DNA of 64,000 nucleotides. Origin: Cladosporium halotolerans. Lineage: Eukaryota. Numbering within the stretch: the first letter of the stretch is position 1; every line of letters begins with the position of its first letter. Under the pieces are notes generated by a model. That model worked only from the letters and a program-made list of their open reading frames with translations, ran no database searches and had not been told where the DNA came from. The position numbers were made by a program, and so were the translations under genes. The DNA is taken from NCBI RefSeq assembly GCF_011745625.1, contig NW_027191455.1, forward strand, positions 372,001 through 436,000. Direction: 5' to 3'. Positions 1-64,000 of this stretch are shown piece after piece.

Positions 1-2067
1 ATTAGATGACTGTCCGGAGTGCCGAGATCCAGATCGATTTCCTGTGAAACCAGAAGATGCCGAAGCCGAGAGTGCAGAATCTGAGGGCTGAGAAGCGATC
101 CCTGGTTCCTGAAACGTCGTCCAGCTGCTCAAGACTGGGGAAGCCGAAGTTAGAGATGCCCTCAGAGTTGAAATGCGCAAGTGAGGTGCGAACACGGTAG
201 CACTGGGCGGTCTTGAGAGGCGAGACTGGTTAGAGACAAAGGGAAGACCTCCCATGAAATTGTCCGAGCTGGCATCTAAGGGCTCTTCTTCGATGCCATG
301 CATGATGCTAGGACTTGTTGGCCTGCTCGGTGGTGGGCCCAATATCTGCGGTGTGAGCGTGGAGATACGGACACAATTCTGTCTTCTATGACCCTTGCGG
401 GCATTGGGGCTTCCTTTCAATGCTGAGGGCTTCTGCAAAGGTACGCTGTCCCACTGGAAAGGGTTGCCGTTGCTACTTCGCGATGAGAACTGAGTTGCAT
501 TCGATGGCTGTCGAGAAGGCGTGCAAGCGTTGCCACTGATATCACGCAAGACATTGATCTTTTGTCTCTCAGCTGGTGAACCATTCTCGGAGACCGTCGT
601 TGAGCATCGCGACACCTTTCGTGGTGTGATAATCTTCTTGACAGCTGTATCGCTCCTGAGAGAAGTGACGGACGAAACGCTTCGTATACTGACACGATCG
701 GCGGTACCCAGCCGTGGGATTGAAAGTCGATTGTTGCCGCTCTCATCAAGCGAGGAAGCCATGCTGTTGGTTGACAGTTGCCGGCTGAGCTGGCTGCCGG
801 CGCTGTAGCGCGCGATGTTGCTTCGAATCGATGGCTTACGCTGATGCCCACCCATCGCAGAAGCAGGTACTGTAGGCGATGTATCCGGAATAGGCCTTGG
901 TCCTGCAATCAACGGATTCTGCCACGTTCTTTGCGACACGGTCTTCAACGAGGCATCACTATCTTCAGCAACCATTTGTTCAAGGCTCGGTGAGGGCATG
1001 TTTGGCTCAGCGCCACGCAGGATCGGGCTCGTGATTAGCACAGAACTACTCGTGGACTCCAGGCTTGAGTTCGATATTCGAGAGAGGCAGAATCCACTGC
1101 GCGCCCTGTCGATCTGCACGTTGTGGGGCGCTATGACTGGCAATGGTGGTACAGGACCTGCTGGTGGTTGATTGGCAGCTCTTTGGGCACCGAGGCTGAT
1201 CGAACGCGCGTGCATATGTGGTCTACCGTCACCATTACCCTGAGCAAAGACGTCGTCGTTGGTTATCGGGGTGATCAAAACCCCAAGCGAATGCGTTCGT
1301 TTCGGTTTCGGGCTACCTTCAACCAAGATTGCGCCGTATCGACTCGGCGAGCCGATCGCAAAAGATGGAAGAATACCGGGTTTCGGGCTCGACGATCTGG
1401 TATCGATTTCACCATCATCCAATCCTTGATGCTCTCCACCGACGGCATTATTCGCAGGGTGACGCGAACGATTGTTCGGAGACGGCAACTCTGGTAGAAT
1501 CTCAATCTCAGGCGTAGGCGAGTTAGCAGACCGACTCCGTGGACTTTCGATGATCGCCGAAAGATGTTTCAAGCGTCTAAGGGGAACTCCTTGCTGCTTG
1601 ATCCGTCTCGGAAGTGAGACGTAAGATCGCCGTTTCTGGGCCGGCTGCAATGCGCGTTCTGTGTCGTTGATCTCCTCGTTCGACCCGAGAGCGCCCCAAC
1701 CGCCTTTCCCGTGGATAGGGACAAATCTTCCAACACGTGCAAAGCTTATAGGCCTCGGCATTTCACATCGCGCGTTTTGCGCTTGCGCAACCTGGATGGT
1801 GTGTCCCTGCTCAAGTTCTGCCAGCTGTCTCCTGTGCTCGATTCTCTTGCGCACGATCTGAACGATGACCACGATACAAGCAAGCAGCAAGGCGCCTCCA
1901 ACGCCTAATCCAATGCCAAGGTAGGGGGAATTGTTTGTCGCTGCGGTCGCCTCAAGAGCCTGTGCTGGCTGAGGCGCGGTGGCAGCTTCCAATGGGTTAG
2001 AGGCTTGGACCGCGCCTTGTCGCTTTACTGCCTTGATGCGAGCGGCCAGGTAGTTGATGGAAACCAT
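1..2067 (-). CDS. Hypothetical single-pass membrane protein with long Ser/Pro-rich tail (partial; 3' end runs off the window)
   Basis: Absent from the ORF track, presumably because it has no stop in the window. Manual translation from ATG 2067: MVSINYLAARIKAVKRQ...YLGIGLGVGGALLLACIVVIVQIVRKRIEHRRQ (TM helix then basic residues). Frame open at spot checks near 1020, 420 (KGHRRQNCVRIS) and 60-1. A short upstream exon is possible. Confidence 0.75.
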   Translation of the reverse strand, partial: MVSINYLAARIKAVKRQGAVQASNPLEAATAPQPAQALEATAATNNSPYLGIGLGVGGALLLACIVVIVQIVRKRIEHRRQLAELEQGHTIQVAQAQNARCEMPRPISFARVGRFVPIHGKGGWGALGSNEEINDTERALQPAQKRRSYVSLPRRIKQQGVPLRRLKHLSAIIESPRSRSANSPTPEIEILPELPSPNNRSRHPANNAVGGEHQGLDDGEIDTRSSSPKPGILPSFAIGSPSRYGAILVEGSPKPKRTHSLGVLITPITNDDVFAQGNGDGRPHMHARSISLGAQRAANQPPAGPVPPLPVIAPHNVQIDRARSGFCLSRISNSSLESTSSSVLITSPILRGAEPNMPSPSLEQMVAEDSDASLKTVSQRTWQNPLIAGPRPIPDTSPTVPASAMGGHQRKPSIRSNIARYSAGSQLSRQLSTNSMASSLDESGNNRLSIPRLGTADRVSIRSVSSVTSLRSDTAVKKIITPRKVSRCSTTVSENGSPAERQKINVLRDISGNACTPSRQPSNATQFSSRSSNGNPFQWDSVPLQKPSALKGSPNARKGHRRQNCVRISTLTPQILGPPPSRPTSPSIMHGIEEEPLDASSDNFMGGLPFVSNQSRLSRPPSATVFAPHLRISTLRASLTSASPVLSSWTTFQEPGIASQPSDSALSASASSGFTGNRSGSRHSGQSSN

Positions 2068-3105
2068 CCTAGTGGCTGTGATCGTTGGGTAGGTTGCAAG
2101 CGCTTCTTCGGATTCATACGTTCTTCGCGACGCGATCAACACTTGTCTTCTCCATGCTCCAGACAATCTGTTTTGCAGCGACGCGATGACTCGCGATGAA
2201 TCGGATACCGGTCCGCCATGAGATTTGATCGGCACAGCCAGAGCAATGACCCTCACATGATGTTGTGATCCCGAGAATGTGCGGTATGCGGCCCGTTTCC
2301 TGTCCACGCTCAGGAATGTGAATGGCGGATTTTGGAGATCTGAGACCACGTGCCACCTCAAACTCGAAGCTCTCCCGGGAATTGGAAACAAATTACCACG
2401 CGCGTAGGTATACGATGATGTTCAATTATCACTCGTAGTGTCATATTCGCTCTGTGGCGCATGTCGATTGCCTTGATGCAACGTGACCGACTTCCCACGC
2501 CACGCGACAAATTTGATGTCTATGGGGCTCTACGATGAAACTAATCACCTGTGGATATATACACTTCAGAGGAAAAGAAACCGCTTGCTACTACGTGTCC
2601 CTATCGGCGATCGAGATCGAATTCTCATCAGGAGAACAGAACACATTCGCGATACTAGAAGGCGTGATAGTCTACCAAAGCCAATGAACTTTCGCATACG
2701 CGATGGACAACACACGACACGTTCTCGGCAATGGCCGATGCCATTATGATGGTTTTCAGCTGTCACTGTTGACAGATTGATTTTGCATGCGCCAAGCCAC
2801 AGATGCCGACATAGTGACCTATTGCTAATCCTCTTCCATGTCCAGATTAGGCGCTGAGAAAGGCATTGTTTCTGAATGTGCCTTCACTTGTCCTCCCGTG
2901 CGGTTCAGCCGCTGTCCAAAAATTCACCGCCCCAATAGTGAAACAAAGGATTGTCGACAGACTTGAATGCTTTCACTGTAACTTACTCATCCTATTCACC
3001 ACTCAAACCTTCTGAGCGAAACCTTTAATTTCAAGCCAAATCCCACCGCCTTGCCACACGACTCCACCTCAACTCCAACTCAAACACAACCAAGCTGCGT
3101 CCACA

Positions 3106-4089
3106 ATGGCTGCCGCTGACAACCATTTTCCTCTCCCGACTCGCGAGGAATTCCTCGCCAATCTTCAGCCAGTCACGAACGTTGCTGAGCTTGCGAGGGA
3201 TCACGACACCATGTGCGGCATCTGCATGAACAAGACCGTCAGCAAAGCTCGCAGAGAGCACGAGGAGCGTGCCGTAGTGCTACATGATAAGCATGTTTTT
3301 GGCGAGACCTGCATTCGCGAATGGCTCTCCGAGGCCAACACTTGCCCGAAATGCCGTGCCGTTCTATTCGAAGACAACCATGACTTGGATGACCTCGCGT
3401 TTTCGGCACCATTGTTCGTCAGCACTTACCGCTATACTATCGTTCGCTCGTACGTGGAGATCATCGAGGCGCTCAATGTCGGCACTGCGCTCGACGATCG
3501 CGTGGCGATGGATATTTACTTCAAGCTGGTCGATCAGTTAGACGAACTGCAATTGCCCCCCTATGATCGTTTCTTCCAAACCCTCAGGACTAGAGGGGAG
3601 GCTATGATCGCCGAGGCTCTCGAGACCCTTCGCGGGTTGCGTCTTCGCTGGTATCAGACCTTCCCAGCATCCCAAAACATCCCAGCCCTGCCAGTCTTCC
3701 AACTCGAAGACGAGGAACCGCTGCGCGGGAGTGATCCATCCGAACGTGTCCGTATCGACTTCGATTTCGGCGTGGACTCGGACTTCTTCAACCTCGTCTG
3801 GCACTCTGAGTTCTTAGCGGCGTTCGACCGCGATAGGACCTGCATGAGCCTTGCTGGGCACCCGCTCGCTCTCGTGGTACTTCAGCGGATGAATAGGGGT
3901 CTTGATCGCATGCGCCGTGGTGTTGTTAGGATCTCATATTTTCGCGAGACACTCCGTCGGGCAATTTACGATCCAGGTTTCGTCGGGCGACGGGAACTGC
4001 CTACGGGGTTCGATGCCTTCGTGGAGCACATACTGTATAAGGCTTGCCAGCACGCCTGGCTTTATCACTCGGTGCCTGAAAGCGTATAA
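3106..4089 (+). CDS. RING-finger domain protein (atypical RING-H2-like), putative E3 ligase
   Basis: 327-aa ORF with CGIC...HDKHVFGETCIREWLSEANTCPKCR; C/A-rich leader before the ATG. Confidence 0.8.
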   Translation: MAAADNHFPLPTREEFLANLQPVTNVAELARDHDTMCGICMNKTVSKARREHEERAVVLHDKHVFGETCIREWLSEANTCPKCRAVLFEDNHDLDDLAFSAPLFVSTYRYTIVRSYVEIIEALNVGTALDDRVAMDIYFKLVDQLDELQLPPYDRFFQTLRTRGEAMIAEALETLRGLRLRWYQTFPASQNIPALPVFQLEDEEPLRGSDPSERVRIDFDFGVDSDFFNLVWHSEFLAAFDRDRTCMSLAGHPLALVVLQRMNRGLDRMRRGVVRISYFRETLRRAIYDPGFVGRRELPTGFDAFVEHILYKACQHAWLYHSVPESV

Positions 4090-5059
4090 GCTGCGCTTCT
4101 GGTAGTGCGACTTGCTTTGATCTCTTTTCTTTCAGACAGGTATTCGATCGATGGCAGCGAGACCAGGAACAGGGTCGCGTGAGATAGCCCGGTCAATGCG
4201 GGCTCTCCAATCAAGCGTCCGGATTTTTGAATTTTTCTGACTTTTGAGGTATGACCGCTTGCTTATCGAGTGGTTGCTCATAACATACACATGTAATCGT
4301 ATTATTGCATCATGCATATTTTCCGTCAGAATCTACTATCAGTGCACACGAATTCACAGTATCATTTGAGCTTGTAATCGGTTATGCTTCAGGCGACCGG
4401 TCTGAGCCCGATTATCATCCCGTCCATTGAATTTTCTCATGGGGTATAACCGATAGCCCATGCCTTTCTGCGAGTCTACGGCGCAATAAGATGACTGCTA
4501 GTCGTAGATGTTGAAGCGTTCGGTTGTTCCGCTTGATGGAGCTCATGGGACTCTCCTATCTATGATCGTTTTTGAAGACATTCGATGGCCCTGTATCGAG
4601 ATGTACGATGACTCGGGCATGGCTGCAATGCATTTCGTCCAATTACCGAGAAAATGCGGCGACGTAGACTTACCCAAAGTCCCTCCAGATGCGAGCGCAT
4701 CCTCGGCCTAGTCGTATACTCAGACTTCATATGGCCTCAATAGCGTCAATGACGGCAACCAGATTGGCCCGAGCAGCAAGTATGAGGATATTGAATAGAA
4801 TCACTGGTAGGCAGAGGCTCAATGAAAAACTGTCAAACTTTTATGAATCGAATTTGAAGATGCGAGACGTCATTACTGTCACCGATAAAATGCATCACAC
4901 TGATCCGAACCATCGCGATAGGTGCTCTTAGCCGGTTTGAGTTCATACGTGATCAGCACCCTAGTGATATGCGGGTCCGCTTCACGAGCGGTGTTATGAG
5001 GCATTTCTCACATCAAGTCCCTCGTTTAGCTGCTATCATCGGTAATGTACAATAAATCG

Positions 5060-5930
5060 GGAAGGGCGCCAATGAGATGCTAGTGAGGAACCCGGACGCA
5101 ATTTCAATGCATCTCACCACTGAAAGTGCGCGTTGAGCTGCTACCAGCAGCAATCAACGTCTCAGAAAAAGACGTGCCAGTGAGAGACGCATTAACTCCC
5201 GTGAATTTGTCGCTAAGAGGTACTCTCCGGGGCGGATATGGTGCTACCAAGGGCTACCATCATCCTGAAGGGCGACACGCCAGGGAGAGAGCGGCGAAAC
5301 TAAGTGAGGGTTTTCTTCCGAGTCCGACCCTCTCTGCGACTCGCGTGGTGCTATCAACGGCGGTCGATACCTTGGGAGCCGACGCGCCAATGAGAGAGGC
5401 GAGCATCTCTGTAAATTTTCTCCAGTTTCCGCTGCTCAACGTGACTTCTATGATGCTACCATCAGAGTTCAAAGTTTCACAAGGAGAGGCGCCAGTGAGA
5501 GAGAAGCGAAGCTCTTGGGCATTTCTCCTAAGTCCAGCGCTCTCCGTGTCGCATGTGCTGCCACCAGCGGCTTTCGACGTCTCAGAATGAGACGCGCCAG
5601 TGAGAGAGCACGAAAACCTTTGAGAACTTCCTTCCAAGTCTGACGCTCTCCACATCACATGTGCTACTACCAGCAACCGTGGACGTGTTAGGAGGTGGCG
5701 CGCCAGCGAGAGACGCAAAAATGTCGAACAAAATCACCCCAAACCCTGTGCTCTCTGCGCCATAGTGGTACTACCAGCGGCTGAAGACACTTCAGAAAGG
5801 TACGCGCCAGTGAGAGAGGCGACAATCTCTGTGAGCATTCTTCTAAGTCCCCTGCTCTCTGCGCCTCATGTGCTGCTATCAGCGGCGCTATGACTTGGGC
5901 TGAGTCGGCATGTGCCTGAGATAGACGTGT
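5060..5930. repeat. Degenerate tandem array 1, ~105-bp unit, about 8 copies
   Basis: Motif CCA(G/A)(T/G/C)GAGA at 5069, 5177, 5280, 5387, 5492, 5597, 5703, 5807 (spacings 108,103,107,105,105,106,104). Second motif CTCTC(C/T)..N..GTG(G/C)TGCTA(C/T)CA starts 56-57 bp upstream of it. Confidence 0.9.
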
Positions 5931-6047
5931 TAGCAGTTGAGCAGTGGCATGTGAACACGACTTTCCTGCCATCACTTCTTGTAACCTGAGGAGTGAATTG
6001 CATGATCTTCACGTGCTGTCCGCACATGTGAATTTTAATTCATTACT

Positions 6048-7229
6048 TCAGTACTCTATCGCTGTCTTGATAGCATCGTAAACTCTCGTGACATCTGGGA
6101 TGTTGAACTTCTCATAAGCGAGGCCTGGGTGAGTGCTCCAGCCCGCAACCCTCTGAATCGGTGCCTCGAGACGCAAAAAGCAGCCCTCTTGTACCGTAGC
6201 AGCGACCTCCGCGCCAACGCCCGCGTTGACCATGCTCTCGTGCACTACTATCAGCTTGCCTGTCCTGTTCACGGAAGCCATCACTGTCTCGCGGTCCCAG
6301 GGGTAGATTGTGCGAAGGTCTATCAGTTCCACAGAGCATTTGAAGTCTCGTTCCGCTGCGGCGATGGCTGATGAGCACGTGTAGAGAGGTGTGCCGTAGG
6401 AGACGATGGTGACGTCTTTTCCAGGCTTCATTATCTCGGCTTTACTGAGGGGAAGTGTGTATGCTTCCGCTGGCACGTGCTCGACGGCTGCGCGGTAGAG
6501 GATCTTTGGTTCCAGCATTACCACGGGATCATTAGATTCGACGGCTGCGAGCAGCAGCCCCTTTGCTTGTGTAGGTGACCGAGGTACTACCACTCGTACA
6601 CCTGGGATGTGTGTAAACAAGGCCTCGGGAGATTGTGAGTGGTACAACGCGCCATGCCCGACGCCACCGCTCGGCATTCTGATCACCATGCCGCCACAGC
6701 TTTGCGATTCGGCGTTGACTCCGGCCCTGTAGCGGACCTTGGCGGCTTCGTTGACGATTTGGTCGAATGCTGGGTAGACGTAATCGGCAAACTGAATCTC
6801 TGCGATCGGACGCATTCCTTCCATTGCGGCTCCAATTGCAAATCCGGCGATACCCTGCTCAGTCAAGGGCGTGTTAAAGACGCGGTCTTCGCCAAATTCG
6901 TTCGCGAGATTCATTGAACAGCGGAACACGCCTCCGAACGCGACATCCTCTCCAAACAGCAACACACGCTGATCAGCATGGAGGGCATGTGACATCGCCG
7001 AATTGATCGCTTGGAAGAGATTCTGACGGTTGGTGGTGCCATTGCGGGCTTCGGATGATAGCTCCGGATTCGATAGGGCATCTTTCGAGGTGTGAGAGAG
7101 GACTGCGGTCGTGCTGAAATCCGTCGGGATATTTAAACGTGCTTTGGCTGGATGTGAGGCGTAGGCGCGACGCGTGATGAAGCTCGCACAGGCGCTGCTG
7201 AGGCGCGCCGGGCGGATGTTGTGGATCAT
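6048..7229 (-). CDS. BCKDHB: Branched-chain alpha-ketoacid (2-oxoisovalerate) dehydrogenase E1 beta subunit, mitochondrial
   Basis: GEDVAFGGVFRC, RVFNTPLTEQGIAGFAIG, AEIQFADYVYPAFDQIVNEAAK, GHGALYHSQSPE. Arg-rich presequence from ATG 7229 (MIHNIRPARLSS); intronless. Confidence 0.95.
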   Translation of the reverse strand: MIHNIRPARLSSACASFITRRAYASHPAKARLNIPTDFSTTAVLSHTSKDALSNPELSSEARNGTTNRQNLFQAINSAMSHALHADQRVLLFGEDVAFGGVFRCSMNLANEFGEDRVFNTPLTEQGIAGFAIGAAMEGMRPIAEIQFADYVYPAFDQIVNEAAKVRYRAGVNAESQSCGGMVIRMPSGGVGHGALYHSQSPEALFTHIPGVRVVVPRSPTQAKGLLLAAVESNDPVVMLEPKILYRAAVEHVPAEAYTLPLSKAEIMKPGKDVTIVSYGTPLYTCSSAIAAAERDFKCSVELIDLRTIYPWDRETVMASVNRTGKLIVVHESMVNAGVGAEVAATVQEGCFLRLEAPIQRVAGWSTHPGLAYEKFNIPDVTRVYDAIKTAIEY

Positions 7230-7864
7230 TGTCGCACCGCGTCGAATGCGGACAGCATTGATTCTGAGGAAAGGCACACAACAGGAGTGCAAAGGACTTA
7301 CATGAGATCTTAGGCGGCCCAAGAGGTGATGCTGTCGGCGGTTGCTATCGGCTTTGGGGCCCTGCAGCCTCGGTTACAGATGTCTCGAATGGCGGCTTAA
7401 GGATGTGGAAAGCAAAGGCTATTGCACCGTGGCGCGCATTTGAGCCGCAAGCCCCCCTGCGGGCTTGATGCCCGTCGCGACGCGATGTCACATGACCGTC
7501 ACGATTCCTGTGACCGTGAGGAATATTTAGGAAGTGAGGTCGGATGTCGTCGCGCCTCAGGCCGGACAGGCAGCAACGTAGCGGCAGGCACAGCGCCACC
7601 GGTGGCTCGTGTCAGAGAGCTTGGCGAGAGCTTCAAGCGGCAGGAAGGCGCGACCGACTTCGACTGCGCGCGCTTCACCCCCGAGCGTACAGATCGCCGC
7701 CGCATCAACTCCTTGTTGTTTCCCACCAAACACCGTCACCACCGCCCATCACCCTCACCACCTTGACCATCCCTCACACTCCTCACGGTTGACGACCACT
7801 TCTCCGACTCACGCTCCTTTCATCCCCACGATACCCCAGCTCCTCTTCTTCACGAACCGAACCC

Positions 7865-10187
7865 ATGGCTGCCGTATGTATCTATTGCGCCTGAGCCGCT
7901 GCCGCCATCATCGGAACCTCACTAACACTGCCGCTTAGCAACCTCCCTCCCAGCCCCGCGCCTACTCGCAAGCATACATTCCCAACGGTGCCGCCCAGCC
8001 TTCCGGCCCTGTGCCTGGTGCTAGGCCCCTCGACCCCAACCAGGGCCGCGTGCAGCAGGTTGGCCATGCTCGCGTGCTCTGCATAGCAGACGTCAGAGGT
8101 GGGCACATACTACCGTCGCAAGAATAAGAAGACGGAAGCTCATCTCGCCAACAGGACACCTGCGTCAGCTCAACGACCTTGCGCGCAACGCGAAGGCCGA
8201 CTACATCATTCACACCGGTGACTTTGGCTTTTACGATGAGACCTCGATAGAGCGTATCGCCGAAAAGTTCGTACATCTTGCCACTTGATTAAGTCACCTG
8301 GTGCTAACATCACCGCGCAGGACCCTTAAGCACGTTGCGCAATACTCCCCTCTCCTGACTGAGCCCGTCAAGAGCGAACTCACTCGCGCCGCCCCTCAGC
8401 AATCAGTCAAGGACCGCTTCCTCAGAGATCGCCTTCCTCTCTCTGAGCTTCCCCAATTCCTCAACAAGACCTACAAGCTCGAGGTACCTGTATACACTGT
8501 CTGGGGCGCGTGCGAGGATGTTTCGGTTTTGGAAAAGTTGCGCTCTGGCGAATACAAGATCGACAACCTGCACGTGATCGACGAATCGCACTCGAGATTA
8601 CTGGATGTTGGTGGCGTGAAGCTCCGCCTGCTCGGTCTGGGTGGAGCGGTGGTCATGCACAAATTGTTTGACAATGGCGAGGGCCGGACAACAATTGCTG
8701 GTGGCCAAGGCACCATGTGGACTACCGTTCTGCAAATCGGCGAGCTCATCGACACGGCGAATCGCGTATACGACCCCACGGAAACCCGCGTGCTCGTCAC
8801 TCACGCATCGCCTGCGAGAGAAGGTCTTCTGAACCAGCTGTCCGTCGCGCTCAAGGCTGATTTCTCCATCTCCGCTGGTCTGCACTTCCGCTACGGCAGC
8901 TCCTACAACGAATTCTCCGTCAACCCTTCGCTCGATCACTACCGCGGCAAGCTCGCCGCCTCGAAGGCTTCTTTCAATGATGTCTGGGAGACGGTCAAGA
9001 ATGAGGTAGAGCCTGCAGTCCAAGAGAACGAGGCACAGGGCAAGCTTCTGCAGCTGGCGGTCGATTTGGTTAGCAAGATGCCGGCAGTCGCTAGCGGCGG
9101 TAACCCGTTCGGTGGCGGACCCCAGACTGGCCAGGTGGATGAGAGCGCTTTCAAGAACATGTGGAACTTCAACCTCGCGGACGCGGCTTTTGGCTGGCTT
9201 GTTCTGGATATCGACCAAGGCCGCATCGGAACCGAGATGCGCGCTCAGGGCTTCAACTTCTCTCACCGCGGCAGCAAGAGACCTCAGGGCGTCCCTGCCG
9301 CGCCTTCCAATGCGACCGTCCCGCCGACCACCGGCAACCTGCCTACACCTGGTGGCCAGCAGCCTCCGATTGCTCCTCAGCAGGCCCGCGGCGCTCAGCA
9401 GCCCGTGATGAACCAGCCTCCTCAGCAGAGGGCCCAGCAGCCGCTCGCTGCCCAGCAACTTCAGCAGGCAGCTCAGCCCAGGCCCACCGGTCCCCAGCAG
9501 AACCCCGGCTCTCCCGCTCAAGGCCAGAAGCCCGCTACTCCCCAGCCGACAGGCCCCGCCCTCACCGCCAACGGCGCCACTGCTCCCACCGCAACCATCC
9601 CCGGCAAGGACGGCGCCCAAACCAACGGCACCGACGCCAAGCCCAGCCCCTCGCCCGCCCAGCAGCGCCCGGAGTCCAAGGGCATCTTCATCACGAACGT
9701 CTTCGACGTGCAGTCCTCCGACGACGTCAAGGCCCAACTTTTCACCCCAGAGGACGCCGCCAAGATCTCCAGCGTTGAGAAGACCGCCAAGGGCCCCTGG
9801 ATCGCCCACTTCGATACCCCGGAGCTGATGCAGGACGTCCTCTCCCGCTGCCCAAGCAAGGAGGCCCAGGAGAAGCACAAGGGCGTCCGCATGGCCGCTT
9901 ACAACCCCGTTGGCCGCGGCCGCGGCAACTTCGGCGGCGCCGGTCAGTGGGGTACTGGCCGCGGCGGGCCCAGCGCTCGTGGAGGCGCGGAGTCCCGCGG
10001 TGGCTACCAGTCTGCTGGCGGCGCCACGACCGGCAGCGACTCGGAGTCTGGCCGTGGAGGTCGCGGTAGAGGTCGCGGTGCGTTCCGTGGCGAGCGCGGA
10101 GGGCGCGGCGGCCGTGGCGGCCGCGGTGGCGCGAAGGCCGAGGGCGCCGCTGCTGCGCCGCCGCCTGCTGCCGGCGGCGACTCGTAG
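7865..10187 (+). CDS. Calcineurin-like metallophosphoesterase-fold protein with Q/P-rich linker, RRM-like region and RGG tail
   Basis: Spliced: MAA | intron 7874-7938 | ...RVLCIADVRG | intron from ~8099 | HLRQLNDLARNAKADYIIHTGDFGFYD...EK | intron to 8320 | long last exon. Motifs GDFG, VWGACED, THASP; C-terminal GRGGRGRGRG. Confidence 0.85.
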
Positions 10188-10859
10188 GTCGTGCTGCCGC
10201 CCGTGCAGGTTGTTCCGCGCGGCGCTTCGGCGCCCGGCAACATTAAGTGGTGAGCTTTGAGAGAAGGAAAAGTTTTTTTAGAGTGGCTTCGATTGGGGAG
10301 CCCTTTGTGTAAAGATTAATTCTCGAGGGTGGGCTTGAGTTCGTTTCATGGGATGCGAGGCGAAAGTGGAGAAGACAGCGAGGGGTGTGCTTGTGTCTGT
10401 GTGTGTGTTTGTCAATGGACTGACCGGAAGACGGGTTGATGAGCGTTAGTATACCCTCATTGCATTTTACACCTTTGTTGTTAGTAATCGCGCTCGATAG
10501 CAGAAAATCGGTTTTAAGAGTCAGTCAGCGCGTGGCTTTGCGTTTTGCGGCCTGTGTGGTTGTTTTCAAGCAAGCAGCAAGGTTCCCTAGTGATGAGATC
10601 CAAAGCGCCATCACTGGTGTCGCGCCGGTCTACTTCGAATCAGAGAATGTCATTCTGCACTCGGCTGCCCGGGACGCATCTGACCTTGCACTGCTGATCG
10701 TCCGACCGTTGCAGGCTCATGATGACTTGCACGCGCATCAAGATCTGGCAGCTTTTGGGAGAGACGCTTGCTGGTGCTATGTCGAAGGCAAGGATTGTTC
10801 GAGGTCAAGACCGGCCAGTGTCATGTCAGCGTCGAAGGACGTCCAATCCGCCGTCTACG

Positions 10860-13070
10860 CCCGGTGAGGTGGTGCTCACTGGTAAATCTGGTGACATCAA
10901 AACAGCTATGAAGATAGGAGTCGGCCAGACGTGTCAAGCTTGCATCTACAATTCTAAACGTGTAAGCACACTATGGTTCCCAGTGAGATGGCTCCAGTTC
11001 AAGAATCTCGATAGTACCTGCAAAAGAGCTTTTACACACAGGAGATCTCTTATTAGACGCATCGAGCTCACATCAACAACTTCAGGCACACAAGGTCACT
11101 TGCGCGCCCAGTGAGAGGGTGGATGGAGTTTCGTGAATATAGCTGTTGTTGCTTCGCTTGTCTTGCGACGTTATTTGCGGCACCAGATCTACCTACTCTC
11201 TGCAGGTCTTGCCCCTCCGCCTGAAGTTCTCGAGCCCATCTGGCCTACACTGCTGCTACGTTCTGCCGCATCGTTATCTCTCCCTTTCGAAGCACCTCAG
11301 CCTGCCAGCGGCTCCAATCTCCGCCTCTATGCTTGCTGTTTGTGGAAACGAGAGTAAATTGTGGCTGATTCAAATCCAGTGAGAGTATTTCTCCGTCGCG
11401 TAGCGCTCATATAAACATCCATGTATGCTCAATCCAGCTCGTGTCCCGTGCGATGGCATCGGTGTCGCCTCGCTTTTCTCAAAGTCAAGCGCAAAGACGG
11501 TATCTCGGTCGCGTCATGGTCATATCTTCGCTCATGGACGACTAATCCAGCTTGTGCCTGGTGAGACAGAACCGTTCTCACCTCGCTCTCCTCCGCTAAG
11601 AACCCGGCCGTCTTCCTAGTCTGTAGAGTCAGGAAGAACGCCGAGAATCTGCCTGAGGAGGTACATTGCTATATAAGTCAAACGAAGGGGCAGCGTCTCT
11701 CCGTCGCGTCGTGATACTATCGGCGCCTTCAGTTGTGAAAAGTCCGTGTGTCCAGTGAGTTTCTTTCACTACTAAGTAGAGAGCCGAGATGGCATCTCTC
11801 CGTCGCGTCGTGAACAGATCTTCGCCCACAGGACTCTAAACAAGCATGTGCCCAGTGAGACCGTACCCCTTCCGCCTCTCCATTGTCACCTAGTCAAGTC
11901 AAGGGATAGTGTCCCTCCGTCGCGTCGTGGTCATATCAGCAGCTCCAGGTGCAGAACCGGCCCGGTGCCCATTGAGACGACCTTGGATTCCACGAAAAAA
12001 TCCCACGAAATCAAAACAGAAGTACTATCTCTCTATCGAGTCATGGCCATACCAGCGTCTTTAGACATGAAAACGGTCCGATATCCAGTGAGATGATGCT
12101 GGTAGTGAGGAGAATATGTCACCAAAGCAATCATCTCTCCATCGCGTTGCGATCGTATCAACGCCTCCAGACATAGAACTGTGTGGGAGTCCAGTGAGAA
12201 ATATACCACAAGGCCAAGCTCAGAGCCGGTATCTCTGTGTCGCGTTGTGGTCGTATCGGCGGCTCCCGTTACAAAAGGGACCCCAACGTCCAGTGAGGGG
12301 TCTGAGATCTCACTGCATTTCTCGCCAAGTCAAGCGCAGAGAAAGCATCTCTCCGTCGCGTCGTTGTCATATCATCGACTTTATATATACAATTGGCGCG
12401 GTACCTAGTGAGAGGGTCTTGGAATCAACGAGAAACTTTTACTAATTCAAAAGCAAAGTCGTCATCTCTCCGTCGCGTCGAGCTCGTATCGTCAACATTA
12501 AGTGCAGAAATTGCTCCGCTGCCCAGTGAGGAGACATCTGCTTCAAACGAGAAGAATCCACCAAGTCAAACACAAGGTAGCATTCTCCGTCGCGTCGTGG
12601 TCATATCATCGGCTTCAGGTGTGAAAACGCCCATATCTCCAGTGAGATGTAGTCGGTTCTGGGGAATATTCGACCAGGTTAAGCTTCCCTCCGCCGCGTT
12701 GTGCTCACACCAGCCCCTCCAGACACAGAAACCGGCCTGTGACCAGCGAGAGCACTGGACCGATCCAGGCTCAGATCTTGCATCTCTCCGTCGCGTCATG
12801 GTCACACCAACGCCTTCGGACATGTAAGTGGCCCAGTGTCCAGTGAGACGGTGCTGGTTCCGCGGAGAATACTTCACCAAGTCAAACATGAAACAGCAGC
12901 TCTCCGTCGCGCTGTGGTCATACCAACGCCTTCAGGCGTGAACACGCGCAGGTGTCCAGTGAGATCGTGCAGTTTTATTTGCGGACCTTTCGCAAAGTCG
13001 AGCCTCTCTGCGTCGCGCTGTGGTCATACCAGCCGCTTCAAGTGCAGAAACGCACTTGAGCCCGGTGAAT
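10860..13070. repeat. Degenerate tandem array 2, 97-118-bp unit, at least 13 regular copies (11690-13070) plus decayed copies to the left
   Basis: CCAGTGAGA-like motif at 11752, 11852, 11969, 12085, 12191, 12290, 12405, 12523, 12639, 12743, 12840, 12956, 13062 (also 10861, 10980, 11108, 11376, 11558). ATCTCTCCGTCGCGTCGTGGTCATA-like motif lies 55-57 bp upstream (measured from CTCTC) of each regular copy. Confidence 0.93.
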
Positions 13071-13386
13071 GAGCGCTGTCAGACAGCTATATCGAGGCAT
13101 CCGTGTTCTGAGAATCAACGGCAATCATAGCGAAGAAGCAAGAGACATGAGAGTGGACAAGCAGAGTGATGCGTGTGAAAATGCTCGATTGCGTATATAC
13201 ACCCGTCGTCGCTCGGATCAAAATCGTAAACCCTTTCATCCGCTGTCATGATGCATACTCAACAAGAGGGAAAGGAAAAAATCATGAGACGAAGCCCGCC
13301 AGTCTGGATCTGCAAGCAACGGTACATCGAAAAAGGGACATAGAAGAAAACACCAACCCCCGCCAACAAGTAAACAACTTCCCCGC

Positions 13387-14886
13387 TTACTTGAAGTTGA
13401 CACCGCCAGTCGCGCCCTTGACGCTGACGGCGCCGATCGAGCCCTTGCGGATGTTCTCGACGGCGACGACGGACAGCCTCTTCTCGTCGTAGTGGACGGT
13501 GGACATGACGCCGCCGACGGCGCCGCCCTCGACGGACGTGGCGATGACGGCCTCGCTCTTGACGCGCAGGACGTGGAAGCCGTGGCGCGCCCAGTGGAAG
13601 GCGGTGTAGGCGAGGACGACGCAGAAGCCGACGAGGGGCACGAAGTAGGAGACGCGGGTGCTGACGGCGTCGGCGATGGCGCCCTGGATCGGGGTGAAGA
13701 CGGCCGCGCCGGAGACGCCCATGACGAGGATGCCGGCGCCGCGGCGGGTGTGGCGGCCGAGGTTGGCAGTACCGAGCGTGAAGAGAGTCGGGTACATGGG
13801 CGCCATAAAGAAGAAGACTACGATGAGGACGCCGACGCCGGCGTGGCCGGAGATGGAGCAGACGACGGCGTTCATGGCGATGGCGCAGACGGCGTAGACG
13901 ACGAGGAGGAAGTTGGACTCGAAGATGGAGGAGAGGCCGGTGGCGACGAAGCGGCCGACGGTGAAGGTGATGAGGGCGTAGGAGAGCATGCGGGAGCCTT
14001 CCTCCTCGTCGAAGCCGGCGTTCTCGGTCGCGTAGTTGATGAAGAAGGCAGCGCAGGCGACCTGGGCGCCGACGTAGCAGAACTGCGCGACGAAGCCGAA
14101 GATCATGTTGTACTGCTTGTAGAGCGGGCCGGCGCCGATGACCTCGCCGTTGCGGTCGACGGCGAGCTCGACGGTGGAGTCATCAACGACGGAGCCTCTC
14201 CTCTGCACGCCGGAGTTCTCGGCGATTTCGGGGAGCTTGGCGAAGAAGAAGAGGATGGCGACGGCGGCACCGAGGCAAGCGACCGCCAGGTAGACGTACT
14301 GCACGTTGGTGAGGTTGTTCTTGTTCTCGCCGGCGAAGAAGGCCTTGGAGGCAATGAGCGGGCCGATGAAGCTGGCAATACCGTTCCAGGACTGGCAGAA
14401 CTGGAGGCGGGTGGAGGCCCAGGCGGGGTCACCAATGACGACGGCGTAGGAGTTGGCAGAGGTCTCAAGAGTGGCAAGACCGCAAGCGATGACGAGGGTG
14501 CAGGCGCAGAAACCACCGAAGGAGGCAGAGGCGTTCTCGGGGCTGCTGAACTTGGCGGCGGGCCAGAAGAAGACGGCACCGAGCGAGTAGAGAATCAGGC
14601 CCATGATGATTGTGACTTTGTAACCCTTGCGCTTGAGGACCTCAGCGGCGACGGGAGAGAAGAGGAGGTAACCGCCACCGAAGTACATGACCTGGAGACC
14701 GGTCGATTCCAATCGCGTGATGCCGAGGACATTCTGGAAGTGCTTGTTGAGGACGTCGAGGAGACCGTAGGAGAAACCCCAGAGGAAGAAGAGAGAGGTG
14801 ACGAGGGCGAGGGGGAAGATCAGCTTCCTGCCAGTGAGGAAGCCACCCTCGACGGGGGCAGTGCTGATGGGGACACCACCGGCCAT
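13387..14886 (-). CDS. MFS sugar transporter, fucose:H+ symporter (FucP / glucose-galactose permease) family
   Basis: LVTSLFFLWGFSYGLLDVLNKHFQ, GLATLETSANSY, RLQFCQSWNG, AQFCYVGAQV; about 12 hydrophobic segments. Likely start MAGGVP at 14886. Confidence 0.92.
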   Translation of the reverse strand: MAGGVPISTAPVEGGFLTGRKLIFPLALVTSLFFLWGFSYGLLDVLNKHFQNVLGITRLESTGLQVMYFGGGYLLFSPVAAEVLKRKGYKVTIIMGLILYSLGAVFFWPAAKFSSPENASASFGGFCACTLVIACGLATLETSANSYAVVIGDPAWASTRLQFCQSWNGIASFIGPLIASKAFFAGENKNNLTNVQYVYLAVACLGAAVAILFFFAKLPEIAENSGVQRRGSVVDDSTVELAVDRNGEVIGAGPLYKQYNMIFGFVAQFCYVGAQVACAAFFINYATENAGFDEEEGSRMLSYALITFTVGRFVATGLSSIFESNFLLVVYAVCAIAMNAVVCSISGHAGVGVLIVVFFFMAPMYPTLFTLGTANLGRHTRRGAGILVMGVSGAAVFTPIQGAIADAVSTRVSYFVPLVGFCVVLAYTAFHWARHGFHVLRVKSEAVIATSVEGGAVGGVMSTVHYDEKRLSVVAVENIRKGSIGAVSVKGATGGVNFK

Positions 14887-17183
14887 TGTGTTGACCGCGG
14901 AGTGGAGAGTGTTGGAGTCGGGTTGAGATCGAAGTGTCAATCAAACGATGTCGGATGAGATTGTAAGATCAACGAGGGGATCCGGGGATTGAAGTAGTGA
15001 ACGGTGTCAACGATAGACTGGCTCAGACTCGGTTAACGAACGATCGAAGGCTTGAGCTGTGAGGAGGTGATTGATGTTGATTGGTTGTGATGGATGATAG
15101 TTCGACGATACATGAGGGGTGATCAGGCTGATCTTATACTGCGACGCACGAAGGCTCGCCATAACGGTGCTTGGCCGCATTGACTGGCGTTCAGCGTTCT
15201 GGTGCGAGTGAGGTCGTCTAGCAGCATGCAGACCTAGAGCCAGCCACGCGAAGGTTTGAGGCCAGGGTAGAGAGGCTCGGGCGCTAGAGCTGGGCCGTTA
15301 GCGCTTCCATGTGAGATCGCCGAAGTGCTGCCATGTCTAATCGGCCCGTATGTATGTGAAGGTAGGGCCAAGACAAGCGCACGCTAGCGGTGCACGGACT
15401 GCGTCTGACCTACCAGACGCTCCAGCCGGCGTCCAGGCTCGTCGCGTGCCGCGCCCACTGGTTTTGCCCATGGAGAAGCCGCGTTGGCACTGACACGATG
15501 AGGCTGCCACGGCCTGCCCACGGGGAAGTCTGCAGCCAGTTGAGATTGCGTTGGCGTCTCTCAGTGGGCCGTCACACTCCACCCCATGGCCTGTTGCGGC
15601 CTGCAGGCGCACGCCGCTGGGCGACGTCAGCAATGGCGAGCGCCCATGCTCGCCGGCCCCATCGAGACGATAGTGTGGTGGGTGGGACCGCGGAGACTCC
15701 AGATGGAGAGGCCACGTCCACATCCACATCCCCATGGGCGACGAGCGGCCGGGGAGGCAGACGGCCCCTCACTGTCGCCGCTGGCGGGTGGTGTGCGGTG
15801 CCTGTCTCGTGACACCCAGTCGGTACGTCAGTACATACTGCGACAGAGGTGAAGTCGCGATTGACTCGGCCAAACAGCGTCGTGACGCCACCGCCTCGAT
15901 CTACAGCCCTACGTCTGGGCGGCGCGCTGCGAGAGGCAGTCAAGCTCACGTGCCGGCGCACCTCCTCCACGAGCCCGCCAGCCAGCCAGCCAGCCGTCTC
16001 ACTGACTGCCGGGCGGCAGCTCGAGCGAGAGGTGAGGTGAGCTCGCGGCGCACCTCACGCTGGGCGAGCGCCACCGGCCGCCATCTCGACTGCCCGCACG
16101 CCTTCTAGCGTTCTTCTCGAAGCACAGCCCCAACGCCGCGTCTAGCATTGATCGGCCCTTCTGCACCTCCAGCCTAACCCCTCCCATCCTAGCTCGCATC
16201 ATCCTCCCATCTCCATCCCGCACCCCAGTCCCCGCGCTACCCCAGCGAGCAAGAAAGGCAACTCGTCTCCACGCCACGCCATCCCACTCGCAGCCCGCGC
16301 GCCGGCAACCCTCACCACAACTGATTAGATCACCTCACTACCGCCCGGAGCCAAGCCCCGCCAACCCTCACCCCAGGCCCGTGCCCGCGCTCTTGCTCCC
16401 CAGCCCATCAAACCCGGGCCCCCCCCAAGCCCTCACGCCCGCCCACCAAGCCCAACCCGCCGAGCCTCCGCGACTCTTGGTGCGCATCACCGTGATGCTT
16501 CAGCGCCAGCAGACCAGGGCATCGCTGGCCCCAACCGCGCGCTATGGCTTGCGGCGGCCTCGAGCGGCAGCGCTCGTGCTGAGCCCAGACATCAAGGCTC
16601 GCGCGCAGTGGGGTGCAGTGCAGAGCGGGTGGTCTGGTCTCGCGCGGCGGCGCGAGTGTCTGGCGTAGAGCGCGCGCAAGCGAGCGGTGAGCCTTGGAGG
16701 GGATGGGGAGCGCGTGCTGGGTGCGCGCGCGAACCTGGATGCGGTAGGTACAGCAGCCGCGCGTGAGGGATATTGGACCGGGTCGTAAGGCTCAACCGGT
16801 TTGATGTGCTGGTGCGGCTGCGAGGGGTCGGGTTTGCTAATGTGCGTCTCGAAGGTCTGGAGAATGTGGTCACTTGGGAGCGGCTGGGGGGACCGATGTC
16901 GGTAGCCCATGCCGTGGCGAGCGTTGTCTCGATGCTGTTGTTTTGCATCCGTGCTCGTACTTTCGCGCACAGAGAACTTTAGCGGCACGATCACTGAAGG
17001 GGGCCCAAAAAAAATTGTTCTTCGAGCGCGACGCGACTTGATGTCTCTCCGCCGTCCTGTGCGCGTCTGATCTGGCACCTTCAGTCGTCATGTCAGGTTG
17101 CCATTGAGAGATGCCGCGCTTCAAGATCGAGAAACTGGCCAGATGATTTGGTATTACATTTTCAAGAATATTACAACGTCCTC

Positions 17184-18723
17184 CTACTTCCTAAACATCA
17201 TCAACCCCGCCTCCTCCTCGCCCTCACCCTCCCTCTCCGCACCACCCATCTCCTCATCCTCATCCTCCTCCAACCCCTCCCCAAGCCCCAACCTCTGCCC
17301 AAACAAGCTCCCAAACAACTCGTCCGTCTGCCTCTCGCCCCACCGGCACCGATCCTCCGGCGCCATGAAATTCTGCAGCTTCTCGTGGACGGTGTACTTC
17401 AGCTTGCGGCCCTTGCTCGCCTTGGTGTCGACGTTGCGCTTCGTCTTCGCCTCGCGCCGCATCGACGCCATGTTGCCCAGGTCGAGGTTGGCGGCCGCCG
17501 TCGAGCCCTCGGCGCTCGCGGACTTGGCTTCCAGCAGCTCCTTCAGCAGCAGGCCGTAGAAGTCCGCGTCGTCGTAGATGGCGGCGTCCTCGGACACTTT
17601 GGCGGCCAGCTGCACGGGGGCGCAGGAGCGGGGTGTGTGCGCGCGCTTGAGCAGGCGGTCGGGGGCCGTGAGGTGCTCGTTGAGCACGTCGATGATGGTC
17701 GCTTGCGGCGCGGCGTTGTTCAGCCGGCTGCCTTGGGGCTGGGCCGTGACGCCGCGGGCTTTGGCGGACCATTTTTGCAGGACGAGGTTGCGTTGCGGGA
17801 GCGCTTGGGTCTCTTGTTCTTGGGTGTAGGCCCACAGCTTGTCGATGGGGGTCTTGGGGGAGAAGGTGGGTCGCTTGCGCTTCTCGCCGGTGCGGGCGGT
17901 CGTCAGCTCGTCGCGGAAAGCGGTGAGGGAGGACCAGAGGGTGTAGGCGGCGGTTTCGGCGGCGTCGAGGGCGTCTTGGGCGTCGGAGAGCTGAGAGTCG
18001 TAGCCGTCTTTGGAGGGGGCGACGAGAGTGTTCGTCGCGATCAAGCTCTTCTGCATCTTGATCCTCGTGTTGAGCAGGGAGTCAAATGTGGTGCGTTGCC
18101 TCTTGACCGCGCGACCTTTCTCGGCATCCTGCTTGTTCGCCGCCGAGATCGACGCAGCGACAGCCTTCTGCTCAGAAGCCATGATCTTGCGCAGCTCAGC
18201 ACGATCCTGCTCCTCATCTTTCGCCTCCGCAGCATCGTTCTCCTCTCCTTCGTCGCTCATATCCGTAGCGTCCGTCCCATCATCGTTCTCCTCACCCTGG
18301 TCACCATCCTCCTCCTCGCTCTCGTCCCCAGCATCCTCAGACCCCTCCTCACTATCCTCATCATCAAACCCTCTCGCAAAAGGATCATCCTCGTCCTCAT
18401 CCTCGACCGCATCCCTAGCCACTCTCGACCCGCGATACTGCGGCCCAAGCGCGACCTCCTTCGGCTTCCGCAGCTTGCTCTTCCCCACAGGCGCATAGTG
18501 CTCGCGGGCGCTAGCATTCTTCTCGTCCCTTGCCTCACCATCAGAGGCATCGCTGTCGGAATCGGGCACATCGGCCTCAGGGTCGAAGTCTAGAACACAG
18601 CTCGTCAGATCCAATCCAAAAATCCGAGGGAAAAAAAGTGCATTGCGGGCGCGTACCCTTGGGCGCAGACTCGACGAGGTCTTCGAACTCGCTCGCGCGA
18701 TTGCGGCCTTTGTTTGGTGCCAT
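17184..18723 (-). CDS. BFR2: Bfr2/AATF 90S pre-ribosome protein
   Basis: Exon 1 MAPNKGRNRASEFEDLVESAPK, intron 18590-18656, acidic region, FDSLLNTRIKMQK, IYDDADFYGLLLKELLE, C-terminal VDTKASKGRKLKYTVHEKLQNFMAP (TRAUB domain). Confidence 0.93.
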
Positions 18724-18781
18724 TTTTCGTTCAGCGGTTTGGGGTTCAAGAGGGCGGTACCGAGTGTCGCGAAGAATTTCT

Positions 18782-18807
18782 TGAAATCTGAAATCTGAAA
18801 TCTGAAA
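18782..18807. repeat. (TGAAATC)x3 microrepeat in the BFR2/FMP52 divergent region
   Basis: tgaaatc tgaaatc tgaaatc tgaaa read directly. Confidence 0.7.
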
Positions 18808-19168
18808 GCCGACGGAAAGAAGCTCGACTTTCGGCTGCCGATCGCTCGCTCGCTCCCGCCCGCTGGCGCGGGAAGGGACGGGACGGCGTGAGCTTGAACG
18901 TCAGTCTTGACCCGCTCTCGTCATGAGGGGGATTATCATGTGAACGATCATCGATTAACGATAGCATATTGAAAGAGAGACGATTGGGAAGTGAGCTAAA
19001 CTCACGTACTCTTCATTCGTAAGTCCAGCATACGCCCTGGTGCGCGACGACTCAGAACAGTCTTGCCACCTTGTGATTCGCCGGCTTACACTTCACAGCT
19101 CGAGTTAAACCCCTAAGGATCAATATACTCCAAAACTTCAACACACGCACCTCCAACACCTCACAACC

Positions 19169-19917
19169 ATGACAACCACCGTTCTCGCCGGCTCGACCGG
19201 CCTCGTCGTACGCCCCATCCGCCCCCGCCCCAAATCCCCCAAATCATCACCTAACCCACCCAATCCCAGGGCTCCCACATCCTCAGCACCCTAACCGCCT
19301 CCCCCGCCATCACCAAAATCCACGCCTTCGCGCGCAAGTCCCTCCCGATCTCCGAAAAAATCTCCCCCCTCTCCTCCCCCGACTCCCAAAACTGGCCCAG
19401 CCTCTACCCCACCTCCCCAACCCCCAGCCTCTTCATCTCCGCCCTCGGCACCACGCGCGCCCAAGCCGGCTCCTTCGCCGCCCAGCGCGAAATCGACTAC
19501 GACCTGAATCTGGCCCTCGCGCGCCGCGCCAAAGAAGCCGGCACCAAGACGTACGTGCTCGTGTCGTCGGGCGGCGCCAACAGCGGCTCCATGATGGGCG
19601 GGTACATGAAGATGAAAGGGGAGCTGGAGGACGCGGTGCGGGACCTGGATTTCGAGCGCACGGTGATCCTGAGGCCGGGGCTGCTGGTCGGGTCGCGGGA
19701 GGATTCGAGGCCGCCGGAGGCGGCGCTGAGGAAGGTGGCGAATTTCATGGGCGCCGTGAGCGGCGGGTTGCTGAAGGATTTCTGGGCGCAGGATGCGGAG
19801 GTTGTGGCGAGGGCGGCGGTGAGCGCGGCGTTGCAGGCGCCGGAGAGGGCGGAGAAGGTGTGGGTTGTAGGGCAGGCGGATGTGGTTCGGTTGGGGAGGA
19901 CGGAGTGGAAGGATTAG
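19169..19917 (+). CDS. FMP52: Fmp52/TIP30-like NAD(P)-binding Rossmann protein
   Basis: MTTTVLAGSTGLV | intron 19208-19269 | GSHILSTL...ALGTTRAQAGSFAAQREIDYDLNLALA...YMKMKGELE...ILRPGLLVGSREDSRPPE. Confidence 0.88.
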
Positions 19918-20125
19918 TTGGGTGGAGAGGTTGGGGTGGTGAGGAAGTGCGTTGGAGGTTTTCTGCGACCAGACTGATACCTGTACGATTAATGAGATGC
20001 TTTGCTTGTACGAGACTCTTTTTGTATACCATGGGCTTCAATTTGAATTACCAATCAATACCCGACGGTTTCCACCTAACAAGCCTGGCAGACCATACTC
20101 GCTAAGCTGCCGCCTGACGCGTGGG

Positions 20126-20150
20126 AACCTAACCCCAACCCTAACCCTAA
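20126..20150. repeat. Short interstitial telomere-like tract (CCCTAA variants)
   Basis: aacctaa ccccaa ccctaa ccctaa, between the convergent FMP52 and TRA1 3' ends. Confidence 0.5.
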
Positions 20151-20918
20151 TAATCCACTCGACTCATCTAGTAACGTGCCACTCCATGAGGATGCCTTTT
20201 TCTGGGTGTTTTCAAGAGTGGTAGATTACATATCGTATTTTCATGTACATGCTGTGCTTCTCATACCGATATTCAGTCATCAGGCTGGGTTATGCATTGG
20301 AACCCGAAATGACCCGGCATGATTTGACGACTGTCAAATTTACACGAGAGCGGTTGCAGAAGTCGTCAACGCGCCCAGTTGTAGGTGAATCGAAGACATT
20401 GAGTTTTTCTTTTAGCGGTCCCGAACAACTCAATAATATTTGAATGTTTGATAAAGGAGCTCAGGCTACGGCAACACGTCAAGCTTCTCGAGCGCTTGTT
20501 CTATCCAAAATTCACGTGGACCATCCCAGATCCCTCGAAACATACGCGATTGGATCGTGAAGTCTGCATCGACGTCAAATGAACACTCCCAGGCACGAGC
20601 AGCAAACAGAGCGGACAGGGTACAGATTTACGTCTACAAGAGAATTCAATACATGTAAGAGAATCGCAAAACGCTATATACGCTACATCCTGCGAAGAAC
20701 AAATTCCTTAGAACGCCGTTGTTGAAAACAAAATGCCGAGAACCCTTCGTCGCGTGGGTGAGTCCCCTTCAAACCCGAGATGCAATCCCCGGCTGTCAAA
20801 ACCCCCCAAAAGAAGAGACGCCTCGCTAATCCTCTCAAAAATCCCATCGTGCTCACATTTACATTCCTCAAGACCCCATCACAAACCTTCAACCACTCAA
20901 ACTCCTCATCCATTGAAC

Positions 20919-23900
20919 CTACAACCAAGGCATCCAAAGCAGATCCATCTGCGCCAGCTTCTCCGGATTCGTCGCCTTGGCGACAAAATCGACGACGCTC
21001 TGGTTGGCGGGCAGATTGTTCGCGCCCGGCTCGCGCGCGAGCGCCAGCGCGCGGTTGACGACGGCCTCGGCGTTGCGCTGCACGTTCTCGCGCAGCTCGT
21101 TCTGCTGCAGCGATTGGCGGTGCGAGGTCGTGTACCAGAAGGTGAGCTCGTCGCGGATGAAGATGCTGAGGGCGTGCGAGAGCTCGCAGCTGGTCGGGTT
21201 GTCTGGCGCGGTGGGCGGCGCGGCGGAGGTCGAGGCGTTGGGCTGCTGCGGCGTGGCGCTGCTGGCGGGCGTGCTGGTGGTGTTGTTGCCGCTGCCGCTG
21301 CTGTTGTTGGTCGTGCTGTTGGTGGAGCCGTTGGCCTGTCCTGATGCTGGAGCTGCAGGAGGGGGAGTCGGCGCGACTGTGCTGTAGGAGCTGTCTGCTG
21401 TCAGGCAGCGGGCGATGGCCATCAGAGCGCAGGTGAAGATGCCCTCCTGGTGAATGGGACCCATGAGCTTTTGCAGGTTGGGTGTCAGGCGGAAGGGCAC
21501 AGCTTCATTATTATTGTGGAAGAGCGGACGAGTGGTCGAGAGCTGAGGAAGAAGCTCAGAACCCCAAACATTGCCGTTGCGACGAGCGATGGAGAGCTTG
21601 TTCGGGTAACGCTGAGTCATGTACATCGTGTAAGTGATGTATGTGAGCGCAGCCATCTGGTATGAGAATTGACGACGGAATAGCCAGAAGGCGTCGAAGC
21701 TCGGGAAAGTCCTGGCAAAGTACTCGCGCACAAGGTCGGTGGGTACGTAGCGCTGCTGGATGTAGTTGAGTGCCTCGAGGCGGACGTTGGGGAACTGGTC
21801 TTGCTTCTGCGCCGTGATCGAGCGCATCTTCTCCATAGTGAAGATTAAAGGCTCGTCTTTGCTCATCTCGTTGCGGCGGCAGTAGTCCTCGTAGACACCT
21901 TGCAGCGTAATGTAAGATGCATCATCCTGGATCATGCGAATCTGCGGCGACAGCGGAACCATGACCGGAAGGTGGAACTGCAGGTTGCGCCTGCGGCTCT
22001 CCTTCTTCTTAGCCAGCGTAGCATTGAACATGCGGAACAGCTGGAGGATGCGCTCCTCACGCCTGCTGTGCCTGGGCGCCGGGTGCTGGACAGCGAATGG
22101 GTGCACGCTACCGTCATGACCACGAATCTTGATGCGGCGGTGGCAGTTGGCGACGCCACGCACAAGGTCAACGATAGGCAGGAAACGTTCAATTCTAATG
22201 AAGTCCTGATTCTTATCGCGATGCTGCAGGTACTGCCCAGGAACCTCGACCTCATCGAACCAGACGAAGCGGAATCCGCTCAAATGCGGGACCTGGTCGA
22301 GGTGGAAAGTCGAGGGACGGCGGTCGAGGCGCTCAGCCAGCTTGTCGCGCCATCTGCGAAGCTTCTGCATGTACTCGCTCATGGTTGGTTTCTTAGACAC
22401 AAAGTCCTGCTCGAAAGATTTGCGAATGTGATGCGGCAGGATGGACTCCGCGAAACGAGTGATGTTGGCCTCGGTCTGGGGCGGGAGCTTGCTGTTCTCG
22501 TTGAAGGCGTGCGGCGAACGGCTCACGTAGTTGAGAGCGTCGTTCAGAAGTGCTACTATGAGCCTGTAGGCGTCCTCGTCTGGCGGGCACTTGAAGTACT
22601 TCTGGATCTGCTCGACCATAGCCTCCATAGAAGCGTACAGGAGCGGGAAAGCCGTGCGGAGAGTGATGACGAGCGCTTCGGTGTGCTCCCATGGCTTGCG
22701 TGGCCTCGGTGGCTCAGCAGGTGTAGTAGCAGCATTGGCGTTGGTATTGTTGTTGCCAGGTGTGGCGTTGGCGCCGTCTTGCTGCGACTGCTGCTGTTGA
22801 TTGCCCTGCTGTTGGTTGCCCTGCTGTTGCTGAGTCTGTTGCTGCGCCTGCCCTTGCTGAGATTGCTGTTGCGGCTGCTTCGGCGTACCATCAGCAGAAC
22901 CATTTGCCTGGTTCTGCTCGCCGCCAGAAGTAGTCGGCCTGGAAGCACCCTGGCTATCCGGCCTGGCGGGAGAACCTTCCTTCTTGACGGCATCACCGCC
23001 CGCCTGCTGCTGCTGCGATTGCTGCTGCGCTTGTTGCTGAGCCTGCTGCTTCGCCTTGAGCGCCTTCTCCTTCTGCTCCTTCTGCATCTGCCCGCGGCGG
23101 ATGACCTGCATATCCTCGTGACTCGTGCGCAACTGGAAGTGGAGCGCCTGCGGGTACGTCTTGGCGAGCTTCGCGAGAATCTCCTGGGAGATGTTGGCCT
23201 CTCCCTCGCTGCGGGACAAGTTGTTGAGCAGCTGCGGAATGAAGCTGACCCAGTACCACAGCGGGGTCTCGCCCTTAAAGTTGTTGTACGTCTTGGCCAG
23301 CGTGCCCTCGGGATCGTCCAAGCTGAGCAGCCACAGGATGCGGCTGAGCAGCTTGCGCGACTTGGCGCTCTTGTACTGTCCGGCGGCCTCCAGGTAGCAG
23401 CTGATGGCATTACCAGCCAGCTCGAGATCGTTCGGGTCTTCTTTAAAGAGCTGGTCACTGTATCTACCCCACTCGGCCCAGGCCTTAGGCAGCTTGATGT
23501 CGAAGAACAGGGCGGTGCCGAAGGCGTCCTGCGCGTCCTCTTTCTGGCTGAGCTTGCTAAGGAACATGCCTTTGAGGGTGTAGAATTCCGCCTTCTGCTG
23601 CGGGCCGAAGTAGTTCAGATTGGTATTGTTAATAACGTCCAACCCGCTCGTCAGCTCGCTCCTGTTCTGGTAGTGGCACTTGGCCTGCTCGCGCAGCTTG
23701 AGGAACGCTTCTTGAATCTCGATGTTCGGCAGCGTGTAGATCTTGCTAAGCTGGTTGATGCAGACCTCGGGCATCTGGTGCTTGCGAGCAACGTGAGCGA
23801 AACGGTTGATGATCCAGGCCGTCTCGTGGTACCCGCGGTAAGCGTAGGAGTTGCCCGTCGCATTGCCCGTAGTGGCAGGCAGAAGGTTGAGGTAGGTACC

Positions 23901-26900
23901 GTTGATGAGCTGGAAGATGTGCTGACGCCACGTAACCAAGTCCTGCCAGGCATTGATGTCGTCCCAAAGGTTGGGGAGACGGTCACGCCAAGTGCTCAGC
24001 AGAACCTTCAGCTCCTGACTCTTGACATCCAGGTTGCCAGCGTTTGTCTGAGCCAAGCTCGAACAGATAACGCTAGCATCGTGCAACTCCACAAGCTGCT
24101 GGAAGTTCTGCAGTAAAGTAATATGCGCATTGGTGATGCGGCGCGGCAGCTTGTGCCAGTTCTTGATGGAGAGCTGAATATTCTCATCGCATACGCGAGC
24201 AAAGTCCGGCGGCGTCTCTGTCTTGTTGTGCAATTTGAGCAGCGACATGAACGCCTGGAAGAACATGCGCCTGGGCGTCGGAGCATCGGAGACGGCCTTG
24301 ACGATACTGTCGAGCTGCTCGCGCTGCTCTGCGCTATTCCAAGCCTCGAAGTTGCGCCACATGGCTTCCAGGTAGAGGTCGTTGATGTTCTCGTGCTTCG
24401 CGAAGTCGCCCAGGATCTCCCACTGCTGCAGCTTCTGCGCACATTGGACCCATTGGTCTTCCCAGAGCATGTACTCGCCCTGAGAAAAGGGCAGAGAGCC
24501 AGTGCGAGCCTTGACTTGCGCCATCTCGTACATCTGCTGCGCCTTGTCCCAGATGCCGTTCTGCTCGTAGGACAGAGCAGCGTTGGTCTCAACGAACTGA
24601 GAGCGCCTGCGCCAAGTGCCGTAGAAGAGATCGCTCTCCTCGAGTCTAGCGTAAAGCTCAGTGAGGGCGTCGAGATTACTCTCCTTAACAGTCGGCATGT
24701 CGATGACAGGGTTGATCGCCACGTTTTCCATAAAAGTCGTAGCGGTGTACCACGCATCGTAATTCTGCGCAAGGAACTTCATGACATGCGGCGGGAACTT
24801 GCAGACCGGCTTCGCGCGAGCGATACCCTCAAGAAGTGTCGACACGCAATTCGGGCGCTTGTCGATCTGCCTCTGGTGCATGTCCTTTGTCAGGAGGGAA
24901 ATCAGACCCTGCTCGATATCTTCCCTATCGTCTCTGGACAAGACAGACCAGCACATTGGGAAGTACGCTACCCAAACATCGTGCGCCAGCTGCCAGTCGG
25001 TGTGCTGCAAATCGGACAGCGGGACGAGGATGTCCTTGGCCTTAACGCTGCCGACATCGACCATGAACTGTCTCTCACTGGCGATGAGGCTCTCAAATTT
25101 ATCGTCGAGCATCAACTCCGCAGCCCTCGAATCGCCGCTGTACGTGCCGTAAATTCTCGACGCAGCCATACAAGTGAAGTCGTCCTGGTGCAAACGCAAG
25201 TTCGTACTCTGATCGATCGAGCCAAACATAAGCTGAATGATTTGGCTGAGCCAGAAGCTGTCGCCCAGCACTTCCCACTGCTGCTCGGAGATGAGCTTGA
25301 AGAAGCGGTTGCTGGTTGACCTGCTGAGGGCGCGGTCGAAGATCGTCATGAAGCGCTGCCTCATCTCGATGTCCGGGCTACGGAGACCGATGAGGAAAGC
25401 CTGCTCCATGCGGACGGCGAGCTCGGAGCGGAAGATCTTGGGGTCCTCATAGATGCGGATAACGAGGTTCATGAACTTGGCGTACATAGTGTTGTCCGCT
25501 CGGGTCTCGAAGAGGAGCATCTTCTGCAGCACCGCCGTCTTCTCCTTGAGGGTTGGCACGGGTTCGGTCGGGTTGAAGACCCATGCCTCGACTTGGCTGA
25601 GGATTTTCTCGCAGAGCTTGTTGTCGTTCGACCGCTCAACGAGAGAAGCGAGAACGCTCAAATATGGTCTCCTGCGATCGGCCAATGCGCTGATACATCC
25701 CGACAGCATGTCAATAGTCTTGATGATGAGATTGACAATGACCTCGGACTCCTGCGCGCTAGGCAGATTGGAAGCCTGAAGTCCCTGAGCCGCAGCAGCT
25801 TGAGGGGGCAATTGCGAGCTGAGATGATCCTTTGCCAACTTCGTCTGGAAGGTCTTGAGCAGCGCCTCAATGTGAGGATGGATGTCCTCCGACTTGCGCT
25901 GTGCAAGCGTCCAGAGGATGTTGATACCAGCAATGTGGCTGCCGTTATTCAGAGCGTCGCTGGCGGTCGTGTTGAGGAAAGTCTTGAACTCTTCCGGCGG
26001 GCTCTCGGCATCAGGCAGCTCATCATCAGGCTGCTGCAGGGGAATGACCTCCAACGCGCGGTGCAAGATAGGCGGCAACTTCGGCGACAGGTTCTCAGGG
26101 AGGTCAATGCCGTGCAGCGCCTCCTGAATCTCGAGATTCTCGTTTTTCAAGGGACTAGTGAGCAGCTTCTGCAGCTGCGGTAGACGAGCGACGACCCACT
26201 CATCAGATCTAGAGTTGAGAAGCACCTTCAAGATCTGGATGGTGTTGATGATCCTCGTAGTCCAAATCTCCGCCTTCTCCTCCGGCTTCTGATCAGTGCA
26301 CAGGATCTGCTCCGTGACCTTGGGGAACATGGCGTCCACGTCAAGGTCATCCCACAACGGAGGGGATAGCAGCTTGTAAAGCAGATCGACTGCCTTGACG
26401 ACAGTGTCAGTAGGAGGCGGGTGTATGCTGTGGTGGGAGTGCGGCTGATCCGCGTTCTTAGGAGCTGAGACGGGGTACCGCTCAGGGACCGTCGCAATGA
26501 ACTGCACCAGGTACTTGATGAGCATGAGTCTCATGGGAGCCTGCGCGAGCGCGCCTCGCTTGCCCTGGCTTTGCGGCGAGCCAGCTCTGTCTGCCGAAGG
26601 CGACTCGGCACCCGCAAGCGAACCCTGCTCCCGGACTGTGCGCTCTTCCCATTTGCAGAGGAGTCCGATCAGGTTCAGAGCCAGCTTCCTGTTCTCGCTC
26701 GACGTGTTCGGAAGCGAAGCCACCTTGTTCATCGACGGGATGATAGTCTGCGCAAAGCCCTCGCGCGCTTCGTAGAAGAGATCAGGATGCCTGACCAGGA
26801 AGTGGTAAATGCTGGTCAGCTGCGCGATATTCGAAATCTCTTCGCTAAGAATGCGGCGCGGTAACTTCGACCACATCGCTTGTCTGCCATCAGTACCCCC

Positions 26901-29900
26901 GAGCCGCTTCTTCAGCACAGGCTCGAGGATCTCGAGAGACTGCATGACAAGATTCTTGCCCTCCGCCTGATGAGCGCGCAGCAGAGCACCGTAGACCTGC
27001 AGCGCAATCTTCGGCGGCGTCTCATAACTAGCAATGAAATAAGCAATCAGCGCATAAGCCGCATGCTTGTTGATCACATCATCAAGGCGGATGTAATTCC
27101 AGCCGAACTTGATGATATCCTTGCGGGCATCCTGCAGCATGTTGTGGTGGTACTTGACGAGGAACGCCGTGGTCTGGAGCAGCTCCATGCGAGAGTGGTC
27201 GACGCCTTGCGTCGAGTCGTCCGCGACGTCGCTGTGCGATTGCGGCTTCCAGAGCTTGTTGTGAATCTGATCCGTCATGGCGCGGTCGAGCAGAGCGGTG
27301 CCCTTGTTGCCGCCGAAGAGGCTGTCCCAGTTACGCATGACGTCGTTCGCGAGTATTGGATTGAGCGTGTTGTGGAAGACGAACCATTTCAGGCTCTGGG
27401 AGCTCTGCTTGTTCGTGTACGCATCGATGCAACGACTGATCACAGAGCGCTGGTAATCCAGCGACTCGTTGGTAATCACGTGCTTGTAAAGGTAGGTGTA
27501 AAGCTCGGGGAACCTAGGAAGCTCGCCCGTAGCACAAGCCTCAAGGACGTCGAAGAGAGCATCGAGGTCGTCCGGCTTCTGCTTCAGATACGTCGTCATA
27601 ATCCGCGTGATCTGTTCAGAGCTCTGCACAGCCGCCAAACGCAGCGAGCCCGACAACTTATTCTGCTGATCCGAGGTCTGCAAATTCTTGGCCGCGGTGA
27701 AAAGCGCCTTGCGCAGGTTATCATTGCCGAGCAGCTTGCGGCCCTGCTCGTCAAACTTGCAGATCGAGTAGGCGATGTGGATAGCGTTGGCGGCAGCTTG
27801 AGCTTTCTCTTCGTCGGACCCGCCGGTGGTGAAAAGACCGATGAGATTGTCGGCTTCGCTGATGACCTTCTCGCGGAGTGCGTTGCTCGATTCGTTCGCG
27901 AGGATCTGGGCGAAGAAGCGGCCCTTCGCCTCTTCCTTGATGGCGCCGCTGAAGAAGGTCCAAGCCTCGTTAGAGTAGTGGTTGAGATACTGGATCAAAG
28001 GCTCTCTGAAAGGACTGCTTCGCGTCCTGCGTAGCGATCCCTCGAGCTTGAGCACCCTGTCTACGAGCTCCGGCAGGAATTGCACAGCGGTCGGCGGAAG
28101 CAGATGAAACACGCTGAAAATAGCCGTAACCACCTTCATCTTCGGGTGCGCCTCGATCAACGTGAACGAAACCTTCTGCAAGATCGTCGGATCCGCGATC
28201 GTACGCATGTGGTCGAGAAGACGGGTTCCGATCTCGACCTTGAAGTAGTTCGTCAGCAACTGAAGGAGAGTCCTCAAACCCTCCAGACCCTCGACGCTAA
28301 GCTTGCGCGGATCCTGGACGTTCATGAGAATAGGCCTGAGACCATTCTGTAGCAGATCCTTGGGGAGCTTCTGCGTAGCGGCCAGCACGATCTTCAAACC
28401 CGCGTTCGCAGCCCCCGCAACTTCCTTGTTCTTCGAGTATAAGGACTTGAAGAAGATCGAGATGATGCGAGCGCGATGCTGAGTCTGCTGCTGGGTGTTG
28501 AAAGCAGGGTAGCGGATGGCGGTCGTAAGGAGCCTCAGACACGCGACGCGCAGGTTGACGATAGCCTCCGAATTCCTATGCTCGTATGGCTTCGCGGCCA
28601 AGCTATCGTCGTCCGCGTCGACCAGGGCAAGAGTCTCGTAAAGCAGTCTGTTGAGCTGATCATCGAACGTGAGGACATCGTTCTCCATATCAAGGCAAAA
28701 GTTAATCGCGTCGATGTAGCCGATCTGAGCTGCGAATGGCAGAGCGCGCAGAGGCTTGTTGAAGATAGGCGCCAGGAGCAGGTCCTTGACCGGCTTCACC
28801 ACCTCATGGAGCTTCACGTCGACGCTCGAAGCAATCGTACGGAGTGCTTCCTGAGACGCGTGGCGGACATGCTTGTTCATGTGCGAGACCTCGCCGATGA
28901 CGCGATTGCAAAGAATCTGAATCTTGCTCTCCTTGTCCCCAAGCTGCTCCGCTTTGTAATTAGAAGCGCAGCGTTTGATGTGGTCGATGAGCGTATCCTT
29001 CGCCTGAATGCGAATGCTCGCAGGCAGATCCTGAGGCATGTCCTTGACGACATAGAGCAGCGCACGGACAAAGTCAAGCTGGCGGTCGATCAGGAACCTG
29101 TCGCTGAAATCCATCTTCGAGATGATGATGTGGATGCCAGCCGTGCCGCCAGACTTGACAAACCACTCTTCCTCGTAGCAAGCGTGCACGAACGTCTCCG
29201 CCAGACGCGAGAAGAAGGGCAACTGCTCTGCCTTCTCTTCAGATCCAAAGATAGTCGTAGCAATGGTCTTGCAAGATTGCATCGCCTTCTCAGCCACCTG
29301 CCTGACAGCACCCTGATCAGAAGCCAGAGAATCCGAGATAGCGTCAGCCAGGACACTGGTCTCAATGAAAACAGGCCCTTCGCCAGACCTCGAATCGAAA
29401 GGTCGCTTCCTGTGCTTCTCCTGCCCAAGCGCAGTGCCCAGCTCGACAATCATAAAGTGCCTATACACGTCCTGCAAGAACGCCTTAGCCTCATCCTGCA
29501 GCGCCGGAACCGAGGCGGCGAGCATGCAAGCCTTGAGCAGCTTCAACAGCGTAGCCTGCTGGTCGTCACGTTTCGTAACGGACTTCTCGCGCTCCGACTC
29601 GGCGAACAGATCCTTGCCGGCGTCGTATTTCTTCTCGCAGGTGTCGTTCGCCTGCAGCCTGACGAGCCTCGCGAGATCCTCCGGCAGGTGATCGTGCCCG
29701 ATGAGCATTTTGATATGCGACGTGATGAGCTTGAAGGCCTGCTTCTTGTGGTAGTCGTCCGAGGACTTCGCCGGCCCTTGCTTTGGCGTCTCGCGCATCT
29801 TGTCAACGGCGACGTCGACGCCGAGGCGGGCGGGCATCGCGCGCTCGCGGGTGGAGCCGATCAGGCGGACGTCGAAACTGGGCTCGTCGTCGGAGTATTT

Positions 29901-32692
29901 CTTGTAAGGCAACTCTGGAGGAGCACTCATGAACTTGCGGTTTCTGCCGCCGAGCTTGCCCAGGATGCGCATGGTGGAATGTGCGTGGAAGTGGCTGTAG
30001 GGGCTTGGCTTGAGGTGGTCCCAGAGGGCGGACATCAGCTCGTCGATGACAGGCGCCATAATGGGGTCGAGATAGTCGGCAGTGAGGTTATCTATGCAGA
30101 GCTCGAGGGTGCGAAGACCCTGTGCGATCAGCTCGCTGCCAGCCCTAAGGGCAACGACTAGAGGACGCATCAGGTAGCTCAAGTGCGGCAGGAGATGACT
30201 GAGTCTAGCAGGCACGGTGAGCGAAAGCTCGACGAAAAGATCACGCTGCTCAGGTTTCTGAGCAGAGATCAACAAGTTGTTCAGAACCTCGAGAAGCATC
30301 TCGAGCAGAGGCAAGATCTCCTTGTAGAGGTGCTCAAACCTGCCGCCACCAATACTCCGGAATAGCGACCTCAGAAGCAAGAAGTAGTTCGTCGGATCCT
30401 CCGCAGTCACGGAGAGCTCGATGGACCTGGTTATGAGCTTCGTGACATGCGGTAGCAACACCTGCTCGTTCTGTGGCGCGAACAAAGTGACCGCCATGAA
30501 ACTCAGCTTGAACAGGCGCAGCAAAATCGAAGACTTGAGCGTGTCGTTCGTGCCAACCTCTTCGATCCTGTTCATAAGGAATTGCAGCAGCATGCCGGCG
30601 AAAGCGGGACTGGTAGCCTCACTGGCGAGCAGAAACTGAGGGATGTGCATAAGGCCCGTGTGCTCGAAGCTTTGCTCGTACAGGAACGGGATTTCTGACT
30701 GAAAGACCTCGTGGAAAGTTGCCGGATCGAGGTGGTGGAAAATAGTGGCGAAAGTCTCAAGCAAGTCCTTCTCCTCCTTGCCGCTCGAGGCCATGTGTAA
30801 GCTCGACAGCGTCTCGGGCGAGCCGTCGGACTCGGGCTTTTCCAGATTATAGTATTTGAAGACCTGAGTACCCTCGCGGAAAAGCTTGATCAAAACGTTG
30901 ACCTCCTCAGCGCTGAAACCATACGACAGATCAGACCAGTTGACTGGGACATTGTTCTGATCCATCTCCTCCTTCACCTTAGGAGAGTTCGAGTTGCGCA
31001 GCTGATAAAAGAAAGTCTTCAGGCCGTGTAGCAAGTTCTTGAACAGGAACTTGTTCTCCGTAACCGGGTCCTGGGCTCGATCGCGAGGGTTTACCGTCTT
31101 GATCGGCGTCGCTGAGAAGATATCGATCTCATCCCAGTCAGGCGGGGAGTCCTTGTCGGCCAGATAGTTCTCGGGCACGGCGTCAATGCCAGCATTCGGG
31201 TGCGTCTGCTTCGACAGTTTGACCGCATTAGGGTATTGGCGGTTCATGGCTGCGAATTTGTCCGCGATGCCATTGAGAACGAGCATCATATAATGCCTGG
31301 CGTCTTGCTTATTCTCAATCTTGCTCATGCACTCAGCCATGTTCAGCAGAAGCTTTGCACTCATAGTCTGGTAACTTGTGCCAGGGATGTCGTCGTGCAA
31401 GTTGCGGACATAGACCACGACGGTGGCTCGAATTTGATCGGGCTTGAGGTGATCGCGGACATGGTGAATGAGATCGGCAAGCATCGTGTAGGCCAGCGGT
31501 CGAAGCGTTTCGTAGGAGGTCAATCCATCGCCGACCAGTGTGCGCTCGTCCAGCAGTTCGATGATCTTGGGCAGGAAAATCTGGCGGAAGTTGAAGTTTA
31601 TTATGTGCCTGATAGCCACCAACAGCTCCTTTCTCGTCGCTGATCTCTCGCGTGGGCAGTCCTGGAGAAGTCGGACAACGATGCCAGGCAATTCTTGGAG
31701 GAAGTCGGTGAGCTTGTTCTGGTGCGCTCTAAGCAAATAGGCCAGAAAGCTCATCGTCTTGACCTGGGACGTGATGAATTCGCCAAAAGCAGCCCGATTC
31801 TTAATCTCCTTGGCGACTCCAGTGAAAATCGTCCCGTTCGCCTGAGCCTCCTCGTGAGCAGCTTTCTGAGGGCCAGCCTCGAGCTGGAGGGCGGCCTTGA
31901 TCCTAGGAGTGAACTTGAGGACATTCTCGGGTGCGAGTGCTCGATGGGCCTGAAAGATCGAGACGACAATGATGGGACATTCGGCGACGACCTTGAAAGA
32001 CTGCATTCCCTTGACCAACTGTCGAGTCGTCTGCTGCTCAGCTCCAGGATCGGTTCCAATAGCGGCAGAAGTTGATGCCACGGGGGATCCAGGGCGAGGC
32101 GAGTTGGCGAAAGACGATTCGAGTGCGGAGCCGTCCTTCGCTTGCGCAGAATCAAACGTGTCGTGCACAGTCTGTTGCATGCTGTCGAAAAGCTCCAGAA
32201 TCAGGTCGAGAAAAGGCTGCGCCCGGCTGCTCAGAGCCTTGACATGAAAACGCTCGAAATCCATGATGATCTTGAGACACAGCACGGCATTGTCCTCGTT
32301 CTCAGTCTTGACCAATTCCAAGCACTTGTCCACGATGGCAACGCAGTGTGGTTCTGTAGCTTCGGCAGAGTTCATCGGTAGCCGGTGTAGGATCTCGAGG
32401 ACGCAGTTTCGGATCTTTTGCTCTGGCGAGGTGCTCACGAAGACAGGCGGGGCATTAAGTATGTTGAGCCAAATCGGGACGAATTTCTGAAGGAAGAGGG
32501 CATAGGTCGAGCCCTGGCACCAATTTTCGAGGCCATCGCGAAGACCGGTAAGCGTTTCGATCTTGGTTTTGGCATCTAGTATGACATTGTCAGTATAAGT
32601 GCAATAGATAGCGCGGTCGACGCGCAATGCATACCAGAAGAGGAATCGTTCAGGCGCGCCTCGAGGGCATCCAGGTTGCGGTTGTCGGCCAT
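20919..32692 (-). CDS. TRA1: Tra1/TRRAP PIKK pseudokinase, SAGA/NuA4 scaffold subunit
   Basis: ~3900 aa. N-terminal SFKVVAECPIIVVSIFQ, FAT region YRGYHETAWIINRFAHVARKH, PIKK-like RREERILQLFR / VPFRLTPNLQ, FATC end LAQMDLLWMPWL. True start MADNRNLD at 32692, intron 32576-32634. Confidence 0.97.
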
Positions 32693-33485
32693 GGCGCGCT
32701 GGCAAGAAGTGTAATGCGCCTGGAGATGGTGAAAGAAGACGCGCTATCGCATTACGATGCTGATATATTCCACCGACAAGGCTGATCGCGTGCCAGGTAT
32801 GTGGCGGTAGCCCTCAGGCTCCAATGTGGTGCGCGGCAATGAGTGGTCGTGTGAAGCCGTCGGTTGCTAGAATTGCGGTTGTGCAGGCGTGTCGCGCGAG
32901 GCAGCCAGTGAGATGAGTCGGATAGATGAGGCGATCGAGTAAACGAGGAGCACGGCACAGTAAAGTGGTGCTGTAGTGAGGGGTAGTCGGGTGGAGGTGG
33001 TGCGACCGCAAGGCTGCGCGGGTGTAAGGTGAAGGTGGGAGAGTGCCGCAAGTGTGCAGCTGGTAGGATTGGGTGTGCCTTCACGCGCGCAAAGCGAGCC
33101 TCTCTCCAAAAGCTTCCGACGCGGCGATGGCCAGGTGAAAGAGCCGGCAACTAATGCACGGCGTCCCGCTCCGCTGCGGCCCCAGCATGGAAGACGGGCC
33201 GTTTGACGCTAATCACGGACGGGCTGATCCCCTCGGGGTAATGATCGTCATCTTTCGCTCACAGAACAGAGCCGGTGAGCTAGAACGTGCTCTGTGATGG
33301 TATAGAACATGTCCTATGATACAAATAGATAGCATGTGGATGGCGAGAGTGGAGGGCATTCTAGTGAGATCAGATGAAACTAAGACGAAACACAGAGCAG
33401 CCCACAGCTTGCTCGCGAGATCTTTTTCTTAAACGTTTAGAGCATAAGCTTTCACTATCACACCAAAGAGACCCATCGTCGTCAT

Positions 33486-34657
33486 CTACAGCTTCGCCTT
33501 GCCAATATTGTAAATCTGCGCCTCGCCCGGCGCCTTCCCGTGCTCGCTCTTCGGATCAGCGCTAGGGTCGCCGATTGGCCGGCCTACAATATCAGGCTCG
33601 GGCTGCTGGTCGACCACCAGGCTCTGAGTCTTGGCCAGCGTGTCGAGGGCCTCCTTTTCGATGCGGTGCACCAGGTCGTGGCACGTGGGGATGTCGTGGA
33701 TTAGGCCGATGACCTGGCCAGCTGTCCAGACCTAATAAAGAAGGCCAAGTTAGCAATTGTGGCAATACGAGCGAGGAAAGATGGCAGGGAACGTACTCCA
33801 TAATCTTTATCGCCATTCAAAAACACCTCCCGCCCCCTCTTGCCCGAAACGTACGGCGCGACCTCCTCGAACTTCCCCGTCGTGCTCTCCCTCTCCACCC
33901 TGACCGCGTCCTCCGTCACCTTGTTCTTGAACAGCCGACTCGTGTTTTTCCACCGCCTCAGCACAAGCTCCGTATCCGTCTCCTGCGCCTCGACGATCGC
34001 CTTCTTGATATTCTCGTGGATCGGCGCCTCGACCGTGCACATGAACCGCGTGCCCATGTTGATGCCCTCGGCGCCCAGGCTCAGCGCGGCCGCCAGGCCC
34101 TGGCCGTCCGCGAAGCCGCCGGACGCGATGAATGGCACGGGCATGGTCTGGCGGGCGCGCGAGAGGAGGATGAAGTTGGTGATGTCGGACTCGCCGACGT
34201 GGCCGGCGCACTCGAAGCCGTCGATGGAGAGGAAGTCGACACCGAGTTTGACGGCGCTGAGCGCGTGGCGGATCGTCGTGCACTTGTGCAGGATGACGCA
34301 GGGCGGGTTGGCGGCCTTGAGTTGTTTGATGATGGGGCCCGGGCTGTTGCCGGCCGTCTCGACGATGCGGATGCCCTCGTCGAGGACCACTTGGGCGTAC
34401 GCGCCGTAGTCCGGGGGCACCATGGCGGGGAGGAGGGTGAGGTTGACGCCGAAGGGTTTGGAGGTCATTTGCTTGCAGCGGCGGATTTCCTTGCGCAGGT
34501 CTTCGGGCGAGGGCTGGGTTAATGCTGTGATGAGGCCGAGGCCGCCGGCGTTGGAGACGGCGGAGGCGAGCTCTGCGTAGCCAACCCACATCATGCCGCC
34601 TTGGACGACGGGGATTTTGATACCCAGCTTGCGGGTGAGCGCTGTATTGAACGGCAT
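33486..34657 (-). CDS. Nitronate monooxygenase / 2-nitropropane dioxygenase family FMN enzyme, predicted peroxisomal
   Basis: IPVVQGGMMWVG, SIDGFECAGHVGE, IASGGFADGQGLAAALSLGAEGINMGTRF. Intron 33732-33796 joins DYG to VWTAGQVIGLIHDIPTC; protein ends ...GKAKL*. Confidence 0.92.
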
Positions 34658-35820
34658 GTTTGTATGTTGTATGTGGTGTTTCTATGGTAGAGAGCGGAGT
34701 GTGAGACGAAATGAGAGACTTATGTCGAGTGGGCGATGATCCACATAAACGGTATGCTGTAATGCGACAGTGGAAATAATAAGGCCTACCTGCTGAGGAG
34801 TACTAACCGTGGTGCCGAAGTGGTGTTGATTATCGACGAACCTCGGCTCCGAGGAAGCGAAAGGGTTCGTCAGCGGACGCAGCGCTGGCCATGTGATGCT
34901 GCCAAGACCTTTCCCCAAGCGTTCCCCGACCTGACCATCGGCGTTTGACAGATGCGGTGCTGTCTCCGTGCTTGGTTGGAGAAGTGCTGCGCAAACCTAC
35001 GACGAGTTGAGAGTTCTGTGAACGCATTGAAAAAGATGAAGGGCTGTTGATTGACTGAACTTTCAACATTTTTCCGGAGATGTACGTTATTAGGCTAGCT
35101 CCTGTAGTACGAAGGCTCTGTGTACGAACACCTTGCGGAAAAAGCAACGGGCGTACCATCCATTCGGCAACAGCGAGAAAATGGCACCCCAGTATCTTAC
35201 CTGCCCATATCTGACTGCAATAAGCAGTGCTATATCAGTGGCAACAATGTTGCCTTGGTCTACAGCGTCGCACAAAGCTAGTCAAGTGGCTCTGTGCGAT
35301 GCCGTGTCTCACATCACCTAATCCGGACTGTCACTGCCGTCCCTGTACTGCCATACTTGCCGGTGCGAGGTAGCGTGTGTGTCCTCCGTCGAACATTCTG
35401 TACCTTCCATGCCGTTGCCTCTACAAAGTCACGGTGTCGCGTACTACGAGCATTCGGGACGTTGCGGTGCTGGAAGTCGACTAGGTGAGTCGTACGGCCA
35501 CTTTCTGTGTCGACAGTAGGGAGCCTGGCATGCCGAATGCAACGAGGTGTTGGGGCAGATAAGCGTTCCACAGACTGCCTCTCGTATCCGGAATGTCTCT
35601 GTTGCGGTCAGTGGTGGCCAAATGCTGGAGGATGTCGCCGAGCGGCTTCGCCGTCTCAGCCTCGCTTGGACGCCGGCGCTCTCGGTGCGACCATCGTGAT
35701 GTGCGGTCGCCTCATCTTCGAAGAGGATATAAATGATTTACTCCCACCGCTCCAAAATCAAAATCAGCACACCTCCCAAACCCGACTCACCTTTTCCCGA
35801 GCTCGACTCCGACCGGCACA

Positions 35821-36326
35821 ATGGCCCTCCTTACGACCCTGTCCACCGTTGTAACGACCCTCACTCTTTTGCCAACGACAGCCACTATCCTGCCCGCCCC
35901 ACACTCCTCCGCTCCTGCTTCCGGCCTTCTCACGACTAATGTGATCTACCACCAAGGCGTAATGAATTCCAACGGCACGAGCAGTGCCGGAACATGCGAA
36001 GGGATGCAGGTTGCGGCCGGAAATCTGACGGCGGGCTACTGCGTGGGCCTGCACACGTTCGGGATCTCGCTCTCTAGGCTGGAGAGCGTCGAGTGCGCAT
36101 TCAGGCTGTTCAAGGGCAGCGCGACATGCGGTGTCGACGCGAATGAGATCGTGAGTCTTTTTTTCAGCTGAGATCCCGTTGCAGATAACTGAGTTGCTGA
36201 CGGAGACGGCGGTGGTGACAGACGAACGTGCCGATGCCGAGCGGAGACGGGCAGGTCTGCATTGTTACTGGGGTTGAGGATGGTGGGATGTTCACCAAGG
36301 CGAGTGGGTTCTGGGTATGCGGGTGA
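35821..36326 (+). CDS. Small secreted cysteine-rich protein (144 aa, 6 Cys)
   Basis: Hydrophobic N-terminus MALLTTLSTVVTTLTLLPTTAT. Intron 36151-36221 (GTGAGT...GCTGAC...CAG) gives in-frame exon 2 TNVPMPSGDGQVCIVTGVEDGGMFTKASGFWVCG*. Confidence 0.75.
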
Positions 36327-37811
36327 GAGATTGCGGTTGGAGGCGGGAGGCGGCGAGAGTGGTAATGGCCGGAGGATGGCGATGCTTGCTCGGGGGTACT
36401 TGTGCGGATGTACCTGCGTGGGGGAGAATGCTTGCTTGACGATCCTTGCGAAGAGGTAGATGTTTTCAAAGCGGTTCTTGCTTCATGATCGGCTCGGGAC
36501 GCGTGTGTCTTTAAAACGAGCGGGTGTTTGTGTGCGTACGTGTCTACGGTAGACAGACCGGAGCTACCTGTACCTTCAGTTTTGAGTTCGCGGTGATTTT
36601 ATCGGAGACGGGCGATCAGGGTTCAGTCGTCTTTACCCTGCGTATACGCGTGCCGAGCTATTCTGCGCGCCTGCGGATGAATGCGCCTCGACGCATCCGA
36701 CATTTCCATGGGCCGCGCGCGTGCATGTCCGTGGCGGCAAGACAGGTGTTCCAGACAGTCCCAGTCACACGAGCAGGCCACCCGGCAGGCCGTTGACATG
36801 AGGTCGGCCCCAGCGTGCACGAGTCGCGCAGGATTCGCGGGCGCGAGGGCAGAAGGGCCGATTGCGCAGGCAATTAGAATGTGGAGGGCAGATGGTGGTG
36901 GGCGTTGCCGCGTTGGTGGGCGCTGCCGCCTCCTCGTCTCTCCACAGCGATGAAATTGACTTGCGGACAGGGCGGGGCGGCGGCGTGGAGAGAGCTGCAG
37001 GTGGCCAGTTGAGCTGTCTGGCGAGCTTAGCGAGCAGCTGCCCAGCTGTATTTTTTGTGCCTTGCGCCTGCTCGCACTCTGCGGTATATCCATTCCTGCT
37101 GTTCATTGCATGCTGCTGAATGCGATATATCGCCACCCTCGCCGCTCGACACATCTGCACTCGGCAATCCGCACCAAGCCGCGCGCGCGGATCTGTTGGG
37201 CGGACTACGGTCGCTTGTCGTCTGGCCTGACTAGCTCCAAACTCAACGTCACCTCTCCCCGTGCACGCCGGGGCCGAGCCTCCATCCACAGGCGCTCGGG
37301 CGCGACTCTGTCTCTCTGCCAGCCTCCCATCGCATGCTCTTGCCGGCCGCCCGATCGATCGCCTTTTGCTTTTCCGCTCTCCTGCGAACCGCTGTTGTCT
37401 TCCTCTCCTCACACCACATCCTCGAGCGTGCACGGCGTTTCCAGTTGGTCGTGGGAACAGCGCCGCATCCTTAACCCATCCCAGTCCCCGGTGCTGCCAC
37501 CAACCCCGCCCTTCCATTGAAGCTCCCGCCGTTGCGCCCACGTGAAAAGGTAATAGTGCCAGCCAACAGCGTCATGCTGCGTCTCCGCAGCTCGCTCCTC
37601 CTCCTGCACCAACCCCACGTCGCCGCCCACTGATCGGCCGCTCCACGACACACCGATGTGCGCACCCACTGACCTTCAAGTAGCCCCTGCCCGGCCCAGC
37701 TCGTCTGCCAATTGAAGGACTGCCGCCCTCCCGCACCCACACCTTCACCTCCACCTCTCCCAGCAGCATTCTCCCTCGTCCCGACCACCTGCTGCACATC
37801 CATCCTCCGCA

Positions 37812-40132
37812 ATGTCACAAGCACCGCGCCGAGACGTGCGCAACCACGTCCTCTTCGAGGTTGCTACCGAAGTTGCCAACCGCGTCGGTGGCATCTACTC
37901 CGTCCTCAAGTCCAAGGCTCAGGTCACCACCGCCGAATATGGCTCCAACTACACCATGCTTGGCCCGCTTAACCGCGCTTCTGCCGCGGTAGAAGTTGAA
38001 GAGATCGTACCCAAGGACCAGGCTATGGTGGCTACCATCAAGTCTATGAACGACCGAGGCATCAAGACACTCTACGGCCGCTGGCTGATCGATGGCGCGC
38101 CTCGCGTGCTGCTGTTCGACACCGGCACCGGCTACTACAAGCTCGATGAGTGGAAGGGTGACTTGTGGTCCACTGCTGGCATTCCCAGCCCTCCGGATGA
38201 CCATGAAACTAACGAAGCTATCGTCTTCGGCTATCTGATTGCATGGTTCCTGGGCGAGGTGAGCCGATGAGCCTGTATGATCCACGACGGTTCAATTGCT
38301 GACAAAATTACAGTATGTCTACCACGAGAAGGAGCGGGCTGTTATTGCACAATTCCACGAGTGGCTTTCTGGTGTTGCTCTCCCCTTGTGTAAGAAGCGC
38401 AAGATCGACGTGACCACCATCTTCACCACCCACGCTACCCTCCTCGGCCGCTACCTCTGCGCTGGCTCCGTCGATTTCTACAACAACCTGCAATACTTCG
38501 ATGTGGACGCAGAGGCTGGCAAGAGAGGCATTTACCACCGTTATTGCATAGAGCGTGGTGCGGCACACGCGGCAGATGTCTTCACCACCGTCTCTCACAT
38601 CACTGCGTACGAAAGCGAGCACCTGCTCAAGCGTAAGCCTGACGGTGTCTTGCCCAACGGTCTGAACGTGAAGAAATTCAGCGCTACCCACGAGTTCCAG
38701 AACCTTCACCAGACCAACAAGGAGCGCATCAACGATTTCGTCCGCGGCCACTTCTATGGACACAACGATTTTGACCCGGACAAGACTCTCTACTTCTTCA
38801 CTGCTGGACGTTATGAGTACAGAAATAAGGGTGTGGATATGTTTATCGAGTCTTTGGCTCGTCTGAACCACCGCATGAAGTCGTCCGGCTCCGACATGAC
38901 TGTCGTTGCCTTCATCATCATGCCTGCTCAAACGACTTCGCTTGCTGTGGAGGCACTGAAGGGTCAGGCCGTGATTAAGAGCTTGCACGATACTGTTGGA
39001 CACATTGAGCGCAATATTGGCAAGAAGCTGTTCGAGAGATCGCTCGCGTGGAGGGATGGCCAGCCTCCGCCCGACGACAAGGATCTCTTGTCGGCCCAGG
39101 ATAAGGTTATGCTCCGCCGCCGTCTTTTTGCCATGAAGCGCATGAATCTCCCTCCCATCGTCACACACAACATGGTCAACGACTCGGAAGACCCTATCCT
39201 CAACCAGATCCGCCGCTGCCAGCTTTTCAACCAGCCCTCAGATCGCGTCAAGGTCGTCTTCCACCCCGAGTTCCTCAACTCCGCCAACCCCGTCCTTCCC
39301 ATAGACTACGACGACTTCGTCCGTGGCACGCATATGGGCATCTTCAGCTCCTACTACGAACCCTGGGGCTACACACCCGCCGAGTGCACAGTCATGGGTG
39401 TGCCTTCGATCACCACCAACCTGTCTGGTTTCGGCTGCTACATGGAGGAATTGATCGAGAACGCGCAAGACTACGGCATCTACATCGTGGATCGCAGGCT
39501 CAAGGGCGTCGACGACAGCGTCAACCAGCTGACTGAGTACATGTTCGACTTCACCCGCAAGAGCAAGCGCCAGCGTATCAATCAGCGTAACCGCACGGAG
39601 AGACTTAGCGACCTCCTCGACTGGAAGCGCATGGGAATGGAGTACGTCAAGGCGAGGCAACTGGCTCTCAGGAGAGGTAAGTCTCTACAAAAAACCACAA
39701 ATTCTTCATTTCATCGCACCAATACTAACAACCCCCCGCGCAGCATACCCCGACTCCTTCTCTACAACCGACGACGAACCCTCCTTCTTCGACGCCCCCG
39801 ACGCCAAGATCTCCCGCCCTCTCTCCGCCCCAGGCTCCCCCCGCGAGCGCTCCGGCATGATGACGCCGGGCGACTTCGCCTCGCTCCAAGAAGGCCGCGA
39901 GGGCCTCAGCACCGAGGACTACATCGCCTGGAAGCTGCCCGAGGAGGAGGAAGAGGCCGACTACCCGTTCCCGCTCACGCTCAAGCCCAAGAACCGCGGC
40001 GCCGAGTTCGCGAACAGCGGTGCCAGCACGCCGCAGTTGCCGCCGAGCGCGGGCGCGGCGGCGCATGGGGGACAGCCGACAACGGCGGTTAATGGGGATA
40101 AGATTGGTGGGGTGGGCGCGATGCAGTTTTGA
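37812..40132 (+). CDS. GSY1: Glycogen synthase (GT3)
   Basis: [76 protein letters not shown]. Introns 38259-38313 and 39677-39743; regulatory tail [10 protein letters not shown]. Confidence 0.97.
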
Positions 40133-41007
40133 GGGATGGAGGGGATCGGGAGCTGAGGGGGAGTGAGGGGATGGTGGAGGTGTAGCTTTTTATGTGCGCA
40201 ATCTTTTGTTTATTACGGGCGATAATTTTAGGAAAGGCTGGGAAAGGATGAGTTTCCACAGCAGTGTACAAATTGTTCTGGTCGCTTGTTTGACACTGCA
40301 GCTGTTCCTCTCTTGGCTTTCGTCACTTCCGTCTCCTGCGACCCCAAGATCGTCTTAATTACATTGGTGATACGAATGAGAGAGCGTTCATAAGGTACCT
40401 TAGGCGGCTATACCGTCGAAGCAGACGGATGCGGACGGCGTCCCTCCGCGCAGCTTTGAGAGCATCCGGCTCGCTTCGTCTTCATGCCGCCACTCCGGAC
40501 GACTCGACGACACCTCCTACCCATTGTTCCAAAGAGCGCTCCTCAGGAACCCGTGTCTACCAAACCAAGCTGTAAAGCCACCGCCGTATCCTCTGTGAGA
40601 ACTTCAAAAGACATCAACATCAAAGCCTGGCCACTCCAACCAAATACAGCACCACCAGCCGCCGTCCCGCCCAGCCGCATAGCGCAAGAATCGAAGCGAC
40701 CGCCTCCGCGCCGGAAACGCAGTGTCCGGACAGCTGAGCGCTCGCAATATATCTCTTTTAGCAGTCTCAACTGCGGCGGGCACTATGCGGCCCTTTCGCT
40801 ACCCTCCGCCGATGCGTTTCCCTCCGGCTGCTTTGAGACTCTGCCGCCTTGGCCATAGGTTGGAAGGAAACTGGGCGCTGCGCGATGATGCTGAAAGCCG
40901 AGTGACCGTTCGGTTGTGAGCTATGGAAGACGTATAAAGAGTGCCTGCCGAAGGCCAGGCAGGTGGCGATTTTTGAATCGTTTCTGTATGATTGTAGGTA
41001 GGCCAAG

Positions 41008-43888
41008 ATGAAGTCTGTCGCTCTGCTCTTGATTGTGGCTGGCCAGGCCTTCGCGCAGCAGACTGCTTGGGGTCAATGTGAGTACACGGACTGGACGAGA
41101 TTCAATCGATAAGAACGAGCTGACGTTCGAAGGCGGTGGGATCAGCTGGGGTGGCGCGACGACTTGTGTTTCCGGTCAGTCTGATTGATCGAAACCACCG
41201 ACCTTGCTGATGTGAATTCCAGGATATACCTGCACCAAGCTCAACGACCACTACTTCCAATGCATCCCGGGCTCGGCATCCACGACCACCACCAGTCGAA
41301 CTAGCAGCAGTACTACGACAAGCGTGCGGACTACTTCGGCTTCTTCGACCACAAGGACGACTTCGTCTTCGACTCGCACCTCAAGCACTACCTCCTCTTC
41401 CTCATCCCCGTCGGGATCCGGAACCGTCGATCCTTCCTGGGCAGCAGCCTACACGAAAGCCAAAGCCGCTCTGGCGAAGCTGAACAACAACGACAAAGTC
41501 AAGATCGTCACCGGTGTTGGCTGGGGCAACGGGCCGTGTGTGGGCAACACCGGCGCTGTGTCGAGTATTGGGTACCCGTCGCTTTGTCTGCAGGATGGCC
41601 CGCTTGGGTGAGTGCTGTTTCTTGCAAATGAAAGTTCCGGCCACTGACAATGGTAGTCTGCGTTACGTGAAAGGCGTCACTGCGTTCCCGGCTGGCGTGC
41701 ATGTGGCGTCTACTTGGGATCCTTCGCTCATATATGCGAGAGGCAATGCTATGGGCGCCGAGGCGAAGGGTGTTGGTGTTCATGTCCAATTGGCACCTGT
41801 GGCTGGTGAGTGGTTGAGTCAATCACGGCATTATAGGTTGACCACTGACAAGTGACCAGGTGCCTTGGGTAAAATACCAAATGGTGGCCGCAACTGGGAA
41901 GGCTTTGCCGCGGACCCCTACCTCACCGGCGTCGCGATGACCAACGCCATCAAAGGAATGCAAGACGCCGGCGTGCAGGCGTGCGCTAAGCACTACATCG
42001 GCAACGAGCAGGAGCGCAACCGCGAGACGATGAGCAGCAACATCGATGACAGGACACTGCACGAGCTGTACCTGTGGCCGTTCTCGGACTCGGTCAAAGC
42101 TGGCGTTGCATCCTTCATGTGCTCGTACAATAAGATCAACAACACTTGGGCGTGCGAAAACGATAAGCTGATCAACGGGGTTCTGAAAAAAGAGCTGAAC
42201 TTTGAGGGCTATATGATGAGCGACTGGAACGCGCAGCACACTACCAATGGCGCTGCGAACGCGGGCATGGACATGTCGATGCCTGGCACGGATTTCAGCG
42301 GGAACAATCTGCTCTGGGGTCAAAATCTCCTCAACTCCATCTCGAGTGGTGCCGTTCCTCAGTCTCGACTGGACGACATGGTGACTCGCATTCTGGCAGC
42401 GTGGTATAAGCTGGGCCAAGACTCGAGCTACCCGCCCGTGACCTGGTCGAGCTGGAACGGCGGAACTGGTGCACCGAATGTTGCCGGCAACCACGGTACG
42501 CTTGCGAGGCAGATCGCTCGAGACGGTATTGTGTTGTTGAAGAACAACAATAAGGCTCTGCCTTTGTCGAAGCCGGCTAGTCTTGCTTTGATTGGACAGT
42601 CTGCTATTGTCAACCCTGCTGGCGCCAACGCTTGTGTTGATCGAGGATGCAATACTGGACATCTTGCTCAAGGGTGAGTTGGCTTCTCACTTTGAAAGCA
42701 TTGCGCTTATGACTAACGGAATCTTCTACACCAGATGGGGCTCCGGAACAGTCGAATACCCCTACCTCGTCGCACCAGCAGATGCCATCAAGACGCAAGC
42801 TTCCAAAGACGGCACGAGGATCGTTAGCTCGACAACTGACAGTACTTCTGCTGGTGCCTCAGCCGCTGCGCAAGCTGACACCGCCATCGTTTTCATCACT
42901 GCCGATAGTGGTGAGGGCTACATTACTGTCGAAGGCAATGCTGGCGATAGGAACAATCTTGATCCGTGGCACTCTGGGTAAGCCCCGGTTATTGATTGTC
43001 GAGGTCGAGACGCATCAAAGCTGACATCGTATAGTAACGACCTTGTCAAAGCGGTCGCAGCCGTCAACAAGAATACCATTGTTGTCGTGAACAGCGTTGG
43101 TCCGATCATCCTCGAGTCGATTCTGTCAAATGCAAACGTGCAGGCCATCGTTTGGGCCGGGTGAGTGTAGGCTCCAAAGAGGACGGAATGAACAGTCACT
43201 GATGAGCGCTCAACGTAGGCTCGCCGGCCAAGAATCCGGCAATGGCCTGGTCGACATCCTCTACGGATCCACGTCTCCCGGCGGAAAGTTGCCATACACC
43301 ATCGCTAAGCAAGCATCCGACTACGGCACATCCGTCGTCAGCGGCGACGACAACTTTTCAGAAGGCCTCTACATCGACTACAGGCATTTCGACAAAGCAG
43401 GCATCGCACCTAGATATGAGTTTGGTTACGGCCTGTGTAAGTCGGCTCGGTGTTTCTGCCCGATGAGACGCTCCACTGACATTTCCATAGCCTACACGAC
43501 CTTCGCCTACTCCACGCTGACAACCTCCTACACCGACAAATCCGCTGGCAGCACCGCGCCCGGCCCCGGCGGCGTCACAGGCCTCTTCGACACGGTTGCC
43601 ACCGTCACAGCAAGGATCGCAAACAACGGCACTGTGGCCGGCGCTGAGGTCGCACAACTATATATCGGCTTGCCGTCGAGCGCACCTGCTTCACCGCCTA
43701 AGCAGCTGCGCGGGTTTCAGAAACTGAATCTGGCTGCTGGGGCGTCGGGTACTGTGAAGTTCGATATCAGGAGGAAGGATCTGAGTTATTGGGATGTGGG
43801 TAGTCAGGCGTGGAAGGTGCCGTCGGGGACGTTTACTGTGTTTGTTGGTGCGAGTTCGAGGGATATTAGGTTGACGGGGTCGTTTTAG
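41008..43888 (+). CDS. Secreted GH3 beta-glucosidase with N-terminal CBM1 and Ser/Thr linker
   Basis: Signal MKSVALLLIVAGQAFA; spliced CBM1 [37 protein letters not shown]; S/T linker; LCLQDGPLG, GGRNWEGF, CAKHYIGNEQE, MSDW (nucleophile), FnIII-like end. 8 introns (~41079, 41175, 41608, 41806, 42674, 42977, 43161, 43437). Confidence 0.93.
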
Positions 43889-44550
43889 AAGGCCGAAGGT
43901 GGCCTTGGGCTGAGACTATTGTGCTGTTGAGACTCGGCAACGGGTATTGCAGATGTTCTCTTTGCATTTCAACAAAGTATCTAAGCCGCTGAAAGCAAAG
44001 AGACTGCGCTGATGATTACGACTCGGGAATACTTCTTTCTGTGCCTTTCCACCCGAGATCACGGTAGCGTTGGCAACTGGTTGTTGAAATCGAATCCACA
44101 CTATCAAGATGACGTCCAAAGGCTGACTGAAGTAAGATGCGCAAGGCACAATTACGGGATCCTTGAATGCCAGGGATACCATCTGATGTGCCCTGAAGAT
44201 TACCGCGTTTGGTTGCATGCGGCGCTCTGCTGCGGATTTGCCAAGCTGAAGGAGTGTGGCTTGCTTGTTACTTCTCCATCTACAACACATGTTGTTGCTG
44301 ACTTTGAAATTTTGCTGGATCGCCAAGGGTGCTCTGCAGCTGAAAATGACGTTTTTGCATAGCCACGGTATGTTGGCGGTCCATACATCTGGATACGGCT
44401 AAGATCAGGGCGAAGATAGTCAAGGGTGTCGACATTCTCTGCTATATAATTCATGGAAGGTTTATCTTTCCAGTATTCACAGAAACATCCATCCAACTGC
44501 AAAAAGATTCCATTTAATATCCCGATCTTCAACATCTCCTAACACTCGAC

Positions 44551-46450
44551 ATGTTGCGACCCGTCGGCCTCTTTCTGGCACTTGCAGCATCGCTTGCCAA
44601 CGCCGTTCCAACAGAAGATTGTCCAATCTCAGGTCCAGCATTCTCTTCGAACTTTGATCTTTGCAAGACTGATGCATTTCAAAATGCCATCGTTACAATG
44701 CCCAAAGAAATTGAGGCGCTTATGGCTGCAGGAAAGATCAGTAGCAATACAACAACGTTTTCTGTCGATGTCTTTTCTACCGTCACCAACCAATCGGTCT
44801 ACAGCTACAACTACATTGCACCCAGCCTGAATGGCACACTGTCTGCTGGAAAGCTTGATGACGAGAGCATCTATCGCATCGGAAGCGTTTCTAAACTATT
44901 TACTGCGTATGCACTCCTGAACATCGCCGGCATCGAGATATTCGACCATTCAGTCACACAGTACCTGCCAGAACTGGCGGGTAATACTGGCCCTGGTAAA
45001 ATCATCTGGGAAGATGTAACTATTGGAGCGCTTGCTTCACAACAAGCTGGTGTTGGTGGCATGCGTGAGTCGACTTGACACTAAATAAAGGAGCAATTCA
45101 TCTAACAATTACAGCCCCTGAGGTCACCACTTGCTTTCTAGAGCCTGAGCCTGAATGCTCTATCGTGGACAACGCAAGTAAGTACAGATCAAGTTCACGT
45201 GCTGAAGCCACGCTTACTGATCGTTGCCTGCGTTAGGCTTCCTTGATTTCATGCGTAACCAGAAACGCCCAGTGACCAAACCCTGGACGACCGCACTCTA
45301 CTCCGATGCCAGCTGGGGCATATTGGGTCGAGTTATCGAAAGGCTGACAGGTCAAGACTACGAGAGCGCTTTGTATGCAGCCTTGACCAAGCCTCTCGGG
45401 CTGAACAGTTCGACCGCAATCGAACCGTCTTCAGAAGGTCTCAACGCTGTTGTCATTCCATCGGTTGATGGTGCTGTCAGTGGCTGGGGATTGGACAACC
45501 CTATCTCGGCGCCGTAAGTTTCCTGCAAAAAATTCGTACATCAGAGCATTTCTGATCCATCGACCAGCTCGGGTGGGATCTATTCCAGCAACGCAGATCT
45601 TCGCAAACTCGGCCTTTCGATTCTCAACTCCGAGTTGCTCTCCCCTGCCACTACCCGCCAATGGCTCAAACCAAGAGGAAACACAGGCACTCTGACCACC
45701 CAGTTCGGTGCACCATGGGAGATCAACCGCCTCTCGATCCCTGTGTCTCCTAAATCGACACGTACCCGCGTCTCAGATCTCTACACGAAGCTCGGCGGTA
45801 ACCCTCAATACACCGCCGTCTTTGCGCTCTCGCCCGGCCACGGACTTGGCTACTCGATCTTACTGGCTGGACCGACCTCATCAACTGACCGGATCCCTCT
45901 CCGCGACATCGTGGGGACGGTCTTCGTGACCGCCGCCGAACATGCTGCTGTGGAGAACGCCGGACGCAATTTCGCTGGTACCTTTGTCGATGAATCTGCC
46001 CAAGGATCCAATCTATCTCTGACTATCGATGCTGAACGCCCTGGCTTGGGTATGCCAGCTCTCTACCTGAATGGTACTGAAAGCCGAAGCCTTCTCATGG
46101 GACCAGGGTTCTCAATCCCGCCTGCAAATTTGAGCGTCCGGCTGTACCCCACTGGGATCGAATGGAATGCTGCTGATTTGGCAGAAAGAAGCAACGTTGC
46201 CGTGGGTGGAGCCGATGCAAACGCTACGTACATGTCCTACAGGGCTTGGCCACGAACAATGCCGGAAGAGTTGCGCGCTGAAGTCGAGGAAGGCGAGGGA
46301 CTCTTTGACCATTGCATCAATGCTTTCACCACTGATTTCTACAACTTCGGTGGAACCGGTGTTGATGAATTTGTTTTGGAAGTTGTTGGCGGTAAGCTTG
46401 TGAGTGTGACGAGCATTCTGGGTGGATTGAAAATGCTGAGGATCGATTGA
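44551..46450 (+). CDS. Secreted beta-lactamase/transpeptidase-like serine hydrolase (alkaline D-peptidase-like)
   Basis: Signal peptide; IYRIGSVSKLFT (SxxK), LYSDASWGILG, SGGIYSS, LYTKLGG. Introns 45065-45114, 45178-45236, 45514-45567 keep the frame. Confidence 0.88.
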
Positions 46451-46856
46451 GCTTTTGCTTCTTCCAGTATCCATCACAGAAGAGTGTGCTTACATCATTG
46501 GCTTTTGATTGAGGATATGTCTATACCCTCGTTCTCACAAAGCATATCGCTCAGAGAATATGAATCGAGGCCTCAATTTTCAACATTGAGGAAGCCAGCA
46601 TAGCACTATGCGCAAAGGCATGTTTACAACATTCACAAGTCAAACAGGAGACCTAATGACGAATCATGAGAGCTGGACCTTTCTTCAAGATCATTGGCGG
46701 AAGACCATGTCTCGCCAAACTCATTGCGGAATACTTCGTCTCGGAGAATCCCTTCCTCGATCCCACGATTCTGCTTCCGATTCGAAACGCTGTCACTGCC
46801 GAAATTCCTAGAGCTTGTGAAAGTCCTCCAGGTTAGTGTACAAGTTTCCCATGCTT

Positions 46857-47556
46857 TCAAGACACCGAACGTTTCAGCTTTTCACCAATTTGCCTTTTTT
46901 GATTGTCTTTGAGTCCAACACTGCGGCTCAGCTGTTGAGAGGTGGCCATTTGAGTAAGATACTCGAGCATCAAGTCTTTGCTGCAGCAATGCTGATGGCT
47001 TTTCAAGCTCTTGACCATCTTGGTAAGGGTGAGGTTGGATATCATCTCAAGAATCAGCGTGCGTAATGGGGAGTCGTCGGGTGTAGAGGACCAAACAAGC
47101 TCAAAAGCGTGTAGGCCTAGGGCTACTTTGTCGTTTATCCACCTTGAGATTGCACGGTCGATGACCGCATTGCAGAACTTTTGGTCACCAAGATAATCTC
47201 CCAAGATGTAGAGCCGGCAAATCTGAAACCCTACATCCGGCTTGCTGGCGAATGTGATTTCACTGGTGTAAAGCCACTGCAGATAGCCTTCGAAGCAGCC
47301 TTCATCGTGCTCAGATAACTCTACCCGGCTTGTGCAGCCTTCTTTCCAGCATTTGGCCAGAGCAGCCTGGAAGTACTTCGAAGAACGAGTCGCTATGTTC
47401 TTGTGGACGGTGAACTCTTTTTCTGTTGGCCCAACTGAGACGGTGAAAGTCTCTGTCATATTGAGACTACTATCGTTAGCTATGCATGACGCTAGGTGCA
47501 GCCAGATTCTAGATGCTGTATGCATACCGTTGGCGCTTAGTATGCGGTTCTGCCAT
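46857..47556 (-). CDS. BTB/POZ domain protein (copy 1)
   Basis: MAEPHTKRQR | intron ~47467-47527 | LNMTETFTVSVGPTEKEFTVHKNIATRSSKYFQAAL...FEGYLQWLYT...LYILGDYLGDQKFCNAVID. Confidence 0.88.
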
Positions 47557-47904
47557 CGTTATCAATATCGATTCAAGTCTGTTCAGATCTTCGACGAGGA
47601 GTTGAGGTAAAATTGAGATAAAGATGAGTGGCGGCTTGAGAAGCGAGTGAAACTTTAATTACACTTGTTGCAAGCCATGTGAATGATGAAGTAAATTGTG
47701 TCACATGAACACTCCTTTGTCACGTGAAGGTTTCATTAGACACTAGGAGCAGTTACAGAATGCTTGCATGCTGGTCCTGAAAGGCAGGTGATAACGCTAG
47801 AATACACCATGGTGCTGTCGCTCCCGAAAGACAGTTCTTTGATCGAGCAATCACTCATGATCTCCAAAAGATCATCGCTAGACATACCACTAATACCACC
47901 AGCA

Positions 47905-48624
47905 TCACAGTAGATGTATCCGAGGTGTGACCGATACTTGGACAATCATGGAGCTCCAACGCTTCAGATCACTATTGAGAAAGTGCTTTACGTTGCACCG
48001 GCTGAGCTTGGGCCTATCCATATTATGCAATTCCTGCATATGACCAAAGTATTCCGTAGTAAAGACTTTGAAGTCGTCCGGGTAATCCTTGAAGGTCTCG
48101 ATCGCCTTGGTGGGCGCAATTGTACACCACATCCATAGGAAGAGCCTCCGTATATAGAGTTGCTAGGTGTCTCGTTCCACACCCACAGAGTCGATTCGTA
48201 GCTGGGAATATCGTTAGGTACTCTAGACACCATGTTGTCCAAAACGGCATTGCAAAACTTGGTATCCTTCACGCTATTGCCCAACTTGTGCAACTCCAGC
48301 AGCTCATTCCAGTGGCGGTCCGTATGCTCGGTCACTATGATTTTGCAATCGTGAAGCCAGTACAAGTAGGTCTCGAGAGTGCTTGCTTTGTGATTGGAAG
48401 CGATTCGCAGGCGAATCCCGCGAGATCTCTTCCGGGCAATACTGAGCCGGATCGCTCTGGGAATTTTGGCGACAGTGTGCTCGTGGATCGTCAATTGCTT
48501 TTCCTCTTCACCGGCGTAAATGATGAGCGTTTCGTCCATATCAACGCTGATATCCACTAGATGTTTGTCGGTTCGATGTTTCATTATGCACTTACCGCTC
48601 GACCTCGGCAGGTGCGGATGCCAT
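47905..48624 (-). pseudogene. BTB/POZ domain gene (copy 2), frameshifted near 48150
   Basis: MASAPAEVER | intron ~48547-48595 | VDMDETLIIYAGEEEKQLTIHE...LETYLYWLH...LGNSVKDTKFCNAVLD...TPSNS. The paralogue-like continuation IRRLFLWMWCTIAPTKAIETFKDYP lies in another frame (ORF 47905-48132). Confidence 0.7.
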
Positions 48625-49023
48625 TGCAAGAAGGGCTGCTCGACTGTGTACGGGTGTACTGGTGGTGTAGAGTGTAAGTGAGGGTGGTGGGAGAGAGGGT
48701 AGCAAGAGACAAGGTGGCGGGAGAAGTATGACAGATGCAACCCGAACGGGAGGTAGTCATCCACACTATACCAAGGTATTCAGTAAAGTGACAATGAGCC
48801 AGTGCCATGTGTGCAGTATTTCGCGCCACGTGAATGCCGGATGAGACGTAAATGGCCATCTTGTGTACGCTTGCCCACCAGGCTTTATTCTAATCGTTGA
48901 TTCAGTGTGTTCAAAGAACATAGCCTGGCTCACAACGTAGAGGACATCGAGTGGAGAAGAAATGCCGAGCTCAGATGCTGTCAACATGCACACTAATAAG
49001 TGTCATTCAGTGCTGCCATAGCC

Positions 49024-49694
49024 CTAACTCTCACCCTGCGGATCACCAACGCTATCAGTAGAAAGCACCCCTTTCTTCGCGCAGCGCTCCGCCCATTCTT
49101 GAAACAAGTCGATGACGAATTCTCTCGGATACCCATGCTCCTTCTTGAGAGTATCAAGTGACCACGACAGCGGGACCTCTCCCCAGATGTCCATGATGCT
49201 CCTTCGAAGCGGACTGCTTGCGAGCGACCGCTCCCACGCGAGCTGCACAGCGTTCCAGCCTGGCACCGTCTTAGTTTGCTTGTGCATGGCGACTATGCCT
49301 TCGAGGACGTCGACACAGAAGGCGTCATCTTGCAGAGTTTCGCCTGCAATGCAGAGCTCGACTAGCTCGAAGAAGCAAGTGTTATCCTCTTGAGGTAGGA
49401 CTTCGGAGGTGTAAAGCCAGTGAAGGTATCCCTCGAATGCATCGGCGCTAATGTCCCTCAGCACGATGCCCTTCTCGCGAGCTGATTCTAGATCGTCCGA
49501 CACAAGTGAGTGTAGTAGTTTGGAGGACTTGGTTGCGACGGCCTTATGGATCATGAAAGCTTTCGATGCCTCGCCTGCGTGAATGAGTATTGTGTCGCTG
49601 AAGTCGAGCCTAGATGGCCGTCAGCCTACAGTAAAAGTGCAACGAGACCGTGGCAGACATACCTCCGGCGTTTCATTGCCGGCTTCGCTTCCAT
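49024..49694 (-). CDS. BTB/POZ domain protein (copy 3)
   Basis: MEAKPAMKRRR | intron 49610-49662 | LDFSDTILIHAGEASKAFMIHKAVATKSS...FEGYLHWLYT...SPLRRSIMDIW. Confidence 0.85.
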
Positions 49695-49957
49695 TGTAAG
49701 CTGCGTTCTGCGGATTAGAGCTACTTGTCTCGGTTTGCTGTATTGTAACATAGTGGGAGATAGATGTCGATCTCCTACTGCGCGATGCACGGCGGGTCTG
49801 CTCCCTTCTTCATTAGTGAATGTGCATTAGGCCAACGAGGCCAGACGCACTACTTCCAGTGCAATGCGGTCGTGAGTGACTAGTGTGTCGAAAGACCTGA
49901 GACCTGCCTTACGGGAGAATGCAATAACAAGGCTTTCATGATTATTCGAATGTCGAT

Positions 49958-50770
49958 TTACGCAGGGCTACCTCTATTCCTCTCCCCACCAGTCTCCGTC
50001 TTCAGATCCGCCTGCTTCACAGTCTCGCTGCCCTTCAAGCTCGGGAAGGAAAACACCTCGCTCTTGCCGCCCTTCAAGCCCTTCCACAGGCCCCAAGTCT
50101 GCCTGTTGTCCCACACCAGTGCGCCCACGTACGGTTGCACGTTCCAGTGCAGCGTCAGCGTCGCGTTCTCGCGCTCCGCGATCTTGCCCTTCACATCCGT
50201 GATCTGATACTTGGGCTTCTGTGAGTTGAGCTTGATGATGCCAGGGCTGCCGCCCTCGGGGTACGGCTTGCCGCGCTTAGTGGATTTGCTCTTCTTGTTT
50301 TTTGGCGGCTTGACGCCTTTGGGTGTCGGGTGGACGTAGGTGTTGGGGTGCAGAGGGGCGTTGTCGGCGGGGATGATGGCGTCCCAGATAACGGCCTCGG
50401 AGGGAGGGATTGTGGAGGGCGAGGAGGAGGGGTAAGAGGCGGTGATGTAGAGGAAGATTTGCTTAGTGTTCCAGTTGAAGAGGGAGGTCAGGTCTGCGAC
50501 TTGAGTCAGTGGTGTTATTCAATGGGTGTGAGGATGTTGTTTGCGACGCGTACCGGCATCCAGGTCGAACTTGACGTGCGCGTATTCTTCTCTCTTCGTG
50601 CTGTAATAGTGCGGTCTGCCCTTGACGACCTGCACGTTCTTGAGCTCCAGGCTAGCACTAGGCGCTTGCGGGATGAGCAGCACGCTCACGGCGATTGCGG
50701 CCGCGACTGCGAACGCGGCGGATGTGAAGAAGCCGAAGACATTCTGGACGCGAACCACCGTCGAATGCAT
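49958..50770 (-). CDS. SPC3: Signal peptidase complex subunit Spc3 (SPC22/23)
   Basis: MHSTVVRVQNVFGFFTS, N-terminal TM, VKFDLDA | intron ~50493-50554 | DLTSLFNWNTKQIF...QKPKYQITD...LTLHWNVQPYVGAL. Confidence 0.92.
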
Positions 50771-51202
50771 GTTGGAAGTGTGATTTGCGCAGCTCAGCTG
50801 CGATCAATTGGTTTTGTTTAGAGCATTAACGTTGGGTGGCCTGAGAGTAAGTCGCGTTGGTAGAGGTGAGGTGTCACTTCAGGCTTGGCGGGGATGGGGA
50901 AGCTTCATGACATGTGCTTGTTTCACGAGTATCAACATCCGTCACTTGATCAAGGTAACCGTTATCTGATAGGATCTTTTCGCTGATTTGCTTCTACACC
51001 ATGGTGGCTACTGCCTATAGCTTCTACGGCTACTGATCATTGAGATCAACAACCTAGAATGAGCCTTTGATTCTGGACGAGTGTATATATAATAAAGTAG
51101 AACGCCGAGTGCTACACCATGCGCAGCTCCATGATTTCACTTATTTGAGAAAAAGAATGCCTAGTTCCCATCCTCAATGCTCCCAGCTCTTGGATCGCAG
51201 CC

Positions 51203-53053
51203 TCAATGATCAGACATACTCTCATCCTCCTCACTCTCACTATCCTCAGCTAACTCAGAGTCCGCGTCATTCACCTCCTCTTGCTCCTGCCTTTCCAGCA
51301 ACGTCCGGTAAGTTTTTTGGATACCACGCTGCACCGCATCTTTCTCGGCCTCATTCAGCCGCTTAGGCGCATCCCGCCAGTTCGTGAGGCGGTAAGAGGA
51401 GATGGTTGTAGAGGAGCGGCCGCCTGCGCGTTCGTGGAGGGGTCGACGGCCTGCATCTCCAGTGAGAAGACAGCTCGGAATTTTCGAAGAAGAATGGGCG
51501 CTGAAAGCTTCACGCCGACTCCCCGTTGGTGTGTCGAAGCGAGGAGGAGAGAAGCTGCCGCAGCAGGCATGAATGTCATTCTCATCTCCGGACCCTTTTG
51601 GGTGCGTGGGTGTGCATCGATCAGATTGCGCGTCATCATCTTTGCCCTTCTCAGATCGCTTTCGCTTCAGGTTCCCAGATGCTGGCTGCAACGCTTGTCT
51701 CTCCGATTGCGATTGCGTAGTCCTCTCTTGGCCTTCTTCCGGGCTCAAATTCTCGGGAGTAGTCACGTTCATGGCCCAGCACTCGACGCTTGTCGCTTGG
51801 GGAAGCGGCACAGTAGCCTCCTAGAGCTGCGCCAAAGAAAGAGAATTCAATCTCAAAGGCGACGTGGGCCCAGCCCTGGCTTCTGCTTTTCGCTTCAGAA
51901 GATCACTGATCTCCTTGTAGCTGGGAGGATTTCCAGTCCGGCCATCGTTCTGTGCGTCCCACCGCCGCGAAGTGGCCAAAGGAGTCGTGTTGGTCGAGGA
52001 AAGCTTCAACGGTGACATAGTGGTGTATGAGTAAGCCGGTCTTCTCACAGCTGGGCTGTCAGATTGCTCGGCATAGCCGCTGCAAGTCTCTGGTTTCCGT
52101 TTGATCGTGATCGGTATGGCGAGTCGGATGGTGCGCTCAAACAGCATGTTGCCGGGGAAAGACATTGTCGCTTGTGCAGTCATGTTGAGCGGCATGGTGA
52201 ATGACTCCAGCCGTTCTGCACCAGCCATCGAAGCCAGGATGGGCGGCCAGTGGCCTTTGAACTGCTGCTCACGCTCGTCCCAAGGTAGCAGAGAGCCGAA
52301 TTCTGTGTCGAACTCGACTAGCAAGCCTTCCGACAGGTAAGGCTTGAGTGCGAAGGCGCGATTCTCGTGGTAGACGTTCTGAAGGCCGTCAAACTCGATA
52401 AGTAGCGGGTTCCAGTCAAAAACCAGCTCCACGGACAGCTCAGTCGGGGATTGGAGGGTCGAATGGCAGAAAGTAGCCTTTACGAAAGGCATATGGCCGG
52501 GAAGGTGGAAGAAAAATTCCTTTGTGCTAATGAAGTCATTGAGCGTAGACCGCAATAGATCCACTGAGCGAGCCCACGTGAAAGAGCGCAGCTCTGGTGA
52601 CTCGACGCAAGCCGCAGCGTACGACTCAATCATATCGCCCACCAGCCCGCATTTTGAAATCGTGATCGGCTGCGTTTTCAGCCCTGAAATGTAGCTGCGG
52701 AAATGCAGTAGGGTGTGCTTATCGAACACATGATGCGAGTTCTCCGCAGAGAAAGCTTCTGCAGCTGTGACCATGGCCTCCCCTGCCAGAGCAGTCTCGA
52801 AAGCTTTCTCCTAAAAGTATACCTCGTACGCAGCGACAACACTTGGAAGCCTCCACATTGACATGATATCCTTGTCTTGCACCACTGCGTACCCATCTCT
52901 TGCTAAGTCGCTCGGCACTGCCCTTATCTGATCTCCGCGGTAGTTGCGCAAGGTCGGATAGAATAGCTCGAGGGGCTGGGAATGATTCGGCGGACCGGAC
53001 ACATGGACACTGAGGTGTGAGAGCAGATGATCGACGAATTGGGTGCTTGCCAT
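51203..53053 (-). pseudogene. Hypothetical 616-codon gene interrupted by two in-frame TAG codons (pseudogene or edited/readthrough gene)
   Basis: ORFs 52811-53053, 51821-52774 and 51203-51811 share one frame and are separated only by TAG at 52811-52813 and 51821-51823. Globular-looking middle, KRKR and acidic C-terminus. Confidence 0.65.
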
Positions 53054-53521
53054 TCTTCTCGGATTGATATTTTGGGTTTGTGCGTTTCGATTTTATAGGA
53101 AATGCACAGTGATAAGGTAATAAGGTATTGTGTCACTCCGAAGCGTGTTAACACAGAGCCAAGTAGGCGAGCGGCGAGTCTTCTAAACGGTGAATTGCTG
53201 TGGTGCTCTTCCGCATTTTGAGACGCTTTGCGACAGCCGTAACTAACATGACTCCATCGAGCAATCAAGGCAGGCGCACCGGAAGGCAGGGGCTTGCACC
53301 TGCGCTGATAGCTATCCGAAGATTGTCTCCTTTGATGGAAGGATCCACCTGCAAGTTCAATTGCCCTCTGAAATGCAAGCCACGATGCGCCGGGTCTGCT
53401 GCAAAAACTCATCATTCATGCAGGTGGTTCTGTGTCCCCAAAAACTGGCTTGGCTGCATAGATTTCGGGCATCCTACGAAGACATACAGATAGTACCCCT
53501 GTAGGTCAGTGCTCAGGTAAA

Positions 53522-54871
53522 TCACACTGCGTCCATAGCAGCCCGAGTACTCAAGACCTCATTCTTGTTCCCAAGCTTCGAGATCTGCAAGAATGCATCA
53601 ATGCCGTAACCCTCAAGACTGTGAATTTCAAGCGAGCCAGCCCAGTATTCCGCATAGATCCTACTGAGAGGCAAGCCCATCCCAAGGCGCAAATCCGGCT
53701 GTCTACCTGAGAGAGCCGACAGTGAAGAGCTGCGCTTCTCGCCGTGGCGCTCAACATCGGCTGCCATCACCGGATCGGCGTAGCGCAACTCTTGCATAGT
53801 CCCGGCTAGCTTCGGCACACGCTCGAGGTTTTGCAGTCGGGTCTGACGGCGTGGGCCTTTGACGAAAGACCAGAGATACGGTAAGATCTCGCGGTCAATG
53901 CCGCCGCCCTGGTCAGAGATGCGGATGATGACATGTTGCGCCGCTTCACAGATGAGCACCTCTATCGGCGGAGTCGGATCTCTTGGGTGCTCAATCACGG
54001 CTTGCATGCTGTTTCTAAGAAGCTCGCCGATCATATACTCGATATGTGAGGGGATGTAGGGGAACGTCGTATCGAGATGGCCTTTGATCACAACCTCAGG
54101 GATTTTGACTTTGGGGCCGTACGCCTTGGACATGAGGTCGCGTGCTGTTGTCGCGCATTGCTCCACGATCTCTTTGGCGTTGCATCTGAGGAAGATTTCA
54201 CCGACAAATTCGTCTTCAGGTGCTATGGTCGACTTTTTGGCGTTGGGAAAATGCCAGGGCGAGTGAAACGTTTCAGTCAATGCCAGATGCTGTTCGGCAA
54301 TCACTCTCCGGCTGATTCTCGAGCGCAAGAGCGTCGTCATGAATCGATCGCATTCCTCGCTTGAGATTGTATTTTGGATCTCAATGACACCCATAGCAAG
54401 TCGCGGAATCACGCTAAGGTGTTCCCGCAAGCAGGATTGAACGATTTCGCAGAACCGGTCGTTGTCGTCCACGCTAGTGATTTCCGGGACTTTTCGTAGT
54501 CGCTCGAATGCAGTGTAGTACAACTCGTAAACGTAGCTGATGTGTGGATTCGTCAGCGCTGAATATGGCAGTGTCTGCATGTTACGCAGCCTGTGTGCCA
54601 GTCGGGTTGGCAGTTCCAGACGAACATAGTTGGCCGAACTGATCAGTCGCGATTCCGTCAAGGTCCGCCCGAAGAAAGTGAGTTGGCGCAAGCTAATAGG
54701 TCTTGCTTCGCGTTGTACCCAGTCGTCCAAAATCGAAGCAGGTCGCCATGGTGGCGGTGAAGGAGCTTTAGCTGCTGCCGCAGCCGCGCTGTAGGATCGA
54801 ACGCGAAGGGAAGCAGGTAGTCGGAGCAGCTTGAAAGACCATGTTGCTGCTTCTTTGCCACCAAGCAACAT
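53522..54871 (-). CDS. Mitochondrial alpha-ketoacid dehydrogenase kinase (PDK/BCKDK family)
   Basis: ELPTRLAHRL, SRISRRVIAEQHLALT, ELLRNSMQA (N-box), IRISDQGGGI (G1), LGMGLPLSRIYAEYWAGSL (G2). Confidence 0.93.
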   Translation of the reverse strand: MLLGGKEAATWSFKLLRLPASLRVRSYSAAAAAAKAPSPPPWRPASILDDWVQREARPISLRQLTFFGRTLTESRLISSANYVRLELPTRLAHRLRNMQTLPYSALTNPHISYVYELYYTAFERLRKVPEITSVDDNDRFCEIVQSCLREHLSVIPRLAMGVIEIQNTISSEECDRFMTTLLRSRISRRVIAEQHLALTETFHSPWHFPNAKKSTIAPEDEFVGEIFLRCNAKEIVEQCATTARDLMSKAYGPKVKIPEVVIKGHLDTTFPYIPSHIEYMIGELLRNSMQAVIEHPRDPTPPIEVLICEAAQHVIIRISDQGGGIDREILPYLWSFVKGPRRQTRLQNLERVPKLAGTMQELRYADPVMAADVERHGEKRSSSLSALSGRQPDLRLGMGLPLSRIYAEYWAGSLEIHSLEGYGIDAFLQISKLGNKNEVLSTRAAMDAV

Positions 54872-55615
54872 GTTTCGTTGCTTGGCGAGCGGTCCGATGG
54901 GATACCCTGTCTAGAGCTCCTTATCCTTATCGCGCTCGCGGGAAGAGGTCGACCAGGGATAAAGTCCTTGCGAAGTCCAGACGACGAGATGCGCGGCGGC
55001 TCAGCTCGTCTCCAATATCAAGCTCGTTTCACACCACGAGGTATAAGTTTTTCTGACTTCACGACGAAATGCTATAGGAAACATCAGGCTTCAACGCCGG
55101 CGAAGCAAAGCCTCAGAAGTGATGCCAAGACAGCGGGGCAGAGCGGACAGCAAGGCAAAGAATGCTGCCTGAAAGCAGGTACGGGCGACATCGTTGCAAT
55201 CGTGCCTTGGAGCTCTACAGGAATACGTATCGGTAGATTTACAACAGCAGCCGGCGCGTGTCTGCGCGTGAAAGATCCCCATAGCAGCAGACACCCCAGG
55301 CACGTGGCTCGGCAGTGCGGCGGTGCGGCTTCTTGCTTGCCTGCCTGTTTGTGACGTACCTGACCCTCTTCCCGATTTCAACTTCGAGTTGTTGCTACCA
55401 CTGCGCCCTCCCGCACTGCCACTGCCGCCGTTCCGTTGGATCGTTGTCCATCACTGCAAACTACGACTCCTCCGCCCATTCCCCTGCCCGCCGACTGCTA
55501 GTCTAGGCGCGCCTGTCGCAGCACCCGCTGTGTTCCACGCACTCCGGCCACCCGTGCTACACCACTGCCGCCTGCGCCAACGCTGTGCGGCAAGCCACAG
55601 GACACTGCCTTCACC

Positions 55616-58600
55616 ATGGATCAGGTAAGCTGTTTCCGAGACACCGCGCCGGTCTGCGTTCAGACTTCTGCACTCTTGCGCAGGCTACTATGCGCGAGGA
55701 CCTCTACGAACGGCTCTTCGTTTTGCACACATGCTGACACGGATCATCTCAGCTTGGCAGTGATATGCTGCTCGACTCCGACTACGATGAGAAACGCCTG
55801 ACTCCGACTGACGAAAACGTCGCTGTGATATCGCCCGACGACGGCGACAGCATGGCGGAAGACGCTGAACCATCCACCGAGCCCGCGCCGCCCATGGCCG
55901 ACGACCACGAGGCGATGAAAGAGCGGTTTATGCCGGCGCTGCCGGAATACGAGACGGAGGCAGAAGCTGTTTTCACATGGGATATTCAAAACTGGAGGCA
56001 ACTTCCCAAGCGTTCGCACAGCCCTACTTTCCAATGCGCTGGACACCCATGGCGGATACTTTTCTTCCCAGCTGGCAACGCTGCCTCGGAAAGCGTGTCA
56101 TTCTACTTGGAGCAAGGCTTCGCGGACGAGAAGCCGCCCGAGGATTGGTACGCATGTGCTCAATTCATGCTTGTACTTCATAACACGAACGATCCCTCGT
56201 TATACGTTCACCATGAGGCGAACCACCGCTTCACCGCCGATGAGGGCGACTGGGGTTTCACAAGATTCGCGGACAAGAATAGGATATTTGCCGCGAGATT
56301 TGATGGCGCAGATCGTCCACTTGTCGAAAACGAATGCGCGACAGTCACCGCATACGTGCGGGTGCTCAAGGATCCCACAGGTGTCCTTTGGCACAACTTT
56401 GTCAACTACGACAGCAAGAAGGAGACCGGCATGGTCGGTCTGCGCAACCAAGGCGCAACTTGCTATCTCAACTCTCTTCTTCAATCGCTTTACTTGACCG
56501 GCGCTTTCAGGAAGGCCGTGTACCAGATACCCACTGCTGAAGACCAAGATCGCGCAGCATCGTCATCCGCATACGCATTGCAGAGACTTTTCTTCCGTCT
56601 GCAATCTGACAGCTCAGCCGTCTCGACCCAGGAGCTCACCCACTCATTCGGGTGGGAGAGCCGACAAATCTTCGAACAACAAGACGTGCAAGAGCTGTCG
56701 CGCATTCTCATGGAGAAATTAGAGGCGCGCATGAAAGGCACGGCGGCTGAGAAAGCTCTGCCTGACATGTTCATCGGAAAGATGAAGACTTATCTTAGAT
56801 GCATCAACGTGGACTACGAGAGCAGCAGGACCGAGGACTACTGGGATCTGCAACTAAACGTTGGTGGATGTAAGAGTGTTGCCGACAGCTTCAAGACTTA
56901 CATCCAGGAGGAGATTCTTGAAGGCGACAATAAATATGCAGCTGAAGGCTACGGTCTCCAGGATGCGAAGAAGGGTGTGATCTTCGAAAGCTTCCCAGCT
57001 GTACTACACCTGCAGCTGAAGCGTTTCGAATACGACTTTATGCGGGATGCCATGACGAAGGTTAACGACCGCTATGAATTCCCGGAAGTTCTGGATTGCT
57101 CACCCTACCTGGAGGAGTCGGTAGACAAGTCGGAGCCTTATATTTACCACCTGCACGGCGTTCTTGTGCACTCCGGTGACCTCAACGCTGGGCATTACTA
57201 CGCCTTCTTGAAACCGAAGAAGAACGGGGAATTCTTCCGGTTTGATGACGATCGAGTAACGCGTGCGACGAAACGCGAAGCCATCGAGGAGAACTTTGGT
57301 GGTGACTACGGCGTGAATGGTATGAACGGTGGCGTCAAAGGGCAGAATCCCTACACCCGACAATGGTCTACCAAACGCTCGAACAACGCCTACATGCTGG
57401 TATACATTCGCGAGAGCAGATTGGACCAAGTCTTGCTTCCTGACAATGAGGTTGAACCCCCTGCGCATCTGCCTGCCAAGATGCAGGAGGAGCGCTTGCT
57501 CGCTGAGAAGCGGAAGAAGGATCGCGAGGAAGCCCATCTGTATATGCAGGTTTTGGTGGCATCAGAGTCGAGTTATAAGTCTTACAAGGGCACTGACCTC
57601 ATTCCTTGGACTGCTGATCCCGAGGTTGAGCCTGCAGCACCTAAGGTCCATCGCCTGCTGAAAAGCATGACAGTCTCGGACTTTACAAACTACATCGCTC
57701 AGCAAGAAGGCGCAGAAGCCGACCTCATCAGACCATGGGTCATGGTTAATCGCCAGAATGGTACTGTTCGCCCAGACCACCCTCTGGCATGGCAGGACAT
57801 GACCCTCCAAGAGGCCGCGGAAAAGTTCGGCACGCGCAATTCAGGCTTCCGTGTCTTTATGGAAGAAACGGTCAGAAACGAGGCTGGTGAAGCTGTGTGG
57901 CAAGATGTTCAGCCTTCGGTCCCCTCGTCGCCTGCCGTCAACGGAGCCGTCCCGCAGCAGTCACAGAAACCCATCATCATTTTCCTCAAGTACTTCGATA
58001 TTGAGCACCAGAATCTTCAAGGTATGGGCCACATCTACATGAGCCCTGCCGACAAGGTTCAAGATCTTGCCCCTCAGATTCTACAGCTCATGGGCTGGGA
58101 ACCCGGTGTTGCACTCGAGCTCTACGAAGAGATTAAGCAGAACTACGTGGAGCAGATGAAACCAAAGCAGACCTTGCACGCTTCCGAAATCCAGGACGGC
58201 GATATCATCTGCTTCCAACGTCACCTCAGCGACAACGAAGCGAGCGCAATCCGCCAGACGACACCCACGGCTCAACTCAACGCGAAGGACTTCTATGACT
58301 ACCTCATTAACCGTGTGTTCGTGAACTTCACACCGAAGACGGTCCTGCCGCAGGAGATGCAAGTGCGACAAGAAGGTGACGAGAAGTTCGGTCTCTACCT
58401 CTCGAAGAAAGACAGCTATGAAACGCTCGCAGTGAAGGTCGCAGAACACCTGACCTCAGTCAGCACGGCACCTGTGGACCAGTCTTTCTTGCGCTTCACG
58501 ACCGTCAACGCTCAGTCTGGCAAGCCCAGAGCAATCGTCAAACCACAGCAAGCAATGAACGTGCAAAGCATCCTACTCGGAACCAGTGGCTACGGGTACG

Positions 58601-59336
58601 GTTACCAACCCGCGCAAGCAACCGACCAGCTGTACTACGAAGTCCTGGAAATGAGCTTGAAGGATCTCGAGCAGCGCAAGAACGTCAAGATCAACTGGCT
58701 CTCCAACGGCATCACGCAGGAAACCACCTACGACATCCTCGTGCCCAAGCAATCCACCTTCGCCGACGTCCTCGAACAGCTCCAGAAACGCGCCCAGCTG
58801 CCCGACGAAGTCAAAGACCAGGTCCGCTTCTACGAGGCCCACAGCGGCAAGGTCTACAAGGTCCTCCCGCTCACCCACTCCGTCGTCGCCCTCAACGAGT
58901 TCCTCACCATCTACGCCGAGCGCGTGCCCGAGGAGGAGCAGCAGCTCGACGCCGAAAAGGGCGACCGCCCGCTCTGGTGCTTCCACTTCGAGAAGGAGCC
59001 CAGCAAGCACCACTCGGTGCCTTTCATCTTCGCCATGCGCGAGGGCGAAGTCTTCAAGGAGACCAAGGAGCGCCTGAGCAAGCGCACGGGCATCAAGGGC
59101 AAGAACTTCGAGAAGGTCCGCTTCGCGGTCGTCAAGGGCGGGCAGAATTACAGCCGGCCGGTTTGGGTTGAGGATGGTGAGTACTTCATTCGATGAAAGG
59201 AGTTTTTGGTGAGCTAACGTGATGCGCAGACGACATCCTCTCCGAGAAGCTCAGCCAGGACGACCACCTCGGCCTCGAGCACCCGAACCGCAACCGCAGC
59301 AACTGGGTCAAGTACGAGAGCCTGAACATCCGGTAG
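55616..59336 (+). CDS. UBP15: Ubiquitin-specific protease USP7/Ubp15 type (MATH + USP + C-terminal region)
   Basis: MDQ | intron 55625-55752; MATH (WRILFFPAGN, DWGFTRF); Cys box GLRNQGATCYLNSLLQSL; His box VLVHSGDLNAGHYY; intron 59177-59229, last exon ...LGLEHPNRNRSNWVKYESLNIR*. Confidence 0.95.
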
Positions 59337-62300
59337 ACGCCTCCGCTGCATCAGATACTGCCCTCTGCTTTTCGTAAAACGCATCTATCTTTCACAGGGG
59401 CACGACGTCCCGCCTCCTAGGCCTCGACGCGCGAGCAACGGGCGCCGACCGAGTTGTACAGGGCGCTGCCGGCAGGGTTGATCGGGTGGGCCTGAGGGTG
59501 GGCCGAGAGCTGCGATCGCATTTGCATACATAAGATACGTTGCGGGTAAGCTTGCCTGCGTGTTGGTAGGGAAAACGAGCTCGGCTGGGATGGTTGGCAT
59601 TGTTTTCGACGGGAAGCAAACGCTCTTGCCACGAGCGGAATCACGCACATGATGGGAGAGCCGAGACGAGGCACATTGAGGGGCGGGTGGTTTCTCATTT
59701 TTATGTTCTTTATTTACTGCTTGGCTTGGCGTTCGGAGAAGGGAGAGGAGAGGAGAGGAGAGACTTAGACGTGGGTGTGGCGGGTGCTGTGGTTGTTGTT
59801 GGCTCTTTTCCGCGGCAGGCACTATATTACTTTTGCGGTGGTGAGAGCGAAAGGGGTAGGGCGCGAGAAGTGCGTATTGAGAGTCTGATTTTTTGTCCTC
59901 TATTTGTTGCCGCTACTGCTTTCGTGAACGATCACCCTGAGGCCCAGATACGTGCAACTTTGTCATTGGTTGCGGAATCCCGCCGAGTCGTGCATGGCGT
60001 TGATGCAAGGCTACGTCGTTTGCGCGACTGGTTGCTGTATACTTGCCATCGTGTCTATCGAGAGTAATGTGACTGATGCGTGCGGCGTTTCCATTGAAAA
60101 CGTGTGATAGAGTCCTTTGAAGCTAGCGAGCAGGTACGTTATCTATCGTTAATTGATCACTGAATCACAAGAACGGTGCTGGCGCGAAGACCATGCGTCG
60201 TTGGGATGGGGGCTTATGGCTCGTCACAAAAGGTTTACGAAATTCCAGGTCCCATAGCACAGCAATCGCAAGCGACCATAGCAATAGCAAAGGACGAAGG
60301 CACTCAGAGCTCTCGATTTGAGACTGCGTATGACGAGGGAATCGAGCACACGACTGTGTGATCGAGCAGCAACTTCGATCGCGTGCCGGGTGACGTCGCC
60401 GCGCAGGGTCATCAACACCAACTCTCGATGGCGATAAGCTAGGAGCCTTGCGCTTTCTCATCGCCCGTGATCTCGACAGACCAGAATCGATGGATCGAAG
60501 CGGTGATGCTCGAAGTGGGCACTGTGACGGAGGAGCGTAGGAGTATCAAGTTTACTTGCTGAGACTAGGCGCAGACATACTTCGCGGTGATGCAAGAAGT
60601 CTAGACGCGACGGCTAGGACTGTTCGGGAAGAAAGGCCGTCTGGCCGTGGCGATAGCTGCACGGCGTGTTCGGTCCGAAAATAGTCGTAAGGTGATATGA
60701 CCGCAATCGAGACAGCCGTTCGACACGAGACACCTCGTTTGACCCATGGCCTAAGCGGCTTTTCGAGAGGGCAAAGCGAACGATTTTGATGCGATGATGT
60801 CGAGGTGGCATAGTCTCCGGAATGATCGCGATTCAACATTTGGCGATGACGCAGCGGAGAGATGTTCTGAAATGGGGAATTGTCTGGTGTGAGGAGTGTT
60901 CAGCTGGCGATTCTCGATTCGCAATCGCGATAAAGTCTGATTCAGCAGTGAAATGCAAGTCCTTGCCCTTGTGTCAGCAGGATAATAATGCAGGTGTGGA
61001 GGGGAGGGGAGGATTCGGGGAGGACATCGAACGATGATTGGATCGTATCGACCGATCTGATTGCCAAGGACGGCTGAGAGTGAAGTTTGCGAGGTGACGC
61101 TCCGGACCTCCAGGGGCGCGCTGCAGAAGACATCCAGCCAAATGCCCGAAAACGGTATTGGACATGGTGCCGCGAACAACAGAACTAGAGCAATGCTTTG
61201 TGGTGACGGGGTCGGTTCGGGGACTGACGGAAAATTCGTCGACCGCGGATCAGACGAAATGCCGGCGTGAACAGCTGGCGACGATCGCGTGCGTGAAGAT
61301 TGACATCTGCTCCCTCCAGGGTGAATTCCAGGGCCCGTGAAGTCTTGTGTTCGGATTGGTTGTCCAGGCCGCGTATGTATAGGGCGCTTGATTCGAGCAA
61401 CAAGGCAACAAGCGAGACGGCTTGCGAGACAAGGTAGCGCATGCGACATGCAAATAGTAGCGAGGACGCGCCAGATGTTGCATCCACCATCTCAACCATT
61501 TGAGCGCGGTGACGCGTTCGTCGTATACACATAGATTGGAAGTCCGTCGCGCGTTGGGATTACATGGTACCAGCTCCTCTACATGCGTCATATGGCGCCT
61601 CGAGGGCGGCACTCGATGGGCATGGCTGGCGGGTGGCTGCAGGACGGCTCTGGCAGGCGCCTGGTGGCATGGTGGAAGACATACCTTCTCGCCTGCCCGA
61701 CATGCCCGCTGGTAGCGGTCGCATCCAGAGTTTGCATGACCTCCACGCGCGCGTGCCATCGCCCGTCTGTGTGCGCTATTGCAGAGTCTGTTCCAGGCAA
61801 ACGTCCGACTTGCGACGAAGGCAGGACTGTCGTCACTTGGACTGGCCCCAGCGTTCTCGCCCGTGGGCCCGAAATGCAGGGTCGCGATCGGCATGACGGC
61901 AAGTGTGGGGCGACAACGTCGTTTGTTCCCGCTGTGGTCGCTGGAGGGCGTGTCGACTTCACTTCCTGCGCTGAAAATTGAGCTCGTACCTGCGCACACG
62001 CCGCTGCCCTTCCAATGAGAGGGTTCGCATAGGTCTATCGCGCGCGGGCACGGTGCGGCGAGTCGTCGTCGCTTTCCGAGCAACCCATCGACTTTCATCA
62101 CATTGTAAATCGTCTTCCGTCTCATCTAATCAGTCGCAGTTCTTTGCGTCGCGTGCTTCCGGCCGCCTGTCACAAGCGAGCCGCAGGGCAACCCTGCATG
62201 CGGCCTTCATATTATTTCCCCGCGCTCTCTACGCGAGTCGGCCGTTCGCCGCCATGGCTGCACGGACAGATCGTCGCTCTGCCGCTTCGCAGCTAGACCC

Positions 62301-62810
62301 TGAACCACTGGCGGCCTCTCGATCTCCAGGTCCCTCGGCCTTTGCCGGGGAAATCGCGCATATTGCAGTCCATCGATGCACGAGCAAGTGGGCCGGCAAA
62401 CTGGATCGGTGCCCGTCTGACAACACAAACCCTACAGCTTCCCCGAACGACGGCCCAGTGCAGAGACCTCCGTGCTTCGGTTACGCCATCCGTGTATTGT
62501 GTAGCCCTGGACTGACCTTTTTGGCGGCGTCGGTGACGATCTGGGCGACATCATGGCGCTGATCTTTTGTGGTTCCCGACGCAGGGCACCTTCCACCACT
62601 TGACGTAGAGCTTCTGATGCTTGAGACGAGTAGGCATAAGAGACGTCTCTCTCGTCCGTGAACATTTCTCTTTTCCTTCGTACAACAAATCCAGCGCAAA
62701 CATAAATCATTTAAACTTTTCCCAAGTCTCCGAACAACAATCTCCGAGTAACGGTCTCCCCTCTCGTCAGGAACGATAAAGCTTAAGCCACCAACTTCAC
62801 ATCCAACAAA

Positions 62811-63044
62811 ATGTCTGGCTCCATCGAGTACCTCAATGTCGACCCCGTCGTCGCCCGCGACCACTTCGCGCAGAACTTCGACCTCAACCAGCCCGAGAAG
62901 GCTATGACTTCCTACCAGAAGCTCATGCATGAACACACAAAGCAACAGTTTGAGACCGCTACCTCATCATCCAAGAGGCGTTCTTCCGGCCGCAGCGTCG
63001 CCTCCCTCAAGAAGGATGACTCCATCGACTCGACTTCCTCTTAA
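62811..63044 (+). CDS. Small hypothetical protein (77 aa)
   Basis: A-rich Kozak-like context (caacaaaATG), biased codon usage, helical core AMTSYQKLMHEHTKQQ, Ser-rich tail, T-rich 3' region. Confidence 0.65.
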   Translation: MSGSIEYLNVDPVVARDHFAQNFDLNQPEKAMTSYQKLMHEHTKQQFETATSSSKRRSSGRSVASLKKDDSIDSTSS

Positions 63045-64000
63045 AAAGCAGCAAATTCATGACTGCTTCCCCACTACGATCACCAGCAGCGTGCCTTGGT
63101 AACGATTTCTACGAGTTCGCTTGTTTTATTACTCGAGAAGTTTAGCGACATCACGAATTTTTCTCACGCCACTGTGTGGTGTTTCTCCGACACGAATGTG
63201 TTATTAGCGATGCATTATTGGAATTAGGCGTTTTTGTTTATTGGGATCTTATGGTGAGCGAGGATTTTTAGATTCCCCACCTCGAGCTATTCTAGCGGCT
63301 TTTATTGTACCACTAGAGATGATGATTAGCAGAATTGATTGCTATTGAACCAAACTTCATCGTTTTCGCCCAATCACTTGCGTTGTTACCCATCACTAGC
63401 TTGGCTATTCTGGAAACAAAAAATCTCGGAGTGTGACTTCGAGCTAGCAAGTCTGGTCACAAATTCATTGCGGGCTGGGGAATCTTGCAATTTTTCTAAA
63501 GTCTGCCCAGGGCCTGAATCATACCGTTCACCACTAGGACATCACTGATCCCGTTCTCTACGATCCTAATATTTCAATCTTGCCCATCTATCACGTGATT
63601 ATCCACTCGCCCACTAATTCGACTTAGGCGAGAAATCGAGCGTGTATTCCTGTTCGCTTTTGGTGTTTTGTACTTGGAAAGCATGTCTCCGTGTCCTTTG
63701 CATACTATTAATAGAGAAATGAGCTGGTGTTACCTTTCAACGAAGGTCGTCGATGGTCCCAGAGGGCGGACCCTTGCGATGGGCTGGGTTGATCCAACGT
63801 TGATCGTGCCACAGCTTGGGAAAAAGTGCTCGTTCGTGCTTGTGCTTGTCGCTAGTGGTTTTTTTCAGAGACTGCGGTGGCGTTGCCGCAAAATTCTTGC
63901 GCGACTGGATTACGATACTGGTGGCTCAGATGGTTTTTGGTCGGTAGGAAGAAGAAGTCGTCAATCAAGCACAATCCGAAAAAATGTGAATCGAAGGGCC

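Follow-up and report, generated by a model that had tools for sequence, protein, structure and literature searches.

The locus and its repeat arrays

The window, meaning the whole 64,000-nucleotide (64-kb) stretch of DNA analysed here, harbours two arrays built from head-to-tail, single-strand copies of one unit, termed array 1 (2.2 kb) and array 2 (0.9 kb). Both of them occupy gaps between converging genes, and together they flank a two-gene block composed of a pyruvate dehydrogenase E1 beta-like gene and a DUF2433 gene. Among named sequences, the DUF2433 protein has its best relatives in the Dothideomycetes, and the host is, as far as sequence comparison tells, a Dothideomycete of the black-yeast type. 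The features of the locus are as follows.

3106..4089, plus strand: RING-finger gene on the far side of array 2 from the E1 beta gene, toward which it is transcribed
~5003..5915, plus strand: array 2, built from the repeat family of array 1, with about 9 units measuring 103-108 bp
6048..7322, minus strand: pyruvate dehydrogenase E1 beta-like gene, bordering array 2
7874-7938, ~8097-8152 and 8267-8320, plus strand: three introns (GT..AG) at the 5' end of the DUF2433 gene
8301..10187, plus strand: DUF2433 plus fungal RRM-like gene, directly upstream of array 1
10864..11378, plus strand: degenerate 5' part of array 1, 3 units of 119, 128 and 268 bp
11379..13064, plus strand: well-formed core of array 1; its 15 units all contain box B, box A and an invariant AA
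12440..12583, plus strand: stretch in whose place the contigs of the related runs X1 and X2 have 26 other letters
12581..12610, plus strand: example of box B, CATTCTCCGTCGCGTCGTGGTCATATCATC
12639..12647, plus strand: example of box A, CCAGTGAGA, with its CCA end 58 nt from the TCTCC of box B
13387..14940, minus strand: MFS transporter gene to the right of array 1, transcribed toward it

Pfam searches near the arrays returned housekeeping families only and no transposon genes, and no inverted repeats flank the arrays, which speaks against a transposon of the subterminal-repeat, MITE or Helitron kind and agrees with the first-pass annotation, which had noted no transposase or terminal repeat nearby. 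The same annotation had described at least 13 consecutive two-motif units, a description which was borne out and can now be extended to 15 core units and three degenerate units reaching upstream to ~10864; in the latter, box A is retained at 10980, 11108 and 11376 and box B has decayed. The extent originally given, 10860..13070, fits array 1, but the second, same-strand array at ~5003-5915 had been overlooked. A profile search with nhmmer over the 64-kb window, a check proposed at the outset, recovered array 1 and added array 2, resulting in 22 full and 4 partial units, all on the plus strand and confined to the two arrays, with no dispersed unit copies in the window. Repeat finding delivered the families D1-D5, box B being family D3, and Tandem Repeats Finder left array 1 unreported because its units are too diverged.

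Boxes, spacing and unit lengths

Box B (TCTCCGTCGCGTCGTG) is a CpG-rich element of ~30 nt, which matched 15 sites in the window at up to 3 mismatches, compared with 1.01 expected and with 0 of 100 shuffles attaining that number. All but one of these matches (14/15) lie within ~11387-13033, all on the plus strand, and the single other match in the 64 kb is at chance level. Box A (CCAGTGAGA), an element of 9 nt, gave 41 matches at up to 1 mismatch against 18 expected, of which 15 on the plus strand fall in 10980-12964 and 8 in 5069-5815; the array 2 version is longer (CGCGCCAGTGAGAGAG). From the start of TCTCC in box B to the CCA end of box A, the distance is 58 nt in 12 of the 15 core units and 57, 59 and 59 nt in the remaining three, and the invariant AA is located ~17 nt 5' of box A in the core units. 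The motif sequences, strand, unit lengths and near-invariant B-to-A distance of the first description were all confirmed in this way, but its statement that the linker retains only AAGTCAA was not, since a GAGAA..TTTC..CACC block is conserved there as well.

The A-to-A spacings from 11752 on are 100, 117, 116, 106, 99, 115, 118, 116, 104, 97 and 116, an exact match to the unit lengths reported earlier, whose final value of 106 is obtained if a degenerate box A at ~13062 (CCCGGTGAA) is taken as the end. These lengths are not scattered: the core of array 1 contains long (113-118 bp), medium (104-106 bp) and short (97-100 bp) units, which recur with shared indels in a higher-order pattern of four, long/long/medium/short. 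A segment of 10-11 nt lying 5' of box B is absent from all units of array 2 and from the medium units of array 1; array 2 is derived from the medium-length unit type, and the variation in linker length reflects a few old indels that were later copied, rather than many independent ones. The contrast once drawn between fixed spacing and variable linkers accordingly survives in part: both features are present, but the contrast is weaker than it appeared because the linkers fall into three recurring length classes that are inherited within the higher-order repeat. Pairwise identity between units amounts to 55-75%, compared with 56% for shuffled units, and outside the boxes they have diverged until they are hardly more alike than shuffled sequence.

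Uneven conservation among units and relatives

Conservation along the unit is far from uniform. In array 1 the conserved columns are clustered, with the best 16-column window reaching 0.81 compared with 0.70 in permutations (p=0.0002), and clustering was likewise observed in array 2 (p=0.018). The standard deviation of column identity, 0.233, exceeded the maximum of 0.213 among 1000 uniform-rate simulations run on the units' own tree, which upholds the earlier claim of conservation islands by the very comparison with neutral satellite decay that had been suggested for it. The two arrays have the same consensus letter at 27 of 37 conserved columns, as against 16 of 42 columns that vary (Fisher p=0.003), and their column conservation is correlated (Spearman 0.26, p=0.009). 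The repeat has at least 4 separate conserved blocks in a fixed order, and box B, the invariant AA, box A at the 58-nt offset and the AAGTCAA block are kept by both arrays; these short boxes are more conserved than the rest of the unit. Repeat-induced point mutation was considered as the source of the islands and rejected, the ratio of transitions to transversions being 1.08 and CpA sites not being preferentially changed.

Related contigs were taken from the runs X1-X3, whose RNA nature is a guess. In X1 and X2 the replacement at 12440..12583 amounts to a net loss of 118 bp, that is, one long unit fewer than here; unit number thus varies among relatives alongside the higher-order pattern, and the arrays gain and lose entire units and blocks. 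The arrays diverge from the related contigs by 8-14%, whereas the flanking genes and the promoter/intron stretch diverge by 2-3%, and most of the array therefore evolves fast. Run X3 supplied only a GT-rich microsatellite word (10381-10417) and one 188-nt fragment. A metagenome scan with the gapped B..A pattern hit 46 loci with one match each; none of them has more B or A copies arranged as an array, and they were set aside as chance hits.

These data also accommodate a functionless old satellite, in which the boxes are read by nothing and persist through short-tract, possibly GC-biased, conversion or unequal exchange, the collinear CpG-rich part being homogenised more than the indel-bearing linkers. 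We regard this alternative as a genuine possibility, albeit an unlikely one. The fast divergence of the arrays and their differing copy number are in its favour, as is the decay of the edge units, which are the most degraded of all, as under concerted evolution. In the single ortholog comparison, that of an array-2 ORF with a near relative, 7 of 28 inferred changes fell in conserved columns where 32% were expected (p=0.27), so that in this one case conserved columns changed about as often as the others, and 2 of the 4 box A copies in that ORF differ from the relative. Box B variants tend to be common to neighbouring units (p=0.054), an example being the derived variant GCGCTGTGGTCATACCA at 12843 and 12959 in adjacent units of different length types, which gives a hint that conversion, not selection, may preserve box B variants. 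This adjacency signal is marginal, however, and absent from box A (p=0.42); conversion from a single hotspot predicts one gradient rather than at least 4 separate, ordered blocks, and the consensus sequences of the two arrays differ, yet their conserved positions coincide.

Contigs of cDNA type and RNA tests

The arrays are entered by contigs of cDNA type. One such contig of a relative runs from the DUF2433 gene into the degenerate part of array 1, up to 11052, and one passes unbroken from array 2, of which it traverses 7 units, into the coding region of E1 beta (5202-7245); both arrays are crossed unspliced, and no GT..AG joint was found within either array in any contig, although the three introns of the neighbouring gene are visible in the same run. 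Coverage of the body of array 1 comes solely from separate X2 contigs of low depth, 6.5, 10.3 and 2.6 compared with 305 and 505 for gene contigs, values from which no conclusion is drawn because contig depth is unfit for ranking expression.

Action at the RNA level would take the form of a platform for RNA-binding proteins, of decoys resembling 5' splice sites (CCA|GTGAGA), or of a precursor cut to ~75-nt pieces. Besides the coverage of both arrays by a run that contains spliced cDNA and the link of array 2 to E1 beta, this proposal can draw on the likeness of box A to an exon end followed by a GTGAG donor, on the pyrimidine run plus AAG at the linker end, on a short CUCUC/GAGAG helix that closes 9 of 17 single-unit folds, and on a weak folding signal in the segment between the boxes, which does slightly better than its shuffled versions (mean z -0.62, p=0.04, driven by three units). 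Other results speak against it. On either strand RNAalifold predicted 0 pairs, whether for array 1 or for the two arrays combined, and energies of only -1.5 and -4.3 kcal/mol for array 2, while per-unit fold z-scores against shuffles lay around zero (+1.41 to -1.20). Rfam gave 0 matches at the gathering score and 0 at E up to 10 over 4800-13300, and a single 101-nt unit matched only two archaeal C/D models at chance level (E 4.5 and 5.5); with ARAGORN also returning 0 tRNAs, the arrays correspond to no known structured RNA among Rfam families, tRNA, 5S or snoRNA. Neither conserved structure nor covariation of the kind a new structured or processed RNA would display was seen, and the processed multi-unit ncRNA raised by the first-pass annotation found no support. 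Moreover, 3 of 7 array-2 donors are not GT, the linker "introns" of 36-40 nt mostly lack the CTAAC-type branch site carried by real introns of 54-65 nt, and the arrays are oriented in opposite senses relative to the neighbouring transcripts, all of which makes an RNA-level role improbable.

Coding capacity and intron-like features

The absence of a maintained frame, asserted from unit lengths in the original description, was corroborated by every coding test. The B-to-A block is incapable of keeping frame across units, and even its best frame is interrupted by stops in 5 of 15 units. Codon log-odds in all six anchored frames ranged from -0.15 to -0.37 per codon, in contrast with +0.36 to +0.42 for real genes, variation in the units has no 3-base periodicity, and a six-frame reading of both arrays, splice-aware frames included, found no maintained frame. 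Protein searches with two array ORFs found no proteins, and the sole match of a third was one 84%-identical ORF call of a near relative. The arrays are therefore non-coding, and the decayed repeat-protein gene that had been named as a refuting match was found neither in the frames nor by codon scores or protein searches. Two intron models were rejected as well: on the plus strand (GTGAGA..AAG, 36-40 nt) the frame was lost, on the minus strand (~64 nt) none was kept, and both are unlike real introns.

It is accordingly very unlikely that the arrays descend from a repeat-protein gene with several exons, or from intron-like elements copied in tandem. Such an origin would agree with the fixed B-to-A length, with some box B variation that looks synonymous in the frame SLRRVVVIS, with a conserved AG|TC acceptor giving an in-frame exon in 3 units (11855, 12088 and 12293), and with the fact that a unit, if read as GTGAGA...CCAG, presents its donor, AA and acceptor in the order of an intron. 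The exons under the conserved acceptor are nevertheless 62-78 nt long and not kept in frame, in addition to the stops, negative codon scores and missing protein relatives described above.

Least probable of all, and scarcely credible to us, is a derivation of the units from a polymerase III gene (tRNA- or 5S-like), in which boxes B and A would be what is left of an internal promoter of two boxes at fixed spacing. The idea starts from resemblances: within box B, GCGTCGTGGTCA presumably looks like a tRNA A box/D arm, several short words of the unit would be similar to fungal 5S rRNA, the B-to-A block is as long as a tRNA and closed by a short helix, and some linkers hold T runs. Against it, ARAGORN and the Rfam tRNA and 5S models detect nothing, the latter even at E up to 10 on the single unit, box A is unlike a B box, and the 5S-like words probably stand in a different order from that in 5S.

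The intron-like reading has a counterpart in the introner-like elements, which are present in Dothideomycetes and share with the units a length of ~100 nt and intron-like ends (GTGAG...CAG) (PMC4457414). As described there, those elements are dispersed single copies within genes, spliced and equipped with strong GTAAGT, GCTAAC and TTTCAG signals (PMC4457414), unlike the units here, which stand in tandem between genes, have weak signals and show no splicing in the contigs. No unit copy lies within a gene in the 64-kb window, and no likeness to the published element sequences (PMC4457414) was apparent in a comparison by eye.

Comparison with known repeats

Literature searches on the motif strings, on fungal minisatellites and on repeats between convergent genes retrieved nothing relevant. 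Satellites that bear boxes offer the closest resemblance: alpha-satellite monomers contain the 17-bp CENP-B box. In Meloidogyne, tandem repeats are reported to carry a common 19-bp box (PMC8097292). Like the arrays described here, satellites of this type consist of head-to-tail non-coding units with a higher-order pattern, change copy number among relatives, and are unevenly conserved along the monomer, short boxes being kept across diverged units. Unlike them, our arrays are tiny, lie in gene-dense housekeeping DNA instead of centromeric or heterochromatic blocks, and possess at least two boxes at fixed spacing. Minisatellites with a core motif are similar in unit size range, unequal exchange, conserved core and occurrence at more than one locus, but classical ones have units of 10-60 bp that are far more alike, whereas the present units are near saturation outside the boxes.

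Terminator and fork-barrier arrays, represented by the rDNA Sal-box/TTF-I repeats, Reb1 roadblocks and the fission yeast RTS1 repeats, form a further class of comparison. They present protein sites as same-orientation copies just downstream of genes, which may provide an analogy for the position of the arrays. In contrast to such systems, the arrays have no established sequence likeness to them, and the cDNA-type contig that passes most of array 2 is a poor fit to a strong roadblock there.

A putative bipartite binding platform

With high confidence, the arrays are a tandem repeat of satellite-like type that is old and non-coding and whose units retain conserved boxes. To judge from the sequence, the boxes are probably protein contact sites, and a bipartite site would be the most economical reading. 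A putative sequence-specific factor would contact the boxes, reading the DNA as a two-part site, and repetition of this site would create a multivalent platform between converging transcription units, with a role of the boundary, termination or roadblock type; unequal exchange plus short gene conversion would maintain the array. The platform mechanism, taken by itself, is possible but doubtful. It is weakened by the fact that, one chance-level match apart, box B is not found as an isolated site elsewhere in the 64 kb, and further by the changes in conserved columns of the array-2 ORF, the rapid divergence of the arrays from related contigs, the contig that passes through 7 units of array 2 and the hint of conversion at box B. 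The combination of a satellite-like repeat with boxes serving as a putative binding platform is the best explanation of the whole that we can offer, and it is put forward tentatively. A more specific version, in which orientation-fixed platforms would mark or insulate the junctions of converging polymerase II genes in a filamentous ascomycete through a putative factor reading B and A 58 nt apart, is speculative and unlikely to be correct in this form; if true, it would set beside the rDNA terminator and fork-barrier arrays an equivalent for polymerase II, in the form of a small "functional satellite" in gene-dense DNA.

Tandem repeats are few in the gene-rich DNA of filamentous ascomycetes, and they tend to be destroyed by repeat-targeted mutation. 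In such a genome, a repeat that has lasted until its units are nearly unrelated, but which retains the same boxes and spacing in both arrays, is a candidate for a cis element, and it may furnish a small, tractable model for asking whether it is selection or conversion that preserves boxes in satellite DNA. Should the arrays prove neutral, they would serve as a warning that higher-order repeats can give rise to conservation islands of fixed geometry that have no function.

Genomic Setting of the Two Arrays

The window is fungal, gene-dense DNA, in which Pfam found AATF, Tra1, glycogen synthase, USP7, and further housekeeping genes. Transposon genes are absent from it, in agreement with the first-pass annotation, which had seen no transposase near the array. 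The genes (identified by Pfam) and arrays concerned are as follows.

Genes and arrays around the repeat, in window coordinates
3106-4089 (+), RING-finger gene
~5003-5915 (+), array 2, same repeat family, 9 units (repeat copies) of 103-108 bp
6048-7322 (-), pyruvate dehydrogenase E1 beta-like gene
8301-10187 (+), DUF2433 and fungal RRM-like gene
~10864-13064 (+), array 1
13387-14940 (-), MFS transporter

Both arrays are flanked by converging genes: array 2 lies between RING(+) and E1 beta(-), immediately past the 3' end of the latter, and array 1 between DUF2433(+) and MFS(-). E1 beta and DUF2433 constitute a divergently transcribed pair with one array on either side. The named relatives that best match the DUF2433 protein belong to Dothideomycetes (Hortaea, Teratosphaeria, Baudoinia, and others; 66-74% identity across most of its length), and unnamed relatives reach up to 90% identity. 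Three short GT..AG introns (7874-7938, ~8097-8152, and 8267-8320; 65, 56, and 54 nt) with the branch sites CTAAC, CTCAT, and CTAAC, respectively, occupy the 5' end of this gene, and thus its true start codon precedes the long ORF at 8301. The Tra1 homologue (20919-32705, -) is a single unbroken ORF of 3928 codons, which implies that introns are few or absent in many genes of the window; an interstitial telomere-type repeat (CCTAAC x 3.8 at 20128-20150; TTAGGG on the other strand) is situated ~770 bp past its 3' end. At 47256-49437, a 39-nt stretch occurs three times with a spacing of ~1070 bp (copies 62-77% alike), in or beside the ORFs 46857-47525 and 47988-48764, both lacking a Pfam match, and may represent a small tandem gene family.

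Architecture of the Repeat

The two-motif array recognized from the sequence alone was borne out by motif counts. Box B (TCTCCGTCGCGTCGTG, up to 3 mismatches) matched 15 times in the window against 1.01 expected, with 14 of the matches within 11390-13022, all on the + strand, while box A (CCAGTGAGA, up to 1 mismatch) matched 41 times against 18 expected, 15 of them on the + strand in 10980-12964. The near-invariant distance between the boxes was likewise recovered, since TCTCC to the end of CCA spans 58 nt in 12 of 15 units (57, 59, and 59 in the others). The A-to-A spacings equal the unit lengths of the first-pass annotation, the last of which (106) hinges on a degenerate A copy at ~13062. 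Array 1 was not reported by Tandem Repeats Finder, and was recovered by a repeat search and an nhmmer profile, which found no further unit copies outside the two arrays in the 64 kb; a metagenome scan for box B followed by box A gave chance matches only. Upstream, array 1 extends to ~10864 through three degenerate units in which box A is retained and box B lost. It also contains a non-unit insert of ~79 nt (11561-11640) holding an imperfect inverted repeat, GTCTTCCT...AGGAAGAAC.

Array 1 is built from three length classes of unit, long (L, 113-118), medium (M, 104-106), and short (S, 97-100), arranged as L L S, L L M S, L L L M S, L M. The medium units are marked by a common deletion of a 10-11 nt segment ahead of box B, and the short ones by a common ~20-nt deletion after box A; all units of array 2 lack the same pre-B segment as the medium units, to which they are closest in sequence. 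The linkers (box A to the next box B) do vary in length, as had been claimed, but these shared losses in recurring order indicate that the variation is mostly two old indels copied in a higher-order repeat, together with small later ones. In contigs of two sequencing runs of related strains (X1 and X2), 26 letters stand in place of 12440-12583, a net loss of one long unit, so that the third block would read L L M S there.

Conservation and Turnover

Global pairwise identity among units is 55-75%, against 56% for shuffled units under the same scoring, and identity per column is very uneven along the unit.

Mean pairwise identity along the unit, array 1
Extended box B (columns 61-92): 0.74
Segment between B and A: 0.47
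Box A: 0.77
Linker, first part: 0.28
Linker, second part, holding CACCAAGTCAAGC: 0.46

The CACCAAGTCAAGC block alone reaches ~0.7 in the per-column table, and an AA pair ~17 nt ahead of box A varies hardly or not at all. Conserved columns cluster beyond column permutation (p=0.0002 in array 1, p=0.018 in array 2). Compared with simulated neutral decay, the check proposed earlier, the outcome was divided: the standard deviation of column identity (0.233) lay above the maximum (0.213) of 1000 simulations run at a uniform rate on the tree of the units themselves, whereas the number of columns with identity of at least 0.85 (20, against a simulated mean of 18) did not exceed them. The two arrays have different consensus sequences and keep the same positions; their consensuses agree at 27 of 37 array-1-conserved columns versus 16 of the 42 variable columns (Fisher p=0.003), and conservation along the unit is correlated between them (Spearman 0.26, p=0.009). 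The persistence of several distinct boxes, in a fixed order, in two arrays of different consensus favours something that reads the boxes.

Neutral, conversion-driven persistence of the boxes is nearly as likely, although the retention of their order in both arrays despite the different consensus speaks against it. It is consistent with the fast divergence of the arrays: in X1 contigs of similar depth, the share of letters differing from the window was 13.9% in array 2 and 8.4% and 12.0% in array 1, against 2.1% in the promoter/intron stretch 7530-8060 and 2.8% in the DUF2433 coding part. It also accommodates the ortholog comparison in array 2, which does not show ongoing constraint there: 25 residue differences from the 154-aa ORF call of a near relative correspond to at least 28 base changes, 7 of 28 in columns of identity of at least 0.6 (32% of sites; p=0.27), a test of low power that sees non-synonymous changes only, and two of four box A copies in this ORF differ. 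Moreover, box B variants in adjacent units of different length class are slightly more alike than in all pairs (0.757 versus 0.736, p=0.054), which hints at local conversion.

RNA, Intron, and Coding Readings

The processed multi-unit noncoding RNA suggested at first found no support, and the searches and folds give no sign of a known or evidently structured RNA. Rfam gave no match at the gathering score, nor at E up to 10 over 4800-13300, and a single unit drew two archaeal C/D matches only, at chance level; ARAGORN found no tRNA. RNAalifold predicted 0 pairs on either strand for array 1 and for both arrays combined, and -1.5 and -4.3 kcal/mol for array 2. Single-unit folds (n=17) had z-scores from +1.41 to -1.20, nine with a CUCUC/GAGAG closing helix of just 4-7 pairs, and the inter-box segment had a slight folding advantage over shuffles (mean z -0.62, p=0.04), owed to three units.

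Intron-like signals exist in the units, as box A reads CCA|GTGAGA and a pyrimidine run with AAG closes the linker. The putative introns measure 36-40 nt, against 54-65 nt and CTAAC- or CTCAT-type branch sites in the three real introns seen, and the donor is not GT in three of seven array-2 cases. Three GT..AG joints of the neighbouring gene reveal spliced cDNA in X2, whose contigs over array 2 (5202-7245) and part of array 1 (11300-12066) contain no splice joints inside the arrays; the former joins array 2 to the E1 beta coding region. Introner-like elements occur in Dothideomycetes (PMC4457414); their signals are much stronger than those of the units, which by eye bear no likeness to the printed element sequences.

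The cDNA-type contigs of a related run (7680-11052 and 5202-7245) terminate in sequencing adapter at positions 7680 and 7245, possible transcript starts. They extend ~865 nt beyond the DUF2433 stop codon and ~846 nt beyond that of E1 beta; unless overlapping transcripts had been merged, such 3' regions would be unusually long for a compact fungal genome. In the related contig, 92 nt of the DUF2433 3' region at 10535-10628, a short way ahead of array 1, are replaced by 79 other letters, a local divergent segment.

Coding sequence was ruled out by broken frames, negative codon scores, and near-absent protein relatives. No reading frame is maintained through the units, as noted previously; that reading box B as SLRRVVVIS shows some synonymous-looking variation, yet meets stops in 5 of 15 units. 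A conserved AG|TC acceptor would give exons of 62-78 nt, in frame in three units only (11855, 12088, 12293), and variation among units has no 3-base periodicity. With ten genes of the window as the training set, log-odds per codon came to +0.36 to +0.42 in real genes versus -0.15 to -0.37 for units in all six anchored frames. Two array ORFs had no match among 5.8 billion proteins, and a third had one in 1.84 billion representatives, the unnamed 154-aa call (84% identical). Repeat-induced point mutation does not explain the conserved islands, given a transition to transversion ratio of 1.08 for departures from the unit consensus and no preference for CpA sites (0.15 versus 0.10-0.13 in other contexts, array 1).

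Interpretation

The simplest candidate for such a reader of the boxes would be a DNA-binding factor with a predicted two-part site, because the units lack an RNA fold and stand in opposite orientation relative to the neighbouring transcripts. The repeat itself is old and non-coding, with conserved boxes and a higher-order tandem organization, and is carried between converging genes as two arrays that turn over by gain and loss of units.
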